A stretch of 64,000 nucleotides of DNA from Candidatus Saccharimonadales bacterium (lineage in GTDB: Bacteria > Patescibacteriota > Saccharimonadia > Saccharimonadales > SZUA-47): NCBI GenBank assembly GCA_041737385.1, contig JBGSRU010000002.1, positions 56,761 to 120,760 of the forward strand, in the 5' to 3' direction. The position numbers and the translations under genes were made by a program. Positions 1 to 64,000 of this stretch are shown here, piece after piece. Numbering within the stretch: the first letter of the stretch is position 1; the number at the start of each line of letters is the position of its first letter. The notes beneath the pieces were generated by a model. It was given only the letters and a program-made list of their open reading frames with translations, ran no database searches and was not told the DNA's origin.

Positions 1-1
1 T

Positions 2-1873
2 TTTAAGATTACTGATTACGCTGACGAAATTTTAGAAGCAACTGATGATCTCGACTGGACACCGTGGGTAAAAACAGCCCAGAAAAACTGGATTGGTCGT
101 TCTGAGGGCGCAGAGATCGAGTTCAAGGTCAAGGATTCTGATGAATCTATCACTGTATTCACCACGCGCGCAGACACAATATACAGCGCAGCTTTCATGG
201 TATTGGCTCCTGAACATCACCTAGTCGAGAAAATTACAACTGCAGACCAGAATTCGGAAGTCGTCGAATATGTAGAAGAAACAACAGTTAAATCAGACAT
301 TGAGCGAATGCAAACAAAACATAAAACAGGAGCGTTTACCGGCGCATATGCAGTGAATCCCGCTAATGGAAACGAAATTCCAGTATGGATTGCAGATTTT
401 GTTCTAGCTGGTTATGGAACAGGTGCAGTATTTGGTGATATTCATGATGAACGCGACTTCGAGTTTGCCCAAAAGTATAAGATACCAGCGGAGCCAACGG
501 TTCTACCAGAAGACGAAGCTGAGGCAGAAAAGGTTCGAAACAAAGAGTTTCCATATACTGGCGAAGGTGTGTTGATTGATTCAGGCGATTTTTCGGGGAT
601 GAAGACTCAAGAGGCAAGACCAAAGATTATTGAGTGGCTTCAATCAAAAGGTAGTGCAGAGGTAAAGGTTAACTACAAAGTGCGAGACTGGCTAATCAGC
701 AGGCAACGATATTGGGGAGCGCCAATTCCAATAATTCACTGTCAAGAGTGTGGTGCTGTGCCGGTCCCTGAGAAAGATTTACCAGTTGAACTTCCAGAGC
801 TCGATGACTATCATCCGAGCGGTGATGGGCGTAGCCCGCTTGCGAAAGCGAAAGAATGGCTAAATGTGAGTTGCCCTGAGTGTGGTAATCCCGCACAGCG
901 CGAGACAGACACAATGGATGGCTACGTCTGCTCAAGTTGGTATCAGATGCGCTACTTGTCACCTCATGATGATTTGCAAGCGTGGGATCCAGAGCGTGCC
1001 AAACAGTGGATGCCAGTGAAATTCTATAATGGTGGTGACCACGCGACAGCGCATCTGTTATATGCTCGGTTTTTTACTCGATTTTTCTACAAGCAAGGCT
1101 TAGTGCCGACTCCTGAGCCGTTCGAGCGGATGTATTTTCACGCCAAAATACTCGCAGAAGACGGAACATTCTTCTCTAAGTCTAAAGGCAATGGTATTGA
1201 TCCACTGGAGGTAATAAACAGCGGCTACGGTGCAGATGCACTGAGAACATATCTATCATTTATTGCACCACCTGATGTTGAGTCACCTTGGAATAGTGAC
1301 GGTTTACCTAGTAGTTATAGATTCATCAACCGAGTTTGGACATTGGTTCAAGAGTTTTCTGAATTAACTGAACATGTTGGAAGTGAGAACCAAGAACTGT
1401 TGCAACTGACACACAAAACAATCCAAAAAGTAACCAGCGACATAGAGGCGATTAAATACAATACTGCTGTTTCGGCAATGATGGAGTGTGTGAACGGGTT
1501 GTATAAGATTAGAGATTTAGATTCCTATAGTTCTGCTTCATGGCAATTTGCGCTAGAGTCGATCGTTCAGTTAATGGCTCCGTTTGCGCCACACGCTGCA
1601 GAGGAACTTTGGCGTGATTTCGGGCACGACGACTCAGTTCATACTAGTCACTGGCCAGAACTTGATGAATCTCACCTCCTGCAGGATACAATGAAACTAG
1701 CAGTGCAAGTTAACGGTAAAGTGCGTGCAGAAATAGAAGTAGCTTCAGATATGGATGAAGAGCAAATAAAAACTGAATCATTAGCACATGTAAATGTTCA
1801 AAATCACCTAGCCGGCAAGACGCCTAAAAAACTTATTTATGTTACTGGCCGACTAGTCAGTATTGTTGTCTAA
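2..1873 (+). CDS. leuS: Leucyl-tRNA synthetase, 5'-truncated by the window edge (C-terminal ~620 aa present)
   Basis: The frame is open from position 2 and gives ...NWIGRSEGAEIEF..., GAPIPIIHCQECG... and HLLYARFF, all typical of LeuRS. The 558-aa ORF in the track is its downstream part. Confidence 0.9.
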   Translation, partial: FKITDYADEILEATDDLDWTPWVKTAQKNWIGRSEGAEIEFKVKDSDESITVFTTRADTIYSAAFMVLAPEHHLVEKITTADQNSEVVEYVEETTVKSDIERMQTKHKTGAFTGAYAVNPANGNEIPVWIADFVLAGYGTGAVFGDIHDERDFEFAQKYKIPAEPTVLPEDEAEAEKVRNKEFPYTGEGVLIDSGDFSGMKTQEARPKIIEWLQSKGSAEVKVNYKVRDWLISRQRYWGAPIPIIHCQECGAVPVPEKDLPVELPELDDYHPSGDGRSPLAKAKEWLNVSCPECGNPAQRETDTMDGYVCSSWYQMRYLSPHDDLQAWDPERAKQWMPVKFYNGGDHATAHLLYARFFTRFFYKQGLVPTPEPFERMYFHAKILAEDGTFFSKSKGNGIDPLEVINSGYGADALRTYLSFIAPPDVESPWNSDGLPSSYRFINRVWTLVQEFSELTEHVGSENQELLQLTHKTIQKVTSDIEAIKYNTAVSAMMECVNGLYKIRDLDSYSSASWQFALESIVQLMAPFAPHAAEELWRDFGHDDSVHTSHWPELDESHLLQDTMKLAVQVNGKVRAEIEVASDMDEEQIKTESLAHVNVQNHLAGKTPKKLIYVTGRLVSIVV

Positions 1874-1977
1874 GCAAGTAAGAAAATAACTACTTGCTTG
1901 AGGTTTTACTGTTCAAGAGGTATAATTGGCAGTAAATAATTTGAACTAAGCCAAGAGGAAGGAGCGACTAAAAGCTC

Positions 1978-2133
1978 ATGGGAAAACCAAAGAAAAGAAC
2001 CAGTGCTCGTAAAACCGGTCTACGCCGAAGCCATATCGTGTTGAAATTAGCACGTGCGGTTAACGCAAAATCACCCGTTAAAGCACGCACTACAACAAAG
2101 CAATCCGGCAAAAAACTCGCACGTAGTAAATAG
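1978..2133 (+). CDS. rpmF: 50S ribosomal protein L32 (51 aa; below the ORF-track cutoff)
   Basis: Translation MGKPKKRTSARKTGLRRSHIVLK... carries the L32 RSKRGMRRSH-type motif. An AGGAAGGAG ribosome-binding site lies about 25 nt upstream. Confidence 0.75.
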   Translation: MGKPKKRTSARKTGLRRSHIVLKLARAVNAKSPVKARTTTKQSGKKLARSK

Positions 2134-2190
2134 TTATTGCCACTTAACAACTTCATAAAAGAAACCTAAAACCTAAGGGGAACTCTCCAT

Positions 2191-2694
2191 ATGGCTTCAA
2201 ACCGTCATCTCGGTCGAATCGTCGCTCTGCAGACTTTGTATGAGCTTGACTTTCGAATTGAAGTGTCCGAATCAGATTTGGACAGGGAGGCTGTGCTTGA
2301 TCGAAACATGTCTCGCTATAGTGAAGTCATGGAAGACAAACAGTTTGTTATTGATCTCGTAGAAGGCGTGATGAAGGAAGTTGTACTGTTGGATGAATTT
2401 ATCCAACCCTTAGCACCAGAGTGGCCACTGAGCCAAATTGCACGCGTCGATAAAATTATTTTACGTATCGGGGTGTGGGAAATGCAACACTCTGAACTTG
2501 TGCCGATTAAGGTAATCATTAATGAAGCGGTTGAGCTTGCTAAAGCATTTGGAGCTGACAATTCGAGCAAATTTGTAAACGGCGTGCTCGGTACAGCGGC
2601 GAAACAGCTTGGTAAAGTTACCGAAACGAAGACTACTGGTGTTAAATCTAAAAAGCCGACACACGCAGCGTCTCCGAAGAAAGATGAGAAATAG
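2191..2694 (+). CDS. nusB: Transcription antitermination factor NusB
   Basis: NusB-family N-terminus RIVALQTLYELDF and ARVDKIILRIGVWEM; basic C-terminal tail. Confidence 0.8.
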   Translation: MASNRHLGRIVALQTLYELDFRIEVSESDLDREAVLDRNMSRYSEVMEDKQFVIDLVEGVMKEVVLLDEFIQPLAPEWPLSQIARVDKIILRIGVWEMQHSELVPIKVIINEAVELAKAFGADNSSKFVNGVLGTAAKQLGKVTETKTTGVKSKKPTHAASPKKDEK

Positions 2695-2696
2695 CT

Positions 2697-3194
2697 ATGG
2701 TGATGAAACGACCAAAACCACTAAAAGCATTTAAAAAGATAGTCAACCGTAAGCGGCCGGCGATATCTGAAGTTGTGAAAGAACCGACTGCGGGCGGTAT
2801 CGTTTGGCGCCGTAATGCAAAAGGCGGCATAGAAATACTGCTGATTCAAGATGCTAAAGATCGCTGGACGATACCAAAAGGTCACATCGAAGAAGGTGAG
2901 ACATCAAAACAGACAGCAGAACGTGAGATTCGTGAAGAAACGGGTTTGCAGGAAATGACGATGATGAGCTGGCTTGGTAAAATAAATTTCCAATATCGGA
3001 GACAACAAAGTCTTGTGCTGATGACTACTGAGATATTTTTAGTTGCTGCAAAGGGCGATACTGATGATATTACTCCTGAAGAATGGATGAAAGGTATAAA
3101 ATGGCTTTCAGCTAACGACGCATTAGAAAAAATTGAATACGAAGATATTGGGAAAATTATATTACTCGGACTGAAAAAAATTCGCCAAGGATAA
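2697..3194 (+). CDS. NUDIX hydrolase
   Basis: Nudix box IPKGHIEEGETSKQTAEREIREETGL (GX5EX7REUXEEXGU). Confidence 0.8.
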   Translation: MVMKRPKPLKAFKKIVNRKRPAISEVVKEPTAGGIVWRRNAKGGIEILLIQDAKDRWTIPKGHIEEGETSKQTAEREIREETGLQEMTMMSWLGKINFQYRRQQSLVLMTTEIFLVAAKGDTDDITPEEWMKGIKWLSANDALEKIEYEDIGKIILLGLKKIRQG

Positions 3195-3312
3195 TTTCGT
3201 GCTAAAATACATACATTAATGAGAGAAGGAAAGACGTATTTACTAGATAGAAAATAGTATTCCTAAAAAAAGGAAATGCTACTTACTATGTACTAATTAC
3301 TATTATAAATTT

Positions 3313-4020
3313 ATGGTACCGACACAACCTTATGCTGACTTTTCAGCTGATGTACTTCACGTAACATTTAATGATCTACAATTACTGATCACTGCTTTTA
3401 CTCACCGTTCATACGTCAATGAGCACAAGAAAACAGCTAAAGAGCACAATGAGCGACTTGAGTTTCTTGGTGATGCAGTGCTCGAACTTATCACGACAAG
3501 ATATTTGTTTGATAAATATGATGATCCAGAAGGTGTATTAACAAACTGGCGAAGCGCACTTGTACGCACTGAGAGTATTGGTGAAGCAGCTGGTAAACAC
3601 GGTTTTGAAGTTTTGCTACGATTGTCTCGAGGAGAAAAACGTGCAAGTTCAGATCGTGCAAGACTACAAATCCTCGCAAATGCATACGAAGCTGTTGTTG
3701 GAGCGCTGTATTTAGATCAAGGATACGACGCGGCTAAAGAGTTCATCGAACGTACGTTACTCGTGACTTTTGATGAAATATTGAAAACTGGCTCTTGGCA
3801 AGATCCAAAGTCACGCTACCAAGAAGTAGTGCAGAGCGATGAAGGACACACTCCTCAATACAAAGTGCTTAGTGAAGACGGTCCTGATCATGACAAGATT
3901 TTTAAGGTTGGTGTTTTTGTTGATGGCGGGTTACGAGCAGAAGGTGACGGACCAAGTAAACAGTCAGCACAGGTGTCGGCAGCAGAGAAAGCACTGACAA
4001 AACACAAAGACGCCACTTGA
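3313..4020 (+). CDS. rnc: Ribonuclease III
   Basis: RNase III signature ERLEFLGDAVLEL and a C-terminal dsRBD. TATTAT/TATAAA sits directly upstream of the ATG, suggesting a leaderless transcript. Confidence 0.9.
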   Translation: MVPTQPYADFSADVLHVTFNDLQLLITAFTHRSYVNEHKKTAKEHNERLEFLGDAVLELITTRYLFDKYDDPEGVLTNWRSALVRTESIGEAAGKHGFEVLLRLSRGEKRASSDRARLQILANAYEAVVGALYLDQGYDAAKEFIERTLLVTFDEILKTGSWQDPKSRYQEVVQSDEGHTPQYKVLSEDGPDHDKIFKVGVFVDGGLRAEGDGPSKQSAQVSAAEKALTKHKDAT

Positions 4021-4091
4021 CTTTTCCCGCCTCTGTTAGTACAATGTCTTGAAAGTAAATTAATTTAAAAGAGAGAAGGAATTACAGATAC

Positions 4092-4550
4092 ATGCTAGCT
4101 ATCCGTATGCAACGAGTCGGTCGTAAAGGCCATCCCGAGTTTCGTGTTGTTGTCCAAGACGCCAGACTTACCCCAACTAGTGGACGTGTTGTTGCTCGTG
4201 TCGGTCACGTCAACCCACACACCAAAGTTGTCACCATCGACAAAGAAAAGATTGAATATTACCTAGGAAATGGCGCTCAGCCGAGCCCAAGGGTTGTGAG
4301 AGTGCTACAGGCAGAAAAGATTAAGCTTCCTGAGTGGGTAACCCTACCTTCAACAGACAAAAAGCATTCTATCAAGACAACTGAAAAACTTCGCCGTAAC
4401 CGCCCAGCAGAACCTGTAGAAGAAACTCCAGCTGAGCCTGAAACGGCGGAAGTCGCAGCAGAAGAACCAAAGGCTGAAGAAGTTGAAGTAGTTACAGATG
4501 ATACCACTTCTCCAGAACCAGAAACTACAGAAGAAAAAACAGAAGCCTGA
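4092..4550 (+). CDS. rpsP: 30S ribosomal protein S16 with an acidic Pro/Glu/Thr-rich C-terminal extension
   Basis: MLAIRMQRVGRKGHPEFRVVV... matches the S16 N-terminus. The C-terminal ~70 aa are low-complexity E/P/T-rich. Confidence 0.9.
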   Translation: MLAIRMQRVGRKGHPEFRVVVQDARLTPTSGRVVARVGHVNPHTKVVTIDKEKIEYYLGNGAQPSPRVVRVLQAEKIKLPEWVTLPSTDKKHSIKTTEKLRRNRPAEPVEETPAEPETAEVAAEEPKAEEVEVVTDDTTSPEPETTEEKTEA

Positions 4551-4606
4551 ACCCTTCTTCACTCTGATTATTAAAAATATAGAAACATTATTTAAGGAGT
4601 TCTATC

Positions 4607-5116
4607 ATGAACGAATCAACCATTGACCAACAATTTATTGAATATGTTGTACGATCACTAGTTGGAAAACCTGATGCAGTTATTGTTGAGAGAATTATAG
4701 ATGAAAAAGGTGTATTACTAACATTAACCGTTGATCCAGAAGATCTTGGTCGAGTTATTGGTAAGCGTGGTGCTACTGCACAAAGCTTACGTACGCTGCT
4801 TCGCGCACTTGGTACTAAAAACGAAGCGCGTTATAACTTAAAAATTGTCGATAACGGCATACCCCGAGAAGAGCGAGAAGCTAGTAAAAACGCTGAAAAC
4901 CAAGGTAGCAATGACGGACCATCAGCACAAGATAACAGTGGTTGGGGTGCTTCAACAAATGACGACAATAGCTCAAGTTCTAACGATGATGCAATGAGCT
5001 CTTCTTCAGATAACAATTCTGCAGCCCAAGATGCTGCAAACGATAGTGGTGAAGAAGAATCTGCTATCGAGCGAACCCGACGTGAACTAATGGACTTAGA
5101 CGACTTAGACGTATAA
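4607..5116 (+). CDS. KH-domain RNA-binding protein (UPF0109/YlqC-like) with a long Ser/Asp/Asn-rich acidic tail
   Basis: GRVIGKRGATAQSLRTLLRAL KH GXXG loop; it sits between rpsP and trmD, which is the conserved position for this family. Confidence 0.75.
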   Translation: MNESTIDQQFIEYVVRSLVGKPDAVIVERIIDEKGVLLTLTVDPEDLGRVIGKRGATAQSLRTLLRALGTKNEARYNLKIVDNGIPREEREASKNAENQGSNDGPSAQDNSGWGASTNDDNSSSSNDDAMSSSSDNNSAAQDAANDSGEEESAIERTRRELMDLDDLDV

Positions 5117-5276
5117 GCGCTTGCGTGATCAGCACTTGTCTGGTAGTATTTTATTAGTCGAATACCAAAATAAAACCTAAAACGACTGCGAGTAATCCTA
5201 GACCGTAAAGGCGACAGGAAAAAACAAAAATAGGCTCATGCGAGCGAACAAGTATTGTTCGGAGTCTTATGTGACT

Positions 5277-5310
5277 AAAAAAGCGTCTAGCTCTAAGCTG
5301 ACGCTTTTTT
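5277..5310 (+). terminator. Rho-independent terminator after the rpsP-KH unit
   Basis: Stem AGCGTC(5282-5287)...GACGCT(5299-5304) followed by TTTTTT (5305-5310). Confidence 0.6.
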
Positions 5311-5332
5311 AGTGTGTGATATAATATTTGTA

Positions 5333-5980
5333 ATGAAAATTCAAATAATTACATTGTTTCCTGATATGTTCGAGGGGGTTTTTGGTTCTAGTATGCTTTG
5401 GAAAGCCAAAGAGCGCTGTGGCGTTGAGTACGAGCTGATTGATCTTCGAAAGTTTGGCCTAGGGCCCAGAAGGCAAGTTGACGATACACCATATGGCGGT
5501 GGTGATGGTATGTTGATGATGGTTGAGCCAATGGTGGCTGCGATAGAGTACGCGAAGAAGCAGGATCCTGACGCTGTAGTCATGCTGCCAACGCCAAGAG
5601 GTAGAATATACAAACAATCTGACGCAAAGCGATTAGCGGCTGGCGAGAAGGGTCTCATCATCATCTGCCCACGTTATGAGGGGCACGACGAACGAGTAAC
5701 TGAGTGGATTGACGAGCAGTTCTGTATTGGAAACTATGTTCTGACCGGTGGAGAGCTACCAGCAATGATTGTTGTTGATAGTGTTGTCCGGCTGCTTCCA
5801 GGCGTTCTAGGTGGGGAGAAATCAGCAGAGATAGAAAGCTTTCAAGACGATGATGTATCAATAGAATTTCCACAATATACGCGACCAGAAGAGTTCAGGG
5901 GTAATAAAGTGCCTCCTGTTCTATTGAGTGGGCATCATGCTGAAATTACCAAGTGGCAAAGCGAGCATAAGCGTGGGTGA
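5333..5980 (+). CDS. trmD: tRNA (guanine37-N1)-methyltransferase TrmD
   Basis: MKIQIITLFPDMFEG... matches the TrmD N-terminus. I chose the ATG at 5333 (the ORF track starts at 5312) because an extended -10 box TGATATAAT at 5317-5325 lies 7 nt upstream, which implies a leaderless start. Confidence 0.85.
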   Translation: MKIQIITLFPDMFEGVFGSSMLWKAKERCGVEYELIDLRKFGLGPRRQVDDTPYGGGDGMLMMVEPMVAAIEYAKKQDPDAVVMLPTPRGRIYKQSDAKRLAAGEKGLIIICPRYEGHDERVTEWIDEQFCIGNYVLTGGELPAMIVVDSVVRLLPGVLGGEKSAEIESFQDDDVSIEFPQYTRPEEFRGNKVPPVLLSGHHAEITKWQSEHKRG

Positions 5981-6629
5981 AGTTGTCGACCTATCTTCAC
6001 GTAGAAAAAAATATGCGAGTATGCCTCACTTGCAAATTGTACGCTGGGAATACGACCGTGTGGCGTCTGCTGCTCGCAAAGATACACCCCAACTCTTGAA
6101 AACTATAGCTTCTGTCGCATCGGAAAGTAGATTAGTTACAAGCCCATTCGGAGGAAAAAGCCTTCTAGTCGATGGAGTTGCTCATGATGTATCTCTGGGA
6201 GTTTTGACATGCACAGCTACGAACAGATGGCCGCTAGAGCTTCGTGTTTCTAACAACACTACCTTACCCTCCATAAAATTATTGGGGACTACTGCTCGCA
6301 GAGCTGTAGAGCTTGCTGCACTCCAAGCCTTATCATTTGCATCAGTTGCGCACAAGACTGGAGCTATAGATCATCGCTCAAAAAGGGACAGTCCACTATG
6401 GGAAGGAACCGGTAACCACAATTGGCCAATTCATCTTACTGATGCACACCGCTTCGCAGCAGGGGTGGTACTCGGTGCAAGCGCATTGGTTGACAGCGAT
6501 CAAACGTTTGCAGTATCTTTAGAGCCACTCGCGCTGCGTAGAGAAGTAAGAGTGCCGCCACACGTCGTTGCATTAAGTGACCCAATGGGGCACGAAGAGC
6601 TCAACTTATTTGCACAAGCAACACAGTAA
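5928..6629 (+). CDS. Hypothetical protein (233-aa ORF overlapping the trmD 3' end by ~50 nt; no recognisable family)
   Basis: It is the only long ORF in a ~700-nt stretch where rplS would normally follow trmD. I see no motif. An internal ATG (MPHLQIVRW, ~6020) is an alternative start. A long open frame is unlikely by chance at ~40% GC. Confidence 0.3.
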   Translation: MGIMLKLPSGKASISVGEVVDLSSRRKKYASMPHLQIVRWEYDRVASAARKDTPQLLKTIASVASESRLVTSPFGGKSLLVDGVAHDVSLGVLTCTATNRWPLELRVSNNTTLPSIKLLGTTARRAVELAALQALSFASVAHKTGAIDHRSKRDSPLWEGTGNHNWPIHLTDAHRFAAGVVLGASALVDSDQTFAVSLEPLALRREVRVPPHVVALSDPMGHEELNLFAQATQ

Positions 6630-6663
6630 TAACGTATACTATAAGCAGAACTAGGGAGGAAAT

Positions 6664-7071
6664 ATGTTTAAAAGATTTATTAAACCAGTATACGCACACT
6701 GTGATGTGCCTTGCGGTATATATGAGACAGATAGCATGACTCACGCGGCTGCAACCGTAAAACGTATGATGGAAAAATACGCAGAAATAGGTGAAGTTGA
6801 TGATGAGGATCCTGAATCGATGAACACTGCAATTCGATGTGTTATGACAAAAGAAGAACATGCACAAAAATGCAAAGATCAACTCTATCTGTTGTGGAGT
6901 GACTACTTTAAACCTGAGCATCTAGAAAAGTTTCCTGATTTGCACGACACTTTCTGGCAGGCGACAAAACAGTGTGGAAAAGTGAAACAAACAATGGAAA
7001 TTACAGAAGCCGATAAACTCATTGAGTTAGTGCATACGGTATCGCATATTTTTGCTGATAGTAAAAAATAA
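6664..7071 (+). CDS. sodN: Nickel-containing superoxide dismutase precursor (NiSOD)
   Basis: Leader MFKRFIKPVYA followed by the Ni-hook HCDVPCGIYE; LWSDYFKPEH motif; strong GGGAGGA ribosome-binding site. Close to Streptomyces SodN (HCDLPCGVYDPA...LWSDYFKPPH). Confidence 0.85.
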   Translation: MFKRFIKPVYAHCDVPCGIYETDSMTHAAATVKRMMEKYAEIGEVDDEDPESMNTAIRCVMTKEEHAQKCKDQLYLLWSDYFKPEHLEKFPDLHDTFWQATKQCGKVKQTMEITEADKLIELVHTVSHIFADSKK

Positions 7072-7358
7072 TGTGGTATCTCAGGCGAGTCGTTGGTAAT
7101 AGTATGAAACCAGCTTATCGTCGGGGGCAAGTCGTGCTTATCGGCCATGCGAGGCAGTTTAGGATAAACGACGTTGTTGTCGCTTTTGTTGATAGGCGAG
7201 AAGTTCTAAAGCGCATTACAGATATAAAAGACGGTAAAGTCTACTTGTTGGGAGATAATGCAGAAACCTCTACAGATAGTCGTACCTATGGTTGGGTGCA
7301 AGATAGACATATAGTAGGGAAAGTAGTTTGGCCAAAGAAACGTCAGCGTATGCTATAA
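7071..7358 (+). CDS. sodX: NiSOD maturation peptidase SodX (S26 signal-peptidase-like)
   Basis: GNSMKP (Ser nucleophile) and GDNAETSTDSR boxes of the S26/LexA fold. Its start overlaps the sodN stop as TAATG, consistent with translational coupling. Confidence 0.7.
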   Translation: MWYLRRVVGNSMKPAYRRGQVVLIGHARQFRINDVVVAFVDRREVLKRITDIKDGKVYLLGDNAETSTDSRTYGWVQDRHIVGKVVWPKKRQRML

Positions 7359-8312
7359 AAGCTTTTTTTCACGAAGATAGAGATAGGCTAGCGTACCAGG
7401 TAATAGTGGCTGCAAGTAGGTTATTGTCCTAAAAAGTAAAGCAACACTAGCAGATTCTGCGCCACTAAAGCCGAGTAAGACAAGCATACTTGCTGTTCCT
7501 GCTTCAACCCCTCCCAAACCACCAGGGGTCGGTAGTATACCTCCAACAAATACGCCGGCACTGAGCGCAACGAGTCCGTTTACAAAGCTGAGATGAAGGT
7601 CTAGAGAACGGGCAGAAAGTAGCAGAATACTCACATTGCCGGCAATTATTATGAAAGCAATACAGTAGAGACCAAGTAGGTTTTGCGGATTTTTTGATAG
7701 GTATGAAAAAAGCTTCTTCCATTGTTTGTTGACCTTTAGAATAGTTTGTCTCGTACTTCTGACGTGCATCAGCCACTGAGAAAGGGTGATAAGCCCAATA
7801 ATCAATAAAGCCACGAAAATAAGTGAGCCGGTACTTAGTTTTTCTAACAGCAGATCATGAATTGACGGATTTGCTATAAAAAGCATCACAAGCAGTAGAA
7901 TGTTCAGGCTTAGACCGATAATGTTATTCGCGACAGTAATAATAATTGCTTTCTGCGTTGAAATCCCTATCTTACGGAGGTGCATTACTGATACCCCTAT
8001 GTGACCTAGTCCTCCTGGGATGATTCGTCCTGGGCCACTACCTGCTAATTGAGCAAGTGCGGCCGTTGAAATGGATATTTTTTTATCAGAAAGTAACCTA
8101 TAGCTTACTGCAGTAAGGGGTACGAGTGCCCAATACAGAGCCATGGCTCCCAAAAGATAATAAACATTGCTGCTAGCGATGGCGAATAGTGCTTGATCAA
8201 TTATTTCCCACTGTGTGATGCTAAAAATAACTAACGCTAACAGACCAAACACTTCAAGCAGCGCTCGCTTTTTTAAATGAGGATGATGTTCTTTTCCTAT
8301 AATATGTTTCAT
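7353..8312 (-). CDS. UPF0104 / lysylphosphatidylglycerol-synthase-TM-like (YbhN-type) membrane protein
   Basis: Polytopic membrane protein with the GGILPTPGGLGGVEAG and PGGLGHIGV motifs. Confidence 0.6.
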   Translation of the reverse strand: MKHIIGKEHHPHLKKRALLEVFGLLALVIFSITQWEIIDQALFAIASSNVYYLLGAMALYWALVPLTAVSYRLLSDKKISISTAALAQLAGSGPGRIIPGGLGHIGVSVMHLRKIGISTQKAIIITVANNIIGLSLNILLLVMLFIANPSIHDLLLEKLSTGSLIFVALLIIGLITLSQWLMHVRSTRQTILKVNKQWKKLFSYLSKNPQNLLGLYCIAFIIIAGNVSILLLSARSLDLHLSFVNGLVALSAGVFVGGILPTPGGLGGVEAGTASMLVLLGFSGAESASVALLFRTITYLQPLLPGTLAYLYLREKKLL

Positions 8313-8407
8313 TTTGAGTAAGCTTAAGCTTTATTGTAACAATTAACTATGATATAAGAAAAAGCTTTACGAACAACAGAAGTTTTCATGCTAGAATTTG
8401 TCCATAT

Positions 8408-9361
8408 ATGAACACCTCTTCTTCCGTATTATGGTTTGGCACTTTTCTGTGGTTTTTCAGTTTGCTACTGGGTGATTTATATTTGAGCAGAAAAAATCAA
8501 GGTCCCATATCAACGAAACTTGCTATTACAAGAAGCGCGGTTTGGATCGGGCTTGGTATAGGGTTTGGGTTTTTTGTGTGGGCCGTGCTCGGTGCACACG
8601 CTAGTTCAGAGTATTTCACCGGTTTTATCATCGAAAAGTCACTTAGTATAGATAATATATTTGTGTGGAGCGCACTGATGGCTTATATGAAAATACCCAG
8701 AAACCTCCAATATACCGTTCTGTTTTGGGGAATTATAGGCGCTATATTTTTCCGAACAATATTTATGATTGGCGGCGTAGTAATCTTAGACAAGTTCCAG
8801 TTTATGCTACTTCTATTAGGGGCTCTGCTCATCTACACGGCCTATGGTGTATTCAGAAACTCCGATGAAAATAGCTTTGATCCGGAGAAATCACGAACCA
8901 TTGCCATTATCAAAAAATATCTTCCTTTTACTTCTGATATTGAGGGTAAAAAATTGTTTACTCGCAGAAATGGAAAGATAACTGCGACATATTTATTTTT
9001 TGCGATTGTGACAATCGAAATTACAGATGTGTTGTTTGCTGTTGATAGCGTCCCAACTGTGCTTGCTGTAGTCAGGGATCCTTACCTGGCATTGACGAGT
9101 AACATTGCAGCGATACTCGGCTTACGTGCATTGTATTTTGTATTTGACGGGTTAAAAAATTCCTTCTGGTTGCTTAGTAAGGGCTTGGGAATAATACTGG
9201 GCGCAATAGGTGTGTTACTCCTAGTGGAACCTCGCAGTATATTTGGCATAAAATGGTTTGGATTTGAACTTTCTACGGTTTGGATATTGATGTTTATATT
9301 TACTGTATTAACTCTATCTATACTTGGGTCTAAGCTATTACCAGAGAAATCTAAAGACTAA
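8408..9361 (+). CDS. TerC-family integral membrane protein
   Basis: EKSLSIDNIFVW and FAVDSVP motifs; multiple TM helices. Confidence 0.7.
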   Translation: MNTSSSVLWFGTFLWFFSLLLGDLYLSRKNQGPISTKLAITRSAVWIGLGIGFGFFVWAVLGAHASSEYFTGFIIEKSLSIDNIFVWSALMAYMKIPRNLQYTVLFWGIIGAIFFRTIFMIGGVVILDKFQFMLLLLGALLIYTAYGVFRNSDENSFDPEKSRTIAIIKKYLPFTSDIEGKKLFTRRNGKITATYLFFAIVTIEITDVLFAVDSVPTVLAVVRDPYLALTSNIAAILGLRALYFVFDGLKNSFWLLSKGLGIILGAIGVLLLVEPRSIFGIKWFGFELSTVWILMFIFTVLTLSILGSKLLPEKSKD

Positions 9362-9416
9362 ACTTGGTTATAGTCTATAATAGAGAACATTAGATAGAAT
9401 TATCAAGGAGATTATA

Positions 9417-10403
9417 GTGGCTGAAGGAGTAACGAATGTAGAAGTTGTTGTAGCACCTCAAGAAAATACTCTTCGAGGAGTAGCTAGCTTAGCGCTGGGA
9501 TCAGTTCAAGCCGAAGCGGAGCCATTTGAGCAAGGCAACCTAGACCTAAAGTTTTTTGTGCAAAGTCCTGATCATTCACTGCTCATCGCTAGAGCAGAAT
9601 CGGATAGCATAGTAGGCTCGGTCAAGTATTCAACTACGAGAGGTGCGGGATTTGGTCAAAGAGGTCAGTTCGCGGAAGTAATTGCCAAAGATGATGACAC
9701 GCGAAGAGTTCTTGTAAGTGCTGCACTTGATGAAGCAAGTGGCAGAAATGATAATCGAATATATTTTCAAACAGATAGCTCTGAATTGATTGAATGGCAC
9801 ATTGCCAATGGAGCTATCGATATGAGTGGCGAGAAAGTTGTCCCGGAGTGGGACCAAGAACTAGAAATTTTTGAGGGTGAAATGACATTTCGTTATGATG
9901 TAGAATCATCATTTCAGAAAATTGCCTCAGAAAATATACGTCCACTCCCTGACGGTTACAGCATAGAACGTTTTTCTGAGTATGATGAAGCGTCTGCCAC
10001 CCAAATTGCTGGACTAATGCCTCAACTAGATAGTACTTTTACCCCAGAATTAACTGATGAACGGCGCGCAAACTACTCTCATATGATTGATAGTGACAAC
10101 TATACTATTATGCTAGTGAAGAATGAAGAAGGGGTAGTTGTTGGAACATTGTCATTAACAATGACCGATACTGAAACATGGCAACTTGAAGACGTAATAC
10201 TAGATGGTTCACAAAGAGGAAACGGGCTTGGAAAGGCCATGATGCAGCATATGGTGCAGTGGGCTCACGACGATGGGTTAGACCAGATACTTCTTCAAAC
10301 AGAAGCATTTCGTACTAAAGCTGTTGGGTTGTACTTTGTAACTGGTGCTGAGATGTTAGTTGACACAAAGACGCTACGTTATGATGTTCCTGCGGCGGCA
10401 TAA
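9417..10403 (+). CDS. Two-domain GNAT-family N-acetyltransferase (C-terminal GNAT clear, N-terminal half GNAT-like)
   Basis: C-terminal GNGLGKAMMQHMVQWAHDDGLDQILLQTE acetyl-CoA P-loop region. The ~328-aa tandem architecture resembles mycothiol synthase MshD, but I treat that only as a hypothesis. Confidence 0.55.
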   Translation: MAEGVTNVEVVVAPQENTLRGVASLALGSVQAEAEPFEQGNLDLKFFVQSPDHSLLIARAESDSIVGSVKYSTTRGAGFGQRGQFAEVIAKDDDTRRVLVSAALDEASGRNDNRIYFQTDSSELIEWHIANGAIDMSGEKVVPEWDQELEIFEGEMTFRYDVESSFQKIASENIRPLPDGYSIERFSEYDEASATQIAGLMPQLDSTFTPELTDERRANYSHMIDSDNYTIMLVKNEEGVVVGTLSLTMTDTETWQLEDVILDGSQRGNGLGKAMMQHMVQWAHDDGLDQILLQTEAFRTKAVGLYFVTGAEMLVDTKTLRYDVPAAA

Positions 10404-10433
10404 ATAAAGTATTTTAATGTTACTATTTTAAAG

Positions 10434-11432
10434 ATGATTAAAACCAAAGAAAATGAAATAAACGAAGCGCGCGCGCTGCAACTATATTCTGAAAAATATA
10501 GCGGTGACTACAGCCAGAGTAGGCAGCTTGGCGGGGATGTTAACCACACATTTCTGTTAACGAATATAAAAGGGGATAAGGTTGTTTTTCAGCGGTTATC
10601 AAAGATTTTTAATGAAAAGCTAGTTGCTGATTTTGTTGTGGTTACCGAGCATTTAACTAAAGAAGGCTGGATTGTTCCGCAGCTTATCTATACCAAAGAT
10701 AACAACACGCATATACAGGATAAGGATGGCTTTATATGGCGAGCAATCACGTTCGTTGAGTCTAGTGGTACACCAGCGATGGTAGATACCGGATCTGTTG
10801 GATCGATTCTTGCTCGCTTTCACAAAACACTTGCACTTCTCGACTACAAGGCGACTTTTACACTTGACCACTACCACGACACTGACTTTTATTTTGAGAA
10901 GCTCGACCAGCTCGAATCTCAACTAAATAGCGAGAATAGATTACTCTCTCAGGCAGTAAAACACTATCGAGCCGAGTTACCGAAGCTACCCGAAATTGAC
11001 GCTCAGCTTATTCATGCAGATCCTAGAGTCGATAATATACTCTTTAAGGGTAGTCAGCCTTTTACTTTTATTGATTTTGATACGATTATGAACGGTCCAG
11101 TATGGATAGACCTAAGTGATTTTATCCGTTCAATAATCGAGAAACAAGTTCAACAAAAAACCCGAACAGATTTTGCTGAAATTAAATCCTTCTGTGACGA
11201 ATACATTGCGCAGTCTGATTTACAATATAGTAATGATGAGTTCTACGCCTATGTGCTTCTTGCGACACAACATATGGCGATTGAACTTGCTGCGCGCTTC
11301 TTGAATGATGTCGTCGAAGATTACTATTTTGTATGGGAGAATACACCGTATAATAGCAGAAATGAGCACAATATTGCGCGTGTAAAACAGCAATTAGAAA
11401 TCTGCAGAATAATAGAGGAGAACAATGGCTAG
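10434..11432 (+). CDS. Phosphotransferase-family (APH/choline-kinase-like) kinase
   Basis: Catalytic loop LIHADPRVDNILF and metal-binding IDFDT. Confidence 0.65.
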   Translation: MIKTKENEINEARALQLYSEKYSGDYSQSRQLGGDVNHTFLLTNIKGDKVVFQRLSKIFNEKLVADFVVVTEHLTKEGWIVPQLIYTKDNNTHIQDKDGFIWRAITFVESSGTPAMVDTGSVGSILARFHKTLALLDYKATFTLDHYHDTDFYFEKLDQLESQLNSENRLLSQAVKHYRAELPKLPEIDAQLIHADPRVDNILFKGSQPFTFIDFDTIMNGPVWIDLSDFIRSIIEKQVQQKTRTDFAEIKSFCDEYIAQSDLQYSNDEFYAYVLLATQHMAIELAARFLNDVVEDYYFVWENTPYNSRNEHNIARVKQQLEICRIIEENNG

Positions 11433-12006
11433 TAAAATAAAAGCAGTTATATTTGATTTTTTTGATGTCATTCATACTGATCATCAAAAAGCTTGGCTGA
11501 AACAAAATAACTATCTACGAGAAGGTGAGTTCGCGTCTGCTTCCGATGATTTAGATAGGGGAGTAATAACTCATAGAACTTATCTAGAGCGGTATGCTGC
11601 GGCTCATGGCAGTGGTACAGCAGATGATATTCTTAATCAGTTTAACGAGCTTGCATCGATTAACACAGGAGTTATAGATATTATCCTTGAACTAAGAGAG
11701 AGGCAATATAAAATCGGTTTAGTATCAAACGCACACGCCGATGAGCTAGAACCACTACTAAAAAAACATAGTTTTCATGATCTGTTTGATGAAATCGTGA
11801 TATCTGGAAATGAAGGTGTCGCGAAACCAGACGCCGAGATATTCAAACGAGCACTTAAACTACTTGACGCTAGCCCAGAAGAGTCTATTTTTACTGACGA
11901 TAACGAGAAGAATGTTAAAGGTGCAATCGATGTTGGCATGACTGGCATTCTGTTTACCACCGCTGCAAAACTCAGAGAAGATCTTAGTAAAATGGGTGTA
12001 CTGTAG
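11425..12006 (+). CDS. HAD-superfamily hydrolase, subfamily IA
   Basis: Motif I VIFDFFDV, motif II GLVSN, motif IV FTDDNEKNV; overlaps the upstream kinase by 8 nt. Confidence 0.75.
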   Translation: MASKIKAVIFDFFDVIHTDHQKAWLKQNNYLREGEFASASDDLDRGVITHRTYLERYAAAHGSGTADDILNQFNELASINTGVIDIILELRERQYKIGLVSNAHADELEPLLKKHSFHDLFDEIVISGNEGVAKPDAEIFKRALKLLDASPEESIFTDDNEKNVKGAIDVGMTGILFTTAAKLREDLSKMGVL

Positions 12007-12042
12007 TTTCTAGTAGCACCGTGACTGCTTAAGCGTGGGTGC

Positions 12043-15000
12043 TTATGCGACGTAATCGTGCCAGTGTTTTGGCTCAAGGTCTTTCAAGTCTGGATCTGCC
12101 AGACACTGCAAAAGCAGTTTCCCAGTTTCGGCGTTTGTGAGCAACGGTATGTGATTGTCAACCGCTAATCGACGAATAGCAAATCCATCCGTTGTTCTCA
12201 GCCCACTTGTTGGAACATTTATAATAAGATCAATTTTCCTCTGTTCAATAGCTGACTGGACACTCGGAGTTTTGTTCTCACTTATTTTGTATAGCTTTTT
12301 TGTGTTGATTCCATGAGTTTTTAGAAAATCGTGGGTACCACTTGTTGTATAAATAGTCCAGCCATCTTTGACGAGTGGTTCAATTGTTTCAAGGAAGCGA
12401 TGTTTTTTGTCATCCGATAAAGTAATAAACACGTTCTTACCTTGAATATTTTGATCTGTAGCGAGCCATGAGCTATAAAATGCTTCTGCAAGATCTGCCC
12501 CAAAACAAGCAACTTCACCAGTTGATGCCATCTCTACTCCAGCAATTGGATCGGCACCTTTTAGGCGGTTATATGAAAATTGCGGATTTTTAACTGCGAC
12601 ATGATCTAGTTCTAATGTTTGATACGATTTCGTGTTCTTTTTACCTAGCATTGCTTCTGTCGCAATCTCGATAAAATTATAGCCCGAAACTTTAGACACG
12701 AACGGGAACGATCGAGACGCTCGAACATTACATTCAATGACTTTAAGTTCATTATTTTTTGCAATGAATTGGATGTTAAATGGACCTGTTATATGGAGAT
12801 TCTCAATAACTTGTCTCGTAATTTGTTTCGCGCGTCTGACGGTCGCAAGATACAATTCCTGTGCAGGATAGACAACTGTTGCATCACCAGAATGAACCCC
12901 GGCGTTTTCGACATGTTCAGAAATAGCGTAAATAATCATTTTTCCGTCTTGGGCGACACCGTCAATCTCAAGCTCTTTTGCGTTTGTTATAAACTGTGAC
13001 ATAACGACGGGATGATCTGGAGATAGCCTAGTTGCTTCACTTAAATAATCTTCAAGTTCTTCTTCGGATGTGACGACATTCATTGCGCCACCACTCAAAA
13101 CATACGATGGTCTGATCAGAATCGGGTACCCGACACTAACCGCGAATTTTTTTGCTTTCGATAAGCTTGTCACCTCTTCCCATGCTGGTTGATCAATCCC
13201 AAGGCTCGTCAGCATAGACGAGAATTTTTGTCGATCCTCTGCACGGTCGATGTCGTCCGCCTTAGTACCTATAATTGGATAGCCGAGTTTTCCTAGAGGT
13301 AGCGCGAGATTATTTGCGACTTGTCCACCAACTGACACAACTATACCTTTTGGCTTTTCAAAATCAGCGATGTCTTGCACTCGCTCCAAGGTAAGCTCCT
13401 CAAAATAGAGACGATCCGATCGATCAAAATCAGTTGACACCGTCTCTGGGTTAGAGTTGATCATAATAGTCTTCAAGCCATTTTTCTGTAATGTTTTACC
13501 CGTATTTACTGCACTCCAGTCAAACTCAACAGAAGATCCAATTGCGTATGGACCAGAGCCCAAAATTATTGCTGCTTTTTTACCAAGAGACTGTATGTCA
13601 TTTCTGTCTCCGTGATAGGTTGCATATAAATAATTTGTTTCAGCATCAAACTCACCAGCAAGTGTATCAATTTGCTTGAATGACGGTACAATATTTGCTT
13701 TCATTCTTTTTGCTCGTACTACTTGCTCGGTCGTTTTTTGTAAGTTAGCAATAACTCCGTCGGCAAAGCCATTCATTTTAGCTTCGCGCAATAAATCAAT
13801 TGAAAACTTCTCTGATTTTAGACGTTTTTCTGTTGATAGAATTGTTTCCATTTGGTTAAGAAACCACATATCAATTTTTGATACATCATGGATGTGCTCA
13901 GCAGACTCGCCAACTCTCATCGCATCATAAATAGAATAGAGACGTTTATCTGTAGCGGGGAATACTTGTTCCATGGGATCCTTGAACGAGTAAGGATGGT
14001 CTGTTAAGCCTTTTGCGCCAAGGTTAAGCATTCGTACAGCTTTTTGTAACGCTTCAGGAAAGCTACGTCCAAGCGCCATAACTTCACCAACACTTTTCAT
14101 TTCTGAGCCAATTGTATGGTCGCTAGACTTTAATTTTGACAAGTCCCAACGGGGCATTTTAACGGCTATATAATCAAGTGCAGGCTCATAGAATGCTGAC
14201 GTCTTACCGGTCACAATATTTCGTAGTTCGTGGAGCGGCTTTCCAAGCATAAGCTTGGCTGCAACAAATGCTAGAGGGTATCCAGTAGCTTTCGAAGCAA
14301 GGGCACTTGAGCGAGACAGCCTTGCATTTACTTCAATAACTCTATAATCGCCATTTTCTGGGTTAAGCGCATATTGAATGTTACATTCACCAATTATACC
14401 GAGATGATTAATTGTTTTGATCGCGACTTCGCGAAGTCGATGATACTCCTCGTTCGTCATTGTTTGTGATGGTGCAACGACGATACTCTCGCCGGTATGC
14501 ACGCCCATTGGATCAAAGTTCTCCATATTGCAAACAGTGATTGTATTGCCTTTTGCGTCTCGAACTACTTCGTACTCAACTTCCTTCCAACCGCTTAAGT
14601 ATTCTTCGATCAAGACTTGAGGAACGGCTTTTAATACTTCGCCCACTCTAGTTGTGAGTTGTTTTTCGTCGTCAATTCTTCCTGATCCCAGGCCACCTAG
14701 ACTAAACCCAGATCTCAGCATGATAGGGTAGCCTAAAGTTTTTGCAGCTTTGAGCGCTTCTTTGAGTGACTCTGCAGCAAAACTTCGTGCTGTGTGAATA
14801 TCAATTTCGGACAATGCGATCTTAAAAAGATCACGGTCTTCGGTTTTACGGATAACGTCTACTGGTGTTCCTAGCACTTTGATTTTCAGACGCTTAAACA
14901 CACCAAGTTCATCGAGCTTGAGACCTAAGTTCAGCGCAGTCTGCCCGCCAAAACTTAGGGTTACTGCATCAGGTCGTTCTTTTTCGAGAATTTTTGTAAC

Positions 15001-15216
15001 CGTGGCTACATTAAGCGGTTGGAAATATACTCTGTCCGCCATATCCTTGTCCGTTTGCACGGTTGCGATATTTGGGTTTACAAGAACTGTATATATGCCT
15101 TCTTCTTTTAATGCTTTTATGCATTGAGAGCCTGAATAATCGAACTCTCCAGCTTGGCCAATCTTCAGTCCACCAGAACCTAGTATTACTACTTTTTTAA
15201 TGCTAACTGAGCTCAT
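12043..15216 (-). CDS. carB: Carbamoyl-phosphate synthase large subunit
   Basis: 1057 aa with two ATP-grasp halves and a C-terminal MGS domain; MSSVSIKKVVILGSGGLKIGQAGEFDYSGSQ N-terminus. Confidence 0.95.
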   Translation of the reverse strand: MSSVSIKKVVILGSGGLKIGQAGEFDYSGSQCIKALKEEGIYTVLVNPNIATVQTDKDMADRVYFQPLNVATVTKILEKERPDAVTLSFGGQTALNLGLKLDELGVFKRLKIKVLGTPVDVIRKTEDRDLFKIALSEIDIHTARSFAAESLKEALKAAKTLGYPIMLRSGFSLGGLGSGRIDDEKQLTTRVGEVLKAVPQVLIEEYLSGWKEVEYEVVRDAKGNTITVCNMENFDPMGVHTGESIVVAPSQTMTNEEYHRLREVAIKTINHLGIIGECNIQYALNPENGDYRVIEVNARLSRSSALASKATGYPLAFVAAKLMLGKPLHELRNIVTGKTSAFYEPALDYIAVKMPRWDLSKLKSSDHTIGSEMKSVGEVMALGRSFPEALQKAVRMLNLGAKGLTDHPYSFKDPMEQVFPATDKRLYSIYDAMRVGESAEHIHDVSKIDMWFLNQMETILSTEKRLKSEKFSIDLLREAKMNGFADGVIANLQKTTEQVVRAKRMKANIVPSFKQIDTLAGEFDAETNYLYATYHGDRNDIQSLGKKAAIILGSGPYAIGSSVEFDWSAVNTGKTLQKNGLKTIMINSNPETVSTDFDRSDRLYFEELTLERVQDIADFEKPKGIVVSVGGQVANNLALPLGKLGYPIIGTKADDIDRAEDRQKFSSMLTSLGIDQPAWEEVTSLSKAKKFAVSVGYPILIRPSYVLSGGAMNVVTSEEELEDYLSEATRLSPDHPVVMSQFITNAKELEIDGVAQDGKMIIYAISEHVENAGVHSGDATVVYPAQELYLATVRRAKQITRQVIENLHITGPFNIQFIAKNNELKVIECNVRASRSFPFVSKVSGYNFIEIATEAMLGKKNTKSYQTLELDHVAVKNPQFSYNRLKGADPIAGVEMASTGEVACFGADLAEAFYSSWLATDQNIQGKNVFITLSDDKKHRFLETIEPLVKDGWTIYTTSGTHDFLKTHGINTKKLYKISENKTPSVQSAIEQRKIDLIINVPTSGLRTTDGFAIRRLAVDNHIPLLTNAETGKLLLQCLADPDLKDLEPKHWHDYVA

Positions 15217-16340
15217 TTTATTACCTCGTAAAATTCTTGAAATAAGAAAGCTGTATCAGTTGGTCCAGGGCAGGCTTCAGGATGGAACTGTACGGATGAA
15301 AAAGGTTTTGAGCGGTGAGCAATACCTTCAACTGAATTATCATTTAAATTCCGATAAGTCACTTCCCAGCCTTTTGGTAATGACTTATCGTCAATCGCAT
15401 AGCCATGATTCTGACTTGTTATATAGCAGCGCTCATTTTTAGTATTTATGCATGGCTGATTGTGCCCACGGTGGCCAAACTTAAGCTTGTATGTTTTAGC
15501 ACCAGCCGCGAGAGCGAGTAATTGATTGCCTAGACATATGCCAAATATTGGCTTATCCATCGCAATAACTTTTTTTAAATGAGCTATCGCATCAACATAA
15601 TCTTCTGGGTTACCTGGTCCATTTGAAACGAAAACTGCATCAAAAGCTTCGTTGGTATAGTCGTAATCATGCGGAACTTGCTTCAACGTAATTGGTAGTT
15701 TGCGTAAGCTACGCGCAATATTGTCTTTTGCACCACAGTCGACAAGAATTACTTTCTTCGGCCCCATAGATGGGTACTTAGTTGGGGCGTCAATCGTGAC
15801 AAAACTCGTAGCTGATTTAATAGATTTTAGATTTGTACTCGACTTTCCTATCGAACCAATCATCGTGCCTTTCGTACGTAAATGTTTTGTTAGCGCCCGC
15901 GTATCAACATCAAATAAGATAGGTACGCTTTGTTGTTTTAGCCATTCAAGAAGTGACTGTGAGGACTTTGTGTGCGCCCAATTATGTTCGAGCGTGCTTA
16001 CTATGACACCACTAACTTGGATTTTAGAAGATTCCATAGTTGATTCATCAACGCCATAATTACCAATCATCGGATAAGTAAAAACTAAAATCTGTTCAGC
16101 ATATGATGGATCGGTCAGCGATTCGGTATAGCCTGTCATTCCAGTATTGAATACTACTTCTCCAGTTATACCGTCATTTTGCCATTTTGGTGCAGTTCCT
16201 TTAAACTCGGTTCCGTCACTCAAACGAAGCTGAGATTCTTTTTTACTAAAAAAATCGCTCCTCTCGGAGCGATTTCCATGCACGTTTTGTTTGACTATGT
16301 TTGGCGTATTTTTATTCACACTTGCATTCAAATTTATCAA
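15213..16340 (-). CDS. carA: Carbamoyl-phosphate synthase small subunit (glutamine amidotransferase)
   Basis: GICLGNQLL catalytic Cys and HGYA...HPE triad region; 4-nt overlap with carB. Confidence 0.9.
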   Translation of the reverse strand: MINLNASVNKNTPNIVKQNVHGNRSERSDFFSKKESQLRLSDGTEFKGTAPKWQNDGITGEVVFNTGMTGYTESLTDPSYAEQILVFTYPMIGNYGVDESTMESSKIQVSGVIVSTLEHNWAHTKSSQSLLEWLKQQSVPILFDVDTRALTKHLRTKGTMIGSIGKSSTNLKSIKSATSFVTIDAPTKYPSMGPKKVILVDCGAKDNIARSLRKLPITLKQVPHDYDYTNEAFDAVFVSNGPGNPEDYVDAIAHLKKVIAMDKPIFGICLGNQLLALAAGAKTYKLKFGHRGHNQPCINTKNERCYITSQNHGYAIDDKSLPKGWEVTYRNLNDNSVEGIAHRSKPFSSVQFHPEACPGPTDTAFLFQEFYEVIK

Positions 16341-16388
16341 ACTAGTGCATACTATGCAAGTAAAAAATAATCAAAATTGACGTTTTAA

Positions 16389-16643
16389 TTACAAACCGAG
16401 AATTGCATCAATTTTTGGTCGATCGAAACCAAGAATTTTTTCTTCGGTACCGTCTTCTTTTTCGATTATGGTGAAGGGTACACCAAGCTGTCCACTTTTT
16501 TCGTAGAGTTCTTTCGCAAGGTTCTGGTCTTCATCAGCCATTTTGACGTCGTAACTTATGTCTTTACTGCTTAAGTAGCTCTTAAGCATTTTACAAAAGC
16601 CACATGTTGCTGTGCTGTAGATAGTTATTTTAGGTTGTTTCAT
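16389..16643 (-). CDS. Glutaredoxin-like protein (NrdH/YruB type, CGFC active site)
   Basis: ITIYSTATCGFCKMLKSYL ... VPFTI; paralog of 60523..60771. Confidence 0.75.
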   Translation of the reverse strand: MKQPKITIYSTATCGFCKMLKSYLSSKDISYDVKMADEDQNLAKELYEKSGQLGVPFTIIEKEDGTEEKILGFDRPKIDAILGL

Positions 16644-16654
16644 CGGTAGTCTCC

Positions 16655-16954
16655 TTATTGTTTTGTTATTAGTGACAGTTTTTGTACCATTTCATCATCT
16701 GCACGAAGTGCATAGCAGATTTTTTGGCCCATTCGTTCTTTATCTACGAGGCCAATCATCTCAAAATTACGGAAATGCTGAGAAACCGCTGATACTGAAA
16801 TGTCTAATCTCTCTGCTATTTCACTGACGCACATTTCTTCACCACTCATTAAAAGCTTAAAGATTTTATATCTCGTTTTATCACCAAGTAGTTGCATGAC
16901 GTGGATAATTCGTTCTTCGTGCTTAGACAATAACTTACTTTGTTTGGTAACCAT
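16655..16954 (-). CDS. ArsR/SmtB-family transcriptional regulator
   Basis: Winged HTH CVSEIAERLDISVSAVSQHFRNFEMIGLV. Confidence 0.75.
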   Translation of the reverse strand: MVTKQSKLLSKHEERIIHVMQLLGDKTRYKIFKLLMSGEEMCVSEIAERLDISVSAVSQHFRNFEMIGLVDKERMGQKICYALRADDEMVQKLSLITKQ

Positions 16955-17032
16955 GTTAGTATTTTAGCAAATACTTAAACATAAGTCAAGTAGATAACTG
17001 TTTATTAGGCTTTTGTATTACAATTAAATAAT

Positions 17033-17374
17033 ATGCTATATCTGCTAAAACGACTCATCATAATAATGCTAACGTGCGGGGTGTTACTGTTTGCCTATCA
17101 TGCCATTTCTAACAATAATTCAAAACAATATACTGCACTAGGACATACGTATTCAGTAGATGATCGTTTCTTTATCGTCTCTCTAGGTGGCATGTCAGTC
17201 GCTGTTAACGAAAATAAAGCGGATGGTGTCTATAATGTTCCAGATAGTGACGTAAAGGTCACCGTTAAAGACAAAAAGATAACGGCGAAATGGGGATTGG
17301 AAGAAATACCAGGGTATTACGAAACATGGGTTGTTTGGGCTGCCCAAAATCAGAACACGGGAATTGTCTTGTAA
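17033..17374 (+). CDS. Hypothetical membrane-anchored/secreted protein
   Basis: N-terminal TM helix (IIIMLTCGVLLFAYHAI); no motif recognised. Confidence 0.4.
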   Translation: MLYLLKRLIIIMLTCGVLLFAYHAISNNNSKQYTALGHTYSVDDRFFIVSLGGMSVAVNENKADGVYNVPDSDVKVTVKDKKITAKWGLEEIPGYYETWVVWAAQNQNTGIVL

Positions 17375-17460
17375 CAGACCTCCAAGGTGCATAAACGAGC
17401 TTTGTGTTAAGATAGAAAGATAGAGATCAAGCATATCTAAAGACACTGGAGCAGACTATT

Positions 17461-19656
17461 ATGGCAAAAAATGCAAAACTGATTATCGCATCAACACGTC
17501 TGCCCGTACGAGTTGTAAAAAGTAACGGAAAAATAACGTATAAACAAAGCGATGGAGGTCTAGCGACTGGCGTCTCATTTGTGAGTAAGTCCAGAGACAG
17601 TGTTTGGGTTGGTTGGCCGGGTATAGCATCGGATGAATTAACCAAGCAAGATAAAATCGACATAATTAAAGAGCTTAAAAAGCGCGACTGCGTCCCTGTG
17701 TTCTTGAGCGAATCGCAAGTAGAACTGTACTACTCCGGCTACTGTAATGCGACACTTTGGCCGCTGCTTCATTATTTTACAGATATGGCACATCACAATA
17801 TTGATTTTTGGAATTCCTACAAGGAAGTCAATACGCTATTTGCGAAAGAAATCAAAAAACACATGAACGACGATTCGCAGGTATGGGTGCACGATTATCA
17901 GCTGATGTTGGTTCCAGAAAAACTACGATCTTACAGTGAGGATGTACATATTGGATTCTTTTTACATACGACATTCCCGTCGTTTGAGATTTTTAGATTA
18001 CTACCTGAGAGAGAGGCTTTGCTGAAAGGACTTCTTGGCGCTGATCTCGTTGGGTTTCATACCTATGACTATGTACGGCACTTTTTGAGCAGCGCTCAAC
18101 GGATACTTGGCTACGAGTCAGAACTTGGGGCCGTAAAGGCCGAAGGACGACGAGTACAAACCGACGCTTTTCCGATAGGCATAGACTATAAAAAGTTTGC
18201 AAAAAGCTCTAAAGATCGGGACGTTAAGAAAAGAGTAAATTCATTTGCACTACATAAGCAGAAAACAAAAGTAATTCTTGCAGTTGATCGCGCAGATTAT
18301 TCTAAAGGCATTCCAGCTCGACTTGACGCATACGAGCTGTTTTTGAAGAACAACCCAAGCTACATGGAAAATGTTGTTTTGGTATTGCTCGCCGCTCCAT
18401 CAAGAGAAAATGTAGAAGCATATCAAACACTTCGAGAAGAAATAGAACAGAAGGTTAGTCGAATCAACGGTCAGTTTTCGACGGTAGACTGGTCACCAAT
18501 TACTTATTTTCATAAGTCGTTGCCGTTATCTGAAGTCAGCGCTCTCTACGCAATGGCTGACGTCATGCTCGTGACGCCGCTTCGAGATGGTATGAACCTT
18601 GTCGCAAAGGAATTTGTAGCCACCAAGCACAACAAATCAGGGGTGCTCATCCTAAGCGAGATGGCAGGTGTCGCGAGCGAACTACCTGAAGCACTGCAGG
18701 TTAATCCAAACAACAGTGAGATGGTAGCAGCTGCTATTGAGCAGGCGTTGACGATGCCACTAAACGAGCAAAAAGAACGAATGCAAGCAATGCAAAGTAG
18801 GATTTCTCAGTATACGATTGGTAGATGGGCAGAAGATTTCTTGACACAACTAGCTAAGACCAGAGACAAGCATGCAGTTTCAGTTAAGAAAATCACTAAA
18901 GACACGCATAAAAAACTAGTAGAAGATTATCGTCAAGCAGACAGGCGACTAATTTTGCTTGACTATGACGGTACGTTAAAAGAGTTTGTTCAGACTCCAT
19001 CTGCAGTACTTGCGCGGCCTTCGATCAAGCTACAGCGAATACTACGTAAACTTGCTCGTGACCCAAAGAACAATGTCACCATCGTCAGCGGACGCCCAAA
19101 AGGCATCCTGTCGTCATTTTTTGAAGACATAGGTCTAAATCTAGTTGCGGAACATGGTGGTTGGGTATTGAACGCTGGATCTTGGGTAAAATCATCTCTT
19201 GCGGCCAAAAAATGGAAAAAAGATATTCTTGAGATAGTGCAAGCCTACGCAGATAGAACGCCAGGCGCAGTTGTTGAAGAGAAAGATTTCTCTATAGCAT
19301 GGCATTATCGACGGGTATCGCCGGATCTTGCGTACGTCCGCAAAGAAGAACTTAAAATGGAGCTGAAAACACTACTATCTGATGTTGAAGTCGGTGTCTT
19401 CCAAGGCAATAAACTGATTGAAATCAAACCAGAGCGTATGCATAAGGGTGCAATAGCGAGCGATCTTATTACAAAAGAGAAATGGGACTTTATCATGGTT
19501 ATTGGTGATGATTACACCGATGAAGATATGTTTGCGGTTTCTCCCGAGCGAAGCTACAGTATAAATGTAGGGAACAGTGACACAAAAGCAAAGTATCAAC
19601 TACCAGATGTGCACCATGTTGTTGAGCTCATCAAAAAACTGTCAGAAATAAAATAA
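17461..19656 (+). CDS. otsAB: Bifunctional trehalose-6-phosphate synthase (GT20) / trehalose-6-phosphate phosphatase (HAD)
   Basis: The N-terminal domain has the OtsA motifs (RLPV...GGLATG, LWPLLHYF, GFFLHTPFP-like). The C-terminal domain has HAD motif I LLDYDGTL and GDDYTDEDMF. Confidence 0.85.
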   Translation: MAKNAKLIIASTRLPVRVVKSNGKITYKQSDGGLATGVSFVSKSRDSVWVGWPGIASDELTKQDKIDIIKELKKRDCVPVFLSESQVELYYSGYCNATLWPLLHYFTDMAHHNIDFWNSYKEVNTLFAKEIKKHMNDDSQVWVHDYQLMLVPEKLRSYSEDVHIGFFLHTTFPSFEIFRLLPEREALLKGLLGADLVGFHTYDYVRHFLSSAQRILGYESELGAVKAEGRRVQTDAFPIGIDYKKFAKSSKDRDVKKRVNSFALHKQKTKVILAVDRADYSKGIPARLDAYELFLKNNPSYMENVVLVLLAAPSRENVEAYQTLREEIEQKVSRINGQFSTVDWSPITYFHKSLPLSEVSALYAMADVMLVTPLRDGMNLVAKEFVATKHNKSGVLILSEMAGVASELPEALQVNPNNSEMVAAAIEQALTMPLNEQKERMQAMQSRISQYTIGRWAEDFLTQLAKTRDKHAVSVKKITKDTHKKLVEDYRQADRRLILLDYDGTLKEFVQTPSAVLARPSIKLQRILRKLARDPKNNVTIVSGRPKGILSSFFEDIGLNLVAEHGGWVLNAGSWVKSSLAAKKWKKDILEIVQAYADRTPGAVVEEKDFSIAWHYRRVSPDLAYVRKEELKMELKTLLSDVEVGVFQGNKLIEIKPERMHKGAIASDLITKEKWDFIMVIGDDYTDEDMFAVSPERSYSINVGNSDTKAKYQLPDVHHVVELIKKLSEIK

Positions 19657-19680
19657 ATCGTATATCCAAGGAAAACAATT

Positions 19681-20550
19681 ATGTTCATACAGGGACGAAA
19701 ACGTATACTATTTGCTAAGATGTTTTTATTTATTATTGCTATATTGCTTGTACTGTTTTTCATATTGCTATTTTCGCTCAGTTCGCGGGATAGAAAAGTG
19801 CTTTTTAGCAAAGAACGTATTTTTTCATTCAACTACACCACTCGCCACTATCTCGTTAGTGAGCCCAAGCAAATAACCAAAGAGTCGAAACTCATAGTTG
19901 GTTTGCACGGCTTTGGAGACACACCGATGAGGTTTGTTTACTATACCGGCCTGCATAACGCAGCAAACGAAAATGATCTTGTTATCTATCCGAAGGCAAG
20001 CCCAGCAACCGTTCCGGGGCAGAAACCAGGCTGGAACGCAGGCTTTTGTTGTGGTAGTGGCTGGGTAAACAAAATTGACGACGCTGGTTTCATTGTTGCT
20101 TTGGTTACGGACCTTGCAAAGACGTACAACATTGATGCATCACGAATTTATGTGACCGGCTTCTCTAACGGTGCTTTTATGACAGAGCGACTCGCCACTG
20201 ACTATCCTGACATATTCCAAGCATTTGCACCGCGATCCGGTAGTATTGGCACGGTCGACTCGAGGCTTGAACCAAAAACACCTGTTCCAATGTTACTCAG
20301 TCACGGAGAAAAAGACACAACTGTACCGTTTAATGGTGGCGTTGGTGGCTCAGATCCTGATTTTACTTGGATTTCTTTCACCGACACTGTAGGAGTGTGG
20401 AAAGATGTAAACGGCGACTCGGTAGAAACGAAAACAATAATGCACAAAGATGATGCGCATAGCTGGCATGATTGGCGATTATTTAATTTTTGGCACAGAA
20501 CACCAGAAGGCAGTCGAGACGTCGTAGAGTTCTTTAACCGTAATTCTTGA
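19681..20550 (+). CDS. Alpha/beta-hydrolase esterase of the PHB-depolymerase/LpqC-like family, membrane anchored
   Basis: N-terminal TM helix; nucleophile elbow GFSNGAFM; oxyanion HGFGDT. Confidence 0.6.
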   Translation: MFIQGRKRILFAKMFLFIIAILLVLFFILLFSLSSRDRKVLFSKERIFSFNYTTRHYLVSEPKQITKESKLIVGLHGFGDTPMRFVYYTGLHNAANENDLVIYPKASPATVPGQKPGWNAGFCCGSGWVNKIDDAGFIVALVTDLAKTYNIDASRIYVTGFSNGAFMTERLATDYPDIFQAFAPRSGSIGTVDSRLEPKTPVPMLLSHGEKDTTVPFNGGVGGSDPDFTWISFTDTVGVWKDVNGDSVETKTIMHKDDAHSWHDWRLFNFWHRTPEGSRDVVEFFNRNS

Positions 20551-20817
20551 AAAAGATAAGTAACGAAAGACAAACAGTATGAAGATAATTAAATTAGTTC
20601 TAACTGATGTTGTAGCGGATGCTGAGAACGGTGGCTTCGTTGAGGCAATGGAGAGATTTGTTGTAGAAGAAAACTGCAAGTAAATGCTTCTGATAAAACA
20701 GTAGCACTTTAAAAATATTTTATTTTGTGGTATAGTTATAGTATCAAGTGTCTTCGAGACGTATTACATCTTTGAACGTAAAAACTACAAATATCTATAC
20801 CTGAAAAAAACGAAGCT

Positions 20818-21864
20818 TTGTCTTGCAACATAAAGAAAGGCAGTGTATTTAATTTGAAAAAAATTAACCAGCATATTGAAATTGTACGTTCATCCATAAA
20901 GTCGCAAAGCTCTATGAGCCAGCCATCATGTGACGCGCTATATATGCTTTTATCGAAACATTACTCCAACGTCGGAGTCACTACTGTCAATGACCTACAA
21001 GATTTAGAAGGCTTAACAGCCATGCAACCCGACGTCGTTTTCTTGGGCCTGCAGTCAATCCGAGATGTATCATCAGACAAAAGAGACGGCAAGATCTGGC
21101 TTTCTAAATACTTCGATGACCGCGGTATTGTTTATACGGGATCGAACGAATCAGCGCATAAATTAGAGAAAGATAAATCATTAGCTAAAAAGCAAGTCTT
21201 AAGTGCTGGATTAAACACGGCAGCGTATTTTGTCTCTGAGCAGAATTACCCACTCTTAGAAGTAGCAAATACGCTAAAATTTCCACTATTCGTGAAGCCA
21301 ACAGATAGAGGTGGCGGACTTGGCATAAATAGCCTCTCAGTTGTTCGTAACTTTTCGCAGTTGCAAGCAAAAGTACTTTCAATAGCTGAAAAGCATGGTT
21401 CAGATTCACTTATAGAAGAATACCTCGATGGTCGCGAATTCAGCGTCGCAATTATGAGGAAGCAGGGAACAGATAATTATTTTGCTATGCCACTTGAGCT
21501 CATTGCGCCTGAGGACGAGTTTGGCTCTCGGCTATTGAGCGAATCCGTCAAAAGCCAAGATACTGAAACATTTACTGAGATTCTAGACCTCGCCCTAAAA
21601 GAAAAATTAGCTACGTTTGCTAAAGAAATATTCACCGCCTTAAACGCTAGAGACTATGGCCGAATCGATATACGACTTGACTCAGAAGGAGAGCCGCAAT
21701 TTCTTGAAGCCAACCTCATCCCAAGCTTATTGGAGTTTTATGGCAACTTTCCGAAAGCATGCATGCTGAACGAAAATATTGATTACGAATCAATGGTGCT
21801 TAGTATCGTTGCTTTAGCACTAGAACGACAGACTAAGAGCAAAGTGCTTGTCGAATATAATTAG
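20818..21864 (+). CDS. ddl: D-alanine--D-alanine ligase-family ATP-grasp enzyme with a divergent N-terminal domain
   Basis: YTGSNESAHKLEKDKSLAKK, FPLFVKPTDRGGGLGI, EEYLDGREFSVAIM and RIDIRLDSEGEPQFLEANLIPSL match Ddl blocks. The ORF in the track begins with TTG; the true start is uncertain (a TTG at ~20854 has an AAGAAAGG ribosome-binding site). Confidence 0.65.
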   Translation: MSCNIKKGSVFNLKKINQHIEIVRSSIKSQSSMSQPSCDALYMLLSKHYSNVGVTTVNDLQDLEGLTAMQPDVVFLGLQSIRDVSSDKRDGKIWLSKYFDDRGIVYTGSNESAHKLEKDKSLAKKQVLSAGLNTAAYFVSEQNYPLLEVANTLKFPLFVKPTDRGGGLGINSLSVVRNFSQLQAKVLSIAEKHGSDSLIEEYLDGREFSVAIMRKQGTDNYFAMPLELIAPEDEFGSRLLSESVKSQDTETFTEILDLALKEKLATFAKEIFTALNARDYGRIDIRLDSEGEPQFLEANLIPSLLEFYGNFPKACMLNENIDYESMVLSIVALALERQTKSKVLVEYN

Positions 21865-21896
21865 TAGATATCTGTACTAGTCAGCGTTTGTCTACA

Positions 21897-22151
21897 CTAA
21901 ACAATAGATAGTTTTGTAGCTAACTCTTGGTTGGATGGCTCAGACAGGATGCTCCCGTCCGAAAAAATAATAGTTGGGATGCTTTTGTAGCCTTTGTTTA
22001 TCCTTACTACTTCTTGTGCTGCGCTTGGATCTTCATCAATATCAATTGATGTAAACGGTATATTGTTATCTTCAAGAAATCGTTTGCTCCGACGGCAGTC
22101 TGCGCACCAACTCGCGCCGTAAAACTGGGTTATGTGTAGATTTTCGCTCAT
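21897..22151 (-). CDS. Mycoredoxin-like glutaredoxin-fold redoxin (WCADC active site)
   Basis: FYGASWCADCRRSKRFL...SIPTIIFSDGSILSEPSNQELATKL has the same architecture as actinobacterial Mrx1 (SWCGYC...TVPTV.FADGS.LTNPS). The start codon overlaps the stop of the upstream LmbE-like gene (ATGA). Confidence 0.65.
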   Translation of the reverse strand: MSENLHITQFYGASWCADCRRSKRFLEDNNIPFTSIDIDEDPSAAQEVVRINKGYKSIPTIIFSDGSILSEPSNQELATKLSIV

Positions 22152-22882
22152 GATATGTTTAACCTCACAAATGATTCCGCGAGTTCGCAAGCGGCTATTT
22201 TCCCTCTTTCAGCCGCGAGCATTTGCATCTTTTTTGTCGTGCCTTGCACGTCTTCAACTTGACTACTATGCGCTGTAATCGCCCGGATTTTCACTGCGAA
22301 TGTATCAGTGATGTCTTCATAGTAGTTACAAATGTTCGGATCCATATTTATAAGTAATAATGTTTTCGTTTTATGGCTCTCGAAACCCTCTTTAAACAAA
22401 CTCGGTATACTTAAGTGATCTCTTGCGAGCGGGAAGACAGCATCGACCGTCGCTTGGCCAACTGCACGGTGATCAGGATGGTTAATGAATCCAGTAGGGG
22501 CATAATAGAGCACTGTTGGATCCATTGTTATAACAACGTCAGGTTTGATACGCCTAATTTCACGTACGATATCTTTTTTTAGATTCATCGTTACTTCAAG
22601 CTCACCATCTGCATAGTTTAGAAAACGAACGTTTTTCCCGCCGACAATCGCAACCGCATCACGCTGTTCGTCTATACGTATTTTTATTAGTTCAGCGGAG
22701 CTTATATCTTTTTCGCTGCCTTTGCTACCATCGGTTACTATCAGATAGTGTACTTCGGCGCCTTGTTTGACATACTTCGCTAGGGTGCCACTCGCGCCGT
22801 AGTCAAGATCATCTGGATGCGCAGCTATTCCTAGCACAATCGTAGGATTTAGGTTATTTTTCTGGATAGTATGGTTAGTCAT
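22148..22882 (-). CDS. LmbE/PIG-L-family N-acetylglucosaminyl deacetylase (MshB/BshB-like)
   Basis: Zinc-binding motif LGIAAHPDDLDYG (AHPDD), HPDH, and the overall LmbE fold. Confidence 0.8.
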   Translation of the reverse strand: MTNHTIQKNNLNPTIVLGIAAHPDDLDYGASGTLAKYVKQGAEVHYLIVTDGSKGSEKDISSAELIKIRIDEQRDAVAIVGGKNVRFLNYADGELEVTMNLKKDIVREIRRIKPDVVITMDPTVLYYAPTGFINHPDHRAVGQATVDAVFPLARDHLSIPSLFKEGFESHKTKTLLLINMDPNICNYYEDITDTFAVKIRAITAHSSQVEDVQGTTKKMQMLAAERGKIAACELAESFVRLNIS

Positions 22883-22924
22883 TGCTAGTATTTTACCATT
22901 ATTGCTGCGTCTATAGGCTATACT

Positions 22925-24109
22925 ATGTATAGTATGAAATTATATAATACAGAATCTAAAAAATATGATTCTCCAAACTTTACTGACGAAGTGTCTATCT
23001 ATGTCTGCGGCATTACCCCGTATGATTCTGCACATTTAGGTCATATTTTTACCTTTATGACATACGATTTACTCGCAAGACGGCTAGAAGACGCTGGCAA
23101 AAAAGTGAAAATGGTCAGAAACATTACTGATGTTGATGAACCGATGTATGTGAAGGCCGAAGAGCTTGGCACTGATTATATGAGCCTCGCAGACACAGAG
23201 ATAAAGTCTTTTGATGAGTCTCTTAGCAAGTTACGATTCATGCCAGTGTATGCTGCTCCTCGCGCAAGCCAGTACATAGAGCAGATGTCCAAGGCCGTTG
23301 AGCGCTTACTTGCTACTAATTATGCCTATAGACTAGAAAACGGCGATATATATTTTGACACCAAAAAAGTAGCTGATTTTGGTTCATTCGCAGGGTTCAG
23401 TGAAAATTTACTGTTGGCACTTTTTAAAGAAAGGGGCGGCAATCCTGACGAAGAAGGCAAGCGAAACAAGCTTGATTTCTTACTATGGAAACAAATCCAC
23501 GACGCGGCAGACAGTGCGCAGTGGGAGACAGCCCTTGGAAGCGGTCGGCCTGGCTGGCATATAGAATGTAGCGTTATGAGTAGTGCGCTGTTAGGAGATA
23601 CTTTTGCGATTCACGGTGGCGGAAGCGATCTCATATTCCCGCATCATGAGTGTGAAATCGCGCAATCAATTGCACTAAACGGCGTAAAGCCTGCCTTATT
23701 GTGGCTACACGTGTACCCGATGTTACTTGCAGGTGAGAAGATGAGCAAAAGTCTCGGCAACATGGTGTTCGCCAAAGATCTTCTAGAGACGTATGACGGT
23801 GCAGTTATTCGTTTAGCACTTATGCACTATCATCATAGAATCGGCGGAGAATGGCAGCCAGAGTTGCTGACACATGCAGAAAAATTATTGAACCAAGTTA
23901 CAGAATATAAAGCTGGAACGTCACTAACGGTTGCGAACCAACTACTCGGTGATGTGCGCACGGCATTAGATGATGACCTGAACACACTTGAAGTAATCGA
24001 TGCAATCCAAGAATTTATCATTTCTTCTGAGAATGTTGATGATATAGACAGAACCACTGAATCAGAAGCCATCGTAAACCAAACACTTAGCTTACTTGGG
24101 CTGGTATAA
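22925..24109 (+). CDS. Short class-I CysRS paralog (394 aa): either MshC-like cysteine ligase or a minimal cysteinyl-tRNA synthetase
   Basis: VCGITPYDSAHLGH (HIGH-like HLGH), zinc ligands WHIECS, and KMSKS at ~aa 272. Only ~120 aa follow KMSKS, against ~190 in canonical CysRS, and the total length matches MshC (~410 aa). Confidence 0.6.
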   Translation: MYSMKLYNTESKKYDSPNFTDEVSIYVCGITPYDSAHLGHIFTFMTYDLLARRLEDAGKKVKMVRNITDVDEPMYVKAEELGTDYMSLADTEIKSFDESLSKLRFMPVYAAPRASQYIEQMSKAVERLLATNYAYRLENGDIYFDTKKVADFGSFAGFSENLLLALFKERGGNPDEEGKRNKLDFLLWKQIHDAADSAQWETALGSGRPGWHIECSVMSSALLGDTFAIHGGGSDLIFPHHECEIAQSIALNGVKPALLWLHVYPMLLAGEKMSKSLGNMVFAKDLLETYDGAVIRLALMHYHHRIGGEWQPELLTHAEKLLNQVTEYKAGTSLTVANQLLGDVRTALDDDLNTLEVIDAIQEFIISSENVDDIDRTTESEAIVNQTLSLLGLV

Positions 24110-24165
24110 AAAACTGTTTCTAAAGTAAACCAACTAATGACAGCTTACAGGAGTACAATGAGGAT

Positions 24166-25290
24166 GTGCATATTCCTAAAAAAGCAGTTATTGCTGTAAT
24201 TGCGCTTCTACTAGTGGTTGCTGCTGGTGTTGGTGTTAATAGTTATTTCAACAAAGACCAAGATCCATATGTGTCACTGGCCCAACCAGAACTTCCTGAT
24301 CCGCCGTTGAAAGAACTTGCTGAGCGCCGTGGAGTTCAGATCGGCTCATTTGCGTCACTCAAATACCTACGGGAGCGTGCTTATACAAGTATTCTCGCTT
24401 CGGAATTTGAATACGCGATAATTGACGGCGAACCTAACTGGCGTTTTGAAGACCATGCACTTCGCCCAACTAAAGATACGTTTGATTTTGCAGATATGGA
24501 CCTAGTATTTGATTTTGCAGACCAGAACGATATGCCGGTAAGAGTGCAGCATATGCTTTGGGGAGACGACAAATGGTTGCCTGATTGGCTGACGCAGGGT
24601 AATTTCAGCCGTGCTGAACTTCTCGATATTATTCAAAATCACATTCAAACAGTTGGAACGAGGTATAAAGGCAAGGTTCGCGAGTATACAGTTGTCAACG
24701 AAGCTTTTAGCCGAGAACTTAAAACTGGCGGTAATGAAGATTGGTGGGGAAAGGAACTTGGAAGAGAATATATTGATAATGCTTTCGTGTGGGCTCGTGA
24801 GGCAGATCCAAACGCGATATTGATTTTGAACGATTTTGGTAACGAAACAGAAGGCGATACATCAAACTTGATGTATGACTATATTAAAGACGCAAAATCA
24901 CGAGGTATTCCAATAGATGCTCTTGGCATGCAGATGCATATAAGTAATTCAAACCCACCATCTACTGAAAAAGTTGTTTCAAATATGAAAAGATTTGCTG
25001 ACTTAGGGTTAAAAATATATATCACAGAATTTGATGTAAATATGCATGACGCAGAGGGAACTGGTGAGGAAAAGGACGCAAGACAAGCAGAAATTTATGT
25101 AGATATGTTGAACGCTTGCTTGCAAGTTGGGCCTGATGTTTGCCCTAACTTTGGGTTTCTTGGGTTGATCGATCGTCAGAGCTGGTATAACGGAATTGGA
25201 CTTGATGATGCAGACCCATTGTTGTTCCGCAGTGACTACTCACCAAAGCCGTCATTCTTTGCGATTCGTGAAGCCTTGCAGAATCAATAG
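24166..25290 (+). CDS. Glycoside hydrolase family 10 (xylanase-like), N-terminal membrane anchor
   Basis: GH10 acid/base block YTVVNEAF and nucleophile block IYITEFDV; N-terminal TM/signal segment. Confidence 0.65.
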   Translation: MHIPKKAVIAVIALLLVVAAGVGVNSYFNKDQDPYVSLAQPELPDPPLKELAERRGVQIGSFASLKYLRERAYTSILASEFEYAIIDGEPNWRFEDHALRPTKDTFDFADMDLVFDFADQNDMPVRVQHMLWGDDKWLPDWLTQGNFSRAELLDIIQNHIQTVGTRYKGKVREYTVVNEAFSRELKTGGNEDWWGKELGREYIDNAFVWAREADPNAILILNDFGNETEGDTSNLMYDYIKDAKSRGIPIDALGMQMHISNSNPPSTEKVVSNMKRFADLGLKIYITEFDVNMHDAEGTGEEKDARQAEIYVDMLNACLQVGPDVCPNFGFLGLIDRQSWYNGIGLDDADPLLFRSDYSPKPSFFAIREALQNQ

Positions 25291-25362
25291 GAAAGTTTAC
25301 TGAGCTTTATCACGCTGAATGCTATTTGCTCCGGTGTTCGATATACCTCCACTAAACTAAAT

Positions 25363-25396
25363 AAAAGAGCCCGTCTTTTCAGACGGGCTCTTTTGT
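25363..25396. terminator. Bidirectional Rho-independent terminator between convergent genes
   Basis: AAAA-GAGCCCGTCT-tttc-AGACGGGCTC-TTTTGT: a perfect 10-bp stem flanked by an A-run and a T-run. Confidence 0.75.
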
Positions 25397-25448
25397 CTGG
25401 CTGAGCTTACAAGCATAGCAGCCACGACTCAAGCAGTACTACGAATGA

Positions 25449-25640
25449 TTAGTAGGCTTTTTCTGCGCCTTCTTTGACTGCTTTTTCAGCGTTATCTTTA
25501 GACATCATTGCACAAACAGTTGTTCCACATTTCTCGTGCTTACCTTTAGCCATGAAACCACCTTTTGCAGTTTGATGAATCGCTGGTGCTGATAAATCAA
25601 CGCCTTTTTCCTTACATTTAACGCAATATCCTGTAACCAT
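25449..25640 (-). CDS. Small zinc-ribbon protein (Cys4), 63 aa
   Basis: MVTGYCVKCKEK...KCGTTVC (CxxC...Cx4C). I use the internal ATG because an AAGGAG ribosome-binding site precedes it; the 80-aa ORF in the track is an upstream extension. Confidence 0.5.
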   Translation of the reverse strand: MVTGYCVKCKEKGVDLSAPAIHQTAKGGFMAKGKHEKCGTTVCAMMSKDNAEKAVKEGAEKAY

Positions 25641-26012
25641 GTCTATCTCCTTAAATTTTGTATATTGTTGCATTATAGCGTCTTTTTGCAACAGCCCATA
25701 ACTAAAAGTATAAATCTATCTATATGACAGTACTTTACTGAGGCGGATCATCGCAGCCTAAAGCGTTCCTTTACACTTAGGCTGCTGCAGCACCAAACGT
25801 GACATAAACAATTGTATTTACGGATCTGGAACTGTCAAGGCACCATTTCTATTAGAGTAAGGATTAAAATTTTTAGATAAGAGTATACTTTAAAATATAG
25901 ACCTAGCTAGAAACTATTTTTATATCCATAGTACTATGAGCAAATGCAATGAAAAAATTAGAGACTTGTCTTTTTGCAAAATGATCTTGAAGGATTCGAA
26001 TAAGCTTCATAA

Positions 26013-27215
26013 ATGAATCATATTGAAAACAAAACTAAACTGAAAAGAACGCTTGGCTGGAAGACCTACGCACTATATGGTCTTGGTAATATTCTAGGCG
26101 CCGGAATATACGTTTTAGTTGGAGAAGTGGCAAAAGAGGCCGGCAACGGCGCTATATGGTCATTTTTGATCGCGGGCATCGTAGCTGCCTTTACGGCGGT
26201 TACCTACACTGCTCTGGCAAAAAAATACCCTGTAAGCGCAGGGGAAGCTATCTATGCCAAGCGTGCTTTTGGATCTAAAAAGCTCAGCCTCATGGTTGGA
26301 TTAACTCTGGCGTTTTCTGGTGTCGTATCAGCGGGTGTACTTCTTAATGGTTTTGCTAATTACGCATCAGAGTTGTTTGATATATCTCGATATATTTATA
26401 TCATCGTCGGCTTACTGCTGTTCTTGGCGGTTGCAATTAAGGGCATCGCTGAATCAGCGCGGATAGCCGTTCTGCTGACTATAGTCGAATTTTTAGGACT
26501 TCTTTTAGTCATTCTAGTTTCATTATTTAGTGCTGACTTCTTAACAAATGCAACTAGTGTGTTGACTAGTAGTTTTGACGGCGGAGGCCTTTCGATATTT
26601 TTTGGTACATTCTTGGCTTTTTATGCATTTATTGGGTTTGAGGATATGGTTAATATCGCAGAAGAAGTGAAAAACCCAAAGGTTAACTTAAAGAAAGGTA
26701 TGTTGAGTGCACTTGCAGTTTCATCTGTACTCTACGTGCTTATTGCAATTGTCGCCTTGTCAGTTATTCCTGCAGCTACTTTGGGTGAGTCTAACGCACC
26801 GTTAGCAGACGTATTCAAGACGGCAACAGGAAGCACCCTGCCAATAATTACAATAATCGGCGTCTTCGCTATTATTAACGGTGTGCTTGCTCAAATTATT
26901 ATGAGCTCTCGTGTTTTGTATGGGTTGTCGTCAGAAAAGCTCATTCCTAATTGGTTTGGTCGGGTTCATAGTCGTTTTCAAACTCCTGTTAACGCTTCTG
27001 CCTTTGTCGCAGCTTTGATGTTACTAGTTGCATTAATTTTCCCACTGGCTATACTGGCAAACATTACCAGCTTCGCTCTTCTTATTATCTTTAGTATTGT
27101 TCAGCTTTCTGCTCTGCGGTTGCGTCACCAAATTAGGCTCCCAAACTCAGTACCAATTATTGGGCTTATCCTCAATACGGCAATAATGCTAATTCAGATT
27201 TTCCAATGGCTATAA
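26013..27215 (+). CDS. APC-family amino acid permease
   Basis: Twelve-TM profile with the APC N-terminus GLGNILGAGIYVLVGEVA. Confidence 0.75.
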   Translation: MNHIENKTKLKRTLGWKTYALYGLGNILGAGIYVLVGEVAKEAGNGAIWSFLIAGIVAAFTAVTYTALAKKYPVSAGEAIYAKRAFGSKKLSLMVGLTLAFSGVVSAGVLLNGFANYASELFDISRYIYIIVGLLLFLAVAIKGIAESARIAVLLTIVEFLGLLLVILVSLFSADFLTNATSVLTSSFDGGGLSIFFGTFLAFYAFIGFEDMVNIAEEVKNPKVNLKKGMLSALAVSSVLYVLIAIVALSVIPAATLGESNAPLADVFKTATGSTLPIITIIGVFAIINGVLAQIIMSSRVLYGLSSEKLIPNWFGRVHSRFQTPVNASAFVAALMLLVALIFPLAILANITSFALLIIFSIVQLSALRLRHQIRLPNSVPIIGLILNTAIMLIQIFQWL

Positions 27216-27288
27216 CCGTAATGTTTGAGCAATCGGTGCCTCGGAGAATCCGCCACTCGAATTTCCATAATACTGTTACAATTAGACT

Positions 27289-27777
27289 ATGAAGATAGTC
27301 CAAAAAGAATACTTGCAAAGTGCTATGTTTGGCTTTAATGACGCACTCGTTTCAACGACAGGAGTAATAGTCGGAGTGAGCACTGGTACTAGTAGTAGGG
27401 ATGTGGTAGTTCTGGCTGGCGTAGTGACCATATTGGTTGAAGCAATATCTATGGGAGCAGGGCAGTACTCTAGCTCTAAGTCCGCGCACCAATTAGACAA
27501 ATCTGATTCATTTAAAGTGCCACTAATAAGTGGCGTTATTATGTTTGTTTCCTACTTTTTAGCTGGGCTGGTTCCGTTGCTACCTATTTTGATCTTCCCT
27601 ATGGAGTATTCGCGCAACGTGGCCATAGTAGCCGCTCTCATTGGCTTGTTTATCCTTGGTTACTTTAAAGGTCGAATCGTGAAAGTGTCTCCGATCAAGA
27701 GCGCCCTAGAAATACTGATAATTGGTGGTTTAGCGACTGCGGTTGGTCTTGTCGTCGGTAATGTTCTAGCTGTTTGA
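27289..27777 (+). CDS. VIT1/CCC1-family iron/manganese transporter (short form)
   Basis: FGFNDALVSTTGVIVGVS and EAISMGAGQY motifs of the VIT family. Confidence 0.6.
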   Translation: MKIVQKEYLQSAMFGFNDALVSTTGVIVGVSTGTSSRDVVVLAGVVTILVEAISMGAGQYSSSKSAHQLDKSDSFKVPLISGVIMFVSYFLAGLVPLLPILIFPMEYSRNVAIVAALIGLFILGYFKGRIVKVSPIKSALEILIIGGLATAVGLVVGNVLAV

Positions 27778-27859
27778 CGTCTACTTATAGCAGAGCACAG
27801 CGGTCTGAACTTTTTAGCCTATGCATAGTTTCTATGAACGATAGCCCTAAATAGGTCCG

Positions 27860-28030
27860 CTATTTTTCTACCCGCACGTCTTTGAACGGTGATCTATCAG
27901 ACTTAACTTTAATGAATCTTCCAGTTATTGTGTCACGTTCTGTGTATCTCTTAGTTTTAAGATTAAGTAGTTGTGAGCGGTGTTTAATACGGCCTATTCT
28001 TCCATGTCCTTTTGGTCCATTTATTGCCAT
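27860..28030 (-). CDS. Small basic hypothetical protein (56 aa; below the ORF-track cutoff)
   Basis: ATG preceded by a strong GGAGGAA ribosome-binding site; MAINGPKGHGRIGRIKHRSQ...; no family recognised. Confidence 0.4.
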   Translation of the reverse strand: MAINGPKGHGRIGRIKHRSQLLNLKTKRYTERDTITGRFIKVKSDRSPFKDVRVEK

Positions 28031-28306
28031 ACATTCCTCCTAACTTTTAAGTATTGCTCTATTAAGTCTAGTATAGCACCGAACAGGATGGCCGGAAGGG
28101 AGCGGGCTAATTTCATGCTTGATCCCAGAGAATTCTAGAGGTCCGTCCTCTAACAGAGTAGGATTTCGTGAATTATGAGAACTAACTCAGCTGCAGCTGT
28201 AATAATTATGACATGTGTAGCTAACATTAAAAGCAAAGACCATTCTCATGTGAGACATAAGGCATCACGAAGCGGCTGGAATGAAGGGATTCAAGTTCTT
28301 GCTTCC

Positions 28307-28380
28307 TGGCTGGGAATGAGGGATTCGAACCCCCGATCGCGGAACCAGAATCCGCTGCCTTACCACTTGGCCAATTCCCA
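28307..28380 (-). tRNA. tRNA-Gln (anticodon CUG), CCA encoded
   Basis: The reverse complement folds as a cloverleaf: acceptor UGGGAAU/AUUCCCA with U1-A72 and discriminator G73 (a bacterial tRNA-Gln hallmark), 3-bp D stem GCC/GGC, anticodon stem GCGGA/UCCGC with loop UUCUGGU, and T arm GGGGG-UUCGAAU-CCCUC. Confidence 0.9.
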
Positions 28381-28412
28381 GCTTAGCCAGAAAGTAAAAA
28401 CTCGAAATTGTT

Positions 28413-28565
28413 AATTTGGGATTCGAGTCACCTTTGGCGACCCCGAAACTTACGTACTGTAAACAAGTTTACAATCTGAAAGGTTTCCTTGCAAACTGTC
28501 ACCGGCAGTTTTCACCCAGAATGCTGGTACCAGAAACAAGTACCTTACCATTTGGCCAATTCCCA
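28413..28565 (-). pseudogene. Degenerate second tRNA-Gln(CUG)-like copy with an ~80-nt insertion and a damaged 3' half
   Basis: The first 26 nt are 25/26 identical to the tRNA-Gln 5' end, and an anticodon arm CUUGU-UUCUGGU-ACCAG follows (one mismatch). About 80 extra nt come next, then a T-arm remnant CGGGG..UCGAAUCCC and an acceptor 3' strand AAUCCCA with no CCA. Confidence 0.5.
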
Positions 28566-28650
28566 TCGTCGATCTCGTAACGATTAGCGCACCAATCGAG
28601 TCTTCTCCTCCCAAATTTGACATAAGAATGCCAAATTTGAAAGAGCTACT

Positions 28651-29529
28651 TTGATTGCAGACTCAAGTTATTTTACCTTTTTAGCGAGTATTTTTCAATC
28701 TGTTGTTATACTGAAAGGTAGTATGCATCTCAAAAAAATCTATATGCTTTCTGCGACGACGGCACAGTTTATCACGCGTATGGTGATATTTGCTGGAATA
28801 ATTTTTGGGTTTTATGTTTTATACAAATTGCTTCTTGAGCAAGCACTGGATGGCTCTAAGCAGATTATTCCAGTTTTACTGCTGTGGATTTTGTCTGCAT
28901 ATATAGTTGTCCCACGGATCCATAGGGTGCTGAACAAGTTTTATTTGCCTAATTATTTCGTTGGTCGAATCCGCAGTCCGAGCGGGTTTTTAAGTGATCC
29001 TGTCAATATTGCACTGATTGGACAAGAAAAAGATGTACATACGGCAATGCAAAAAGCTGGCTGGCAACGAGCAGATAAACTCACCCTAAAATCATTTCTG
29101 CGAGTAACCTACAGCGCGTTACTGGGAAAAAGTTATCCAAACGCACCAGTTGGCGATATGTTTTTGTTTAACCGCCCGTATGATTTTGCCTATCAAGTAG
29201 AAGTAAACGGTTCTCCCAACGAACGACATCACGTCAGGTTCTGGAAAACACCAAGTAAATGGTACTTGCCTGGCGGCTATACGTCTGACTGGCTTGGTGC
29301 TGCATCATATGACACACGAGTCGGTATAAAAATAGCCACAGGACAGATTGATCATTTTATCCACGAGAATGTTGATGAAGAGCGTGACTATCTCATAAAA
29401 ACATTACAAAAAAGCGGACTAACGAAAGGCGTTAAAATGGTTAAACATTTTACAAATGCCTACCATGATCGAAATAACGGCGGCGATAGAATTAAAACCG
29501 ATGGTTCGCTGCCATTTGTCACGTTGTAG
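28651..29529 (+). CDS. LssY C-terminal-domain-like membrane protein
   Basis: N-terminal TM helices, then SDPVNIALIGQEKDVHTAMQKAGWQRAD, which resembles the LssY_C family. The true start is probably an internal ATG (MHLKKIY). Confidence 0.45.
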   Translation: MIADSSYFTFLASIFQSVVILKGSMHLKKIYMLSATTAQFITRMVIFAGIIFGFYVLYKLLLEQALDGSKQIIPVLLLWILSAYIVVPRIHRVLNKFYLPNYFVGRIRSPSGFLSDPVNIALIGQEKDVHTAMQKAGWQRADKLTLKSFLRVTYSALLGKSYPNAPVGDMFLFNRPYDFAYQVEVNGSPNERHHVRFWKTPSKWYLPGGYTSDWLGAASYDTRVGIKIATGQIDHFIHENVDEERDYLIKTLQKSGLTKGVKMVKHFTNAYHDRNNGGDRIKTDGSLPFVTL

Positions 29530-29607
29530 AGGACCTTTTCTGGTATTCATGCCACCGCACTATATATATGCTTTCATCGATCCACTATGTGACGTACAAT
29601 ACTTCTT

Positions 29608-30531
29608 ATGCAAATTATCTATCACCGCACTATTCGTGACGAAAAAATTGAAGTTATAGAAAAGTCTAAACGTGGTAGCTGGATCCGAATAATCGATCCT
29701 GATCATCACGAGTTACAGCGCTTAGAGAAAGAGTATAATCTTGAAGCCGATCTCCTGGAAGATGGTATCGACCTATACGAAGCACCGCGTCTAGAGCGTG
29801 AAGACGGCAACATCTATATCTATGTGCGTTACTGTCGGCCCTCAGGAGAGCATACGAGTACTCATCCGCTGCTTATTATCCTCATGCCGGACAATGTCAT
29901 GACCGTGTCACGTATTGAGGCTGAGCCGCTAGAGAAGCTTGCGAATCGAGGAACACTGGTCACCACCCAGAAGGTTAAATTAATTTTAGAAATTCTCGGT
30001 GAGATCAACAAAGGCTACCGTTTGCACATCAATCAAGTTACCAAGCGAATCTTATCCACACGAAACAAACTTAAAAAAGCCGCTATTAGCAACACGGAAG
30101 TCCTCAACTTCATCGATATAGAAGAAGATCTCAATGAGTTCTTGGCAGCGCTTCAGCCATACGGCATAGTCTTGCAAGCGTTACTCAACGGAAAATATCT
30201 GAAGATGCATGAAAAAGACGAAGACCTCATAGAAGACCTGCAACTATCTGCAAGTGAGCTTGTTGAGCTCACAAAAAGCCGTCTAAAAACTATTCAGAAC
30301 ATCAGAGAAGCTTACAGTGCGATTGCGACAAACAACCTGAACCAGATATTCAAAAGATTAACGAGTATTGCTATTTTTATGTCGATACCAACTATCGTTG
30401 GCGGGTTTTACGGCATGAATGTCGCATTACCGTTCGACCACCATCCTTATGCTTTTTGGATTGTGAGTGGCATCACTATTACCGCGATGCTCGGTTTTGT
30501 GATCTACTTCCGACGCAAGAAGTGGTTGTAG
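29608..30531 (+). CDS. corA: CorA-family magnesium/cobalt transporter
   Basis: C-terminal two TM helices with the YGMN (GMN) signature. Confidence 0.85.
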   Translation: MQIIYHRTIRDEKIEVIEKSKRGSWIRIIDPDHHELQRLEKEYNLEADLLEDGIDLYEAPRLEREDGNIYIYVRYCRPSGEHTSTHPLLIILMPDNVMTVSRIEAEPLEKLANRGTLVTTQKVKLILEILGEINKGYRLHINQVTKRILSTRNKLKKAAISNTEVLNFIDIEEDLNEFLAALQPYGIVLQALLNGKYLKMHEKDEDLIEDLQLSASELVELTKSRLKTIQNIREAYSAIATNNLNQIFKRLTSIAIFMSIPTIVGGFYGMNVALPFDHHPYAFWIVSGITITAMLGFVIYFRRKKWL

Positions 30532-30547
30532 CTCTAATTACGAGTCG

Positions 30548-31000
30548 CTAAGAACAGTTAGGACACAACCCTCGCAGCTCTAAGCTATGTGAAGTTATCT
30601 TACTATCTAATGATTTTTCGAGTTTAGTAAATTCATTCAAGAGCGACTGTGATTCAAGGAAAGAAACGACGTTTCCGCAATTTGTACAGGTAAAATGATG
30701 ATGATGTGGGCTAAATTGATCACTGAGCTCGATCGAATACTTCCAGCCATTGTATACCCGCTTGGTTACCTTAATCTTTTCAAACAACTCTACTGTTCGA
30801 TAGACTGTCGATTTATTCATTGAGCCTTTTGTCTTTTTGACGAGCTCAGTAATGGTGCAGGGGGCATCTAGGCCTTTTAGTATCTCAAAAATCAAACTAC
30901 GTTCTTTGGTGTTGTTTAGTCTGTATGTATCTAAAGTAGCGTAGAAAAGTGGATCGTTCATTGCATGTATTGTAGCAATAATAGTAAATAATTGCGACAA
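30548..31000 (-). CDS. zur: Fur-family metalloregulator (probably Zur)
   Basis: Fur fold with HHHHFTCTNCG and CPNC; divergently paired with a ZIP transporter gene. Confidence 0.75.
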   Translation of the reverse strand: MSQLFTIIATIHAMNDPLFYATLDTYRLNNTKERSLIFEILKGLDAPCTITELVKKTKGSMNKSTVYRTVELFEKIKVTKRVYNGWKYSIELSDQFSPHHHHFTCTNCGNVVSFLESQSLLNEFTKLEKSLDSKITSHSLELRGLCPNCS

Positions 31001-31037
31001 AGTTGCAATTATTCAATCATATCTTTATGATTGATTT

Positions 31038-31898
31038 ATGATAAACGTTATATTTTTCTCACTAGTGGGCGGATTATTCTCGCTCGTAGGAGCTTTGGTT
31101 TTGTTTCGAGACAAAAAGCAAGCTTCTAAAATAGTTCAGTATGCAACACCTTTTGCAGCCGGTGTATTACTCGCAGCAGCATTTGCAGGTTTGCTGCCAG
31201 AAGCACTAGAACAAAACTCTAATACATCTGCAATTCTAACAACTACCTTAATTGCTTTCTTGACCTTCTTTTTCCTAGAGAGATTCTTGCAGGTATTTCA
31301 CCATCATCACGATCATGAAGATAGAAAGAAAAAAGCCTCAATTTCACTTATTATTATCGGCGATACGCTTCATAATGCACTAGACGGTGTTGCTATTGGT
31401 GCTGCATTTCTGGTCAGTCCTGCTACGGGTATTGTTGCTGCAATTGCCGTTGCCTTGCATGAAATTCCTCAAGAAATTGGTGATTTTGGACTACTGCTTA
31501 AGAACGGATTGAAGCGCAAAAAAGTAGTACTAGTAAACGTCTTGAGTGCGCTAGCTACAACAATTACTGCCGTAGCTGTATATGGCTTCGGTAATGCTGA
31601 GAGCTTCCTCATACCCTACGTTTTAGCAATTACCGCGGGCTTCTTTATCTATATAGCCGCAAGTGATATCGTTCCTGAATTACACGAAAAATCTAAGTCT
31701 AAGTTTGATTTAAGGCCGTGGTTTCTACTGTTTGGAGCCGTGTTGATAATGATTATTTCTCCAATAGCACATAAATATATCGACGCTGGTCACGATGATG
31801 AACACAGCTCAGAGCTTCATAATGAGGCAGATGATCATGGATACGAGTACAGCGACAAAGATTCTCACATGCAAGATGACGATCATTACGACGAATAA
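31038..31898 (+). CDS. ZIP-family zinc/metal transporter (ZupT-like)
   Basis: HNALDGVAIGAAF and HEIPQEIGDFGLL motifs; His-rich loop HHHHDHED. Confidence 0.8.
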   Translation: MINVIFFSLVGGLFSLVGALVLFRDKKQASKIVQYATPFAAGVLLAAAFAGLLPEALEQNSNTSAILTTTLIAFLTFFFLERFLQVFHHHHDHEDRKKKASISLIIIGDTLHNALDGVAIGAAFLVSPATGIVAAIAVALHEIPQEIGDFGLLLKNGLKRKKVVLVNVLSALATTITAVAVYGFGNAESFLIPYVLAITAGFFIYIAASDIVPELHEKSKSKFDLRPWFLLFGAVLIMIISPIAHKYIDAGHDDEHSSELHNEADDHGYEYSDKDSHMQDDDHYDE

Positions 31899-31913
31899 GC
31901 TACAATAAAGGTT

Positions 31914-32969
31914 ATGGATATTGTAATTATTGGACTGTTGTCCGCAAACGCTTTGCTTGTGTTGTATCTGGTTACTCGGTCTCAACAAAAAAAGCCTAAT
32001 AATGAATCAAGTATATTGCAGCAGAATCTAAACCATTTATCTGATAACATCACCAAACTGCAAGAATCACTACGTATACAGATAGACACTAAACTTGATA
32101 AAAACCAAGAGAGTATGACGCGTCAGCTGTCAGCTAGTGCAAAGTTAGTACAAGACGTTACAGCTCGTTTAACAAAGCTTGACGATACGAACAGGCGAGT
32201 TGTTGATGTTGCAGATGAGTTGAAGCAACTACAGAACGTATTACAGAATCCAAAGCAACGAGGAGTCTTAGGGGAATTTTATCTCGAGCAGATATTACAG
32301 AATCTATTGCCGCCTAGTTCTTATAGTCTGCAGCACAAACTAGCAGATGGACTTATAGTTGATGCTGTGATTCACCTCGATGGCAAGCTACTCCCGATAG
32401 ATAGTAAGTTCAGCCTAGAAAATTATAATCGATTGGTTGAAGCCAAGGGTGAGGAACGGGATGCATTTGGAAAAGTGTTCAAGGAAGATCTAAAGAAACG
32501 GATTGACGAAACGGCAAAATATATTCAGCCGAAAAAGGGGACACTTGATCAGGCGTTGATGTTTATCCCATCAGAAGCAATTTATTACGATTTACTTGCA
32601 AATAAAGTAGGTGCGAGTGGCGTGTCAGGACGTGACCTGATGCAATATGCTGCTGTTGAGAAGCGAGTGGTGATTGTTGGGCCGAGCACGCTTAGCGCGA
32701 TGATGCAGGTGATTGTGCAAGGACTAAAGAGCCTAGAAATCCAAAAAGACACCGAAGTGATACGTAAGAACATCGAACAACTGCAAAAACATTTACTCGC
32801 TTACAATACTTATTTTGGAAAAGTGGGAAATTCGTTAGGGGCAACTGTAGGGCATTACAACAGTGCATCTAAAGAACTCGGTAAAATCGATAAAGACATC
32901 GTCAAAATCGGCGGCGGCGAAACGGTGCTTTACGTAGAAGAAGTTGAAAGACCGCAGTTTAAAGAATAG
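31914..32969 (+). CDS. rmuC: DNA recombination protein RmuC
   Basis: N-terminal TM helix, long coiled coil, and the RmuC blocks LPIDSKF and ALMFIPSEAIY. Confidence 0.75.
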   Translation: MDIVIIGLLSANALLVLYLVTRSQQKKPNNESSILQQNLNHLSDNITKLQESLRIQIDTKLDKNQESMTRQLSASAKLVQDVTARLTKLDDTNRRVVDVADELKQLQNVLQNPKQRGVLGEFYLEQILQNLLPPSSYSLQHKLADGLIVDAVIHLDGKLLPIDSKFSLENYNRLVEAKGEERDAFGKVFKEDLKKRIDETAKYIQPKKGTLDQALMFIPSEAIYYDLLANKVGASGVSGRDLMQYAAVEKRVVIVGPSTLSAMMQVIVQGLKSLEIQKDTEVIRKNIEQLQKHLLAYNTYFGKVGNSLGATVGHYNSASKELGKIDKDIVKIGGGETVLYVEEVERPQFKE

Positions 32970-33005
32970 ACTATTTGCTGTTAGTAGTATATAATATAGT
33001 TATTA

Positions 33006-33608
33006 ATGATTAAAATTAACAGATTTTCTGTTGCTGAAGTTGGTTTTGAAAGTGCTAGTGTGGCACTTGTTGCTTTACAAGATGGAGATGCTCCTTTTCA
33101 GCTCTATGATGATCTACATTGTGAAATTGAATCATTGGGTCCGATTGATTCTAAAGAAAAGCGAGATCAAGCAAATTCTATAGCTTTGATCGCTACCGAA
33201 AGAAACCTTGGATTATTAGGAAAGAGTGTCGGTGTTGGTGGTCACGTTGTATCCATCGGACATAGATCAGTTCCAGTTATGGAAATGGTTAAAAGTGAGC
33301 TGACATTCATCGCAGACATAGGTGAGCATATTGATGACAATCGTATGCGTGAAAGTGCCGTTGTCCTGGCACATCTTAGTTTAAGTGGTTTCGGTCGCTC
33401 AAGATTTGCAAGTGCTAAAAAGACGCACCTAGGAGACAAATATTCGCACCAAGCAGAAAGTTGGACTCATATCGGCTATGTCAGTCCAGCCGTTTTTAGC
33501 TTTTTCCTAGTTGAAGGCACACAAGACATCCCACCACATGTGCATCAATTTGACACATTATCTAGAATTAGACAATTTACTGGATATGCATTCACTGACA
33601 TTGTTTAG
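33006..33608 (+). CDS. Hypothetical protein (200 aa)
   Basis: Only long ORF in this interval; TATAAT-like box at ~32989; no family recognised. Confidence 0.35.
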   Translation: MIKINRFSVAEVGFESASVALVALQDGDAPFQLYDDLHCEIESLGPIDSKEKRDQANSIALIATERNLGLLGKSVGVGGHVVSIGHRSVPVMEMVKSELTFIADIGEHIDDNRMRESAVVLAHLSLSGFGRSRFASAKKTHLGDKYSHQAESWTHIGYVSPAVFSFFLVEGTQDIPPHVHQFDTLSRIRQFTGYAFTDIV

Positions 33609-33985
33609 TTTAGTGAAATTTTGGTATAGTCTGTTCCGTCATCTAGCTCTGCTGATAGTTCGTATTTCAGGCAACCTATCGCGGTACATCCTTCCGGGCT
33701 GTAGGTGTATTCACTGCCCGAGTCGTTAATCTTTATACCGTTTTCATCGAAGAGTGCTTCTTTGTCGAGGCCGGGGAGTTTTTCTTCATAGTTAGTGCTG
33801 AGTTCAGCTGGTGTTGGATACTCGCCGTATTCGTTATAATGTTCTTCTAGTTTTTGGTATATCGAGTTGATATCGTTTTTTCGTACGGTATCGCTCGCTT
33901 TGGACTGCGCGCCACTGTAATTAGACAATAATAGTGAAGGGAACAGCCCAAATATAAATGCAAAAAATGCTAAAAGTATGCTCAT
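33605..33985 (-). CDS. Small secreted/membrane-anchored hypothetical protein
   Basis: N-terminal signal/TM segment (ILLAFFAFIFGLFPSLLL); its start overlaps the stop of the upstream glycosidase (ATGA), so the two are co-transcribed. Confidence 0.5.
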   Translation of the reverse strand: MSILLAFFAFIFGLFPSLLLSNYSGAQSKASDTVRKNDINSIYQKLEEHYNEYGEYPTPAELSTNYEEKLPGLDKEALFDENGIKINDSGSEYTYSPEGCTAIGCLKYELSAELDDGTDYTKISLN

Positions 33986-35340
33986 GAATTATCTTCTTTC
34001 TTGTTAGTGTTTTGTATCATTTCAATTATGAGAGCGGCCGTCCATGAGAAGTTCTTTGCGCCGGCTGGCTTGCCACTTTTGGCTGAAAAATACTCAAATG
34101 GCCCGTGCAATTTTACCATTTCTACACTGCGATCAATGATCTCCTCGGCCTCTTTATGATAGCCATATCTCTTGAGACCGTCTGCTATCATCCAGTTCGT
34201 ATTTATCCACGTCGGTCCTTGCCAATATTTGTACTCGCTGTACCAACTACTATTTACCGGCACACTAGGAACAGGGTATTTTGTGCCAAACTGACTTGGC
34301 GCTTTCAGCAGTTTGACGAGCTCATCCGCTCGCTCTTTGTCGACAGTTCCTGCATATAACGGCATGAGCGTCGCGAGACTGGCTTCTTTCACGAGTTTGT
34401 GTGTGATAAACGTCCGTGAAAAGTATTGTTTGTAGAAGCCATCCCACAAACTCTCAATTGCTTCTTCTGATTTTTTCATGCTAACCGTTAATGCTTCAGG
34501 TAATTCATGGCCGATAGTTTTGGCAATGTCCCCCAGATGGCTATTTGCTCGTATAAAAATACAGTTGTATGTTAGGTCTTGGAAGGTAAAATGCGAACGA
34601 GATAATATTTTGTCGATATCCCAGTTTTTACGCTTGAGCCGTTGGATAATAGTAAAATAAAGTAGCGCATCGATATTGCTCACTCTCTGTCCTGGCGGCA
34701 CATGTATGGTGTCGCGTCTGAATAGAACGGCTACTTTATCAAGCTTTAGTTTCTCAACGACGTATACCCAAGTTGGCTTACTGTGTGTATGCAGCTGATC
34801 AATCCATGGAGGTGAGTTATCAAGCCCAGATTCCCACGGATGAATAAGTAAAACAAGACCTTCGTTGTGTGGATCGCGTTCTTTATATAGCCACTCATGA
34901 TAGGCAACTAAAGCAGGGTACATGTCTTGGTACCAGCTACGTCTGTCCGTTTTATTTAGTTTCGCGCCGATACGCACAACTGCCTCAGCTAGCATAGGTG
35001 GTTGGGTTATGCCGCTGGTTGAAAGATGGTCTGGTGCAAATGGGTTGCGCCATGATTGCCAAATGTTACGGTCTTGTTTGTGCGCATCTCCATCAGCAAA
35101 AATCATGTTCGGCAGCATGCCGTTACTCCACTGTCCACGAAGTAAACTACGCAGTTCGTTTTGAGCGCGAGCTACGTCGTATTCAGCGATTCCGATAGCG
35201 ATAAAACAACTGTCCCATAGCCACTGGTGTGGGTATAATCCTTCAGCTGGAATTGTATAGTCGCCGCGTTGGTTCGTTTCTAATACCTGCTTACACCCTG
35301 CAAGAACTTCATCAGATGTAGGTAGGGAAGTCTCAATCAT
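33982..35340 (-). CDS. GH63-like (alpha/alpha)6-toroid glycoside hydrolase (glucosyl/mannosyl-glycerate hydrolase-like)
   Basis: LYPHQWLWDSCFIAIG and the overall ~450-aa GH63/MGH architecture. Confidence 0.55.
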   Translation of the reverse strand: MIETSLPTSDEVLAGCKQVLETNQRGDYTIPAEGLYPHQWLWDSCFIAIGIAEYDVARAQNELRSLLRGQWSNGMLPNMIFADGDAHKQDRNIWQSWRNPFAPDHLSTSGITQPPMLAEAVVRIGAKLNKTDRRSWYQDMYPALVAYHEWLYKERDPHNEGLVLLIHPWESGLDNSPPWIDQLHTHSKPTWVYVVEKLKLDKVAVLFRRDTIHVPPGQRVSNIDALLYFTIIQRLKRKNWDIDKILSRSHFTFQDLTYNCIFIRANSHLGDIAKTIGHELPEALTVSMKKSEEAIESLWDGFYKQYFSRTFITHKLVKEASLATLMPLYAGTVDKERADELVKLLKAPSQFGTKYPVPSVPVNSSWYSEYKYWQGPTWINTNWMIADGLKRYGYHKEAEEIIDRSVEMVKLHGPFEYFSAKSGKPAGAKNFSWTAALIIEMIQNTNKKEDNS

Positions 35341-35395
35341 TATGATTAGTATAGAGAACTGAAGGAAATTGGTAAAGCTTAGACTAAATTACCTA

Positions 35396-35890
35396 TTAGC
35401 GGAAGTTCGTGAAGACTAGTGGGAAGTCGAAGTCTTTAGACTGTATGAGCTGCATTGCCTGCTGCAGTTCGTCTTTTTTGGGACTCATGACACGTATGCC
35501 GTCACCTTGAATTTGGGCCTTAATCTTGGGCATTTCTTCTTTTAGCAGTTTCGTAATTTTTTTTGCATCGTCTTGGCTTAAGCCATTTTTGAGTGGTACT
35601 TGCCATATCATTCGCAGGTTAGTGGTTTCAGGCTCTTTAGATACATCAAATGTTTTTTGACTTACTCCGCGAGTAGCAGCTTTTTTCCGTAGTAGATCAA
35701 TCACTGCATCTAGGTGAAACTGTATATCGCCATAAATCTTTAGACTCTTTTTGTCGTCAATCCATTCAAGCGCTGTATGTGTTCCTTTGAGATCATATCG
35801 GTTACCGAGCTCTTTCTGAACCTGGTCGTAAACGTTGTTCATCTCGCCAATGTCGTAAGTAGATTCTATATCAAAACTAAATTGTGCCAT
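35396..35890 (-). CDS. yajQ: YajQ-family (UPF0234) nucleotide/c-di-GMP-binding protein
   Basis: MAQFSFDIES...KAQIQGDGIRVMSPKKDELQQAMQLIQ...FDFPLVFTNFR aligns end to end with E. coli YajQ (MPSFDIVSEV...[20 protein letters not shown]...QFKNFR). The 280-aa ORF in the track is a read-through extension upstream of this start. Confidence 0.85.
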   Translation of the reverse strand: MAQFSFDIESTYDIGEMNNVYDQVQKELGNRYDLKGTHTALEWIDDKKSLKIYGDIQFHLDAVIDLLRKKAATRGVSQKTFDVSKEPETTNLRMIWQVPLKNGLSQDDAKKITKLLKEEMPKIKAQIQGDGIRVMSPKKDELQQAMQLIQSKDFDFPLVFTNFR

Positions 35891-35907
35891 GAGAATAGTA
35901 TAGAGCA

Positions 35908-35936
35908 TAGACACAAATATTAAAAAGTTGTATAAT
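35908..35936 (+). promoter_or_regulatory. Sigma-70-type promoter TAGACA-17-TATAAT; the ATG is 10 nt downstream (leaderless or near-leaderless)
   Basis: TAGACA (35908-35913), 17-nt spacer, TATAAT (35931-35936), ATG at 35946. Confidence 0.45.
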
Positions 35937-35945
35937 ATTATAACT

Positions 35946-36752
35946 ATGAAGCGAAATTTAGTTCTACCTGGATTTGAAAGAGACCCGATTATAGAATGTG
36001 TACAAGCACGTGACATGGGGCAAGCTCCACAATCACTTATCGATTTCACCGAAGGTTTTAGAACGGGATCATTCGGTGTAGATGCAAGAGATCCAATTGC
36101 TAGAGCCGTGCTGCACGGCTCATTTGAAGCTGAACCAGTAGAAATAGAGATTAATCGAGAAGAAAGAAGTGCTCTTGATGACGCGCACCAACTATTAGTC
36201 GATGAAACAGAGAATAAATTATCTGAAGATTTTAGCATTGAGGTTCAGCGCACGACTTTGCATCCTGGGGAACGTGCTCTTTGGAAGCAAGCACAAGGTT
36301 GGCACGTAGACATCACTCAAATCGACATGACTCACAGCCCAGTGCTCACACTACCATTAGGCGTCGGAACAGACGAAGTAGTCGGAACCGTAAATATGAT
36401 AGATGTGTATAGGTCACTTAGTAGAGTTGGGAGATCCATAATTTCTGACAACATCGAAAAACGTAGAAAAATTATGATTCCTGAACGAGCTTGGATTGTT
36501 CGCCAAAAAGCAGCAACTGCTGCAGTCGTGCTAGAACAATATTCGATAGAGCATGATGACACACTTCCTTATGGTCTCGTTGTGAATAAGCTCCCAGCAG
36601 GCCATATACTCCTACTCGCAGGCGTTGCAGTTATTCACCGAAGTTCTACCAATGAAACACAAGCCCCAATTGTCAAGTCACACCTGCACGTTTGGCCACA
36701 TGAAACACTTAAAGAAAAGCGCCGAAGGTTGACGCAATTCGTAGCTTCATAA
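35946..36752 (+). CDS. Hypothetical protein (268 aa)
   Basis: The long ORF in the track begins at TTG 35928; the ATG at 35946 follows the promoter. No family recognised. Confidence 0.4.
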   Translation: MKRNLVLPGFERDPIIECVQARDMGQAPQSLIDFTEGFRTGSFGVDARDPIARAVLHGSFEAEPVEIEINREERSALDDAHQLLVDETENKLSEDFSIEVQRTTLHPGERALWKQAQGWHVDITQIDMTHSPVLTLPLGVGTDEVVGTVNMIDVYRSLSRVGRSIISDNIEKRRKIMIPERAWIVRQKAATAAVVLEQYSIEHDDTLPYGLVVNKLPAGHILLLAGVAVIHRSSTNETQAPIVKSHLHVWPHETLKEKRRRLTQFVAS

Positions 36753-36879
36753 ACTGAAAGAAGTTGCACCTCTGTTTAAATAAGCGTACAATACTGCCTA
36801 TGCTAGGCATTACTATCTCTCAATAACTCTTTTCAGCGATCGTAATGCTGAAATTTTGATAACTAAAAGGTAATGCATA

Positions 36880-38664
36880 ATGAAAAAATACAAAATTTAC
36901 AGTGAAGATTTTATGCCGCGAAATACAACGGAGCTACTTCGCTTTGCCGTTAGACCGTATAAGTTTAAGTACTTAGCTTTTTTTGGCTTAACTTTTCTTG
37001 GTGTTTTCTGCTGGAATGCATCGTCGTATGTCGCAAGTTTACTCATTAATAATTTATCAGAAACTAGTAGTGTTGGTAGCAAGGCGTGGCAGCTAGTCGC
37101 TGTATTTGCGTTTTTTAGGTTTTTTGATGAAATATTCTGGCGAATTGGTGAAATTGTAATGAGAAATATTAAGCCTCAAACAGTCGAAAGAGTGCGAGCC
37201 TCTTTGTTCGCAAAAGTAAGCATGCATGAACATTCATTTTTTGTTAATTCGAGTAGCGGTAAAATTGCTCACTGGGTAAACCAACTAGCGGTTTCAACTG
37301 ATATGATAATAAACAATACAGTATGGGGTGCTTGGGGCGAACTTTTGGGACTTGTATTATCGGCCGGATTTTTGCTAACAGTTCACTGGTCTCTTGCGCT
37401 ATTGTTTTCAGTTTGGCTCATTTTATTGTTTTGGTACAACTCATACAGAGGAAAACAGTTTGAAAAATTAATATCGCTCGAAAGCGAAGAAAAAACTATT
37501 GCGTCGGGTTTGATAGTTGATGCGGTTGCAAATAGTCAGAACATGCGCGTTTTTAACGCAAGACGCTCAGAACAACAAAACTTGATGAAGCAACAAGATG
37601 TTATTGTGGGTGCTTGGCGACGTTCTTGGAGATTCTCAATATTTACAAATGTAGTTAAAGGCCAAAGTACTGCGGTTGTTAATATTTTTGCGCTTTGTTT
37701 GGCTGTAATAATGTTTTCGAGAGGAATTATTCCTATAGGTGGACTTGTGCTTTTTATTGCGTATTTCAACAGCGCAAGTAGTGCGTTATGGAATTTAGCA
37801 TGGAATTTTGACGAATATTACAGACAGTTTGGGACAGTACAAAATGCAATTGACGGCCTGAAAGGTATAGACGAAAGAAAAGTAGAAGAATCTAGTAGAA
37901 TTAAAATTCCAAACAAAGTAAGACTTGAGTTGAAAAATATAAGCTTTGCCTACCCAGAGCAACCTAAGGTACATGTACTTAAAAAGTTGCATCTTAAAAT
38001 TGAATCAGGTCAAAAAGTTGGAATAGTTGGGCACAGCGGTGCTGGAAAAAGCACCTTAATTGGATTAATCCTTGGGTTTTATGAACCAATTGAAGGCGAA
38101 ATTGTTGTAAATAATGAAAATACGCTAATGCACGACCCATCGTACATACGTGCATTGAGTGCATATGTCCCACAAGACACGACAATGTTTAATAGAAGCG
38201 TGCGTGAGAATGTTGCCTACTCTAGGCCGAACGCTACTGAAGCAGAGGTTATTGAATCGTTGAAGCTTGCTGAGGCGCTTGAGTTTGTAGAGAATTTAGA
38301 AAATGGCCTAGACACAATCGTTGGCGAGCGAGGCGTTAAGTTATCTGGTGGTCAACGACAAAGAATAGCGATAGCTAGAGCTATATTGAAAGATGCACCT
38401 CTGTTGCTACTAGACGAAGCGACAAGTGCGCTTGATAGTGTTAGCGAACAAGCGATACAGAAGGCGCTACATGAGCTGATGAAAGGCCGCACTGCAATAG
38501 TGATTGCTCATAGACTATCTACGCTCAAACATCTCGACAAGATTGTAGTAGTTGAAAAAGGTGAAATTGCAGAACAAGGTACGCACGACGAACTATTAAA
38601 AATTAAAAATGGTGTCTATGCAGATTTATGGAAGCGTCAAAAAGATGGATTCATCGTCGAATAA
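36880..38664 (+). CDS. ABC exporter, fused permease/ATPase (MsbA-like)
   Basis: Six-TM N-terminal domain; Walker A GHSGAGKST; signature LSGGQRQRIAIARA; Walker B LLLLDEATSALD. A TTGCAC-17-TACAAT promoter lies ~100 nt upstream. Confidence 0.85.
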   Translation: MKKYKIYSEDFMPRNTTELLRFAVRPYKFKYLAFFGLTFLGVFCWNASSYVASLLINNLSETSSVGSKAWQLVAVFAFFRFFDEIFWRIGEIVMRNIKPQTVERVRASLFAKVSMHEHSFFVNSSSGKIAHWVNQLAVSTDMIINNTVWGAWGELLGLVLSAGFLLTVHWSLALLFSVWLILLFWYNSYRGKQFEKLISLESEEKTIASGLIVDAVANSQNMRVFNARRSEQQNLMKQQDVIVGAWRRSWRFSIFTNVVKGQSTAVVNIFALCLAVIMFSRGIIPIGGLVLFIAYFNSASSALWNLAWNFDEYYRQFGTVQNAIDGLKGIDERKVEESSRIKIPNKVRLELKNISFAYPEQPKVHVLKKLHLKIESGQKVGIVGHSGAGKSTLIGLILGFYEPIEGEIVVNNENTLMHDPSYIRALSAYVPQDTTMFNRSVRENVAYSRPNATEAEVIESLKLAEALEFVENLENGLDTIVGERGVKLSGGQRQRIAIARAILKDAPLLLLDEATSALDSVSEQAIQKALHELMKGRTAIVIAHRLSTLKHLDKIVVVEKGEIAEQGTHDELLKIKNGVYADLWKRQKDGFIVE

Positions 38665-38691
38665 AAAGTAGAAAAATAACGAGAGAAATTA

Positions 38692-39855
38692 ATGGAAAAA
38701 AAGTACAAAAGAGGTTTTCGGCTTCTTCAAACAGAAGCGATTCTGACATCGATGGTGATTACTATGCCGGTAATCAACCTACTATTTAACGATATAGGGA
38801 TGAGTCAGCTTCAAGTTGGTATTTCGCAAGCAATATTTATGATAGTTGCGCTTACTTTTGACGTGCCAACAGGCTGGCTTGCAGATCGATTCAGCCGTAA
38901 GGCTGTCAATATGTTTGGAGACTTGATTGCTGGTGTTGGCTTGTTGTTGTACGCAAGTGCAGGATCTTTCACTGTAGTGGTTATAAGTGAGATTATTGTG
39001 GGATTGGGTTTAGCCGCTACAAATGGAGCTGACGTTGGACTGCTTCGTGCTTACAGTGAAAAACTTGGTAAGTCTTATGCCCAAGTAAACGCCAGATTGT
39101 CTTCGATAAAACCACTATTTATGATTATCGGTACGCTTGTAGCAGGCTACATCGGTACATATAACATTCGGTGGCCTTTTGTGCTAGCTGGAATTGTGTA
39201 TTTTGTAGGTGCGTTTGTGTCTTTGTTTATACCAGAAATCGGCACAAAACGGATCACCGGAAAACATCCTTTGCGTGACATGATCGATATTGGATCCTTT
39301 ACATTTCGAGGCCATCGACAACTACGATGGCGCGTGTTTGCGGGGGTTTTTACTGGCAACCTAACACATACTGCTGTTTTTATTCTGACGCCAATATTTT
39401 TGGCTGCCGGATATGAAATTTCAATTCTTGGTATAGCGTGGGCACTGATGTGGGCAATGAATAGTGTCGGCGCAATCATAGCGAAGAAAATAGCCAGTAA
39501 CTTATCTGTACCAAAACAAGTGCTGTACCCGTCAATTATTGTTTTAGTTTCATACCTTGCTATGGCGATATCAATTAACAAAGTGAGTGTCTGGCTGTTT
39601 TTGGTGTTGAGTGCTTCTTTCGGTTGGTTTAGTGCGGTCATTGCACCAATTATTCAACACGCTGCTCCCGATGATATCCAGTCGACAGTAATTTCATTCG
39701 CTTCGGTTTTACGACGGTTATTTTATATTCCTTTAGTGATAATCATAAATGGACTTGGAAGCTTGCAATTAGAATATTCGATGCTGGGATCAGCTGTTAT
39801 CTACGGCGCCATGTTGCTGCTGCTCTACAAGCGACTAGTGTCTGCAGAGTCGTGA
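38692..39855 (+). CDS. MFS transporter
   Basis: Twelve-TM profile with an MFS motif-A-like loop (GWLADRFSRK). Confidence 0.75.
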   Translation: MEKKYKRGFRLLQTEAILTSMVITMPVINLLFNDIGMSQLQVGISQAIFMIVALTFDVPTGWLADRFSRKAVNMFGDLIAGVGLLLYASAGSFTVVVISEIIVGLGLAATNGADVGLLRAYSEKLGKSYAQVNARLSSIKPLFMIIGTLVAGYIGTYNIRWPFVLAGIVYFVGAFVSLFIPEIGTKRITGKHPLRDMIDIGSFTFRGHRQLRWRVFAGVFTGNLTHTAVFILTPIFLAAGYEISILGIAWALMWAMNSVGAIIAKKIASNLSVPKQVLYPSIIVLVSYLAMAISINKVSVWLFLVLSASFGWFSAVIAPIIQHAAPDDIQSTVISFASVLRRLFYIPLVIIINGLGSLQLEYSMLGSAVIYGAMLLLLYKRLVSAES

Positions 39856-39867
39856 TAAGCTAAAAGC

Positions 39868-40455
39868 ATGAACATAACAATTATTAGCGCAAGCATGCGC
39901 GGTGAATCACAGAGTCTCAAAGTGAGCAATTGGCTCGCTAAACACGTTACTGCACTAGGCGAAAAAGGATCTGTAGTGGACCTGCATGAAGTAAAGCTAC
40001 CAATGTTTGATGTTGGTGAGACGCCAGCACCACAAGCAGGGGAGCTGCTCGCTAAGCTCGAGGAGGCTGATGCGTTTGTTTTTGTTAGCCCTGAGTGGAA
40101 CGGTATGATGAGCCACGGTCTTATAAACATGCTTCATTATGCAGGACATCAGTTTGCCTATAAACCAGTAATGCTTGTCGGCGTCAGTGCTGGTCGCGGC
40201 GGTACATACCCATTAGAACAGATGAAAGTGGTCGGGCAGAAAAATAGACACTACGTGATAAGCCCTGAGAATTTAGTCGTAAGTGGCGTCAACGATGCCT
40301 TTAATGACACTGATATGTCAGAGTCCAGCGCCGATTTCCAACTTAAATCACGCGCAGATTATTCTTTGAAAATACTTATTGAACTATCAAAAGCCCTGAA
40401 GCCTGTTAGAGCGTCTGATGTCATTGATCTCGAGACCTTTGTAAACGGTGTCTAG
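39868..40455 (+). CDS. NAD(P)H-dependent FMN reductase (flavodoxin-like fold)
   Basis: N-terminus MNITIISASMRGESQS and EADAFVFVSPEWNG, typical of the FMN_red family. Confidence 0.65.
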   Translation: MNITIISASMRGESQSLKVSNWLAKHVTALGEKGSVVDLHEVKLPMFDVGETPAPQAGELLAKLEEADAFVFVSPEWNGMMSHGLINMLHYAGHQFAYKPVMLVGVSAGRGGTYPLEQMKVVGQKNRHYVISPENLVVSGVNDAFNDTDMSESSADFQLKSRADYSLKILIELSKALKPVRASDVIDLETFVNGV

Positions 40456-40487
40456 GTACTGATATAGCCTTGTGATACTATACGGTT

Positions 40488-41471
40488 ATGGTTAGTGTGT
40501 TTGAGGTGAGTGCTGTCTCTTTTACCTTAAATGGTGGAGGAGAAGTAGCGGTTATTCCTTTCCTTTCTATTGTATTGGTTGGAATCGTGTTTGTCGTGCC
40601 ACCTGCACTGTTTCGGAAAGCTTATTTTTACCGAAGACGACTCAAAAAAAACGTCATAACTGCAGAGTACGAACCACCTCTTGGACTTAATCCAGCTGAA
40701 ATAGGTTATTTGTTTGATGGGAAGTTACGAGAACGAGAGATAGCCGCAACGATAATTCACCTTGTGCAGAGGGGTTACTTGCACGTAAAAGCCGTTAAAA
40801 ATCAAAAGAAGATATACGCCGGTCCTCGTATTGGAGATGATCTAAAAACATACGAGAAAAAATTAATAGAACAAGCTCTTAGTGCGGGTGAAGAAGGCGC
40901 GAGCGCTGATCAACTATTGTCACGCTTCATGTCCTATAAATACAAATCAAAAAATTTAGAAGTGACGTCTGGTCCTAGAGAATTAATTTTCACACAGCTA
41001 GTTCATTCAGACTTGAAAAGACGTCAATACGTAAAAGGTTCTATGTTTAAAACCTTTTTACTTGGTGCAGTGAAAATTGGGTTGGGACTGCAAATCATCA
41101 CTATATTTATTCCTTTAACGATATTGTGGGTTGCTGCGACAGCTTCAAGCGGCGCAGCAGACATTAAAATTCTGCTTTGGATGTGGTTCATTGGATTAAT
41201 GATATGTATTTTCTTTTTCTTTCCTTTTGTTGTTGCTGGAGCGGTTTTAAACTATTTGAGGGGTAGAATTATTGGAAGAGAGTGGATTATCACCCCGAAA
41301 CTTAGTAGATTATGGCCTCAGATAGTTGGCTATAGACAATATATAAAGCTTGTCGAAAATGATCGGTTGGAGTTCTATTCAAAAGAAATGAAAAAAATCA
41401 GCAGAAATGATACTTTACCGTATGCCGTCGCTCTTGGGTTTGTAAAGAATTGGCGAGATCTACTGTATTAA
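40488..41471 (+). CDS. DUF2207-like membrane protein, short paralog lacking the N-terminal extracytoplasmic domain
   Basis: EYEPPLGLNPAEIGYLFDGKLREREIAATIIHLVQRGYL aligns with the mid-region of the 593-aa DUF2207 protein at 46248 (YFGRPKNVSVMQAAYVVGNKFVATHITASIVDLAIRGYI). Confidence 0.5.
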   Translation: MVSVFEVSAVSFTLNGGGEVAVIPFLSIVLVGIVFVVPPALFRKAYFYRRRLKKNVITAEYEPPLGLNPAEIGYLFDGKLREREIAATIIHLVQRGYLHVKAVKNQKKIYAGPRIGDDLKTYEKKLIEQALSAGEEGASADQLLSRFMSYKYKSKNLEVTSGPRELIFTQLVHSDLKRRQYVKGSMFKTFLLGAVKIGLGLQIITIFIPLTILWVAATASSGAADIKILLWMWFIGLMICIFFFFPFVVAGAVLNYLRGRIIGREWIITPKLSRLWPQIVGYRQYIKLVENDRLEFYSKEMKKISRNDTLPYAVALGFVKNWRDLLY

Positions 41472-41543
41472 ACATAGATGCATAATTAAGCCTTAGCTTT
41501 AAGCGCTTTTCAACAGAGATGTTGTCGCGTACAATAGGTGTAA

Positions 41544-42563
41544 ATGAAGCAAATAAACGCGGCACGAGTAGTGCTAAAAAAACAGTTTGAGAAATTAGAG
41601 GATAAAAAAGCGATTTTGCGTGCTCCTGAGTTGCGTGCGCTGTTCGATGGGATTAGAGATGTTCCGGCTGAAGAGCGCGGAGCTTACGGAAAAGCAGTCA
41701 ACGGCCTGAAAGAGGAAGTTGCTAGCTGGGTAGACGACAGTAACGGTGTCGAAGAAGATACTGCCTCTATTGACGTCACCGCGCCGTGGGACGAGAATAC
41801 GCCAATAGACAAACGGCCACGCTTCCTGCCAAGTGAGCAAGGCACCGTACATCCACTCTTAACTGAAATTGAGTTAATCTGTGATATCTACCAACGAATG
41901 GGTTTTGTTGTTGAGGATTCACGCGAAATAGATGATGACTTTCACATGTTTGAATCATTAAATTTTCCAGAAGACCATCCCGCGCGTGATGATTACGACA
42001 CGTTCATGACCGATGAAGGCTTGGTGGCGCCCGCTCACACCAGCACGATGCAAAACAGAATGCTGCAGAAATATAAAGGCAATCTAGAGAGTGGTGAACC
42101 GATTGCTGTGGTTGTTCCTGATAGAGTGTTTAGAAATGAAGATCTTGATGCGACACACGAACATACCTTTTATCAGATTGAGGGAATTTACGTTGGCAAA
42201 GGCGTTAATGTCGGTAATTTGATCGCAACTTTGTCAGCATTTATGAATGAATATTTTGGTCAAGAACTCAAAACAAAGCTTCAACCATTTTATTTTCCCT
42301 TCACTGAACCGAGTTTTGAGTTTGCGATTGAGCGACCTGACATCTTGAAAAAAGATAATTCAGAAGAACAAAAATGGCTTGAGCTACTTGGTTGTGGCAT
42401 GATTCACCCCAATGTACTGAGTGCCGCTAACATCGATCCAACAGTATATACAGGCTTTGCTTGGGGAAATGGCATTGAGCGAATGGTAATGATGAAAAAT
42501 GGTATTGAAGACGTTCGGCACTTTGAATCAGCAAACTTGAAATTCTTGAGGCAATTCAAATGA
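41544..42563 (+). CDS. pheS: Phenylalanyl-tRNA synthetase alpha subunit
   Basis: Class II motif 2 FRNEDLDATHEHTFYQIEG and motif 3 GFAWGNGIERMVM. Confidence 0.95.
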   Translation: MKQINAARVVLKKQFEKLEDKKAILRAPELRALFDGIRDVPAEERGAYGKAVNGLKEEVASWVDDSNGVEEDTASIDVTAPWDENTPIDKRPRFLPSEQGTVHPLLTEIELICDIYQRMGFVVEDSREIDDDFHMFESLNFPEDHPARDDYDTFMTDEGLVAPAHTSTMQNRMLQKYKGNLESGEPIAVVVPDRVFRNEDLDATHEHTFYQIEGIYVGKGVNVGNLIATLSAFMNEYFGQELKTKLQPFYFPFTEPSFEFAIERPDILKKDNSEEQKWLELLGCGMIHPNVLSAANIDPTVYTGFAWGNGIERMVMMKNGIEDVRHFESANLKFLRQFK

Positions 42564-42739
42564 AATTTAAGACAAAACAATATATTCTAGTCGTGCTGGG
42601 TTTGCTTTCCCTGCTGATAATCATTGGTGATATTTTGGATAAGGATTGGTTTTTTGCTGTTGGTAATTTTGTATTTTTTGGTGGTACACTCGTTTTTCTA
42701 TACTTTGATTTAAAGTCTTCAGCCAAAGGGAGAAAGTAG
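42560..42739 (+). CDS. Small two-TM membrane protein (59 aa; below the ORF-track cutoff)
   Basis: Its ATG overlaps the pheS stop (ATGA). Two hydrophobic helices (ILVVLGLLSLLIIIG, FAVGNFVFFGGTLVFLYF). Its stop overlaps the GTG start of the next gene. Confidence 0.4.
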   Translation: MKFKTKQYILVVLGLLSLLIIIGDILDKDWFFAVGNFVFFGGTLVFLYFDLKSSAKGRK

Positions 42740-43317
42740 TGAAAAACGCTATATTAATTCCGGGTAGACCCGATAGGGAAGAATGGTACAACTCCGACGG
42801 TCCAACTAATAGCAATAGCCACTGGTTCCCTTGGTTATCCAAGCAATTGATCCTTAAAGATATCCATGCTGTTGCGATAGAAATGCCGTTAGCATTTATG
42901 CCTAGATACGAGGCATGGAAGAGAGAATTTGAGAGGTTTGAAATAACAGAAGAGACAATACTCATAGGACATAGTTGCGGAGGAGGGTTTTTAGTCAGGT
43001 GGCTGAGTGAAAATAAGGATAGGAAAGTTGGGAAAGTCATCCTAGTCGCTCCGTGGATAAACCCTGAGAACAATCCTGCTTCAGACACTTCAGATTTCTT
43101 CAATTTTGAGATTGATCCAGATTTCGTATATAGGACAAATGGTACTACAATTTTTAGTTCGGATAATGATCATAAGAGCATTCAGGAAACAATTAAAATA
43201 CTACAAGAAGTAGTAAAAAATTTGAAGCTAGTAGATTTTCATAACTACGGTCATTTTTGCTACGGAGACATGAAAACAGAACAGTTCCCTGAACTTTTAA
43301 AAGAGGCAGTAGCATGA
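42739..43317 (+). CDS. Alpha/beta hydrolase, YdeN/RBBP9-like serine hydrolase
   Basis: GTG start; nucleophile elbow GHSCGG; C-terminal FHNYGHF (His). It lies inside the pheS-pheT interval. Confidence 0.6.
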   Translation: MKNAILIPGRPDREEWYNSDGPTNSNSHWFPWLSKQLILKDIHAVAIEMPLAFMPRYEAWKREFERFEITEETILIGHSCGGGFLVRWLSENKDRKVGKVILVAPWINPENNPASDTSDFFNFEIDPDFVYRTNGTTIFSSDNDHKSIQETIKILQEVVKNLKLVDFHNYGHFCYGDMKTEQFPELLKEAVA

Positions 43318-43760
43318 GCACAATTTTCGATAAGATAGTTTCTGGAGAGATGAAATCATGGATAGTCTGGGAAGATGAAAATTATTTGGCGTTTCTAACT
43401 CCTTTTCCTAATACACCTGGATTTACTGTGGTGATTCCTAAAGAAAATATGAGTGACTACTTATTCAGCATGGAAGACGATGCTTATTCAGAGTTGTTAC
43501 TAGCATCAAGAAAAGTTGTAAAGAAACTAGAGAAAGCATTTGATACGCCTCGAGTTGCAATGATTGTTGAAGGAACAGGTGTCGCACATGTACACATAAA
43601 GTTATTGCCACTAATTGGAGAGCTTGCAGGACAGACAGATGTTTGGAGTAAAGAAAAAGAGTTTCACTCAGAATATATTGGTTATATTACTTCAGCTGAA
43701 GGCCCTAAAATGGACGACGTAGTACTAGAAGAAATACAAAAGAGGATTATAGAGTCATGA
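43314..43760 (+). CDS. HIT-family (Hint-like) protein with a non-canonical histidine-triad region
   Basis: Hint-like N-terminus IFDKIVSGEMKSWIVWEDENYLAFLTPFPNTPGFTVVIPKENM, but the triad region reads VAHVHIKLLP rather than HxHxHxx. 4-nt overlap with both neighbours. Confidence 0.6.
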   Translation: MSTIFDKIVSGEMKSWIVWEDENYLAFLTPFPNTPGFTVVIPKENMSDYLFSMEDDAYSELLLASRKVVKKLEKAFDTPRVAMIVEGTGVAHVHIKLLPLIGELAGQTDVWSKEKEFHSEYIGYITSAEGPKMDDVVLEEIQKRIIES

Positions 43761-46276
43761 AAGTTAGTTTAAATTTAGCTCAAGAGTTCAGTAATGTTGA
43801 TTTGAAGTCTATTCCTCATGATGAACTCGTAACTAAGATTGGCGCTCAACTAGGTGCCGTTGAAGAAGTAGTCGACTATGCACCACGATATAAAAATATA
43901 GTTGTAGTGAAAGTTGTTGAGTGTAAGAAGCATCCGAACGCTGACAAGCTTAGTCTGTGTCGCGTTGATGACGGAGGAGTTACTGCAAACGTTGAAAGAG
44001 GTGATGATGGGCTGGTCCAAGTCGTGTGTGGAGCACCGAACGTAAAAGCTGGAATGTTTGCAGTCTGGATACCACCTGAAGCAACAGTGCCAAGTACGCT
44101 CGACAAAGAATCATTCGTACTAGAAGCACGCGAACTGCGGGGTAAGGTAAGTAATGGTATGCTCGCGAGTCCCAAAGAGCTCGCAATTAGTGAAGAACAT
44201 GACGGTATCCTTGAGCTCACTGAGCAAGACGCTGGCCGTGAGCCAAAAATTGGCGAGTCTATAACGCATTATTTTGGGCTCGATGACTTTGTTATCGATT
44301 GTGAAAACAAAATGTTCACTCATCGTCCTGATTGTTTTGGTAATCTTGGTGTTGCACGTGAGCTAGCAGGGATTAGTGGACTAAAGTTTGAAAGCCCCAA
44401 GTGGTATTTAAATCTGCCTATTTTTGAATCACCAGATAAATTGCCTATGAAAGTTGAAAATAACGCCACTGAATTATCTAGCAGATTTACCGTAGTTACT
44501 ATGGACGGTATTAAAATCAAGTCTAGCCCAACTTGGATGACAAACTTACTGAAAAGAGTAGGAATCAAATCTATAAATAATGTAGTTGATATCACTAATT
44601 ATGTAATGCATTTAACCGGTCAGCCAATGCACGCATTTGACTATGACAAACTTCAGAAGTACTCTGACGAGCCGTCCATTCAAGTTCGAAACGCTCTAGA
44701 AAACGAAGAGATTACACTGCTGGGAAATAAGAAAATAGTCATGAATAGTTCGGATTTAGTTCTTGCGACCGATAAAACATCGGTTGATATTGCTGGAATA
44801 ATGGGTGGTGCTAACACTGAAGTTGATGATTCTACAAAACGTATCGTTCTGACATGCACGAACTTTGATATGTACGCAATTCGTCGTTCTAGTATGCGGC
44901 ACGGCTTGTTTACTGACGCAGTAACGAGAAATAATAAAGGAATTAGTCCTCTACAGAATGACAGAATAATTGCGTATGCCATGAAACTTATGACTGAACA
45001 CGCTGGGGCAGAGCAAGCTAGCCGAGTATACGATTTGAGTAGTTTTGATATCCACTCAGATAACTTGAACCACGTTGAGACAACAATTGAGTTTATCAAC
45101 CAGCGTCTGGGGACTTCACTCATGCCCGAAGAAGTTAAAAACCTTTTAGAAAATGTTGAATTTAGTGTTGCGCTTCAAGGAGAAACACTACTTATTACTG
45201 CACCATTCTGGAGAATGGATATTGCGATTGGTGAGGATATCGTTGAAGAAGTGGGTCGGTTATATGGGTATCAAAATGTTCCTACAATTTTGCCAGCACG
45301 AACTTCTAAACCTGCTAATAGAAATAAAGGAAGAGATTTTACGCGTCATATACGGTATACGCTGCGCAAAGCTGGTGCTAATGAAGTACTAACATATAGT
45401 TTCGTGCACGGTGACCTGCTGAAGAATACGGGTACGGATCCTGAAAAGTGGGCCTACCATGTGCGTAACGCGCTTAGTCCCGACCTGCAGTATTATCGAA
45501 CGAGCTTAGCGCCAAGTCTACTAGCGAAGATACATAGCAATCTGAAAGCAGGTGCCGGCAGGGGCGACAATGAGTTTGCTTTGTTTGAAGTAGGAAAAGT
45601 ACATGTAAAAGGTGAAATGGAGCACGATGAGCCAACACTTCCAAAGCAGATGAAGCGAATAGCATTTGTCTATGCCGCCGATGATAAAACGGCCAAAAAA
45701 TATCACGGCTCGCCGTACTATCAAGCTAAAAAATATCTTGATAGTATTACTCACGGACAAGCGACATATAGCCCACTCGATACAAACGAGTATCCGGTTG
45801 TGTCTGCATATGAGCAATCACGCTCAGCAGTTGTCACCGTCAACGAACAGATACTTGGTGTGATTGGCGAGTATACTTCAAACGCGAAAAAACACCTTAA
45901 ACTCCCAGCTTTTTGTGCTGGATTTGAACTAGATGTTGATTTATTAAAACAACATCTTAACCAAGAGACGTATAGCCCATTATCAACGTATCCAGATACT
46001 CTGCAGGACATAACCTTTGAAGTTGAATCTGATGTTAGCTGGGGGCATCTTGAGCAGCTTCTCCATGCAGAACTAGCAGTAGCTAAAGCAGAAAGTGGCT
46101 ACGACTACACGATTGAGCCTCTAGATATCTTTAAAAAAGAGGATGATAATAGGCGCATTAGTTACCGTATACAGCTTACACACCACAATAAAACGATGAA
46201 AACTGAAGAAGTTAATAGCTTGTTAGATCAAATCGCAAAGGCAGCTCATGAGAATCTTCACGCAAAACGCATATAA
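43757..46276 (+). CDS. pheT: Phenylalanyl-tRNA synthetase beta subunit
   Basis: 839 aa with an N-terminal tRNA-binding (EMAP-like) domain, B3/B4, B5 and a C-terminal FDX-ACB-like region. Confidence 0.9.
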   Translation: MKVSLNLAQEFSNVDLKSIPHDELVTKIGAQLGAVEEVVDYAPRYKNIVVVKVVECKKHPNADKLSLCRVDDGGVTANVERGDDGLVQVVCGAPNVKAGMFAVWIPPEATVPSTLDKESFVLEARELRGKVSNGMLASPKELAISEEHDGILELTEQDAGREPKIGESITHYFGLDDFVIDCENKMFTHRPDCFGNLGVARELAGISGLKFESPKWYLNLPIFESPDKLPMKVENNATELSSRFTVVTMDGIKIKSSPTWMTNLLKRVGIKSINNVVDITNYVMHLTGQPMHAFDYDKLQKYSDEPSIQVRNALENEEITLLGNKKIVMNSSDLVLATDKTSVDIAGIMGGANTEVDDSTKRIVLTCTNFDMYAIRRSSMRHGLFTDAVTRNNKGISPLQNDRIIAYAMKLMTEHAGAEQASRVYDLSSFDIHSDNLNHVETTIEFINQRLGTSLMPEEVKNLLENVEFSVALQGETLLITAPFWRMDIAIGEDIVEEVGRLYGYQNVPTILPARTSKPANRNKGRDFTRHIRYTLRKAGANEVLTYSFVHGDLLKNTGTDPEKWAYHVRNALSPDLQYYRTSLAPSLLAKIHSNLKAGAGRGDNEFALFEVGKVHVKGEMEHDEPTLPKQMKRIAFVYAADDKTAKKYHGSPYYQAKKYLDSITHGQATYSPLDTNEYPVVSAYEQSRSAVVTVNEQILGVIGEYTSNAKKHLKLPAFCAGFELDVDLLKQHLNQETYSPLSTYPDTLQDITFEVESDVSWGHLEQLLHAELAVAKAESGYDYTIEPLDIFKKEDDNRRISYRIQLTHHNKTMKTEEVNSLLDQIAKAAHENLHAKRI

Positions 46277-48029
46277 GCTACTGAAGTGCACTTTGATCGC
46301 TAGCATTTTCTCCATACTGTTAGTTGCTTCGTCATCAGCTCAAGGAGTGCAAGATTTTGTTATTACATCCTTTGACGCGTCATATGAATTAACCAATGAA
46401 GATCCTCAAGGGTTGTTAAAAATAACCGAGACTATAGAGCTGAACTTCAGTGGTCAAAATCAAGGAATTCTGCGGGCGATACCAAATGACTATAAAGGCA
46501 ACAAACAAAATGTGAAGATAGTATCAGTTCAAAGAGCAACCACGACCAGTGCTGAGGCTATGCCTTATAGGCAGGAACCATATTTTACCTATCTGGAAAA
46601 TGGCAATCTTATCGTGCGCATCGGACAGGCGGGAGTTTATATAACTGGTCCACAGAGCTACGAACTAACTTATGAAGTTGAAAACGTCATTACATTTTAT
46701 GATGACTATGATGAATTGTTCTGGGATATAAATGGTGATCAGTGGCTACAACCGTTTGTAACAGTGTCTGTAGAAGCGAGAACAAGTGCGAGAATCCGAG
46801 ATCCAGGAGTGATTTGTTATGCAGGAGCAAATGACTCTAAAGAACAATCATGTGATGTAACGAGTGAAGCCACAGTGTTCTCAGTAAACACCACTAGGGC
46901 TCTTGATAAAGGAGAGACGCTGAGCGTCGTTGCTGCATTCGAAAAGGATTATTTTACGCCGTTATCTTGGTGGGAAGTGAATAAAAACTTCGTTTTGGTG
47001 AGCCCGATATTTTTGCTTCAAGCCGCAGCAGGTCGTTCGGCCTACAAAAAATGGAAAAAATACGGTAAAGACTACAAGAAGCGCGGGATCACCGTACCGT
47101 ACTTTGGTCGCCCTAAAAACGTTAGTGTGATGCAGGCAGCATACGTCGTCGGCAACAAGTTTGTAGCAACACACATTACGGCTTCTATTGTCGATTTAGC
47201 TATTAGGGGCTATATACAAATAACGGAAAAGAAGGATGGTCGTATAGTTACGCACGAACTGACAATTGTTAAAGTCGTAGACGAAACGCTCACTGATGAC
47301 GAGCAAACGCTCATAAAGGAAATATTTGGAAGCGCGTCTGTAGGCAACACGATCAAACTTGAAAACGAGAAAAATAAATTATATAAAGCAGTCACAAAGC
47401 TGTCAAAACTAATCGATGAAAGTATGTTTGAGAAGGGTTACTACGAACTGTCTCCCACCAATGCATACAAAAAAATCGGTTCAACATTTTTTTTGAGTAT
47501 TGTAGCGATTGTTATAGGGTTTGCAGCGGCAAGCTATAGTCAAGGAACTACAGCAATTACGAGCATAGTTCTCATAATAGTAGTTATTGTTTTTACAGCG
47601 TTGATGAGCAAACGGAGTAAATCTGGAATGATGTTAGTTGAACACATGGAAGGCCTTAAGCTCTACCTAAAACAGGCTGAGAAGGACAGGATTCAGCAAC
47701 AAGATGCAGTTGAGGCTCCGTTAGCTGTGAATAGTGGTCAGCCTGTAAGAGACGTAAAATTTTTCGAGAAGCTACTGCCATACGCAATTGTTATGGGTGT
47801 CGAAAAATCATGGGCTGGTGCATTCAAAGATATCTACACCCAACCACCAGAGTGGTACGGTGGTAACTGGAACACCTTCACAACCGCCGCTTTGATTAGT
47901 GGTATTGCCAATACGAACGCTGCAACGGTAGCGTCATTTTCAGCGCCGGCCAGCTCAAGCGGTTCTGGTTTCTCTGGAGGCGGAGGCGCTGGTGGCGGCG
48001 GTGGCGGCGGAGGCGGCGGAGGCTGGTGA
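46248..48029 (+). CDS. DUF2207-family membrane protein with a Gly-rich C-terminal tail
   Basis: N-terminal signal/TM segment, a large extracytoplasmic domain, TM helices, and a C-terminus SGFSGGGGAGGGGGGGGGGGW, which is characteristic of DUF2207. Confidence 0.6.
   Translation: MRIFTQNAYKLLKCTLIASIFSILLVASSSAQGVQDFVITSFDASYELTNEDPQGLLKITETIELNFSGQNQGILRAIPNDYKGNKQNVKIVSVQRATTTSAEAMPYRQEPYFTYLENGNLIVRIGQAGVYITGPQSYELTYEVENVITFYDDYDELFWDINGDQWLQPFVTVSVEARTSARIRDPGVICYAGANDSKEQSCDVTSEATVFSVNTTRALDKGETLSVVAAFEKDYFTPLSWWEVNKNFVLVSPIFLLQAAAGRSAYKKWKKYGKDYKKRGITVPYFGRPKNVSVMQAAYVVGNKFVATHITASIVDLAIRGYIQITEKKDGRIVTHELTIVKVVDETLTDDEQTLIKEIFGSASVGNTIKLENEKNKLYKAVTKLSKLIDESMFEKGYYELSPTNAYKKIGSTFFLSIVAIVIGFAAASYSQGTTAITSIVLIIVVIVFTALMSKRSKSGMMLVEHMEGLKLYLKQAEKDRIQQQDAVEAPLAVNSGQPVRDVKFFEKLLPYAIVMGVEKSWAGAFKDIYTQPPEWYGGNWNTFTTAALISGIANTNAATVASFSAPASSSGSGFSGGGGAGGGGGGGGGGGW
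47976..48026 (+). repeat. (GGN)n simple-sequence tract encoding poly-Gly
   Basis: ggaggcggaggcgctggtggcggcggtggcggcggaggcggcggaggctgg. Confidence 0.8.
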
Positions 48030-49201
48030 ACTATCTAAGCAAATTCACTACCTTACCTAAGCCGGTCAAAGCACTCACATTAGAACAATTTTTTGAGGGG
48101 TTTGTTCCTATTACCGCGCTCTACGTGCTTGTTTTTGATCGTGTTGGCGGATTATCATTTCAGCAGATTAGCATATTATTTTCAGTCTGGTCAGCTGCTT
48201 TCTTAATTGCTGAGCTTCCGAGCGGAATACTTGCAGATTATTGGTCAAGAAAAAACGTAATAGTATTAGGTGGTTTTTTACGTGCTTGTGGATTTCTGTT
48301 TTGGATATTTTATCCAAGTTTTTGGGGGTATTTACTCGGCTTTGCTTTATGGGGATTTATGATAGCCTGTAGCTCAGGTTCGACTAGTGCCTTCTTAAGA
48401 TCAGAATTAGAGGCAACCAAAAATGAAAAAAAGTTTACAAAATACTATGGATTAACAGCCGCAGCCCTATCTAGTGGAGCATTATTAGGTTATATTATTG
48501 CATCGATATTAACAGTAGAACATTCATCTGCGTTACTTTATTTATCTTTCTTAAGTTCCTTATTGGGTGGGATAAGTCTGCTTTTTGTAAACGAAGCTAG
48601 CTATAGTCGTCAGTCGTCATATTTAGAAACACTGCGAAGCGGCTTAAGGGAGTTTGCAGTGTCTCGTAAACTGCAAATAATCGGATTTATATTATTCTCA
48701 GTATTTATGATTTACGGCGTTCTTGAAGAGTTTGTTCCTCGTTTATATGCCAGTTTTGGTCTTTCTGATAGCAAAATAGCACTTATCGTCGCGACTACTT
48801 ATGTTTTCTCAATCACATTGTTACTGCGTCTTGAACGATATGTAAACTTTTCTTTAGCAAGTCAGACTTTTGGTATTATCTCTGGCGTTAGCTTTTTAAT
48901 TATTGGCTTGTTATTCACTGGATATAGCGCGGCTGCAATGGTCCTGATATTTAGCTTGGTTTTGGAACTAGCTCGTTCATTGTTTTTACATCATGTGCAG
49001 AGTGAAATTAAAGGAAACGAAAAAGCTACAATCGCATCCATACCAGGACTAGCTGGAGGACTCATAGGAGCAATTGCCTATGTTGTTATTAGCATTCTGT
49101 CTAGCTTTGTAGGAGATAATCGATCTTTACAAATGTACGCATTTTTTTGGATCTTGGCTCTGATTCCAGTTGTTTTATATTCTCGCAAGATAAAACTGTA
49201 G
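48026..49201 (+). CDS. MFS transporter
   Basis: Twelve-TM profile with the MFS loop GILADYWSRK. Confidence 0.75.
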   Translation: MNYLSKFTTLPKPVKALTLEQFFEGFVPITALYVLVFDRVGGLSFQQISILFSVWSAAFLIAELPSGILADYWSRKNVIVLGGFLRACGFLFWIFYPSFWGYLLGFALWGFMIACSSGSTSAFLRSELEATKNEKKFTKYYGLTAAALSSGALLGYIIASILTVEHSSALLYLSFLSSLLGGISLLFVNEASYSRQSSYLETLRSGLREFAVSRKLQIIGFILFSVFMIYGVLEEFVPRLYASFGLSDSKIALIVATTYVFSITLLLRLERYVNFSLASQTFGIISGVSFLIIGLLFTGYSAAAMVLIFSLVLELARSLFLHHVQSEIKGNEKATIASIPGLAGGLIGAIAYVVISILSSFVGDNRSLQMYAFFWILALIPVVLYSRKIKL

Positions 49202-49226
49202 CTTCTTTCTGTTATACTACTATCTA

Positions 49227-49347
49227 TTAACAATTAAACAATATACAGAGAGTCGGAAGGGAACTAGCCCGCTAAAACCGATCAGCAACCGACTCAAAAA
49301 TGTAAGGTGCTACGTCTAGCTTGTCCGTATTGGTCAAGAAAGATATT
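49227..49347 (+). ncRNA. SAM riboswitch aptamer (S-box / SAM-I-like), copy A; no evident expression platform
   Basis: CAGAGAGTCGGAAGGGAACTAGCCCGCTAAAACCGATCAGCAACC...TAAGGTGCTACGTCTAGC...CAAGAAAGATATT matches the S-box cores (AGAGAGG.GGAGGGA.UGGCCCG.UGAAACC..GCAACC...GGUGC). It is ~95% identical to copy B over ~120 nt. Confidence 0.6.
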
Positions 49348-49602
49348 CATATACACTCAGTTAAATCTTCAAAAGAACATGCTGTCAACGTGCTACTGAT
49401 TCGGCTTACCTTGCGAAAACAAGACTCAATCTTTATTGGTGGCGGTCTGAATGACATGCAATTATTCCCTTCAAGTGGTCTGAGAGTCGTGATGGGTAAT
49501 GCCATACCTAAACTAAAGGAGCAATCTGATCTTGTAATCGGTGATGTGAACGATAATGGGCTGGCAGATTATTTAGAAACTTTAATTACAAGAGGAAAAT
49601 AA
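49321..49602 (+). pseudogene. C-terminal remnant of a Cof-type (HAD-IIB) phosphatase
   Basis: Only the last ~50 aa of a ~270-aa family are present (GGGLNDMQLF...VVMGNA...ADYL). The ORF in the track starts at TTG inside the riboswitch; the first ATG is at 49456. Confidence 0.5.
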
Positions 49603-50333
49603 TGAATGGTAAAATTATTCTAATAACTGGATCGTCCAGAGGTATCGGAAAGTCCACAGCTGAGCTGGCCTACAAACAAGGCGCAAAAGTAATTGTGCAC
49701 GGAAAAACTAAAACTAAAGAGCTCGAGGATTTTGCAGCAAGTATTAATGCCAGCATTTGTTGTTTTGATGTTACGAACAAAGGAGAAGCAACTAAAGCCA
49801 TTAATGAGATACTAACGCAAGTTACAAGAATTGATATTTTGGTGAATTCTGCTGGAATAGTTAAAGTAGAGCCATTTCTCGAGGCTTCAGACGAGAACTG
49901 GCTAGAAAATTTTCAAGCAAATTTTTTGGGGACAGTTCACGTTATCCAGTCTGTATTGCCGAATATGTTGGAACATGAATCGGGCAGCATAGTGAATGTC
50001 TCATCTATTAGAGGTGAGAGAACCATGGCCTCTAACCGAGGGATGGCGTACTCTGCAAGCAAAGCAGCGGTTATTAACCTTACATCAGGGCTTGCGAAAG
50101 AGTACGCTCCAAATATCAGAGTTAACTCTGTTGCGCCCGGATTTACGCTGACCGATATGAGCAAGACCTGGAACGATACGGTACGTAATCAGGTAAAAAC
50201 TGCTTTGCTTGGACGAGGAGCGAAACCTACAGAAATCGCAGAAGCGATATTATTTCTTGCAGGCGACAAAGCAAGTTTTATCACAGGCCAAACTATTGAT
50301 GTCGACGGCGGTTACGAAATTTCAGGAAAGTAG
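49602..50333 (+). CDS. SDR-family oxidoreductase (FabG-like)
   Basis: TGSSRGIGK cofactor motif, NSAG, and catalytic YSASKAAV. Confidence 0.85.
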   Translation: MNGKIILITGSSRGIGKSTAELAYKQGAKVIVHGKTKTKELEDFAASINASICCFDVTNKGEATKAINEILTQVTRIDILVNSAGIVKVEPFLEASDENWLENFQANFLGTVHVIQSVLPNMLEHESGSIVNVSSIRGERTMASNRGMAYSASKAAVINLTSGLAKEYAPNIRVNSVAPGFTLTDMSKTWNDTVRNQVKTALLGRGAKPTEIAEAILFLAGDKASFITGQTIDVDGGYEISGK

Positions 50334-50349
50334 TGACTAAAAAATGAAC

Positions 50350-51036
50350 TTATTGAATTGCATAGACGGTTTGCAACCCGCGGATAGCATCAATATTTCC
50401 TAACACATTTGGGAACAATTCGGCGGCTTCTGCTGTGTGCCACTGATGGTTTTCAAGTAATACGCATTCACCATCAAGGTATTGCATAAGCCTTTGCTGA
50501 GTTGTCTCCACGAGTTCGTCCAGATAGGCGAAAGCACGCGATTTAAATTCAGGGAACGGCATACCAAAACTAGATGAATCTGCATCAGCAATAATGCCTG
50601 TTCGGTAGTCTGCCGGATCAACATTTTGAATGAGTCGTGGAAAAAATGATTTTACAGTAGTTGCTATTACTAATTTGCCAACATCCTCAACATGTTCGGG
50701 TTCAAAGCAAGTAAATGGTTTCATCATATTGACAGTAATTTCTGCACTTCTTTTTTCATTGTGTCCTTTACGTTTTGGGTCATAGAACAGATCATGACCT
50801 CCGGCTGCTATGACAAGAATCGGTACGTCTTGGTCTGTTATCTTGCCCTTTTCTAGGGCCAATGCTGCAATAGCACGCGTAGAAGCAACTACGTCGATAG
50901 TATGTTGTCTATTATGGTATTTTTGCGGAAATCTTCCGTCTGGCCCATAGAGTCGGTCAATCCTAAGAAGCTGTTGTTCGACTATAGCTTCGCCGGCTTC
51001 ATGCATACTTTCGATTTGAGTCGCGGTTAGTCCCAT
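50350..51036 (-). CDS. HD-domain phosphohydrolase
   Basis: HNRQHTIDV...AAGGHDL (H...HD...D). Confidence 0.6.
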   Translation of the reverse strand: MGLTATQIESMHEAGEAIVEQQLLRIDRLYGPDGRFPQKYHNRQHTIDVVASTRAIAALALEKGKITDQDVPILVIAAGGHDLFYDPKRKGHNEKRSAEITVNMMKPFTCFEPEHVEDVGKLVIATTVKSFFPRLIQNVDPADYRTGIIADADSSSFGMPFPEFKSRAFAYLDELVETTQQRLMQYLDGECVLLENHQWHTAEAAELFPNVLGNIDAIRGLQTVYAIQ

Positions 51037-51108
51037 GATAATTAAATCATACTATACCACAATTAATATATTTCATGTAATCGAATGACAGGTGCTATGA
51101 TTAGGATA

Positions 51109-51231
51109 TTAACAATTAAACAATATACAGAGAGTCGGAAGGGAACTAGCCCGCTATAACCGATCAGCAACCTGCTTTAAAAAAAGTAAGGTGCTACGTC
51201 TAGCTTGTCCATATTGGTCAAGAAAGATATT
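51109..51231 (+). ncRNA. SAM riboswitch aptamer (S-box / SAM-I-like), copy B, controlling metK
   Basis: Same aptamer as copy A. It is followed by ATATCCT (51242-51248), a perfect complement of the metK ribosome-binding site AGGATAT (51269-51275), which suggests a sequestering hairpin. Confidence 0.8.
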
Positions 51232-51281
51232 GCATTTGTACATATCCTACTGCCCTTATGTGGACGGAAGGATATTTTTAT

Positions 51282-52379
51282 ATGAGTTATCAACTATTTA
51301 CAAGTGAGTCTGTCACCGCTGGACATCCAGACAAAATCGCAGACGCGATCAGCGATGCGATTCTAGATGCGCTACTTGAGCAAGATCCAAATGCTCGTGC
51401 TGGCCTAGAGACAATCGTTGGAGCCAACAAAATAGGATTATTTGGTGAGATTAAAACTAAAGCAAAAGTTGATTTTGAAGCTATTACAAAAGATACAGTG
51501 AAGCGGCTTGGCTACACGAACTTGAACTGGAACTTTTCCAATGAATCACCAATAGAAAACAATATTCATCAGCAATCTCCAGAAATAGCGATGGGTGTTG
51601 ATAATGATGGTGCTGGTGACCAAGGAATGATGTTTGGCTTTGCGTGCAACGAAACAGATGAATTCATGCCACTGCCTATTACGATTGCCCATGCGTTAAC
51701 GCGAGCTCTTGATGAAGCCCGTGAATCAAGTAGTATCGATTTCGTACGCCCAGATGGTAAAAGCCAAGTAACGGTTGCTTACGAAAACGGAAAACCTGTA
51801 GCTATAGAAAAAGTAGTTATGGCGGTAGCCCATGATGAAAAAGCTTCAGCAGAACATGTCCGCGAAGTTATAAAAGATAAGATTATCGATGTGGTTTTAG
51901 CTCAATACGGATATGAAGTAGCAAATAAACAAGTAGTGATTAATGGTACGGGTTTGTGGCACATCCCTGGGCCTGATTCTGATGCAGGTCTCACTGGACG
52001 CAAAATAGTCGTTGATGGCTACGCGCGAGTCGGTGGCGGTGCTTTCAGTGGCAAAGATCCAAGTAAAGTTGATAGATCTGGCGCCTACGCAGCTCGCTAT
52101 ATTGCGAAGAACATTGTGGCAGCTGGACTTGCGACAAAATGTGAAGTAGCGCTTGCATTCGTCATTGGACAGGCTGACCCTCAAATGAAAGCTTTTGACT
52201 GTTTCGGCACAGAAACTAAGTCCCTTGATGAAATACAGGAATTTGTAGATGGCCTGCTTGATACTACCGTTCGCGGAATAGTTGAAGGCTTAGATCTACG
52301 TCGACCAATCTATTCAAGCACAACCGCCTACGGTCATTTCGGTAAAATAGATTTACCATGGGAAAAGATTAAAAAATAA
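51282..52379 (+). CDS. metK: S-adenosylmethionine synthetase
   Basis: MSYQLFTSESVTAGHPDKIADAISDAILDA, GAGDQGMMFG and GAFSGKDPSKVDRSGAYAARYIAKN. I start at ATG 51282 because a GGAAGGA ribosome-binding site precedes it; the ORF in the track begins 24 nt earlier. Confidence 0.9.
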   Translation: MSYQLFTSESVTAGHPDKIADAISDAILDALLEQDPNARAGLETIVGANKIGLFGEIKTKAKVDFEAITKDTVKRLGYTNLNWNFSNESPIENNIHQQSPEIAMGVDNDGAGDQGMMFGFACNETDEFMPLPITIAHALTRALDEARESSSIDFVRPDGKSQVTVAYENGKPVAIEKVVMAVAHDEKASAEHVREVIKDKIIDVVLAQYGYEVANKQVVINGTGLWHIPGPDSDAGLTGRKIVVDGYARVGGGAFSGKDPSKVDRSGAYAARYIAKNIVAAGLATKCEVALAFVIGQADPQMKAFDCFGTETKSLDEIQEFVDGLLDTTVRGIVEGLDLRRPIYSSTTAYGHFGKIDLPWEKIKK

Positions 52380-52416
52380 ATTATTCCTATAATCTAATAG
52401 GTTGTATAATATATTA

Positions 52417-52815
52417 ATGGCTAAACGTTATACGGTAAGTTATAAAGTAGGCGAGGAAGGAAAACCGGCTCGTCAACTAATGACATACGTCAACTATGGA
52501 TTAAGAGAGAGATTACTGGCTGAGGCTGGTGCAACCCGCACTATAGCTAGTGTTATAAGGAGTGCTATTGATACAGCAATAGACGAAGACCCTTATGTAT
52601 TGGGCTCAGCATTTGAAGAATTTGCATTAACTCCGGCTGAATTTGGAAGATTGAGCGCGGGTCCAGGTTCAGCGAAAAGAAATCCTTTCATATTTCCGCT
52701 TGGCGTGAAACTCCCAGAAACTAGTTTTCAAGCTGTAGGTAATACCTGTGAGACTTTGGGTACTAGGAGTAGTCAGTTTATCCGTTTTTGTTTAACCAAC
52801 AGTTTAAAAGATTGA
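52417..52815 (+). CDS. Hypothetical protein with an N-terminal ribbon-helix-helix-like segment
   Basis: KRYTVSYKV...RERLLAEAG...ASVIRSAIDTAI resembles a beta-alpha-alpha (RHH) DNA-binding motif; the C-terminal half is unassigned. Confidence 0.35.
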   Translation: MAKRYTVSYKVGEEGKPARQLMTYVNYGLRERLLAEAGATRTIASVIRSAIDTAIDEDPYVLGSAFEEFALTPAEFGRLSAGPGSAKRNPFIFPLGVKLPETSFQAVGNTCETLGTRSSQFIRFCLTNSLKD

Positions 52816-52820
52816 TATAT

Positions 52821-54368
52821 CTAACTGTTTTTTGTAGCGCGCCATTTTTTGAGGGCTTCTGGTAAGACTTCTATAGCAATATTAACTGGGCTACCTTCAG
52901 CGTCAACAGGTCGGTATTTGGCAAATTGTTCTAGGGCTGCATGCACTTTGTGATTTGTGAATTCTTCATATTTAGTTGAGTTATTATATGACTCTAGATT
53001 CCTATGAGCCTTTTCTGTAGCAGCTTCGAATTTTTTAAACCATGCACGGTCACCACGCCTAGCAGTGATTGAGCAATTATCCACCATATAATCAACACCT
53101 CCAGATTTTATATATGGATTGAGCGATGCAACGGCTTCAATGACTGACTCATTAATTACTTCAGACCAATGATGCCCCATTTCGCGTAGCTTGTCTATCT
53201 GAGCAACCATGCAAGCAATGTACATCCCTGCGGCGACCGGATTGATTGTATTGTACGGATATCCAGATGCTCTCTGGGATTCTCTTAATTCTATTGTATT
53301 TGACCATAACGGACCGTCTGAAATGTTTTCGAATGGTTTGTTTTGTTTGTTTTCATTAACGACAGATGCAATTTCTCGTCCGCTAGAAACATTCTCATAG
53401 ATATCATCAACTACTGACTTATATCCGTCGTATGCTGCGTTGTATGCATCCATGAATTGTTGTTTATCATCATCGGACAACTTATCAACAAGACCACGGA
53501 AGCCACTATCTAGTATCGTGTCGGTTATTGGCCCCATCATAGATTGGACAACCTCTAAATATGTTGCCTGTTCATCTGACCCGTTCGCTTTCATCACCTC
53601 AGATGCTAGTCCTTCTATAGTGCCGTGTACGCCACCTAGTAATACTGCTCTTTCACCAAATATATCTGAGCGCCATTCGCTTCCTAGCGTAGTTAAAAAT
53701 GTATAAGGAGAGCCAATCATCGCTGAGTACGCTAGAGCTGTGTCTAGTGCATTACCAGAATTATTCTGTTCTACTGCGAAACTAGAGTTGATTCCACTAC
53801 CAATTTGGTAAGCTTTGCGCACAGATGGGCCCATGCCTTTCGGACAAACTCCGATAATATTAATATCATTTCTTAGTGCCGGTAGGCCTGCTTGCTCCCT
53901 CCAACCCAAATAGAATCCATGAGCAAAAAGCAACGTGCTGCCAGGTTTCATCAAGTCAATATAGCGTTCACCATCGTCTACTTGACCAGAATCGCTTATG
54001 AGCATTGATACTATATCAGCGGATTTTGCTGCTTCTTCGTTTGAGACAACAGTAAATTCAGCTTCTACGGCAGCTTGACGCGACGAACTGCTATCTCTTA
54101 ATCCGATTATTACTTTTATATCTAAATTTGCCTTAGCGATGCTATCCCTAATGTTTTGTGCATGTGCAGGGCCCTGAGAGCTCCACCCTAGAACAGCAAT
54201 AAGCTTAATTCCCTTGAGAGCTGAAGATAACTGTTCAGAAGCTATATTGCTACTGTCGAATATCGTTTCTATGGTATCGGGTGGCTTAATAATTCGAAGA
54301 TTATTTTCGAATATAGTGCTCTTAAAAGTGTTATTGTCGCTGCTAATAATAATATCTGTGTCTATCAT
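52821..54368 (-). CDS. ilvC: Class II (long-form) ketol-acid reductoisomerase-like protein
   Basis: LIAVLGWSSQGPAHAQNIRDS Rossmann N-terminus, IGSPYTFLTTLGSEWRSD, and the duplicated helical knot-domain region (NPVAAGMYIACMVAQIDKL...). About 515 aa, as in E. coli-type IlvC. Confidence 0.6.
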   Translation of the reverse strand: MIDTDIIISSDNNTFKSTIFENNLRIIKPPDTIETIFDSSNIASEQLSSALKGIKLIAVLGWSSQGPAHAQNIRDSIAKANLDIKVIIGLRDSSSSRQAAVEAEFTVVSNEEAAKSADIVSMLISDSGQVDDGERYIDLMKPGSTLLFAHGFYLGWREQAGLPALRNDINIIGVCPKGMGPSVRKAYQIGSGINSSFAVEQNNSGNALDTALAYSAMIGSPYTFLTTLGSEWRSDIFGERAVLLGGVHGTIEGLASEVMKANGSDEQATYLEVVQSMMGPITDTILDSGFRGLVDKLSDDDKQQFMDAYNAAYDGYKSVVDDIYENVSSGREIASVVNENKQNKPFENISDGPLWSNTIELRESQRASGYPYNTINPVAAGMYIACMVAQIDKLREMGHHWSEVINESVIEAVASLNPYIKSGGVDYMVDNCSITARRGDRAWFKKFEAATEKAHRNLESYNNSTKYEEFTNHKVHAALEQFAKYRPVDAEGSPVNIAIEVLPEALKKWRATKNS

Positions 54369-54567
54369 TTTGAAATATTCTGCTTAACTAACTTTAAATA
54401 CACCATACAACGACAACCTCAAAAAGAGCAAATTATATCGAAAACTAACGTAGCTATGTTCCAAATTAACAAATACTTGTGAGTTAAATCACATTCAAAT
54501 GTTTACGTTAGCACGATACAATAGATTCTAGAAGTGTGAGTGTGGAGACACCTTTGCAGCTTCTGTA

Positions 54568-54594
54568 AACCGGACCAAAAACGTCCGGTTTTTT
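54568..54594 (+). terminator. Rho-independent terminator, plus-strand oriented, with no plus-strand CDS upstream
   Basis: ACCGGAC-caaaaac-GTCCGGT followed by TTTTTTT. Confidence 0.6.
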
Positions 54595-54606
54595 TAATAC
54601 AAAAAA

Positions 54607-54942
54607 TTATTGTTGAATCGCAAGTGACGCAGCACCAGCTGCTAAGTTCAGTATGCGGTTATGTTCAGCTGTATTTTCGATAGGAGGTACAATATCGAGA
54701 GCTCCTGAAAATCTATCAACAACAAGAAACTTTGCTCCAGTAGCTACACCTTGTGAAAAAATGTCAGCTTTTGACGTTGGTGGAAAAAGTGCTGGTTGGT
54801 CTATATCATCACCGTTTTCAGTTCGGCTAGAATCGATAATTGCATAGCCACTCAAATTAGGCTCTAGATCTGCAAAATCGCCAAGAATTCGTAACGTTTC
54901 TGACTGGACAGGACTAGGTAAAAACGGTGTTGATCTATTCAT
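54607..54942 (-). CDS. Hypothetical protein (111 aa)
   Basis: Open frame with TATTAT immediately 5' of the ATG; no ribosome-binding site; no family recognised. Confidence 0.3.
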   Translation of the reverse strand: MNRSTPFLPSPVQSETLRILGDFADLEPNLSGYAIIDSSRTENGDDIDQPALFPPTSKADIFSQGVATGAKFLVVDRFSGALDIVPPIENTAEHNRILNLAAGAASLAIQQ

Positions 54943-55034
54943 CGTTATATAATAGCATATAATGTTGTTTTTGTAAACACTATTTTTATCATTCTTCTCT
55001 TTTGTCTAATTTGCTACAATTGTAGCAATAGACT

Positions 55035-56810
55035 ATGAAACAAATTTTTAGAATTTTGAGTATTGGCAAAGAGCTGCGGATGAGTTATGCGGCTATTACA
55101 GTGTTCACGACACTGCTTTCGTTGGTGACCATTATCGTACCGCTATTGTCTGGATGGGCTATCGACGAAATGCGCAAAGGAACAGAGGCAGATGTGCGCT
55201 ATGTGGTGCTTCTCGCTACTGGAATATTCCTTCTCGATCTCAGTCAGACACTACTCAGCAACGTAAACGGCTATATCGGTGATCAGATCCAAGCTCGTTT
55301 ACAGAAGATCCTGAGTGATACTTATTACAAACATCTTCTGACGCTTCCACAAAGTTATTTTGATTCTGAGCTGTCAGGAAAAATAATCAACAGATTGAAT
55401 CGGTCTATTGCGCAGATAACTAACTTCCTGCACTCTATGAGTAACAGCTTCCTGCAGTTTATTTTCAGCACTGTCTTAAGCTTGGCTATTATCACCATAT
55501 ATAGCTGGCAGGTTGCACTGATGCTGTTCATGCTCTACCCGATTTTTATCTGGTTGACGGTACGCAGTAGTGGTACATGGATGGGCTATCAGAAAACTAA
55601 GAACAAGCATATCGACGTCGCAAGCGGACGTTTTGCTGAGGCGGTTGGTCAAATCAAAGTTGTTAAAAGTTATAATCAAGAAGAGCGTGAGTTGAGCTTT
55701 TTTGATAAACATTTATCTGTTGTAGTCAAAACAAATCGACCACAATCTCTGCATTGGCACAAAAAAGATGTTTCGCGGCGGCTCGTTCTGAACGTCATAT
55801 TCTACTGTGTTTATCTGTACATTTTTGTCCAAGGAGCTAAAGGAGTGTTGTCGCCTGGTCAAGTAGTCGCACTTATCTTATATGCAATGAATATTCGCAT
55901 ACCTATATTTACGATTAGCTGGCTGGTTGAGCAAACACAGAAAGCCGTAGCTGATAGTAAAGATTACTTTGAGATTATGAACATTGAGCCTGCAATTAAA
56001 GACAGTGAAGACGCCGTTGATCTCGTTGTTTCAAAGCCGGTTATATCTTTTAACAACGTGCGGTTCTCATACGACAGGGGCGAAGAAGTGATCAAGGGTA
56101 TAACTATAGACCTGAAACCAAGTAAAAAAGTAGCGCTTGTTGGCGAAAGTGGCGAAGGCAAAACTACACTAACGAATTTGCTCCTACGACTTTATGAACC
56201 GACAAGCGGTACTATCACAATCGACGGAAAAAATATTATGAATGTGACGCAGCAGAGCTTACGTCAAAATATCGGGGTAGTTTTCCAAGAACCTAACTTG
56301 TTTAGTGGCACAATAAAAGAAAATATTACCTACGCAAACCCTAAAGCATCAGTTGCAGAAATAGAATCAGCAGCGAAGGCAGCGAACGCACATGAATTTA
56401 TCGCGAAACTAGACAAAGGCTATGACACAGAGATCGGCGAAAGAGGACTCAAGTTGTCTGGTGGACAGAAACAACGTATCGCAATCGCACGGGCTATCTT
56501 AAAAGACGCGCCTATTTTGATTCTTGATGAAGCAACCAGCAGTCTGGATAGTAAATCAGAACTTCTTGTACAAGAAGCACTAGAACGACTTATGAAAAAC
56601 CGCACAACCATTATTATTGCTCACCGTTTAAGTACAATTCAGAATGTCGATACTATTATCGCGCTCAAAGGCGGAAAGGTATCTGAAAAGGGATCTCCTA
56701 AAGAACTGGCCTCTGGTAACGGCATATATGCCAAATTATTAGCAGTACAAACAGCCCGATCAGCAGAGGACCGAACCAAAGCATTAGCGAAATTTGGAAT
56801 TGTCTCCTGA
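55035..56810 (+). CDS. ABC exporter, fused permease/ATPase (MsbA-like), second copy
   Basis: Walker A GESGEGKTT; signature LSGGQKQRIAIARA; Walker B ILILDEATSSLD. Confidence 0.85.
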   Translation: MKQIFRILSIGKELRMSYAAITVFTTLLSLVTIIVPLLSGWAIDEMRKGTEADVRYVVLLATGIFLLDLSQTLLSNVNGYIGDQIQARLQKILSDTYYKHLLTLPQSYFDSELSGKIINRLNRSIAQITNFLHSMSNSFLQFIFSTVLSLAIITIYSWQVALMLFMLYPIFIWLTVRSSGTWMGYQKTKNKHIDVASGRFAEAVGQIKVVKSYNQEERELSFFDKHLSVVVKTNRPQSLHWHKKDVSRRLVLNVIFYCVYLYIFVQGAKGVLSPGQVVALILYAMNIRIPIFTISWLVEQTQKAVADSKDYFEIMNIEPAIKDSEDAVDLVVSKPVISFNNVRFSYDRGEEVIKGITIDLKPSKKVALVGESGEGKTTLTNLLLRLYEPTSGTITIDGKNIMNVTQQSLRQNIGVVFQEPNLFSGTIKENITYANPKASVAEIESAAKAANAHEFIAKLDKGYDTEIGERGLKLSGGQKQRIAIARAILKDAPILILDEATSSLDSKSELLVQEALERLMKNRTTIIIAHRLSTIQNVDTIIALKGGKVSEKGSPKELASGNGIYAKLLAVQTARSAEDRTKALAKFGIVS

Positions 56811-56860
56811 AGCAGTAAGCTATCTGATACACTACTATAAACAAGTTTGAACAAGAGGAT

Positions 56861-59596
56861 GTGAAAATGGCAAAAAGAGAGAAAGACAATGTATTGGTAA
56901 GATTTAGTAGTTGGTTTTTTGTAAACTGGCGCTTCACGTTGCTGCTTTGGGTGTTTATCCTCGGAAGCGGCGCAGCTATCTATACAAATGTAATAAAACG
57001 AGAAGGTTTTCCACCGATTCAGTTTCCGCTGAGTGTTGTCAGTGGCACGTACTTCGTCGACGATGCTTCAAAAGTAGACAATGACGTTTCGCTACCGCTT
57101 TCAAAATTATTCACAAGTCTCGATAGTGTTGATAAAGTGCAGGCTACAGCTGGAGATAACTTTTTTAGCGCTGTTGTGCAGTTCAAAACTGATGTCATCC
57201 CATCTGAAGGGACGAGGCAGCTTCAAGATGCAGTCGCAAATGCAGAAGGTTTTCCCGCGCAAGCATCGGTAGAGTATACCACCATTGATCCTGCTGGATT
57301 TCTGAACAAATACGACATGTTGTTGTCGGTGTACAGTACTGAGCCAACGACTGTTGCTAAGCTTGAGGAAGCAGCAAGGTATGTATCAGATAAACTTATT
57401 GAGAATGCAAATATTACTTTAGCTGAACCTCAAAATTTGCTTCAAACTGGAGTCAATCCGCAAACTAACCAAGAAGAAACTCGCCAAACAGCATTTAGTC
57501 GAATAGGGCTTGTCCAAGAAGACGGCGTAGAATTTTACCAATCGCTTGTAGTTGGACTCGATAGAAACGCTGACAATCTAGATATACTTGAATTTTCTGA
57601 ACTCGTATCTGAAAAAATAACTGAGCTTGATCTATCCGAATTCGGTGAGTCATTTGAAGTCACAGTTGGGGCAGACTATGCAGAATCCATAACAACCCAG
57701 ATATCATCGCTTCAGAGTAACTTGTTCACAGGATTGCTCGCTGTTGCCGTCGTAAGTTTACTGTTAATTACATGGCGCGCCTCTATTATTACCGGACTTT
57801 TTATGATTACGGTAATGGCGGTTACTATCGCTGTATTGTATCTACTAGGCTATACGCTCAATACTATTACACTATTTGCACTAGTACTTTCACTCGGACT
57901 ATTTGTCGATGATGCAACTATAGTTGTCGAAGCGCTTGACGCAAATAGAACCAAAAAGAAAAAACCATTAGAGGTAGTTCGTAATGCGATTAAACGTGTT
58001 GGTAGTGCAAGTTTTGCTGGTACCTTCACGACAGTACTCGTGTTCCTTCCGCTCGCATTCATCACAGGAATACTTGGCGAGTTTATACGACTTATGCCGA
58101 TTACAATTATTACGGCACTACTAACCTCACTAGTTTTGTCGCTAACAGTTATTCCACTCTTGGCGAAGTTTATTTTGTTAAATCACGTGCAAGAAAGTTG
58201 GTTTACTCGAATAAATCCTGTGTCGAAACTCGAAAAACATGTCGGTACTTTTGTCGGTTCTCTGCCGCGATACATGAAAACAAATAAAAAAATTGGTCGT
58301 CCAATTGCAGTCGGAATGGTAGTTCTCAGCATAGTGATGGTAATGCTAGCAGGATCTTTCGCTCAGAAATTGTCGTTTAATATATTTCCGCCGAGCAAAG
58401 ACAGTGACCAGATTGGAATTCAGATAACTTATCCTAACGGTTTTACACTCTCAGAAGCTGAAGCAGTAGTGGATACCGTAAACACCATCATTAATGATCA
58501 GGTTGGTGATTTAACTAGGAGAGTAACATATGGCAGCTTTAATCAACCAAACGAACGCAGTGCAGACGCGCTCGTCGAACTTGTACCATTTAACACTAGA
58601 GACGTTAAATCTCCTGAATTAATGGAGCGGTTGCAAAACGGATTAAACGATGGATTGCCCGAAGGTGTCTCTACACGTGTCATTCAATATGATGCAGGAC
58701 CGCCGGCATCAGAGTTTCCGCTCATGATACAAATCTATACTGAGGACGAGCAAAAGGCGTCAAATCTCGCCAGTGAAATAGTAACCTATATTGATGGCGC
58801 AGAACTGACAAGAACTAATGGAACTACCGCGACTATTGACCGCGCCAAGCTTCCAAACCCTGTAGCTATTTCTCGGGTAGACGATAAGAGAGTCTTTGAA
58901 GTTCAAGGTTCATTTGACGCAGACGATACTTCAGCACTTGTTATAGCTGCAGAGGAGTATGTTAAAGAAAAGTTCACTCCTGAATATCTGAATGAGCGCG
59001 GCTTCGCTGAGTCTGATCTAGGATTTGATTTTGGTCAAGAGTCTGAAAACGAAGAATCGTTCAGCGCACTAGGAGTAATTTTCCCAATAGCGCTTCTCGC
59101 GATGTACATACTGCTTGCACTCCAATTTAGATCTGCACTTCAGCCACTACTGATATTTATGGCGATTCCGTTTAGTTTGTTCGGCGTATTCGGTGGATTG
59201 TACCTCACTAATAACTCACTAAGTTTCTTTGCGATGATTGGACTTATAGGACTTATCGGTATTGCAGTCAACAACACAATCTTGCTAACTGATTATGCGA
59301 ACCAAGAACGTAGAGACGGCGAAGACGCAGTTGACGCGATTGCGAACGCAGCAACAAAGCGTTTCAGGCCACTTGTAACAACGACGCTTACTACAGTTGT
59401 TGCGTTGTTGCCGCTTGCGCTCAGCGATCCGTTCTGGGAAGCATTAGCTTTCACAATAATTTTTGGACTGCTTTCAAGTACATTCTTAGTACTACTATCG
59501 TTTCCGTATTACTATCTTGCAGCAGAGTGGCTACGAACCAAGTCCGCCAAACTTGCAAAAAATGTTGTACGAAAAGCTACTTCATCACGTTCATAA
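56861..59596 (+). CDS. RND-superfamily efflux transporter (AcrB/MMPL-like), 911 aa
   Basis: Two sets of six TM helices separated by large periplasmic loops. Confidence 0.7.
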   Translation: MKMAKREKDNVLVRFSSWFFVNWRFTLLLWVFILGSGAAIYTNVIKREGFPPIQFPLSVVSGTYFVDDASKVDNDVSLPLSKLFTSLDSVDKVQATAGDNFFSAVVQFKTDVIPSEGTRQLQDAVANAEGFPAQASVEYTTIDPAGFLNKYDMLLSVYSTEPTTVAKLEEAARYVSDKLIENANITLAEPQNLLQTGVNPQTNQEETRQTAFSRIGLVQEDGVEFYQSLVVGLDRNADNLDILEFSELVSEKITELDLSEFGESFEVTVGADYAESITTQISSLQSNLFTGLLAVAVVSLLLITWRASIITGLFMITVMAVTIAVLYLLGYTLNTITLFALVLSLGLFVDDATIVVEALDANRTKKKKPLEVVRNAIKRVGSASFAGTFTTVLVFLPLAFITGILGEFIRLMPITIITALLTSLVLSLTVIPLLAKFILLNHVQESWFTRINPVSKLEKHVGTFVGSLPRYMKTNKKIGRPIAVGMVVLSIVMVMLAGSFAQKLSFNIFPPSKDSDQIGIQITYPNGFTLSEAEAVVDTVNTIINDQVGDLTRRVTYGSFNQPNERSADALVELVPFNTRDVKSPELMERLQNGLNDGLPEGVSTRVIQYDAGPPASEFPLMIQIYTEDEQKASNLASEIVTYIDGAELTRTNGTTATIDRAKLPNPVAISRVDDKRVFEVQGSFDADDTSALVIAAEEYVKEKFTPEYLNERGFAESDLGFDFGQESENEESFSALGVIFPIALLAMYILLALQFRSALQPLLIFMAIPFSLFGVFGGLYLTNNSLSFFAMIGLIGLIGIAVNNTILLTDYANQERRDGEDAVDAIANAATKRFRPLVTTTLTTVVALLPLALSDPFWEALAFTIIFGLLSSTFLVLLSFPYYYLAAEWLRTKSAKLAKNVVRKATSSRS

Positions 59597-59795
59597 TAGC
59601 CAGAGTTCATATCCTGCTTAGATAAGTTATCAACACTTTAAATAATGCCGACAACTGATAATAGTTGAGGGTAGCTTTGTTCGATAAAAATACAACAATA
59701 ACAGTCTTGGCTGAGCAAGCGTTGCAAGCTATACTTATTTGTAAGTAGGCGCAACTTACAATCAAATAAACACAGCGCGTGAGGGGTAACAATTT

Positions 59796-60404
59796 ATGGC
59801 AGCAAGTAACGGCCAACGAGTGGCAGCTTTTTTCTTGGCAGCACTGTTTTTATTATCAACTGTAGGAGCAACAGGATATGTGTTGTGGCAGATTAACCAA
59901 GATGAAGGGGTACTCGTGAACGAAACACCAGAAGAAAAAGCAGCTGCAGCAGCACTTGCAGCGCAACAGGCACAGCAGGACGCATCTAGCGACGCTGATC
60001 AATGTGGACAGGGAACATACGCAGCTGTAGAGCCACGTCCAACACCAACAGTAACGACAGCTGACGGTGCAGTAATAGAACTACAAACAATCGATGTCAC
60101 TGTTGGAGACGGCGAAGAAGTACAACCCGGAGACTGCGTTGCAGCTCTTTACTACGGCACGCTTGCAACAACCGGCGAGATGTTCGACGGTAACTATGAT
60201 TCGGGCTCACCTATTGAGTTTTCTCTTAACGGCGTTATACCTGGCTGGACAGAAGGCATCCCCGGCATGAAAGTCGGTGGCACCCGTCGTCTGGTTATCC
60301 CAGCAGCACAGGCTTATGGCGAGCAGTCTCCGAGTGAGCAAATACCGGCTAATTCTGATCTGATCTTTGAGGTTCAGATAGTAAACACAAAAAGAGGTGT
60401 ATAA
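59796..60404 (+). CDS. FKBP-type peptidyl-prolyl cis-trans isomerase, membrane anchored
   Basis: N-terminal TM helix, an Ala/Gln-rich linker, and a C-terminal FKBP domain (GVIPGWTEGIPGMKVGGTRRLVIP...LIFEVQIV). Confidence 0.85.
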   Translation: MAASNGQRVAAFFLAALFLLSTVGATGYVLWQINQDEGVLVNETPEEKAAAAALAAQQAQQDASSDADQCGQGTYAAVEPRPTPTVTTADGAVIELQTIDVTVGDGEEVQPGDCVAALYYGTLATTGEMFDGNYDSGSPIEFSLNGVIPGWTEGIPGMKVGGTRRLVIPAAQAYGEQSPSEQIPANSDLIFEVQIVNTKRGV

Positions 60405-60522
60405 ACAAAAAACACAACATATAGTGTCTTGATTTAGAATCAAACACCAGCTATAGTTTAAAGCACAAGAACAATAGGTTAAAAAAGTAATAAAAATCAA
60501 CAAGACTTAAGGAGTCCCTAGC

Positions 60523-60771
60523 ATGTCAAAAAAGATAACCGTCTTCACAACTAATACATGTGGCTACTGCGCCATGGTAAAAAAATACCTTGACGGTAAG
60601 GGCATCAAATATGATGTGGTGAATCTTGACGAACAACCAGAAAAACAAGCAGAACTCTACGCTAAAAGTGGAGCGCTAACAGTGCCAATTACGCTTGTCG
60701 AAAATGAAGACAGCACAGAAGAAGTCGTTATAGGCTTCAACCTGTCTCGGCTTGCTTCAGTTGTTGCATAA
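60523..60771 (+). CDS. Glutaredoxin-like protein (NrdH/YruB type, CGYC)
   Basis: ITVFTTNTCGYCAMVKKYL...VPITLV; paralog of 16389..16643. Confidence 0.8.
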   Translation: MSKKITVFTTNTCGYCAMVKKYLDGKGIKYDVVNLDEQPEKQAELYAKSGALTVPITLVENEDSTEEVVIGFNLSRLASVVA

Positions 60772-60879
60772 AACTTCCTAGACAAAAATAGCTAAAAATG
60801 CGGAAAAAGGTTGCAAAAGCGACCTTTTTCCGTATACAATGTTTAAGTAATTGCTTAAACATTAAAATAAGGAAATAGC

Positions 60880-61056
60880 ATGAAACAAGTAACTATTTAC
60901 CGCACACCTTGACGTCAGCACAGTATTGCACTAGAAAAGAAACTTCAGGAAATGGATGTAAAAACGGACAATAACCAAACGGTTCCTGTATTATTTATAG
61001 GAGACGATCACTCGGTAAATCTGAGCATAAAAACTTTACAAGAACAATTTATTTAA
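60880..61056 (+). pseudogene. Third glutaredoxin-like copy, inactivated: in-frame TGA where the CxxC motif should be
   Basis: MKQVTIYRTP-TGA(60910-60912)-RQHSIALEKKLQEM...VPVLFIGDDHSVNLSIKTLQEQFI. The fold blocks flanking the stop are retained. The AAGGAAA ribosome-binding site is intact. Confidence 0.55.
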
Positions 61057-61074
61057 TGATAAAGGAACGAACCC

Positions 61075-62028
61075 ATGAACGACGTTATTATGATAGGAGC
61101 AGGTCCAACAAGTATGGCTGCAGCTGTGTACACTTCACGTGAGGATATAGATACTGTATTGCTCGAAAAAGGGATTATTGGTGGACTTGCTGCAATCACA
61201 GACATGGTGGACAACTATCCAGGCTTTCCGGAAGGAATCGGTGGCATGGAGCTGTCTGAAAACTTGCGCAAACAAGCTGAACGTTTTGGCGCCAAGATTG
61301 AACTCGACGAGGTACTATCTGTAAAAAAAGTAGACAATCATTTTGAGCTCAAAACGGCAGTAGGTGAGTATACATCTAAAACAGTACTTATTGGCACGGG
61401 CTCTGAGTGGAAAAAGCTAGGTATCCCTGGAGAAGCAGAATTTTATGGAAAAGGCGTTCACAACTGCGCAACGTGTGATGGAGCATTTTATAGAGACCAG
61501 AGGTTGGTCGTGGTTGGTGGTGGTAACTCTAGTGCGCAAGAAGCGCTATTCTTAACAAAGTTTGCGAGTCATATTGATATTATGGTTCGAGCCGACAAAT
61601 GGAAAGCAAGCGAAGTGCTCATACATGAAATCGAGAAAAATGATAAGATTACCGTTCATTTTAATACTTCAACTGATGAAATAATTGGCGGTGAAGTAGA
61701 TGGACTTCCGAAAATACTGAAAGTAATAGGTACCAAAGATGGTGTAAAAACTGAATTCGAAACCGACGGAGTCTTTGTGTTTATTGGCCTGCGTCCAGTC
61801 ACGAACTTCTTAGAAGGTTCTGGAGTAGAGTTTGACGATTACGGATTTGTTAAGACAGACGCTAAGCTTATGACTTCAGTTGAGGGTATATTTTGTGCTG
61901 GTGACGTACGCTCAGGTGCAACAATGCAGATTGCTTCTGCAGTCGGAGAAGGCGCATCAGCGGCTCTTTCTATACGAGAATACCTCGAAAACTATGATCG
62001 AGAAAAGATAGCTAACACCAAAGCTTGA
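61075..62028 (+). CDS. trxB: Thioredoxin-disulfide reductase
   Basis: Redox centre CATCDGAFY; FAD (GAGPTSMAAAVY) and NADPH (VVGGGNSSAQEA) Rossmann motifs. Confidence 0.9.
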   Translation: MNDVIMIGAGPTSMAAAVYTSREDIDTVLLEKGIIGGLAAITDMVDNYPGFPEGIGGMELSENLRKQAERFGAKIELDEVLSVKKVDNHFELKTAVGEYTSKTVLIGTGSEWKKLGIPGEAEFYGKGVHNCATCDGAFYRDQRLVVVGGGNSSAQEALFLTKFASHIDIMVRADKWKASEVLIHEIEKNDKITVHFNTSTDEIIGGEVDGLPKILKVIGTKDGVKTEFETDGVFVFIGLRPVTNFLEGSGVEFDDYGFVKTDAKLMTSVEGIFCAGDVRSGATMQIASAVGEGASAALSIREYLENYDREKIANTKA

Positions 62029-62061
62029 CTTACTAACCAATATACTGTATAATATATTTAT

Positions 62062-62604
62062 ATGAGCTCAGAAACTGGACAAGTCGTACCCTTATCTTTA
62101 GATGTGGGATTTGATCAAAATAGATATAGAAGATGTTCTGAAAATAATTGGTTTGGAGTTGATGCTTTTACAGTCGTGACGAGCCTTTCTGTCGGCAATA
62201 CGTCCTTCACTCTTCCGTATAGCAATGGAATGACTGACTTGGATAGGCGATATCAATTCGGTATACCTGCTGATTTTGCAGAAAGACTTGAAGCTACCGT
62301 TGATGAGTCATTGCATGAGTTTGGAACTGTAGCAATGGATTGTGAGGCATTTGCTCGCATGGTAGCACCTACCGGTGCTCAAAACGTATACAGGGAAATG
62401 GGTTCAAGAGAAAAACCTCATGCAGGCTCAATTATTAGATTGATCGGTAACTCTAGTGACGCTCGAGGTGATCATTGGGTCGTAGGACTTGGCGAAAAAA
62501 GTCGTGTTCTGCACGTAGCAGGAATTTCGGGCAGGTTAATGGTGTCTAGCTTACGAAGCGTAAGAAAGATGTATCCTAGACGGACAGAATTAGAGCTACA
62601 ATAG
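62062..62604 (+). CDS. Hypothetical protein (180 aa)
   Basis: No family recognised. A conserved-looking Cys (AMDCEAF) and His (GDHWVVGLG) spacing would fit a papain-like/NlpC-type fold, but this is a guess. Confidence 0.35.
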   Translation: MSSETGQVVPLSLDVGFDQNRYRRCSENNWFGVDAFTVVTSLSVGNTSFTLPYSNGMTDLDRRYQFGIPADFAERLEATVDESLHEFGTVAMDCEAFARMVAPTGAQNVYREMGSREKPHAGSIIRLIGNSSDARGDHWVVGLGEKSRVLHVAGISGRLMVSSLRSVRKMYPRRTELELQ

Positions 62605-62619
62605 AGCCGGATTTAGTGC

Positions 62620-63039
62620 TTATTTCGCTAGTATGCCGACTTTGAAGCCAGCTAGTCTCTCAGCAGCATTTGAGCTGTGCGGTGTACCTGATCCGACTTT
62701 TTCGCCGTCTTCGGCTGTTCTTTCGTTAAACAAGCTCGTTCCGTCTGCTCCACACGCTCGCATAATGGCAGTGAGACCACCAGGGTGCCTTGGGACGTAA
62801 GGAGTGATGTCATAGACTGAGCCGTCAATAATTGTCCAACAATCATCTTCACTTGCATGCATCGCAATCTGGTCTACAGTAAATGGATCAGTCGGTCCGG
62901 TGTCTTCACTGACTGACTGAGTAGTTGCTGAGTTATTAGATGAACTGTTTGAACCAGAATCTCTAGTTGTGACTAATAGTATTCCGGCAACTAGGACGAT
63001 AACCGCTACAGTTAGTGCTGCTGATACGCTTGCTCTCAT
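62620..63039 (-). CDS. Membrane-anchored cytochrome b5-like heme-binding domain protein
   Basis: N-terminal TM helix; CWTIIDGSVYDITPYVPRHPGG (HPGG heme-binding motif). Confidence 0.75.
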   Translation of the reverse strand: MRASVSAALTVAVIVLVAGILLVTTRDSGSNSSSNNSATTQSVSEDTGPTDPFTVDQIAMHASEDDCWTIIDGSVYDITPYVPRHPGGLTAIMRACGADGTSLFNERTAEDGEKVGSGTPHSSNAAERLAGFKVGILAK

Positions 63040-63082
63040 AAAACTCCTTTTTTATCTGTTGATTATCGCACAAAGCCTGATG

Positions 63083-63684
63083 TTATTTCTGGAATAGGTT
63101 GGGATAATCAGTAAATATACCATCAATACCCCATTCTTCGAGCTCTTCAGCCCTGTCTCTACTGTTAACGGTGTATGCATATAACGAGAAGCCGCGATGC
63201 TTCATCGAGCGCACAAAGCCCGACCATAACCACTGTTGTTTTATATGTACCCGCTGTGTGCCAAGAAGTGTCGCTTCTGCGACAGCTCGTACTCCTGACC
63301 ACTTCTCTAAAACAGCGAGAGGAGTTTTGGGGAATAGATTCTTTGTCTCTTGTAGTATCTTGAACTCGAAACTTGAAAATAGAAGCTCGCCCTTATAGTT
63401 CTTTAGTAGTTCAGGGAGCTTGTCTAGGACTGCGAGTTCTTTGAGTTCAATATTCAACGGTATTTTGCCGTCGATAAGCGTCAGAGCATCTTCAAGTAAA
63501 GCATAGCTTTCAGAAGGAATAACTGGATCATGTGACAACACAACCTCTCCGTTGTGCATCCTAACATCAACTTCAATCATGTGTGGTTTACAGCCGAGAC
63601 CGCGCCGAATCGCTTTGAGGCTGTTTTCTGTCGCGAGTCCTTTTGCTCCTCGATGCGCAATGATTTCAAACTTCTTCATATCCA
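63083..63684 (-). CDS. Glycerophosphodiester phosphodiesterase
   Basis: IIAHRGAKGLATENS catalytic motif. I start at MDMKKFEII (63684). The 218-aa ORF in the track extends to 63739 and would overlap the ppa start. Confidence 0.75.
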
Positions 63685-63723
63685 TAGTGTACAATATAGA
63701 CAAAGTAAATGGAGATTTAACAG

Positions 63724-64000
63724 ATGGATTATAACGCAATTCTGCAACCCTACGCCGAGGATAAAACGATACACGTGGTTATTGAAATCCCAATGGGAAG
63801 CTCGCATAAAATAGAATTTGACCGAAAACGAAAAATCATGATTTTAGATAGAGTCGAGCCTGCAATTTTTGCTAAGCCTGTTAACTATGGTTTTATTCCT
63901 GCGACTTTAGACGATGATGGTGACGAATTGGACGTATTGTTTGTGACCGATGAACCTATGCCAACGGGAGTCGTGAGTGAAGCAGTTGTTATTGGTGTAT
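63724..64000 (+). CDS. ppa: Inorganic pyrophosphatase (family I), 3'-truncated by the window edge
   Basis: The frame is open from the ATG at 63724 to the window end: ...VNYGFIPATLDDDGDELDVLFV... matches the PPase signature. Confidence 0.8.
   Translation, partial: MDYNAILQPYAEDKTIHVVIEIPMGSSHKIEFDRKRKIMILDRVEPAIFAKPVNYGFIPATLDDDGDELDVLFVTDEPMPTGVVSEAVVIGV

Follow-up and report, generated by a model that had tools for sequence, protein, structure and literature searches.

A Saccharibacterium (TM7/CPR) with a GC content of ~41% carries a group of three genes, encoding an MshC-type short cysteine ligase derived from cysteinyl-tRNA synthetase (CysRS), a zinc N-deacetylase of the LmbE/PIG-L family and a glutaredoxin-fold redoxin, whose probable role, judging from sequence comparisons, is the synthesis or salvage of a cysteine-sugar thiol. 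The reading that we favour, with a probability of roughly 0.55, is that of a compact low-molecular-weight-thiol module with a product of the type Cys-GlcN-X. A Cys-aminosugar thiol resembling mycothiol or bacillithiol is a plausible product, mycothiol itself being unproven.

In the window, that is the whole stretch of 64,000 nucleotides that was analysed, the ligase gene occupies positions 22925..24109 of the forward strand (394 aa) and the deacetylase gene positions 22148..22882 of the reverse strand (244 aa). The two are divergent, with an intergenic spacer of 42 bp (22883..22924), or of 51 bp when the ATG at 22934 is taken as the ligase start. This second start, giving 391 aa, is the probable one, since the homologues begin with MKL... 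and M4 is invariant in our alignment (A1). The redoxin gene (21897..22151, reverse strand) belongs to an open reading frame of 97 aa that begins with a TTG codon at 22190; the lengths of its homologues (75–88 aa) support the ATG at 22151, from which an 84-aa protein would be made. On the minus strand, in the sequence ...AAC ATA TCA TGA GCG..., an ATGA is common to the stop codon of the deacetylase gene (TGA) and the start codon of the redoxin gene (ATG). The ORF list and the minus-strand sequence thus contain all three reading frames, the motifs and the overlap described in the original prediction. Pfam assigned the ligase to tRNA-synt_1e (300 bits), the deacetylase to PIG-L (110.5 bits) and the redoxin to Glutaredoxin (47 bits). 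No tRNA gene was found near the module, and a promoter consensus scan of the locus was uninformative, giving 4 sites against 6.3 expected and no enrichment.

The divergent deacetylase/ligase pair was present in 7/7 independent genomic contexts, with spacers of 15–67 bp in the other loci, and 18 contigs, recognised by exactly equal length and 11 of them of at most 16.6 kb, were common to the match lists of the two proteins (best 120 of each). Given these two observations the arrangement is not due to chance, and the functional link between ligase and deacetylase that had been proposed from the window is upheld. The pair was retained at ligase identities down to 49–51% and where both flanks wholly differ (the window and loci L006, L089 and L328). 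Among 80 loci from outside the Saccharibacteria, none had an adjoining LmbE gene. Only some genomes add the redoxin to the pair; 8 of its 27 matches lie on contigs that carry the deacetylase and/or the ligase gene, including a contig of 3,310 bp with all three. In three contexts the module abuts genes of the NADPH-producing oxidative pentose-phosphate pathway, with a syntenic pgl-zwf-gnd left flank. ATP-grasp genes (20818..21864 in the window; 6165..7157 and 7655..8566 in L089) were considered as a fourth component and discarded, as they are not orthologous.

The ligase has the motifs AHLGH (residues 36–40), WHIECS (211–216) and KMSKS (272–276, all in the 394-aa numbering). The stretch that follows KMSKS amounts to 118 aa, as compared with 100–140 aa in the short forms and 185–225 aa in canonical CysRS; the anticodon-binding domain is absent and Pfam detected no CysS_C, whereas a canonical CysRS taken for contrast (L007b) showed both DALR_2 and CysS_C. 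The same domain is missing from MshC of Mycobacterium smegmatis, the L-cysteine:GlcN-Ins ligase (PDB 3C8Z/8HFM), with which the protein is collinear from end to end, sharing the Rossmann fold, CP1, the SC fold and the C-terminal helical domain, the motifs CGITPYD, HLGH and KMSKS, and the zinc ligands Cys28, Cys215 and His240. Residues 22–388 aligned with 38–405 of the 413 residues of the MshC PDB sequence, at an identity to MshC of 34–36%. The AF2 model of the ligase (pLDDT 88.8) found its best Foldseek matches in MshC (8hfn/3c8z, TM 0.91/0.87, rmsd 2.2–2.7 Å), compared with a TM of 0.81–0.86/0.74–0.83 and an rmsd of 3.6–4.4 Å for CysRS structures.

The NCBIfam profile of MshC (TIGR03447, equivalog cutoff 485.1 bits) scored 350.3 bits on the ligase, aligning residues 3–392 with model positions 17–408 of 411, and that of canonical CysRS (TIGR00435, cutoff 340 bits) scored 319.6 bits over model positions 1–384 of 466 only. 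This comparison, which had been suggested as a check together with the original prediction, ranks MshC first and leaves both scores below cutoff. For every Saccharibacteria short form of the HMM panel the MshC score exceeded the CysS score; the other members reached 322–372 bits with the MshC model, against 595 bits for a Janibacter MshC used as control. The CysS cutoff itself is uninformative here, because a short actinobacterial paralog (P0125) passes it with 345 bits.

A further resemblance to MshC concerns the CP1 loop, in which the short forms have a 4-residue insertion with RGG(D/N)P. The loop of the window ligase is KERGGNPDEEGK and its MshC counterpart ERGGDPDRPGK, an RGG(D/N)P..GK insertion being common to both; the RGG(D/N)P loop was found in 10/10 Saccharibacteria sequences, in 24/25 actinomycete MshC and in 0/34 canonical CysRS. 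In the ligase the RGGNP insertion replaces the canonical ‘xxGA-RVE’ loop, which, according to PMC5389517, reads the acceptor stem's first base pair in CysRS; PMC13156731 describes the CP1 insertion segment of MshC as adjoining the channel beside the Cys-AMP site. As for experimentally defined residues of the GlcN-Ins pocket or acceptor-end contacts of CysRS, the accessible portions of the literature gave only the CP1 MSGA loop and this description of the channel. At 25 positions that discriminate MshC from CysRS the ligase is CysRS-like in 14, MshC-like in 7 and neither in 4, and it differs from MshC in keeping the CysRS-type core (IHGGG...FPHHExEIAQS) with its Glu as fourth zinc ligand, both of which count among the 14. 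The claim that the 394-aa protein is MshC-like is therefore borne out for the short lineage, in architecture, structure, CP1 indel and phylogeny, and fails for the MshC cutoff and for these 14/25 positions. On the alignments and the predicted structure, we class the protein as MshC-type and not as a canonical CysRS.

In the CysRS/MshC phylogeny (NJ tree), the Saccharibacteria ligases formed a clade with 97% bootstrap support, sister (91%) to a sequence (P0122) from a locus with a GC content of 68.5%, CysH/D/N and an MDMPI_N gene. The 394-aa ligase nests with its clade among short forms of Acidimicrobiia and actinomycetes, on a backbone that is weak (16–66% support). Its nearest relatives outside the Saccharibacteria (41–46% identity) are CysRS-like short paralogs, for example L007a/P0125, L013a and P0122, from Acidimicrobiia and further Actinomycetota; they belong to the same length class, have a mixed pattern at the discriminating positions and an intermediate HMM profile (MshC 376–412, CysS 333–362 bits), and 9/14 have the RGG loop. 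They differ in that they come from large high-GC genomes (62–73%) and have no adjoining LmbE gene, and in L007 and L013 they stand in tandem with a canonical CysRS, directly upstream of it. MshC differs likewise in lacking this pairing, the actinobacterial loci examined having no LmbE gene at up to 10 kb from the ligase, unlike this ~41% GC CPR genome. Because the clade is nested inside high-GC Actinomycetota sequences, the ligase gene was apparently acquired horizontally from this phylum, to which the cultured hosts belong. Cultivated Saccharibacteria are epibionts on Actinobacteria, and this lifestyle, together with the position of the clade, likely explains a trait that had been described as not expected outside Actinobacteria.

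It is also conceivable that the short ligase is a minimal CysRS, which charges tRNA-Cys without an anticodon domain, as the sole or an auxiliary enzyme, and that it is paired with the deacetylase and the redoxin through a divergent-promoter arrangement that became frozen, the three having no chemistry in common. We consider this unlikely, although several observations speak for it. Besides the CysRS-like core with its fourth zinc ligand, the CysS score is near the cutoff (320 vs 340 bits), the window contains no second CysRS, and public annotation is conflicting, the ligase being MshC at JGI and several homologues being named cysteine--tRNA ligase at NCBI. A short form of a CPR Levybacteria genome is surrounded by housekeeping genes, with no LmbE. 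The net charge of the ligase is similar to that of canonical CysRS; as a proxy for tRNA binding, net charge and pI were rejected, as they did not discriminate. A precedent is given by CysRS* of Desulfobacterales, which, according to Mukai et al. (2017; PMC5389517), lacks the anticodon domain, has an altered CP1 and can still charge a tRNA. CysRS*, however, is described there as linked to selB*/selC* and charging a dedicated tRNA, whereas the window ligase is linked to a deacetylase and a redoxin, has no tRNA nearby and possesses a CP1 of the MshC type.

Evidence from other genomes further argues against this alternative. Canonical CysRS is encoded in two distant closed Saccharibacteria genomes, Southlakia (SEML1_0393, 496 aa, K01883, essential) and T. 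rhizospherense (gene _1033, 469 aa, K01883), in both cases adjoining a K06881 DHH gene, and both genomes lack the short ligase as well as the LmbE gene. This joint absence marks the pair as an accessory unit, and the presence of canonical full-length CysRS elsewhere in the phylum makes it unlikely that the ligase gene is the only cysS of its genome. We infer from these genomes that a canonical CysRS, with its gene at another place in the genome, works beside the ligase; some of the actinobacterial paralogs within which its clade is nested coexist with such an enzyme. The replacement of the acceptor-stem-reading loop by an MshC-type one and the constant pairing with LmbE speak in the same direction. 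Attempts to locate this canonical CysRS in module-bearing Saccharibacteria gave the following. Among the first 600 matches listed in each of two scans with generic motifs, of genome and of metagenome contigs, hardly any came from Saccharibacteria, and the exact sequence of the window ligase matched no indexed contig. A screen of 240 loci for the DHH-cysS synteny returned only a Firmicutes-type locus (L143), the best representatives of full-length CysRS were archaeal or otherwise unrelated by name or context, viral contigs contained neither short forms nor a canonical CysRS candidate, and none was present in the supplements of further Saccharibacteria papers. An ORF downstream of the ligase in L089, taken as a candidate, proved to be ComEC. 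Should the ligase be a working CysRS after all, it would represent a minimal CysRS occurring in nature, whose loop for reading the acceptor stem has been remodelled, and would be relevant to tRNA identity.

The deacetylase belongs to the LmbE/PIG-L superfamily (PF02585, 110.5 bits vs a cutoff of 28.2), having the metal-binding and catalytic motifs AAHPDD (residues 20–25) and HPDH (134–137) that it shares, with the fold, with BshB1/BshB2 and MshB/Mca; its length is also that of BshB (~240 aa). It differs from these enzymes in remaining below all four equivalog cutoffs. The top NCBIfam matches were BshB2 (TIGR04000, 84.2 bits, cutoff 195.25) and BshB1 (TIGR04001, 82.2 bits, cutoff 182.5), both far below cutoff, followed by Mca (TIGR03446, 49.4 bits, cutoff 277) and MshB (TIGR03445, 37.5 bits against a cutoff of 224, with a match confined to the N-terminal part). 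Among PDB sequences the nearest solved structures were diacetylchitobiose deacetylases of archaea, with 107 bits, and LnmX, with 100 bits, then BC1534 (56 bits) and MshB (28 bits). The proposed likeness to MshB is thus contradicted. The deacetylase resembles BshB and chitobiose deacetylases instead, and a grouping with BshB had been named beforehand as counter-evidence to a mycothiol reading.

For the redoxin, mycoredoxin was the top NCBIfam match (TIGR02200, 77.8 bits), ahead of YruB (51.5) and NrdH (41.4), and the best PDB match was Mrx1 of M. tuberculosis (Rv3198A, 2lqo, 53.8 bits, residues 10–81 vs 8–79). Like Mrx1 it has a glutaredoxin fold of ~80 aa, with the common layout WCxxC...N.G..(S/T)(I/V)PT..F.DGS.L..PS..EL..KL. 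The suggested mycoredoxin likeness accordingly stands for the layout and the nearest solved relative, but not for the active site, which is WC(A/G/P)DC in the family (WCADC in the window) vs CGYC in Mrx1, nor for the TIGR02200 cutoff of 89.5 bits. In the family, W-C-x-D is invariant and the second Cys occurs in at least 90% of the members; its 27 matches are mostly of Saccharibacteria type, plus one relative from Dehalococcoidia and one archaeal.

Strict mycothiol biosynthesis is not supported by these comparisons, since the deacetylase is not MshB-like, the ligase has a CysRS-like core and remains below the MshC cutoff, the redoxin site is WCxDC and not CGYC, and the window lacks mshA, mshD, ino1 and mtr. 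None of these was found within the 64 kb, nor was bshA or another thiol-disulfide reductase, at variance with the mycothiol pathway that had been supposed. The gene at 9417..10403, put forward as a possible mshD, gave no match to MshD (TIGR03448) at E≤0.001; it contains one GNAT domain only (211–306), and its best matches are aminoglycoside/streptothricin acetyltransferases with at most 28.5 bits.

In the bacillithiol and mycothiol pathways, the deacetylase step immediately precedes the addition of cysteine. In the reading that we favour the LmbE zinc deacetylase would strip a glycoside that contains GlcNAc (GlcNAc-X) of its N-acetyl group to give a free amine, the MshC-type ligase would use its zinc site to activate L-cysteine, as Cys-AMP, and join it to this amine rather than to a tRNA, giving Cys-GlcN-X, and the WCxDC redoxin would use the thiol for protein de-thiolation/reduction, comparable to mycoredoxin with mycothiol. 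In this scheme the identity of X, the reactions and the partner of the redoxin are inferred, whereas the gene identities, the MshC-type architecture and loop of the ligase, its actinobacterial affinity and the conserved gene coupling are shown by the analysis. A more speculative version, which we hold to be rather unlikely, is that Saccharibacteria living on Actinobacteria took over an MshC-type ligase from the host phylum, united it with an LmbE deacetylase, and in some lineages with a mycoredoxin-like protein, in a minimal operon-like unit, and build a mycothiol-like thiol from GlcNAc-Ins, GlcN-Ins or mycothiol breakdown products of the host, omitting the glycosyltransferase and inositol-phosphate steps. 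CPR would then have its first low-molecular-weight thiol system, and an epibiont would be practising cofactor piracy.

In the literature searched we found no description of a low-molecular-weight thiol system in CPR/Patescibacteria and no paper on Saccharibacteria that treats MshC-like genes, LmbE or mycoredoxin; in at least one metagenomic study, ‘mycothiol genes’ outside Actinomycetota are set to zero on purpose. If a Cys-aminosugar thiol is made, the MSH/BSH type of cofactor would be extended to ultra-small episymbionts, and the module would offer a concrete case of gene flow from host to epibiont affecting redox physiology. The intermediate MshC lineage, shared with Acidimicrobiia, would moreover inform on the conversion of a tRNA synthetase into a small-molecule ligase.

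The same two enzymes could also form a Cys-aminosugar whose role is not that of a redox buffer; host or envelope GlcNAc compounds would be deacetylated and cysteinylated for cysteine storage or import, for envelope glycoconjugates or for a secondary metabolite, the redoxin being generic. This is in keeping with the nearest characterised relatives of the deacetylase, which are not thiol-pathway enzymes, with the abundance of glycan enzymes in the window (GH10, OtsAB, GH63), with the restriction of the redoxin to a subset of genomes, and with the window showing only a TrxB-sized enzyme (61075..62028) and no thiol-specific disulfide reductase. We regard it as improbable, given that the redoxin has its translation coupled to that of the deacetylase in the window and has mycoredoxins as best relatives, and that the module adjoins NADPH-producing genes in three contexts. 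To our knowledge, moreover, wherever a deacetylase followed by a Cys ligase has been characterised, the two steps lie at the heart of the synthesis of a thiol cofactor (MSH, BSH).

That the three genes are unrelated neighbours with independent functions is very improbable: Saccharibacteria genomes are compact, the left flank is syntenic in three loci over a part of its length (pgl-zwf-gnd) and the non-orthologous ATP-grasp genes beside the module in two loci show that some of the context is coincidental, but the pair recurs on shared contigs, persists at low ligase identity and between wholly different flanks, and its two genes are missing together from both closed genomes.

The module comprises three open reading frames, which were found exactly as originally predicted in the ORF list, the translations and the minus-strand sequence, and the gene identities are directly established. 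The ligase gene (22925..24109, plus strand) encodes 394 aa with the motifs AHLGH, WHIECS and KMSKS, 118 residues beyond KMSKS and a Pfam tRNA-synt_1e match of 300 bits. On the minus strand lie the LmbE deacetylase gene (22148..22882; 244 aa, AAHPDD and HPDH, Pfam PIG-L 110 bits) and the redoxin gene (21897..22151; 84 aa from ATG, a 97-aa TTG-started version being also listed; WCADC, Pfam Glutaredoxin 47 bits), the LmbE stop codon overlapping the start codon of the redoxin in a common ATGA (minus strand ...AAC ATA TCA TGA GCG...). The ligase ORF reads MYSMKL..., but its homologues open with MKL... and alignment A1 of the family shows an invariant M4; translation therefore probably begins from the ATG at 22934, giving 391 aa; the spacer between the LmbE and ligase start codons is 42 bp, or 51 bp with the 22934 start. 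The nearest homologues of all three proteins belong to Candidatus Saccharibacteria, Saccharimonadales and Microsaccharimonas, and the GC content of the window is ~41%. The ligase family is named in two ways, as L-cysteine:GlcN-Ins ligase (MshC) by JGI and as cysteine--tRNA ligase by NCBI. Our literature search found no paper on this family, and one study explicitly zeroes 'mycothiol genes' detected outside Actinomycetota.

The ligase scored higher against the MshC profile (350 bits, aligned collinearly to 17-408 of 411) than against the CysS profile (320 bits, model positions 1-384 of 466 only), both values lying below the respective cutoffs of 485 and 340. In the profile panel, the Saccharibacteria forms gave 322-372 bits with MshC versus 291-328 with CysS, and three relatives among the actinobacterial short forms, that is, CysRS-derived proteins without the anticodon-binding domain, gave 376 versus 333 (the sister P0122), 391 versus 345 (P0125) and 412 versus 362 (P0126); a bona fide Janibacter MshC gave 595 versus 261. 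By these scores the Saccharibacteria short forms and the three relatives form an intermediate group between the two profiles. The CysS cutoff cannot decide the function of this group, because P0125 passes it and yet is encoded directly upstream of a 459-aa canonical CysRS (DALR_2 plus CysS_C). Across 80 named genome loci, short forms, with 100-140 residues beyond KMSKS and CG(I/V)TPYD, were cleanly split from canonical CysRS, with 185-225 residues and, in most, CGxT(V/I)YD. The AF2 model of the ligase (pLDDT 88.8, pTM 0.89) had its best match in M. smegmatis MshC (TM 0.91/0.87, rmsd 2.2-2.7 A), versus TM 0.81-0.86/0.74-0.83 and rmsd 3.6-4.4 A for CysRS structures. In the CP1 loop, all short forms carry a 4-residue insertion at the site where canonical CysRS reads ...GA-RVE. 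The RGG(D/N)P motif was found in 10/10 Saccharibacteria sequences and 24/25 actinomycete MshC, in 9/14 Acidimicrobiia and sister forms, in 3/25 other short forms and in none of the 34 canonical CysRS, and some Saccharibacteria sequences read RGGDPDRPGK, the MshC consensus. In MshC, the helix end adjoining the loop lines a channel beside the Cys-AMP site (PMC13156731). The MshC-type architecture and loop are observed directly; in the ligase, an MshC-type element thus takes the place of the tRNA-acceptor-stem-reading element of CysRS.

We compared 25 discriminating positions at which 34 canonical CysRS and 25 actinomycete MshC are each conserved but differ from one another. Here the consensus of the Saccharibacteria forms was CysRS-like at 14, MshC-like at 7 and neither at 4; among the CysRS-like positions are those of the IHGGG...FPHHExEIAQS core and of the fourth zinc ligand, a Glu, and the Acidimicrobiia short forms have a like mixed pattern. 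Net charge gave no separation of ligase and CysRS. The catalytic core is thus less derived than that of actinomycete MshC, which is compatible with either an early-branching MshC-like ligase or a truncated CysRS. The designation as an MshC-like paralog thus held for architecture, structure and CP1 loop, but not for the MshC cutoff or for these 14 positions.

An exhaustive representative search returned only short forms as the nearest sequences outside Saccharibacteria. In neighbour-joining trees of the catalytic core only, the Saccharibacteria ligases were monophyletic (97% bootstrap) with P0122 as sister (91%). Their neighbours in the tree were the short forms of Acidimicrobiia and the clade of actinomycete MshC (100%), while canonical CysRS were set apart (60-66%), on a weak backbone (16-49%). 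The phylogeny, on this weak backbone, agreed with the placement outside canonical CysRS that had been anticipated, and the actinobacterial affinity is a direct observation. The P0122 locus (68.5% GC) also encodes CysH/CysD/CysN, CbiX and an MDMPI_N protein of the mycothiol-dependent DinB type, and five loci of high-GC relatives (L007, L008, L009, L013, L090) have 62-73% GC versus 33-52% for the Saccharibacteria-type loci. At L007 (10001-12636) and L013 (9926-12663), a short MshC-like gene, that of L007 encoding P0125, is directly followed by a canonical cysS. The simplest reading of these sequences would be that Saccharibacteria acquired an actinobacterial short paralog horizontally. Both tandem loci are from high-GC Actinomycetota, one an Acidimicrobiales and the other a 4.45-Mb contig, and the short/canonical arrangement is apparently uncharacterised.

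In all seven contexts retrieved (7/7), the window and six further loci, the LmbE gene is divergent from and adjacent to the ligase gene, their start codons being 15-67 bp apart, and this conserved coupling is directly established. The outer flanks are partly syntenic in L001 (a 915-kb contig), L003 and L005 and wholly different in L006, L089 (ligase 49% identical) and L328 (51%), where the pair is kept; an LmbE homologue was found within 10 kb of the short/CysRS gene at 0/80 non-Saccharibacteria loci. The best-120 match lists of ligase and LmbE contain 18 identical longest-contig sizes, 11 of them at <=16.6 kb. For eight of the 27 detectable redoxin relatives, the contig size (1294, 3310, 9095, 58466, 59707, 398991, 778864 or 531481 bp, the last being that of the NCBI contig with the window) recurs in the list for LmbE, for the ligase or for both, and one 3,310-bp contig carries all three genes. 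The redoxin is not adjacent in four other contexts and is therefore a lineage-specific addition to the pair. At L001 (7060-8633), L003 (5602-9159) and L005 (3106-6644), LmbE abuts the NADPH-generating genes pgl, zwf and gnd of the oxidative pentose-phosphate pathway. Convergent to the LmbE operon are genes of ATP-grasp ligases, in the window a Ddl-like one (20818-21864; 104 bits, below cutoff) and at the distant locus L089 a GshB-like and a RimK-like one (6165-8566); by BLASTP (E 0.06, 2.2) those of the two loci are no orthologues, and they were rejected as a conserved partner.

A tblastn search with canonical CysRS returned the ligase gene as the sole match within the window. Southlakia epibionticum carries SEML1_0393 (1,491 bp, 496 aa, K01883; growth-defect/essential by Tn-seq), adjoining a K06881 DHH phosphoesterase gene (PMC10633639 supplement), and in the closed genome of T. 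rhizospherense (1.45 Mb, from soil) K06881 again precedes a K01883 gene, here of 469 aa (PMC6031116 supplement). The gene tables of both organisms, that of T. rhizospherense being complete with 1,531 genes, contain no second CysRS, K15526 or PIG-L/LmbE. As canonical CysRS is present and ligase and LmbE are both absent in these two genomes, the pair behaves as an accessory unit, present or absent whole, and this distribution is likewise observed. The ligase might instead be a minimal CysRS that charges tRNA-Cys, as its CysRS-like catalytic core would allow. A precedent is CysRS* of Desulfobacterales, which lacks the anticodon domain, has an altered CP1 and charges a dedicated tRNA (PMC5389517), and a 410-aa short form of CPR Levybacteria (L027, 1432-2664), with a DRGGNP loop, has purely housekeeping neighbours, dprA, PBP2 and mreC, and no LmbE close to it. 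Neither tRNA-Cys nor an unusual tRNA was found beside the module, which counts against pairing with a dedicated tRNA as in CysRS*. This minimal CysRS is the main rival reading, and we consider it rather unlikely.

The deacetylase had been described as LmbE/MshB-like, and the second half of this name was not borne out. Its NCBIfam scores were 84 bits for BshB2, 82 for BshB1, 49 for Mca and 37.5 for MshB, all far below cutoff, and the solved structures nearest to it in sequence were diacetylchitobiose deacetylases of archaea (107-90 bits) and LnmX (100), with weaker matches to BC1534 (56), BshB1 (39) and MshB (28 bits, N-terminus only). It is a bona fide PIG-L family enzyme and not MshB, with a substrate likely of GlcNAc type. 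The redoxin deserves the term mycoredoxin-like for its best matches, the NCBIfam mycoredoxin (77.8 bits, below the cutoff of 89.5) and Mrx1 in the PDB (2LQO, 53.8 bits over full length), but not for its active site: the family has an invariant W-C-x-D, and at least 90% of its members also keep the second Cys, whereas Mrx1 has CGYC. A 55%-identical WCxDC homologue lies 1.5 kb downstream of a canonical CysRS in Dehalococcoidia (L054, 12614-12832). The gene put forward as mshD (9417..10403) had no MshD match; its 328-aa product, with a C-terminal GNAT and a ~200-aa N-terminal region without family match, is not MshD. The gene opens a three-gene run (9417-12006) whose second and third members encode an APH/homoserine-kinase-like phosphotransferase and a HAD phosphatase, respectively. 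A 317-aa Pyr_redox_2 oxidoreductase (61075-62028) of thioredoxin-reductase size is the one candidate disulfide reductase seen in the window.

We favour, with a probability of about 0.55, a compact thiol module of deacetylase, Cys ligase and, where present, redoxin. LmbE would remove the acetyl group from a GlcNAc glycoside, the MshC-type ligase would join cysteine to the freed amine of this putative acceptor via Cys-AMP, and the redoxin may use the resulting thiol as its partner. Deacetylation followed by Cys addition is also the order of the MSH (MshB then MshC) and BSH (BshB then BshC) pathways. Mycothiol biosynthesis in the strict sense is not supported: no GT4 mshA/bshA, ino1 or mtr was found within the 64-kb window, and LmbE is not MshB. 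That the epibiont salvages mycothiol precursors from its host seems unlikely. A third reading, in which deacetylation and cysteinylation are kept and the product is no redox buffer, is also unlikely, and pure coincidence in the adjacency of the three genes is very improbable. The compact thiol module would be an undocumented MSH/BSH-like variant in CPR bacteria, with an intermediate ligase of the MshC lineage; it is widespread in environmental Saccharibacteria and accessible to recombinant-protein work.

Just upstream of the module, the window encodes a fused OtsA-OtsB (trehalose-6-phosphate synthase/phosphatase; 17461-19656, 957 bits, above cutoff), and further on a glucosylglycerate/mannosylglycerate-hydrolase-like GH63 protein (33982-35340, 268 bits, below cutoff), which together point to a putative compatible-solute metabolism. 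Directly downstream of the ligase lies a GH10 xylanase (24166-25290, 250 bits) whose N-terminus bears a hydrophobic anchor, which suggests possible plant-polymer use by this Saccharibacterium, and an 80-aa DUF5679 protein (25449-25691) is encoded with this xylanase on one side and an amino-acid permease on the other. Both subunits, large and small, of carbamoyl-phosphate synthase (12043-16340) and a long, 515-aa ketol-acid reductoisomerase (52821-54368) represent a biosynthetic capacity above the Saccharibacteria norm. The SAM synthetase gene metK (51258-52379) is immediately preceded by a SAM-I riboswitch (51120-51233), whose 47.3 bits exceed the gathering score.

Follow-up and report, generated by a model that had tools for sequence, protein, structure and literature searches.

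Genes between pheS and pheT in the window

The DNA analyzed here, a stretch of 64,000 nucleotides that we call the window, was shown by sequence comparison to derive from a Saccharibacterium (TM7), and its PheS protein is 50-81% identical to the PheS proteins of Saccharibacteria MAGs. In the window, the genes for the two subunits of phenylalanyl-tRNA synthetase (PheRS) are separated by three open reading frames (ORFs), which encode a small protein, a serine hydrolase and a HIT protein (Table 1). A first-pass annotation had reported this arrangement, and all five ORFs indeed lie on the + strand where it had placed them, with overlapping stops and starts. Its family assignments for pheS, pheT, the PF06821 hydrolase and the PF01230 HIT protein stand after profile searches, which also recovered the B3_4, B5, tRNA_bind and FDX-ACB domains of PheT. 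Hydropathy analysis agrees with the two transmembrane segments that it had proposed for the 59-aa ORF, and the motifs that it had quoted for the other two proteins, GHSCGG and AHVHIK, are present.

Table 1. Features of the pheS-pheT region, in window coordinates
Feature	Position	Strand	Basis or remark
Candidate promoter TTTTCA-17-TACAAT, upstream of pheS	41507-41535	+	Consensus match only, weak
pheS, phenylalanyl-tRNA synthetase alpha subunit	41544-42563	+	PF01409 E=8e-76; TIGR00468 239.5 bits, above cut-off
Conserved pheS 3' end, GAGGCAATTCAAATGA	42548-42563	+	Shine-Dalgarno motif and overlapping stop/start for whichever gene comes next
59-aa small protein, two hydrophobic segments	42560-42739	+	ORF call, hydropathy
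YdeN/RBBP9-family alpha/beta serine hydrolase (predicted), GTG start	42739-43317	+	PF06821 E=6e-12
Hydrolase catalytic triad	Ser79 42973-42975; Asp144 43168-43170; His172 43252-43254	+	Kept in 124-125 of 125 homologues
HIT phosphoramidase (predicted), MccH clade	43314-43760	+	PF01230 E=4.5e-11; signature match to PMC7157772
Phe37 codon, replaces upstream His of canonical HIT (GH to GF)	43422-43424	+	Equivalent to MccH F44
Active-site motif E86-G-T-G-V-A-H92-V-H94-I-K96 (E-x5-H-x-H-x-K)	43569-43601	+	MccH-clade definition in PMC7157772
Shine-Dalgarno motif for pheT, AAGAGGA, in HIT gene 3' end	43740-43746	+	Read from sequence
pheT, phenylalanyl-tRNA synthetase beta subunit	43757-46276	+	TIGR00472 583 bits, above cut-off

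The stop of each gene overlaps the start of the next, as ATGA at the pheS/small ORF, hydrolase/HIT and HIT/pheT junctions and as TAGTG at the small ORF/hydrolase junction. Every downstream start has a Shine-Dalgarno motif within the preceding gene (GAGG, AGGGAG, AAGAGG and AAGAGGA, in gene order). We found no internal promoter-like or terminator-like sites on the + strand in 42560-43760, and the overall counts of such sites equal the shuffle expectation. The promoter candidate upstream of pheS is weak because shuffling predicts as many such matches as the region contains, and a search for an RNA leader or riboswitch upstream of pheS gave no Rfam match at E<=1 in 40000-47000. The overlaps, the separate Shine-Dalgarno motifs and the absence of internal promoters or terminators make co-transcription and translational coupling of the three genes with PheRS the natural inference. 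The first-pass annotation had held that the genes must be co-translated with PheRS; the genes are chained as it described, but co-expression itself is better described as probable than as necessary.

Homologues of the 59-aa ORF occupy corresponding positions in three related species. They follow pheS immediately in L002 and L009 and lie directly upstream of the HIT gene in L007, with the conserved pattern DW..A.GN...G..KS.AKG. A database search with the ORF returned only itself, whereas a three-sequence HMM added one positional homologue. As judged by these comparisons, the small membrane protein is lineage-specific.

We considered whether the arrangement stems from a chimeric assembly or bin, a concern raised with the first-pass annotation, or whether the inserted ORFs are decaying, non-functional DNA. 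The assembly is of the metagenome type, and the GC content of the inserted genes is somewhat below that of the rest of the window (0.33-0.39 versus 0.423 +/- 0.025 for window genes). However, a separate Logan assembly of run SRR28170464, surfaced by a look-up of the hydrolase sequence, is 100% identical to the window over 4963 nt (38739-43701), an interval that takes in sequence upstream of pheS and part of the HIT gene. Its contig spans the pheS/small ORF, small ORF/hydrolase and hydrolase/HIT junctions and ends inside the HIT gene, before the HIT/pheT junction; an exact look-up of the window HIT protein gave no match. Moreover, several species have the same genes at the same site. The genes also have intact reading frames and conserved catalytic residues, their products are modeled with confidence, and the overlaps and Shine-Dalgarno motifs are kept. 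The join is no assembler-specific artifact, and we regard a chimera or gene decay as extremely improbable.

Variation of the pheS/pheT junction across Saccharibacteria

To place the window in context, we compared 76 Saccharibacteria loci, which are not an unbiased sample because they were picked by PheS similarity. The two genes touch (gap of -1 to +59) in 38 of the 76 loci, while in the other 38 the junction is occupied by 1-7 ORFs that span 0.16-4.2 kb; slots of about 5.5 kb were seen in an ENA assembly contig (L171) and in metagenome contigs (L126). The inserted genes, hereafter cargo, belong to about 30 families. Their ORFs are co-oriented in 85 of 91 cases, and 41 of 48 internal cargo junctions overlap, 4 nt being the most frequent length. 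Occupancy differs between sister taxa on the PheS+PheT tree. The synteny comparison that the first-pass annotation had called for thus places the same genes at the same site in relatives of the window organism, and the arrangement is not unique to the window. Within the literature collection searched, there was no paper on the organization of pheS and pheT in Saccharibacteria, nor on a histidine-triad gene of Saccharibacteria.

Neighboring junctions served as controls. Among loci with a DUF2207 gene after pheT, the pheS/pheT junction is occupied in 16 of 25 and the pheT/DUF2207 junction in 2 of 25. Where DUF2207 precedes pheS, the corresponding numbers are 11 of 12 for pheS/pheT and 1 of 12 for an expanded upstream DUF2207/pheS junction. 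The pheS/pheT junction is therefore far more variable than the junctions next to it, as a hot spot would be. Accessory genes have been gained, lost and reshuffled exactly at the pheS/pheT overlap, and pheS and pheT have remained linked and co-oriented.

The signals at the two edges of the slot are retained. The TTGAGGCAATTTAA/ATGA context at the end of pheS stands before pheT in unoccupied loci and before the first cargo gene in occupied ones, and in other loci a purine-rich motif lies in the last cargo gene, upstream of the conserved pheT start. Both in the window and in the unoccupied loci, pheS and pheT are co-oriented and the pheT start overlaps the preceding stop, as in bacterial operons for alpha2beta2 PheRS.

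HIT genes are found more often than any other cargo, in 15 of the 38 occupied slots, and fall into three lineages: the MccH type, a GH/HxHxQ type (L008 and L010) and the canonical HxHxH type (L023). In at least 7 species, the slot contains a PF06821 hydrolase, and other cargo includes SDR, SGNH, PNPOx, Nudix, MazG, NYN, DUF5674, RidA and ADH genes.

Known systems resemble the slot in part. Like core-gene integration hot spots, where islets enter by homologous recombination, the pheS/pheT slot is flanked by conserved genes, has variable content that is not the same in sister taxa, lacks integrase and repeats, and belongs to a lineage that is naturally competent. Unlike them, it lies inside an operon that encodes, with translational coupling, the two subunits of a single essential enzyme, its insertions sit at a stop/start overlap, and its cargo is nearly always co-oriented, with the coupling re-created. 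The row of exchangeable, promoter-less, co-oriented genes behind one upstream promoter also recalls an integron cassette array. This identity is ruled out: there is no integrase, there are no attC-like repeats, and there are no intergenic spacers, because the cargo junctions overlap. None of the loci examined has an integrase or a transposase between pheS and pheT, and the window insert is not bracketed by inverted or direct repeats of a mobile element, short AT-rich chance repeats being all that is present.

The pattern could, in part, be explained by differential loss. Taken to its limit, this explanation posits an ancestral, longer pheS-cargo-pheT operon that was inherited vertically, with the patchwork produced by loss alone and without horizontal transfer. 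Such an operon would account for the presence of HIT genes in the slot of several deep clades, for the trio of small ORF, HIT and hydrolase common to the window, L007 and L009, and for cargo pairs that follow the species tree (e.g., L017/L027 and L070/L071). It would, however, require about 30 families to be ancestral, and the cargo orders of close relatives differ (small ORF-hydrolase-HIT, small ORF-HIT-hydrolase, and small ORF-SGNH-HIT-hydrolase-SDR). The cargo GC content, which lies under the gene average, also speaks against it, as do individual HIT genes. L008 and L010 carry a HIT type different from that of their close relatives, 49-53% identical to the HIT proteins of their neighbors, which are 74-81% identical among themselves, and the HIT protein of L015 is 68% identical to its L074 counterpart but 62-65% identical to the HIT proteins of relatives of L015. 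Agreement between the cargo trees and the PheS+PheT tree is poor (Spearman coefficients of 0.24 for HIT and 0.12 for the alpha/beta hydrolase), although the inference of horizontal transfer rests here on short proteins, with a Mantel p of about 0.07. A sliding-window comparison of PheS and PheT among taxa that share similar cargo was uninformative about recombination in the flanks because domain-specific conservation dominates the identity profile. We conclude that purely vertical descent of a longer operon is quite improbable. Saccharibacteria are naturally competent, and DNA is integrated via arms of about 1 kb (PMC10633639).

The HIT protein and the serine hydrolase

Structure prediction for the two enzymes, as suggested in the first-pass annotation, returned a HIT fold (AF2 model, pLDDT 84.5) and an alpha/beta hydrolase fold (AF2 model, pLDDT 93). 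The HIT protein scores 43.7 bits against PF01230 (cut-off 21.5). Its best structural matches are 3p0t and 7mqw, and the Foldseek probability is 1.0 to 3p0t, 7mqw and HINT1. Proteins of the MccH clade are recognized by the motif E-x5-H-x-H-x-K, by a Phe in place of the upstream His and by a C-terminal extension (PMC7157772). The window protein has all three features, with F37, E86, H94 and K96 corresponding to F44, E93, H101 and K103 of MccH, and with residues 100-148, which include a conserved W111 and an E-G-P-K-M motif, lying beyond the HIT core. All 48 homologues in alignment A3 retain E86, H94 and K96, and H94, the central nucleophilic His, is invariant in alignments of 22, 51 and 48 sequences. 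Conservation of K96 remains at or above 90% when L008 and L010, with their GH/HxHxQ-type proteins, are added, and H/Y-x-H-x-K dominates among single-domain representatives of clusters at 50% identity. Of 120 close homologues, 98 have Phe at position 37, and most of the others have a different hydrophobic residue there. A full-length alignment of the window protein with a standalone Salmonella HIT protein that has the same signature gives 46% identity. Given the signature residues, the C-terminal extension and the Salmonella proxy, we classify the window protein as a predicted MccH-clade phosphoramidase.

Two other identities were rejected. Canonical Hint/HinT proteins (hHINT1, E. coli HinT) resemble the window protein in having the HIT fold and a central His that serves as nucleophile; they act on AMP-linked phosphoramidates and aminoacyl-adenylates, and HINT is linked to lysyl-AMP made by LysRS. 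Unlike them, the window protein has Lys (K96) for the third His, Phe (F37) for the upstream His and about 50 additional residues at the C terminus, and membership is ruled out by these two substitutions; NCBIfam HinT models score it far below their cut-offs. A GalT/Ap4A-phosphorylase identity (H-x-H-x-Q) is also excluded, as that motif is confined to the HIT type of L008 and L010.

The characterized MccH of Hyalangium minutum and its standalone homologues (Yagmurov et al. 2020, PMC7157772) match the window protein in motif, Phe, C-terminal extension and nearest structure: 3P0T was the modeling template for MccH. Standalone genes of the clade likewise occur in CPR bacteria. The window gene differs in its setting, which is inside an aminoacyl-tRNA synthetase operon and outside any mcc antibiotic cluster. 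MccH hydrolyzes processed microcin C, which mimics aspartyl-adenylate and blocks AspRS; the characterized substrate of MccH is an aspartamide-adenylate and not a normal aminoacyl-adenylate (PMC7157772). HinT fails to cleave processed microcin C, and MccH fails on epsilon-K-AMP (PMC7157772). The MccH mutants K103H and H101N are inactive, the Lys being essential, and of two Parcubacteria (CPR) homologues tested, one gave microcin C resistance and one was inactive (PMC7157772). The first-pass annotation had suspected altered catalysis from AHVHIK. The altered triad is real and conserved in the family, but it is the published MccH signature, in which Lys is essential. The C-terminal loop has been proposed as a specificity determinant. 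Because its motif is EGPKM in the Saccharibacterial proteins versus HDHERA in the Salmonella protein, the aminoacyl specificity may differ; in our model residues 101-130 have low confidence (pLDDT of about 60).

The serine hydrolase scores 46.2 bits against PF06821 (cut-off 22). Sequence and fold comparisons rank its neighbors alike, with B. subtilis YdeN (1uxo, E=9e-11; TM 0.78-0.80) first and RBBP9 (TM 0.75-0.79) second. Like YdeN (1UXO) and human RBBP9 (2QS9/7OEX), it has a minimal alpha/beta hydrolase fold, a length of about 190 aa, a G-H-S-x-G elbow (G-x-S-x-G, here GHSCG around S79) and a Ser-Asp-His triad, but it is only 21-22% identical to them. RBBP9 is an aromatic aminopeptidase that prefers N-terminal Phe and Tyr, and Tyr99, Leu103, Phe140, Leu141 and Glu108 form its cage for the Phe side chain and its anchor for the alpha-amine (PMC8866121). 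In a pairwise alignment with RBBP9 that is tentative at 22% identity and a loop pLDDT of about 65, an invariant W106 falls at Tyr99, and conserved S115 and D116 fall near Glu108. By analogy with RBBP9, the window hydrolase may act as an esterase or as an aminopeptidase on N-terminal aromatic residues.

Beyond the slot, HIT domains of the MccH type are fused to class II synthetase cores. Four of these cores are AsnA-like, scoring best against asparagine synthetase A models (P0171, P0156, P0206 and P0129), a fifth is a tRNA-synt_2 core (P0141), and the same HIT type is also fused to Asparaginase_2 domains. The three HIT lineages in the slot and the AsnA-like fusions together make some link of this HIT type to aminoacyl-adenylate chemistry well founded, PheRS-specificity excepted. 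A HIT-family gene also stands beside a synthetase gene in mycobacteria, where thrS (Rv2614c) adjoins Rv2613c, the gene for a HIT-family Ap4A phosphorylase, although that pair involves another HIT branch and another synthetase and does not lie between two subunit genes.

These observations bear on an alternative in which the cargo is a dedicated accessory module of PheRS, located in the operon because its dosage must follow that of the synthetase. The HIT protein would remove Phe-AMP, mis-activated adenylates or Ap4A released by PheRS, and the RBBP9-like hydrolase would free N-terminal Phe from scavenged peptides, feeding PheRS in an amino-acid auxotroph. Consistent with such a module, HIT genes of three unrelated lineages occupy the slot, also in deeply separated clades (e.g., L070, L071 and L074, whose PheS proteins are 50-51% identical to that of the window). 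Among metagenomic HIT loci with full flanks, 19 of 24 lie near pheS or pheT, which is above the prediction for neutral cargo and favors some tie to the synthetase operon. The synthetase-core fusions, the recurrence of PF06821 and the N-terminal Phe/Tyr preference of RBBP9, the structural neighbor of the hydrolase, point the same way, and PheRS is among the strongest Ap4A producers (PMC10148737). Against it, half of the species have no cargo whatever, the position of the HIT gene inside the slot varies, and the SDR-to-ADH cargo listed above has no evident tie to PheRS. Furthermore, relatives of both enzymes occur away from pheST in other genomes: HIT proteins about 65% identical in two MAGs recorded as Moranbacteria and Microgenomates, which are other CPR lineages, and hydrolases about 66% identical on other contigs. 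The characterized MccH is specific for an aspartyl-type phosphoramidate, and the fusions involve Asn/Asp-type cores rather than PheRS. The position of the HIT gene, from which the first-pass annotation had read a dedicated Phe-AMP role, does not by itself point to one, since genes of about 30 unrelated families occur at this junction in other Saccharibacteria. A PheRS-dedicated module is, in our judgment, unlikely.

A cargo slot within an essential operon

We consider it fairly probable that the pheS/pheT overlap is a variable cargo slot whose occupants are expressed by read-through and translational coupling, and that its occupants in the window are a lineage-specific membrane protein, a hydrolase that may be an aminopeptidase or an esterase, and a detoxifying enzyme of the MccH type. 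A single transcript would start upstream of pheS. The conserved pheS 3' end would provide a ribosome-binding site and an overlapping start for the first cargo gene, ribosomes would be handed from one cargo gene to the next via overlaps of 1-4 nt, and the last cargo gene would carry the ribosome-binding site of pheT. The most probable route of arrival would be natural transformation and homologous recombination, with conserved pheS and pheT sequences as arms. By the chemistry of the characterized family, His94 of the HIT protein would attack the alpha-phosphorus of an aminoacyl-AMP phosphoramidate, and Lys96, placed by Glu86 and Phe37, would act as the proton donor in lieu of the missing third His. 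The products would be AMP and an amino-acid amide, and the reaction would neutralize inhibitors of class II aminoacyl-tRNA synthetases that mimic adenylates.

More tentatively, we suggest that the junction is an integrase-free expression platform for exchangeable genes, a proposal that is possible but doubtful when all its parts are taken jointly. In this platform, the pheS 3' end (TTGAGGCAATTTAAATGA) would offer a ready ribosome-binding site and start context, the pheS and pheT sequences would act as homology arms in natural transformation, and selection for co-oriented, overlapping cargo would let the stoichiometry of the PheRS subunits survive. Enzymes tied to aminoacyl-adenylate chemistry or amino-acid supply would be retained preferentially, among them MccH-type and other HIT proteins, RBBP9-like and S33-like peptidases, and asparaginase-like proteins. 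If this proposal is true, the slot would be a flexible module that protects and provisions the synthetase in an auxotrophic epibiont of antibiotic-producing Actinobacteria.

The pheS/pheT overlap is usually regarded as a fixed translation-coupling device, yet in half of the Saccharibacteria sampled it accommodates 1-7 foreign genes. The rebuilding of the coupling at each insertion bears on how accessory genes are expressed in the tiny, promoter-poor genomes of CPR bacteria, and the slot itself bears on where new genes land in naturally competent epibionts. Cultured, transformable strains make the proposals for the slot and for the HIT protein testable, and the AsnA-like and Asparaginase_2 fusions offer a new handle on the natural substrates of the MccH-type clade. 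That an MccH-type HIT gene is the commonest cargo points to intrinsic resistance to peptide-nucleotide antibiotics that may be widespread in Saccharibacteria, which live attached to Actinobacteria.

Anatomy and authenticity of the pheS-pheT operon

Both an ORF listing and direct reading of the sequence bore out the five-gene chain described in the first-pass annotation, in which a small ORF, a hydrolase gene and a HIT gene separate pheS from pheT. The four junctions read, from 5′ to 3′, ATGA, TAGTG, ATGA and ATGA, and a purine-rich Shine-Dalgarno-like motif lies within the upstream gene ahead of every downstream start. We found no promoter-like or terminator-like sites on the + strand within the insert, no repeats bracketing it, and no match to Rfam families across window positions 40000-47000. 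The GC contents of the three cargo genes are 0.33, 0.39 and 0.37 (0.423 ± 0.025 in 50 long ORFs of the window), and the insert is slightly AT-richer than the remainder of the window.

Genes of the pheS-pheT block of the window and positions of genes in comparison loci
Feature	Position	Strand	Identification	Shine-Dalgarno-like motif (distance upstream of start)
pheS	41544-42563	+	ORF listing, direct reading; Pfam and NCBIfam secure	
59-aa ORF	42560-42739	+	ORF listing, direct reading	GAGG (8 nt)
192-aa ORF, GTG start	42739-43317	+	PF06821 (Ser_hydrolase) by Pfam/NCBIfam	AGGGAG (6 nt)
148-aa ORF	43314-43760	+	PF01230 (HIT) by Pfam/NCBIfam	AAGAGG (7 nt)
pheT	43757-46276	+	ORF listing, direct reading; Pfam and NCBIfam secure	AAGAGGA (10 nt)
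Upstream DUF2207 gene	40488-41471			
Downstream DUF2207 gene	46248-48029			
L168, slot or extension	9042-11118			
L171, slot or extension	6186-11595			
L149, HIT neighborhood	1240-4459			
L008, HIT gene	11723-12178			
L010, HIT gene	11463-11909			
L178, HIT gene	3449-3925			

PheS of the window is 50-81% identical to the PheS proteins of 80 Saccharibacteria (TM7) species representatives. A 48-kb contig in the Logan assembly of run SRR28170464 matches window positions 38739-43701 at 100% identity; it covers the pheS/small ORF, small ORF/hydrolase and hydrolase/HIT junctions and terminates within the HIT gene. Because this independent assembly is identical and related loci are syntenic, an assembler-specific chimera is excluded and the five-gene chain is genuine.

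The block is bracketed by two DUF2207 membrane-protein genes, which are kept on both sides of pheS-pheT in many related loci. Taken from its longest-ORF start, the downstream one shares 29 nt with the end of pheT, and it has a Gly-rich tail, SGFSGGGGAGGGGGGGGGGGW, at its terminus. Long ORFs of the whole window are strongly strand-biased (40 on +, 10 on -) and GC skew is positive all through 38-50 kb; both suggest a single replichore for the window, its genes being co-oriented with replication.

A variable slot between pheS and pheT across Saccharibacteria

The accessory genes noticed between pheS and pheT are real, and the pheS/pheT junction is a lineage-wide in-operon cargo slot. After pheS, pheT and the three cargo proteins were located in each locus, the ORFs between pheS and pheT were listed. 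The two genes touch in 38 of 76 loci (75 species and the window; gap of -1 to +59 nt), and the remaining 38 loci hold 1 to 7 ORFs between them, with a span of 159-4226 nt. Slots of ~5.5 kb occur in L171 (an ENA assembly contig) and L126 (metagenome contigs). The cargo ORFs fall into ~30 families, including HIT (15 loci), DUF5674 with a partner gene (7-9 loci), an alpha/beta hydrolase of ~235 aa (8 loci), SDR (8 loci) and the PF06821 hydrolase (at least 7 loci); SGNH, PNPOx-like, asparaginase-N-like, Nudix, MazG-like, NYN, CYTH, His_Phos_1, RidA-like and alcohol dehydrogenase families are found in fewer loci apiece. Most cargo ORFs (85/91) have the same orientation as pheS, and 41 of the 48 internal cargo junctions overlap, most often by 4 nt. 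On a neighbor-joining tree of PheS and PheT, occupancy is patchy and sister taxa are unlike (L003 versus L004, L017 versus L019, L030 versus L042, and L062 versus L046).

Junctions adjoining pheS/pheT in the same loci served as an internal control. In the 25 loci that share the DUF2207 gene downstream of pheT, the pheS/pheT junction is occupied in 16 loci and the pheT/DUF2207 junction in 2; of the 12 loci with an upstream DUF2207 gene, 11 have an occupied pheS/pheT junction and 1 has an expanded upstream junction. In unoccupied loci, the 3′ end of pheS reads ...TTGAGGCAATTTAA/ATGAAAGTTAGTTTAAAT..., the pheT ribosome-binding site GAGG lies within the last pheS codons, and stop and start overlap. 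Occupied loci have the same pheS 3′ end ahead of the first cargo gene and a new purine-rich motif, within the last cargo gene, ahead of the conserved pheT start. Therefore, the insertions lie exactly at the overlap, and the coupling relay was rebuilt. The slot is an atypical form of hot spot flanked by core genes, and our literature search for a pheS/pheT slot in Saccharibacteria found no report of it.

The DUF5674 gene (~113 aa) always has an overlapping ~107-aa gene, without a Pfam match, immediately downstream. The two stay together in seven species (L004, L012, L013, L023, L026, L048 and L054), often as the first cargo downstream of pheS. Nucleotide house-cleaning enzymes are abundant in the slot or its extension in other Saccharibacterial contigs, mostly from ENA/NCBI metagenome assemblies. 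L168 carries MazG-like, NYN, HIT and NUDIX genes; L171 carries CYTH and His_Phos_1 genes, with two genes on the opposite strand; and L093 and L108 have, downstream of pheS, ORFs resembling NUDIX and Maf, as judged from N-terminal sequences only.

The cargo proteins of the window and their relation to PheRS

The slot of the window is predicted to encode an MccH-type HIT phosphoramidase, a YdeN/RBBP9-type hydrolase and a small membrane protein. The top matches of the HIT protein (phmmer against PDB sequences; Foldseek on the AF2 model, pLDDT 84.5) are the mycobacterial HIT proteins 3p0t and 7mqw, whose HLHVH and GH align with HVHIK and GF in the window protein. The altered triad that the first-pass annotation had read as AHVHIK is real, and it is a family trait, the published signature of the MccH clade (E-x5-H-x-H-x-K-x-x; Yagmurov et al. 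2020, PMC7157772). Homologues from wide searches (1380 proteins at E ≤ 1e−5 in a word-indexed collection; 2087 at E ≤ 0.001 among 50% cluster representatives) have the motif [H/Y]-x-H-x-K, in which the central His is invariant; the Glu located six residues ahead of the motif's first position is likewise invariant, and a C-terminal segment (W111, E-G-P-K-M) is conserved. In MccH, K103 replaces the third His and F44 the upstream His, E93 pairs with the Lys, and a C-terminal extension was proposed to shape the aspartamide pocket; 3P0T was the modeling template (PMC7157772). MccH cuts the P-N bond of processed microcin C, an aspartamide-adenylate that inhibits AspRS, to give AMP and aspartamide, and leaves epsilon-K-AMP uncleaved. 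Its H101N and K103H variants are inactive, and when standalone homologues were assayed in E. coli, resistance was obtained with one of the two from Parcubacteria (PMC7157772). F37, E86, H94 and K96 of the window protein match the MccH signature residues, every one offset by exactly -7. Along its entire length, the window protein also shares 46% identity with a standalone Salmonella HIT protein that carries this signature, although the C-terminal loop of the window protein differs from that of the enterobacterial standalone MccH-type HIT. On this signature, we assign it to the MccH clade of HIT phosphoramidases, of which it would be a new member.

Two small mobilizable Acinetobacter plasmids, L178 (NZ_CP046298.1; 6.6 kb, from A. 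lwoffii) and CP119246.1, carry an HxHxK-type HIT gene that has GA rather than GF upstream and adjoins a VapBC module; this location fits a transferable resistance-type function of the HxHxK HIT clade. The [H/Y]xHxK HIT domain also forms the C-terminal half of ~300-aa tandem double-HIT proteins with a degenerate first half.

Among the wide-search proteins, MccH-type HIT domains are fused to class II synthetase-type cores whose best-scoring models are those of asparagine synthetase A (P0171, P0156, P0206 and P0129) and to a class II tRNA-synt_2 core (P0141). Further partners are Asparaginase_2 of the isoaspartyl peptidase type (P0126, P0137, P0129 and P0141), histidine phosphatase (P0228) and GNAT acetyltransferase (P0211 and P0223). 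Some of the long multi-domain models, which include a carnitine acyltransferase part, may be separate eukaryotic genes that were called as one. Fusions to AsnA-like and asparaginase domains agree with aspartyl-adenylate and aspartamide chemistry, and they link the MccH clade to class II adenylate-forming enzymes generally, not to PheRS.

The first-pass annotation had proposed a HIT role dedicated to PheRS, a reading that is only partly borne out. Clearing of PheRS by-products by the HIT protein is conceivable because few enzymes make Ap4A as strongly as PheRS does (PMC10148737). In favor of some tie, no cargo is commoner than HIT, the slot holds HIT genes of three lineages, and pheS or pheT lies near a HIT gene in 50 of 80 metagenomic loci (19 of the 24 with full flanks), many of these loci being closely related. 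However, slot content is heterogeneous and half of the species have no cargo at all; ~65%-identical HIT relatives are located elsewhere in two MAGs labeled Moranbacteria and Microgenomates, and in some Saccharibacterial contigs (L115, L119, L132, L157 and L149) the HIT gene has neither pheS nor pheT within 4 kb. The mixed cargo and the HIT genes found elsewhere argue against a dedicated PheRS tie, while the link to adenylate enzymes stands through the HIT fusions. In the metagenome contig L149, the MccH-type HIT gene lies between two genes identified from N-terminal sequence only: a divergent threonyl-tRNA synthetase-like gene ~0.9 kb away and a tRNA-guanine transglycosylase-like gene.

The AF2 model of the hydrolase is confident (pLDDT 93) and superposes best on YdeN (1uxo) and RBBP9 (TM 0.75-0.80); of 125 homologues, 124-125 retain Ser79, Asp144 and His172. 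RBBP9 has aminopeptidase activity with a preference for Phe and Tyr at the N terminus (PMC8866121), and by analogy such a role is conceivable for the hydrolase. Its ~66%-identical relatives occupy unrelated accessory neighborhoods in other genomes, yet the PF06821 hydrolase recurs in the slot of at least seven species, three times as sole occupant (L028, L042 and L055). The 59-aa ORF is conserved only in near relatives of the window; its homologue comes first after pheS in L002 and L009 and lies directly upstream of the HIT gene in L007.

History and significance of the cargo

Pairwise distances between cargo proteins correlate poorly with PheS+PheT distances in four cargo families: HIT (Spearman r = 0.24, Mantel P ~ 0.07), PF06821 hydrolase (r = 0.19, P ~ 0.26), alpha/beta hydrolase (r = 0.12, P ~ 0.27) and DUF5674 (r = 0.36, P ~ 0.07). 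The HIT proteins of L008 and L010, near relatives of the window, are just 49-53% identical to the other HIT proteins compared and have GH and H-L-H-A-Q where others have GF and H-x-H-x-K. L023 has a canonical H-L-H-F-H HIT in the slot, and the L015 HIT is 68% identical to that of the distant L074, versus 62-65% to those of its own relatives. Cargo order is small-hydrolase-HIT in the window, small-HIT-hydrolase in L007, small-HIT-membrane protein in L002 and small-SGNH-HIT-hydrolase-SDR in L009. Gain, loss and exchange together fit the cargo pattern better than loss alone, with the caveat that the proteins are short.

The L008 and L010 HIT genes lie directly upstream of pheT and adjoin asparaginase-N-like genes; their products have His at the MccH Glu position, and their H-L-H-A-Q is GalT/phosphorylase-like.

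A scan for recombination footprints in the pheS and pheT flanks was uninformative. Because Saccharibacteria have natural competence and incorporate DNA by recombining homologous arms of ~1 kb (PMC10633639), cargo could plausibly have arrived by natural transformation and homologous recombination, with pheS and pheT as the arms. The slot would gain significance if it is a selected expression platform, and its significance would also grow if the HIT protein or the hydrolase serves PheRS.

Follow-up and report, generated by a model that had tools for sequence, protein, structure and literature searches.

A second SAM-I aptamer upstream of the metK riboswitch is probably a severed leader left at a recombination junction

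The 64-kb stretch of DNA analysed here (the window) carries two copies of a SAM-I riboswitch aptamer on the same strand. Copy B lies directly upstream of metK, and copy A, 1.9 kb before it, precedes a fragment of a HAD phosphatase gene and an SDR gene. This raises the question of how a SAM aptamer came to stand in front of genes with which it has no evident connection. The first-pass annotation had described copy A as an orphan duplicate of the metK aptamer and had offered two readings: the footprint of a segmental duplication and deletion that destroyed a second SAM-regulated gene, or a decoy acting in trans. We compared the locus with related loci, referred to below by L numbers, and find that copy A is probably a metK leader that was severed from its gene and left behind at a recombination junction. 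The features of the locus are collected in Table 1.

Table 1. Features of the DUF2207-metK interval, in window coordinates
Feature	Position	Strand	Basis or remark
DUF2207 membrane protein gene, conserved left border of the slot	46248-48029	+	Pfam DUF2207, DUF2207_C
MFS transporter gene	48026-49201	+	Pfam MFS_1
Extended -10 element pA, TGTTATACT	49210-49218	+	read from sequence; 6 nt before copy A
Copy A, 5' leader and SAM-I aptamer, cut at the P1 3' strand	49225-49347	+	repeat, Rfam, alignment
GAGTCGG, 5' arm of the alternative helix (normally J1/2 and P2 5' strand)	49250-49256	+	MFE fold
CCGACTC, mutated P3 5' strand	49289-49295	+	perfect complement of 49250-49256; CCTGCTT in copy B
Junction microhomology, AAAGATATT	49339-49347	+	last 9 nt of the aptamer (P1 3' strand) = HAD codons K-D-I
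HAD C-terminal remnant (Cof-type phosphatase), about 87 codons	49339-49602	+	Pfam Hydrolase_3, 180-255 of 255
SDR oxidoreductase gene, intact, own Shine-Dalgarno AGAGGA	49602-50333	+	Pfam adh_short
228-aa protein, weak HD/PDEase-like match	50350-51036	-	left neighbour of the metK leader in several relatives
Extended -10 element pB, TGCTATGAT	51093-51101	+	sequence; 5 nt before copy B
Copy B, 5' leader and SAM-I aptamer of the metK riboswitch	51107-51231	+	Rfam, fold, covariation
Expression-platform hairpin	51242-51275	+	anti-SD ATATCCT (51242-51248) pairs with AGGATAT (51269-51275) in the fold
metK (SAM synthetase), 365 aa	51282-52379	+	Pfam S-AdoMet_synt N, M and C domains

Copy B, the metK leader family and the repeat

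Copy B, together with the hairpin that follows it, reads as a complete translational metK riboswitch and as an ordinary member of the SAM-I family. It matches the Rfam SAM-I model (RF00162) end to end with 47.3 bits (gathering threshold 44.4), and its native-core fold lies 0.1 kcal/mol above the MFE. The 3' arm of the platform hairpin overlaps the Shine-Dalgarno sequence GGAAGGA (51266-51272), which precedes the metK ATG at 51282. In relatives, anti-Shine-Dalgarno and Shine-Dalgarno sequences change together, as ACTCCT/AGGAGT in L023, CTCC/GGAG in L014 and CCTTTC/GAAAGG in L005. The sole other Rfam hit in the window that reaches its gathering threshold is a tRNA gene at 28310-28380 (minus strand, 61.7 bits).

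In a clade alignment of 16 leaders, copies A and B included, 98.9% of the cells are paired and nine pairs show compensatory changes, values that none of 500 shuffles reached. Covariation in this alignment supports the four-way junction P1-P4. AGAG in J1/2, GCAACC...GGUGC in P3 and the A-U/U-A pairs of P1 are invariant in all 16 leaders. The pseudoknot CUAG/CUAG between the P2 loop and J3-4 is 100% paired and never varies, and is thus without covariation support. Moreover, the unpaired 5' segment before P1 (ATTAACAATT...; 49225-49237 and 51107-51119) is invariant in 16/16 aligned leaders, for MetK proteins that are only 72-83% identical; this comparison took in L005, L009, L010, L014-L025 and the two window copies. 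Across the first 25 nt of the leader the window and L016-L025 do not differ, L014 departs from them at one base, and an extended -10 element (TGnTATnnT) is located 5-7 nt before ATTAAC in the related leaders. In L014 (1425-1450), where the leader precedes an intact metK, the P2 3' strand is interrupted by an additional ~17-nt hairpin (GAAACUAAAGUUUC).

Copy A (123 nt) and copy B (125 nt) are direct repeats at a spacing of 1882-1884 nt and are 93.5% identical if a 2-nt indel is counted, which bears out the earlier description of a block of ~120 nt that occurs twice, 1.9 kb apart, at ~95% identity. A 23-nt core has exactly two occurrences in the 64-kb window, with none expected by chance, and the first 50 nt of the two copies are identical. 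In both copies the left end of the repeat is the conserved leader start, 5-6 nt past the extended -10 element. Single differences (copy A/copy B) are found in the P2 bulge (49275, A/T) and in the P4 loop (49327, G/A). The remaining ones cluster at 49291-49301, where copy A has G at 49291, A at 49292, C at 49295, a 2-nt deletion and T at 49301, such that CCTGCTTTAAAAAAAGT in copy B becomes CCGACTC--AAAAATGT in copy A. This cluster had been assigned to an internal loop, but it sits in the distal stem and apical loop of P3. None of the differences falls in an invariant column of the leader alignment.

No two sampled leaders are closer to each other than copies A and B, which also share two states that are rare elsewhere, GGGAACTAG and the P4 loop TATTGG. 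Copy A is 91.8% identical to the L024 leader and copy B 89.5% identical to that of L016. The identity between A and B is only just above the former value and within the between-lineage range, and recent copying inside this genome is not required to account for it. The P3 apex gathers differences in three independent pairs of near-identical leaders (L016/L024, L017/L018 and copy A/copy B), often as runs of adjacent bases, e.g. ACAT versus TTTG in L017 and L018. Either a mutational hot spot or weak constraint may lie behind this.

Copy A: aptamer, promoter and predicted fold

Copy A gives a full-length match to RF00162 (positions 1-108) of 40.3 bits, below the threshold of 44.4, with an E-value of 4.6e-7 in a local search. 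With the SAM-I model, the covariance-model search that the first-pass annotation had suggested recovers both copies end to end, copy A below the gathering threshold. We rejected the low score as proof of decay, since three genuine metK-linked leaders also fall below 44.4 (L016, 43.3; L024, 43.1; L014, 36.5). P2, lower P3 and P4 of copy A are intact, and its distal P3 is reduced to two pairs flanked by mismatches. This too was rejected as proof of decay, because L005, L020, L023 and L024 likewise have little distal P3 pairing. Copy A retains the core nucleotides of the ligand pocket and the CUAG/CUAG pseudoknot.

A lesion specific to copy A is at the end of P1. The base that follows ...GATATT (49347) is C in copy A and G or T in 15/15 metK-linked aligned leaders, where a C-G pair or (after alignment) an A-U pair closes the helix at its outer end. 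P1 of copy A is thus left without its closing pair and consists of five A-U pairs. The resulting C.C at the P1 end is the only unpaired core cell in the 16-leader alignment that can be attributed to a given leader.

The predicted ground state of copy A is a non-aptamer fold with a new 7-bp helix between 49250-49256 and 49289-49295. The native-core fold is predicted to lie 5.5-7.0 kcal/mol above the MFE, compared to 0-1.5 kcal/mol for 13 of 14 metK-linked leaders. Three P3 substitutions make CCGACUC fully complementary to GAGUCGG in the J1/2-P2 strand. No other of the 64 base combinations at these three positions favours the misfold as strongly as the observed one, and in a simulation restricted to P3 only 3.3% of the random P3-apex mutation sets favour it as much. 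These two comparisons served as the null; a simulation with random mutations across the whole aptamer was set aside as unfair, since hits in the core helices dominate it. The pattern hints at a templated (quasi-palindrome) mutation or at selection that silenced the aptamer. It falls short of proof, since in L016/L024 and L017/L018, two other close strain pairs, most of the variation likewise sits at the P3 apex.

The extended -10 element pA is not flagged by a simple -35/-10 scan. Its flank is most similar to that of L014, and the flank of pB to that of L020, where an HD-like gene also lies upstream; the similarities of 16/22 and 17/20, respectively, exceed those to other loci by a small margin only. 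Upstream of the extended -10 element and leader start, the leaders of different gene arrangements share only the -10 consensus. Copy A is probably transcribed from its own promoter, and would form the 5' UTR of a HAD-remnant/SDR transcript, since the promoter-like element is intact and there is no terminator before 49602.

Between copy A and the SDR gene (49602) we found neither a terminator-like nor an anti-Shine-Dalgarno element, in line with the claim that copy A has no such partner, and by eye no pairing of a P1 strand with the Shine-Dalgarno region of SDR. A 396-nt fold considered for a hidden SDR platform gives a z-score of +0.9. Coupling of the aptamer to an expression platform, one mark of a SAM-I riboswitch, is found in copy B and is missing in copy A. 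Judged by the fold predictions and by what surrounds it, copy A is most likely no longer a SAM switch, because it has no platform, a P1 of five A-U pairs and a competing 7-bp helix. The intact SAM-contacting core and pseudoknot, on the other hand, argue against a loss of function, as do the several genuine leaders that also have a weak distal P3 or a sub-threshold Rfam score.

A variable slot between DUF2207 and metK

The PheT-DUF2207-...-metK neighbourhood is kept in all of the nearest sampled genomes, whose SDR, MFS and MetK proteins are 64-86%, 55-74% and 72-83% identical to those of the window; the closest relatives recovered stand at about 75-90% protein identity. Between DUF2207 and metK, the genes follow two main arrangements. 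In L005, L006 and L007 the order is DUF2207, a small ORF, HAD (256 aa), SDR, a 233-aa gene on the minus strand, leader and metK, and L009 and L020 have the same order without HAD (SDR-HD-like(-)-leader-metK). In L014 and L013, DUF2207 and MFS are followed by ~27 nt with TGCTATACTACTA, then by the leader and metK. In the window, the MFS stop codon (49201) is followed by 24 nt with TGTTATACTACTA and then by copy A. The window thus has the second arrangement up to the last base of the aptamer and the first arrangement from the middle of HAD onward. The stop codon of DUF2207 overlaps the MFS start in the window (TGGTGAACTATCTAA) and in L014 alike, and the window MFS is 74% identical to that of L014 and 55% identical to that of L015. 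Finally, a 9-nt tandem repeat (GGNGGCGGN) at 47975-48023 encodes a poly-glycine C-terminal tail of DUF2207, which ends in W-stop overlapping the GTG start of MFS, the same ending being found in L014.

A single leader stands directly before metK in 19/19 related loci with sequence covering the leader, and a leader before HAD or SDR was found in 0/19. Moreover, MFS lies directly upstream of HAD in no sampled relative. HAD therefore appears never to have been SAM-regulated, because relatives carry it intact without a leader in front. The suggestion to look in sister genomes for an intact gene behind a counterpart of copy A leads elsewhere: in L014 the gene that follows is metK, and where HAD is intact no leader precedes it.

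The gene directly upstream of the leader varies widely. It is DUF2207 in L016, L023, L024 and L025, an intact HAD in L017, SDR-HD-like in L020 and MFS in L013/L014 and L015; in L018 one gene lies between MFS and the leader (MFS plus APH-like). L017 and L018 have near-identical metK genes and leaders and carry different cassettes. In the L018 slot, which holds an APH-like gene of 369 aa, ~30 nt resembling the 3' end of HAD (about 1855-1900, compared with 1930-1967 in L017) adjoin the metK promoter and represent a second relic of cassette turnover. Judged by these gene orders, the interval from DUF2207 to the metK leader is a hypervariable cassette slot and putative recombination hot spot, even between near-identical strains.

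Protein identities along PheT and MetK are mosaic, which indicates recombination in both flanks. Residues 1-480 of PheT (43757-46276) are ~65-78% identical to L015 and 41-62% to L005/L009, and for residues 520-839 the values are 62-72% for L005/L009 and 56-62% for L015. MetK residues 31-120 are nearest to L005/L009 (85% versus 62-78% for others), and residues 271-365 to L016/L017 (87-92% versus 75-78%). The GC profile across the locus is flat, without a discontinuity. In L011 (116-856), the closest SDR relative, 90% identical over residues 88-243, is fused in frame to an unrelated DUF4760-like N-terminus. The fusion may be genuine or may come from a chimeric assembly, and L011 was dropped as a source of upstream context, being a 1.3-kb contig that looks chimeric.

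That copy A is followed by the C-terminal fragment of a Cof-type phosphatase and then by an SDR gene, as the first-pass annotation had it, is correct. The ORF at 49321-49602 matches positions 180-255 only of the 255 in the Hydrolase_3 profile, compared with lengths of 252-256 aa for the intact HAD proteins of relatives, and SDR is complete. It is also true that this ORF begins inside the aptamer, at a TTG (49321) upstream of the copy A end at 49347. No Shine-Dalgarno sequence precedes any in-frame start of the remnant, and its motif IV (49438-49446) is changed from GDG to GGG. The ~84 codons past the junction are free of stops. This suggests a young pseudogene. A search with the remnant returned only the 70-aa ORF annotated in the same genome and no closer full-length HAD. 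The SDR protein is 78-86% identical to its counterparts in L005 and L020, and a scan of a genome collection with it returned only distant loci (Mesorhizobium, Bacteroidetes); the upstream part of the SDR operon is missing in this genome.

The join between copy A and HAD lies within a microhomology of 6-9 nt, AAAGAT[ATT]. In the protein alignment the HAD homology starts with K-D-I-H-I in the window, compared with K-D-L-H-I in L005 and R-D-L-H-I in L010, and at the DNA level L005 has aaagattta where the window reads AAA GAT ATT. The repeat ends at the P1 3' strand because a chance sequence match sits there, and not because this is a functional boundary. A microhomology of this length points to an illegitimate recombination end.

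Origin of copy A and comparison with known systems

From these observations we infer the following course of events. The extended -10 element, the 13-nt 5' segment, the SAM-I aptamer, the SD-sequestering platform and metK would form a conserved module, and the genes between DUF2207 and this module would be swapped often. One parent, DUF2207-MFS-promoter-leader(-metK), would have been kept through the last base of the P1 3' strand, and another, (HAD)-SDR-HD-like(-)-promoter-leader-metK, from mid-HAD onward. Their join at the microhomology would be an illegitimate end; at the opposite end the exchange was probably homologous, which is the pattern of homology-facilitated illegitimate recombination (HFIR). 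One illegitimate and one homologous end would yield the observed structure in a single step. Alternatively, a fragment might have circularised through the microhomology and integrated by a crossover within the aptamer. By either route metK would keep a complete riboswitch, copy B, and HAD would be left as a dead fragment. As the identities of the flanks are mosaic and GC is flat, either MFS-pA-copy A or the block from the truncated HAD through SDR, HD-like and pB to copy B would fit as the incoming DNA.

We regard copy A as a severed leader and not as a randomly pasted piece because its promoter and its position match those of the leader-metK unit that follows DUF2207-MFS in L014. The label of an orphan duplicate consequently holds in part: copy A does hold a true SAM-I aptamer that has no platform, but its own promoter and the collinearity with L014 speak against a duplicate. 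Similarly, the proposed footprint of a segmental event stands as regards the rearrangement and the truncated HAD, but not as regards the destruction of a second SAM-regulated gene, as HAD is behind a leader in none of the 19 loci. Other observations weigh against a severed leader. The closeness of the promoter flanks to L014 and L020 is slight, there is no GC discontinuity, and copies A and B are each other's closest relatives with two shared rare states, which also fits a duplication within the genome or a later gene conversion. Such an intragenomic event would have started from an MFS gene already beside an intact HAD-SDR pair; a 123-nt piece of copy B would then have been copied 1.9 kb upstream in place of the 5' part of HAD, by template switching during replication or by tandem duplication followed by deletion. 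The microhomology at the junction is compatible with template switching, and the identical first 50 nt of the closest pair agree with local copying. Even so, we consider this course unlikely, as it leaves unexplained both the extended -10 element at the correct distance before copy A and the collinearity with L014, where metK follows the leader. It would moreover require MFS directly upstream of HAD, an order seen in no sampled relative, and the A-B identity is inside the between-lineage range. If the locus were mis-assembled, the real structures would be a normal DUF2207-MFS-leader-metK chromosome and, beside it, a separate circle of 1.88 kb, a tandem unit or a co-assembled second strain. In an independent k=31 assembly (Logan, SRR28170464) the contigs do break at the repeat, with L012 ending at 49254, L003 spanning 49245-51136 and L004 starting at 51127; the 50-nt identity makes a k=31 graph ambiguous at this point, and an alternative path through it gives an L014-like chromosome. 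However, a break at a 50-nt identical stretch is expected of a true two-copy repeat. A single contig, L003 (1892 bp), extends from the copy A variants across the aptamer/HAD junction and SDR to the HD-like gene, and an overlap of 9 nt cannot yield this junction at k=31. Furthermore, both copies lie within a single deposited contig of 531 kb, an ordinary read is longer than the 50 identical bases, and the order HD-like(-)-leader-metK agrees with the synteny of relatives. An assembly artefact, against which the first-pass annotation had cautioned, is thus very improbable, with the aptamer/HAD junction recovered in an independent assembly.

Could copy A have a function where it now stands? It might be a SAM-binding decoy or trans-acting RNA, as is reported for Listeria SreA, or a new cis-regulator that makes SDR responsive to SAM. 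The promoter-like element, the invariant core nucleotides and the pseudoknot are all kept, no A-B difference touches an invariant column, and no terminator separates copy A from SDR, which follows on the same strand. Yet there is also no terminator to delimit a small RNA, and no anti-Shine-Dalgarno sequence, terminator or alternative pairing links P1 to the Shine-Dalgarno sequence of SDR 250 nt away. P1 consists of five A-U pairs, the predicted misfold lies 5.5-7 kcal/mol below the aptamer fold, and the element is found before these genes in this genome only, so that conservation offers no evidence for it. We therefore hold a present function to be more doubtful still than an assembly error, and the decoy proposed at the outset, with its shortened P1, lack of a terminator and predicted non-aptamer ground state, finds no positive support. 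Least probable of all, in our estimate, is a snapshot of riboswitch recruitment, in which a promoter and an aptamer have arrived before SDR and the platform is yet to evolve. In such an intermediate, weak SAM-dependent control of the HAD-remnant/SDR transcript may already exist, for instance through a SAM-dependent fold that alters the stability of the RNA, the access of Rho, or a start at the TTG inside the aptamer (49321) that is coupled to translation of SDR. On this broader reading, the highly conserved metK leader may also serve as a recombination anchor of a gene-cassette slot in such small-genome bacteria.

If copy A is a severed leader, its case is one of ordinary genome turnover. An apparently orphan riboswitch can then arise without a regulatory purpose, when a conserved leader at the edge of a hot spot is cut at a chance microhomology. 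For annotation this advises caution: covariance-model matches beside unrelated genes, here SDR, are not members of a regulon by default. The slot, with DUF2207 on one side and a nearly invariant metK leader on the other, may be useful for the study of genome plasticity in small-genome, probably Patescibacteria-like, lineages. An active copy A would offer a natural intermediate of a rare kind in the expansion of a riboswitch regulon, but the evidence speaks against activity.

Compared with SAM-I (S-box) riboswitches of RF00162, copy B has the four-way P1-P4 architecture, the GCAACC/GGUGC and AGAG core, the pseudoknot and the SD-sequestering platform. Copy A has the same aptamer core. It differs from the family in lacking the platform and the closing P1 pair, in its sub-threshold score and predicted misfold, and in preceding a gene fragment and SDR, neither of which is, to our knowledge, part of a SAM regulon. 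The P3 changes resemble quasi-palindrome template-switch mutations, which convert an imperfect inverted repeat into a perfect one, in that clustered substitutions and an indel turn GAGTCGG...CCTGCTT into GAGTCGG...CCGACTC. Unlike in that model, the original complementarity amounted to just 4/7 Watson-Crick pairs, and the apex is hypervariable elsewhere, which fits drift as well.

In trans-acting SAM riboswitches, a complete riboswitch is terminated to give a discrete small RNA with defined targets. Copy A shares with them the SAM-I element and a possible RNA role beyond its original gene; in contrast to an SreA-like small RNA, it has no terminator between 49225 and SDR. Examples are SreA and SreB of Listeria and a SAM-I small RNA of Desulfovibrio (bioRxiv 10.1101/803072; review PMC8079631). 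HFIR, which combines one homologous and one illegitimate end (PMC3240628), is matched by the 6-9 nt microhomology at the junction and by the mosaic flanks, and the conserved flanks, DUF2207/PheT on one side and leader/metK on the other, might act as its homologous anchor. It differs in that the event left two copies of an anchor-like segment, which classical HFIR does not need. In the immunity gene arrays of the Vibrio cholerae type VI secretion system (T6SS), orphan genes result from sequential cassette displacement (PMC5361080). Here, too, a variable slot lies beside conserved genes and holds remnants of earlier occupants, the HAD fragment and the HAD 3' relic of L018. One of the pieces orphaned at the present locus is, in contrast to those arrays, a regulatory RNA leader and not a protein gene, and it has no apparent selective role. 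Copy A stands nearer to the orphans of cassette displacement than to the trans-acting SAM riboswitches of Listeria and Desulfovibrio.
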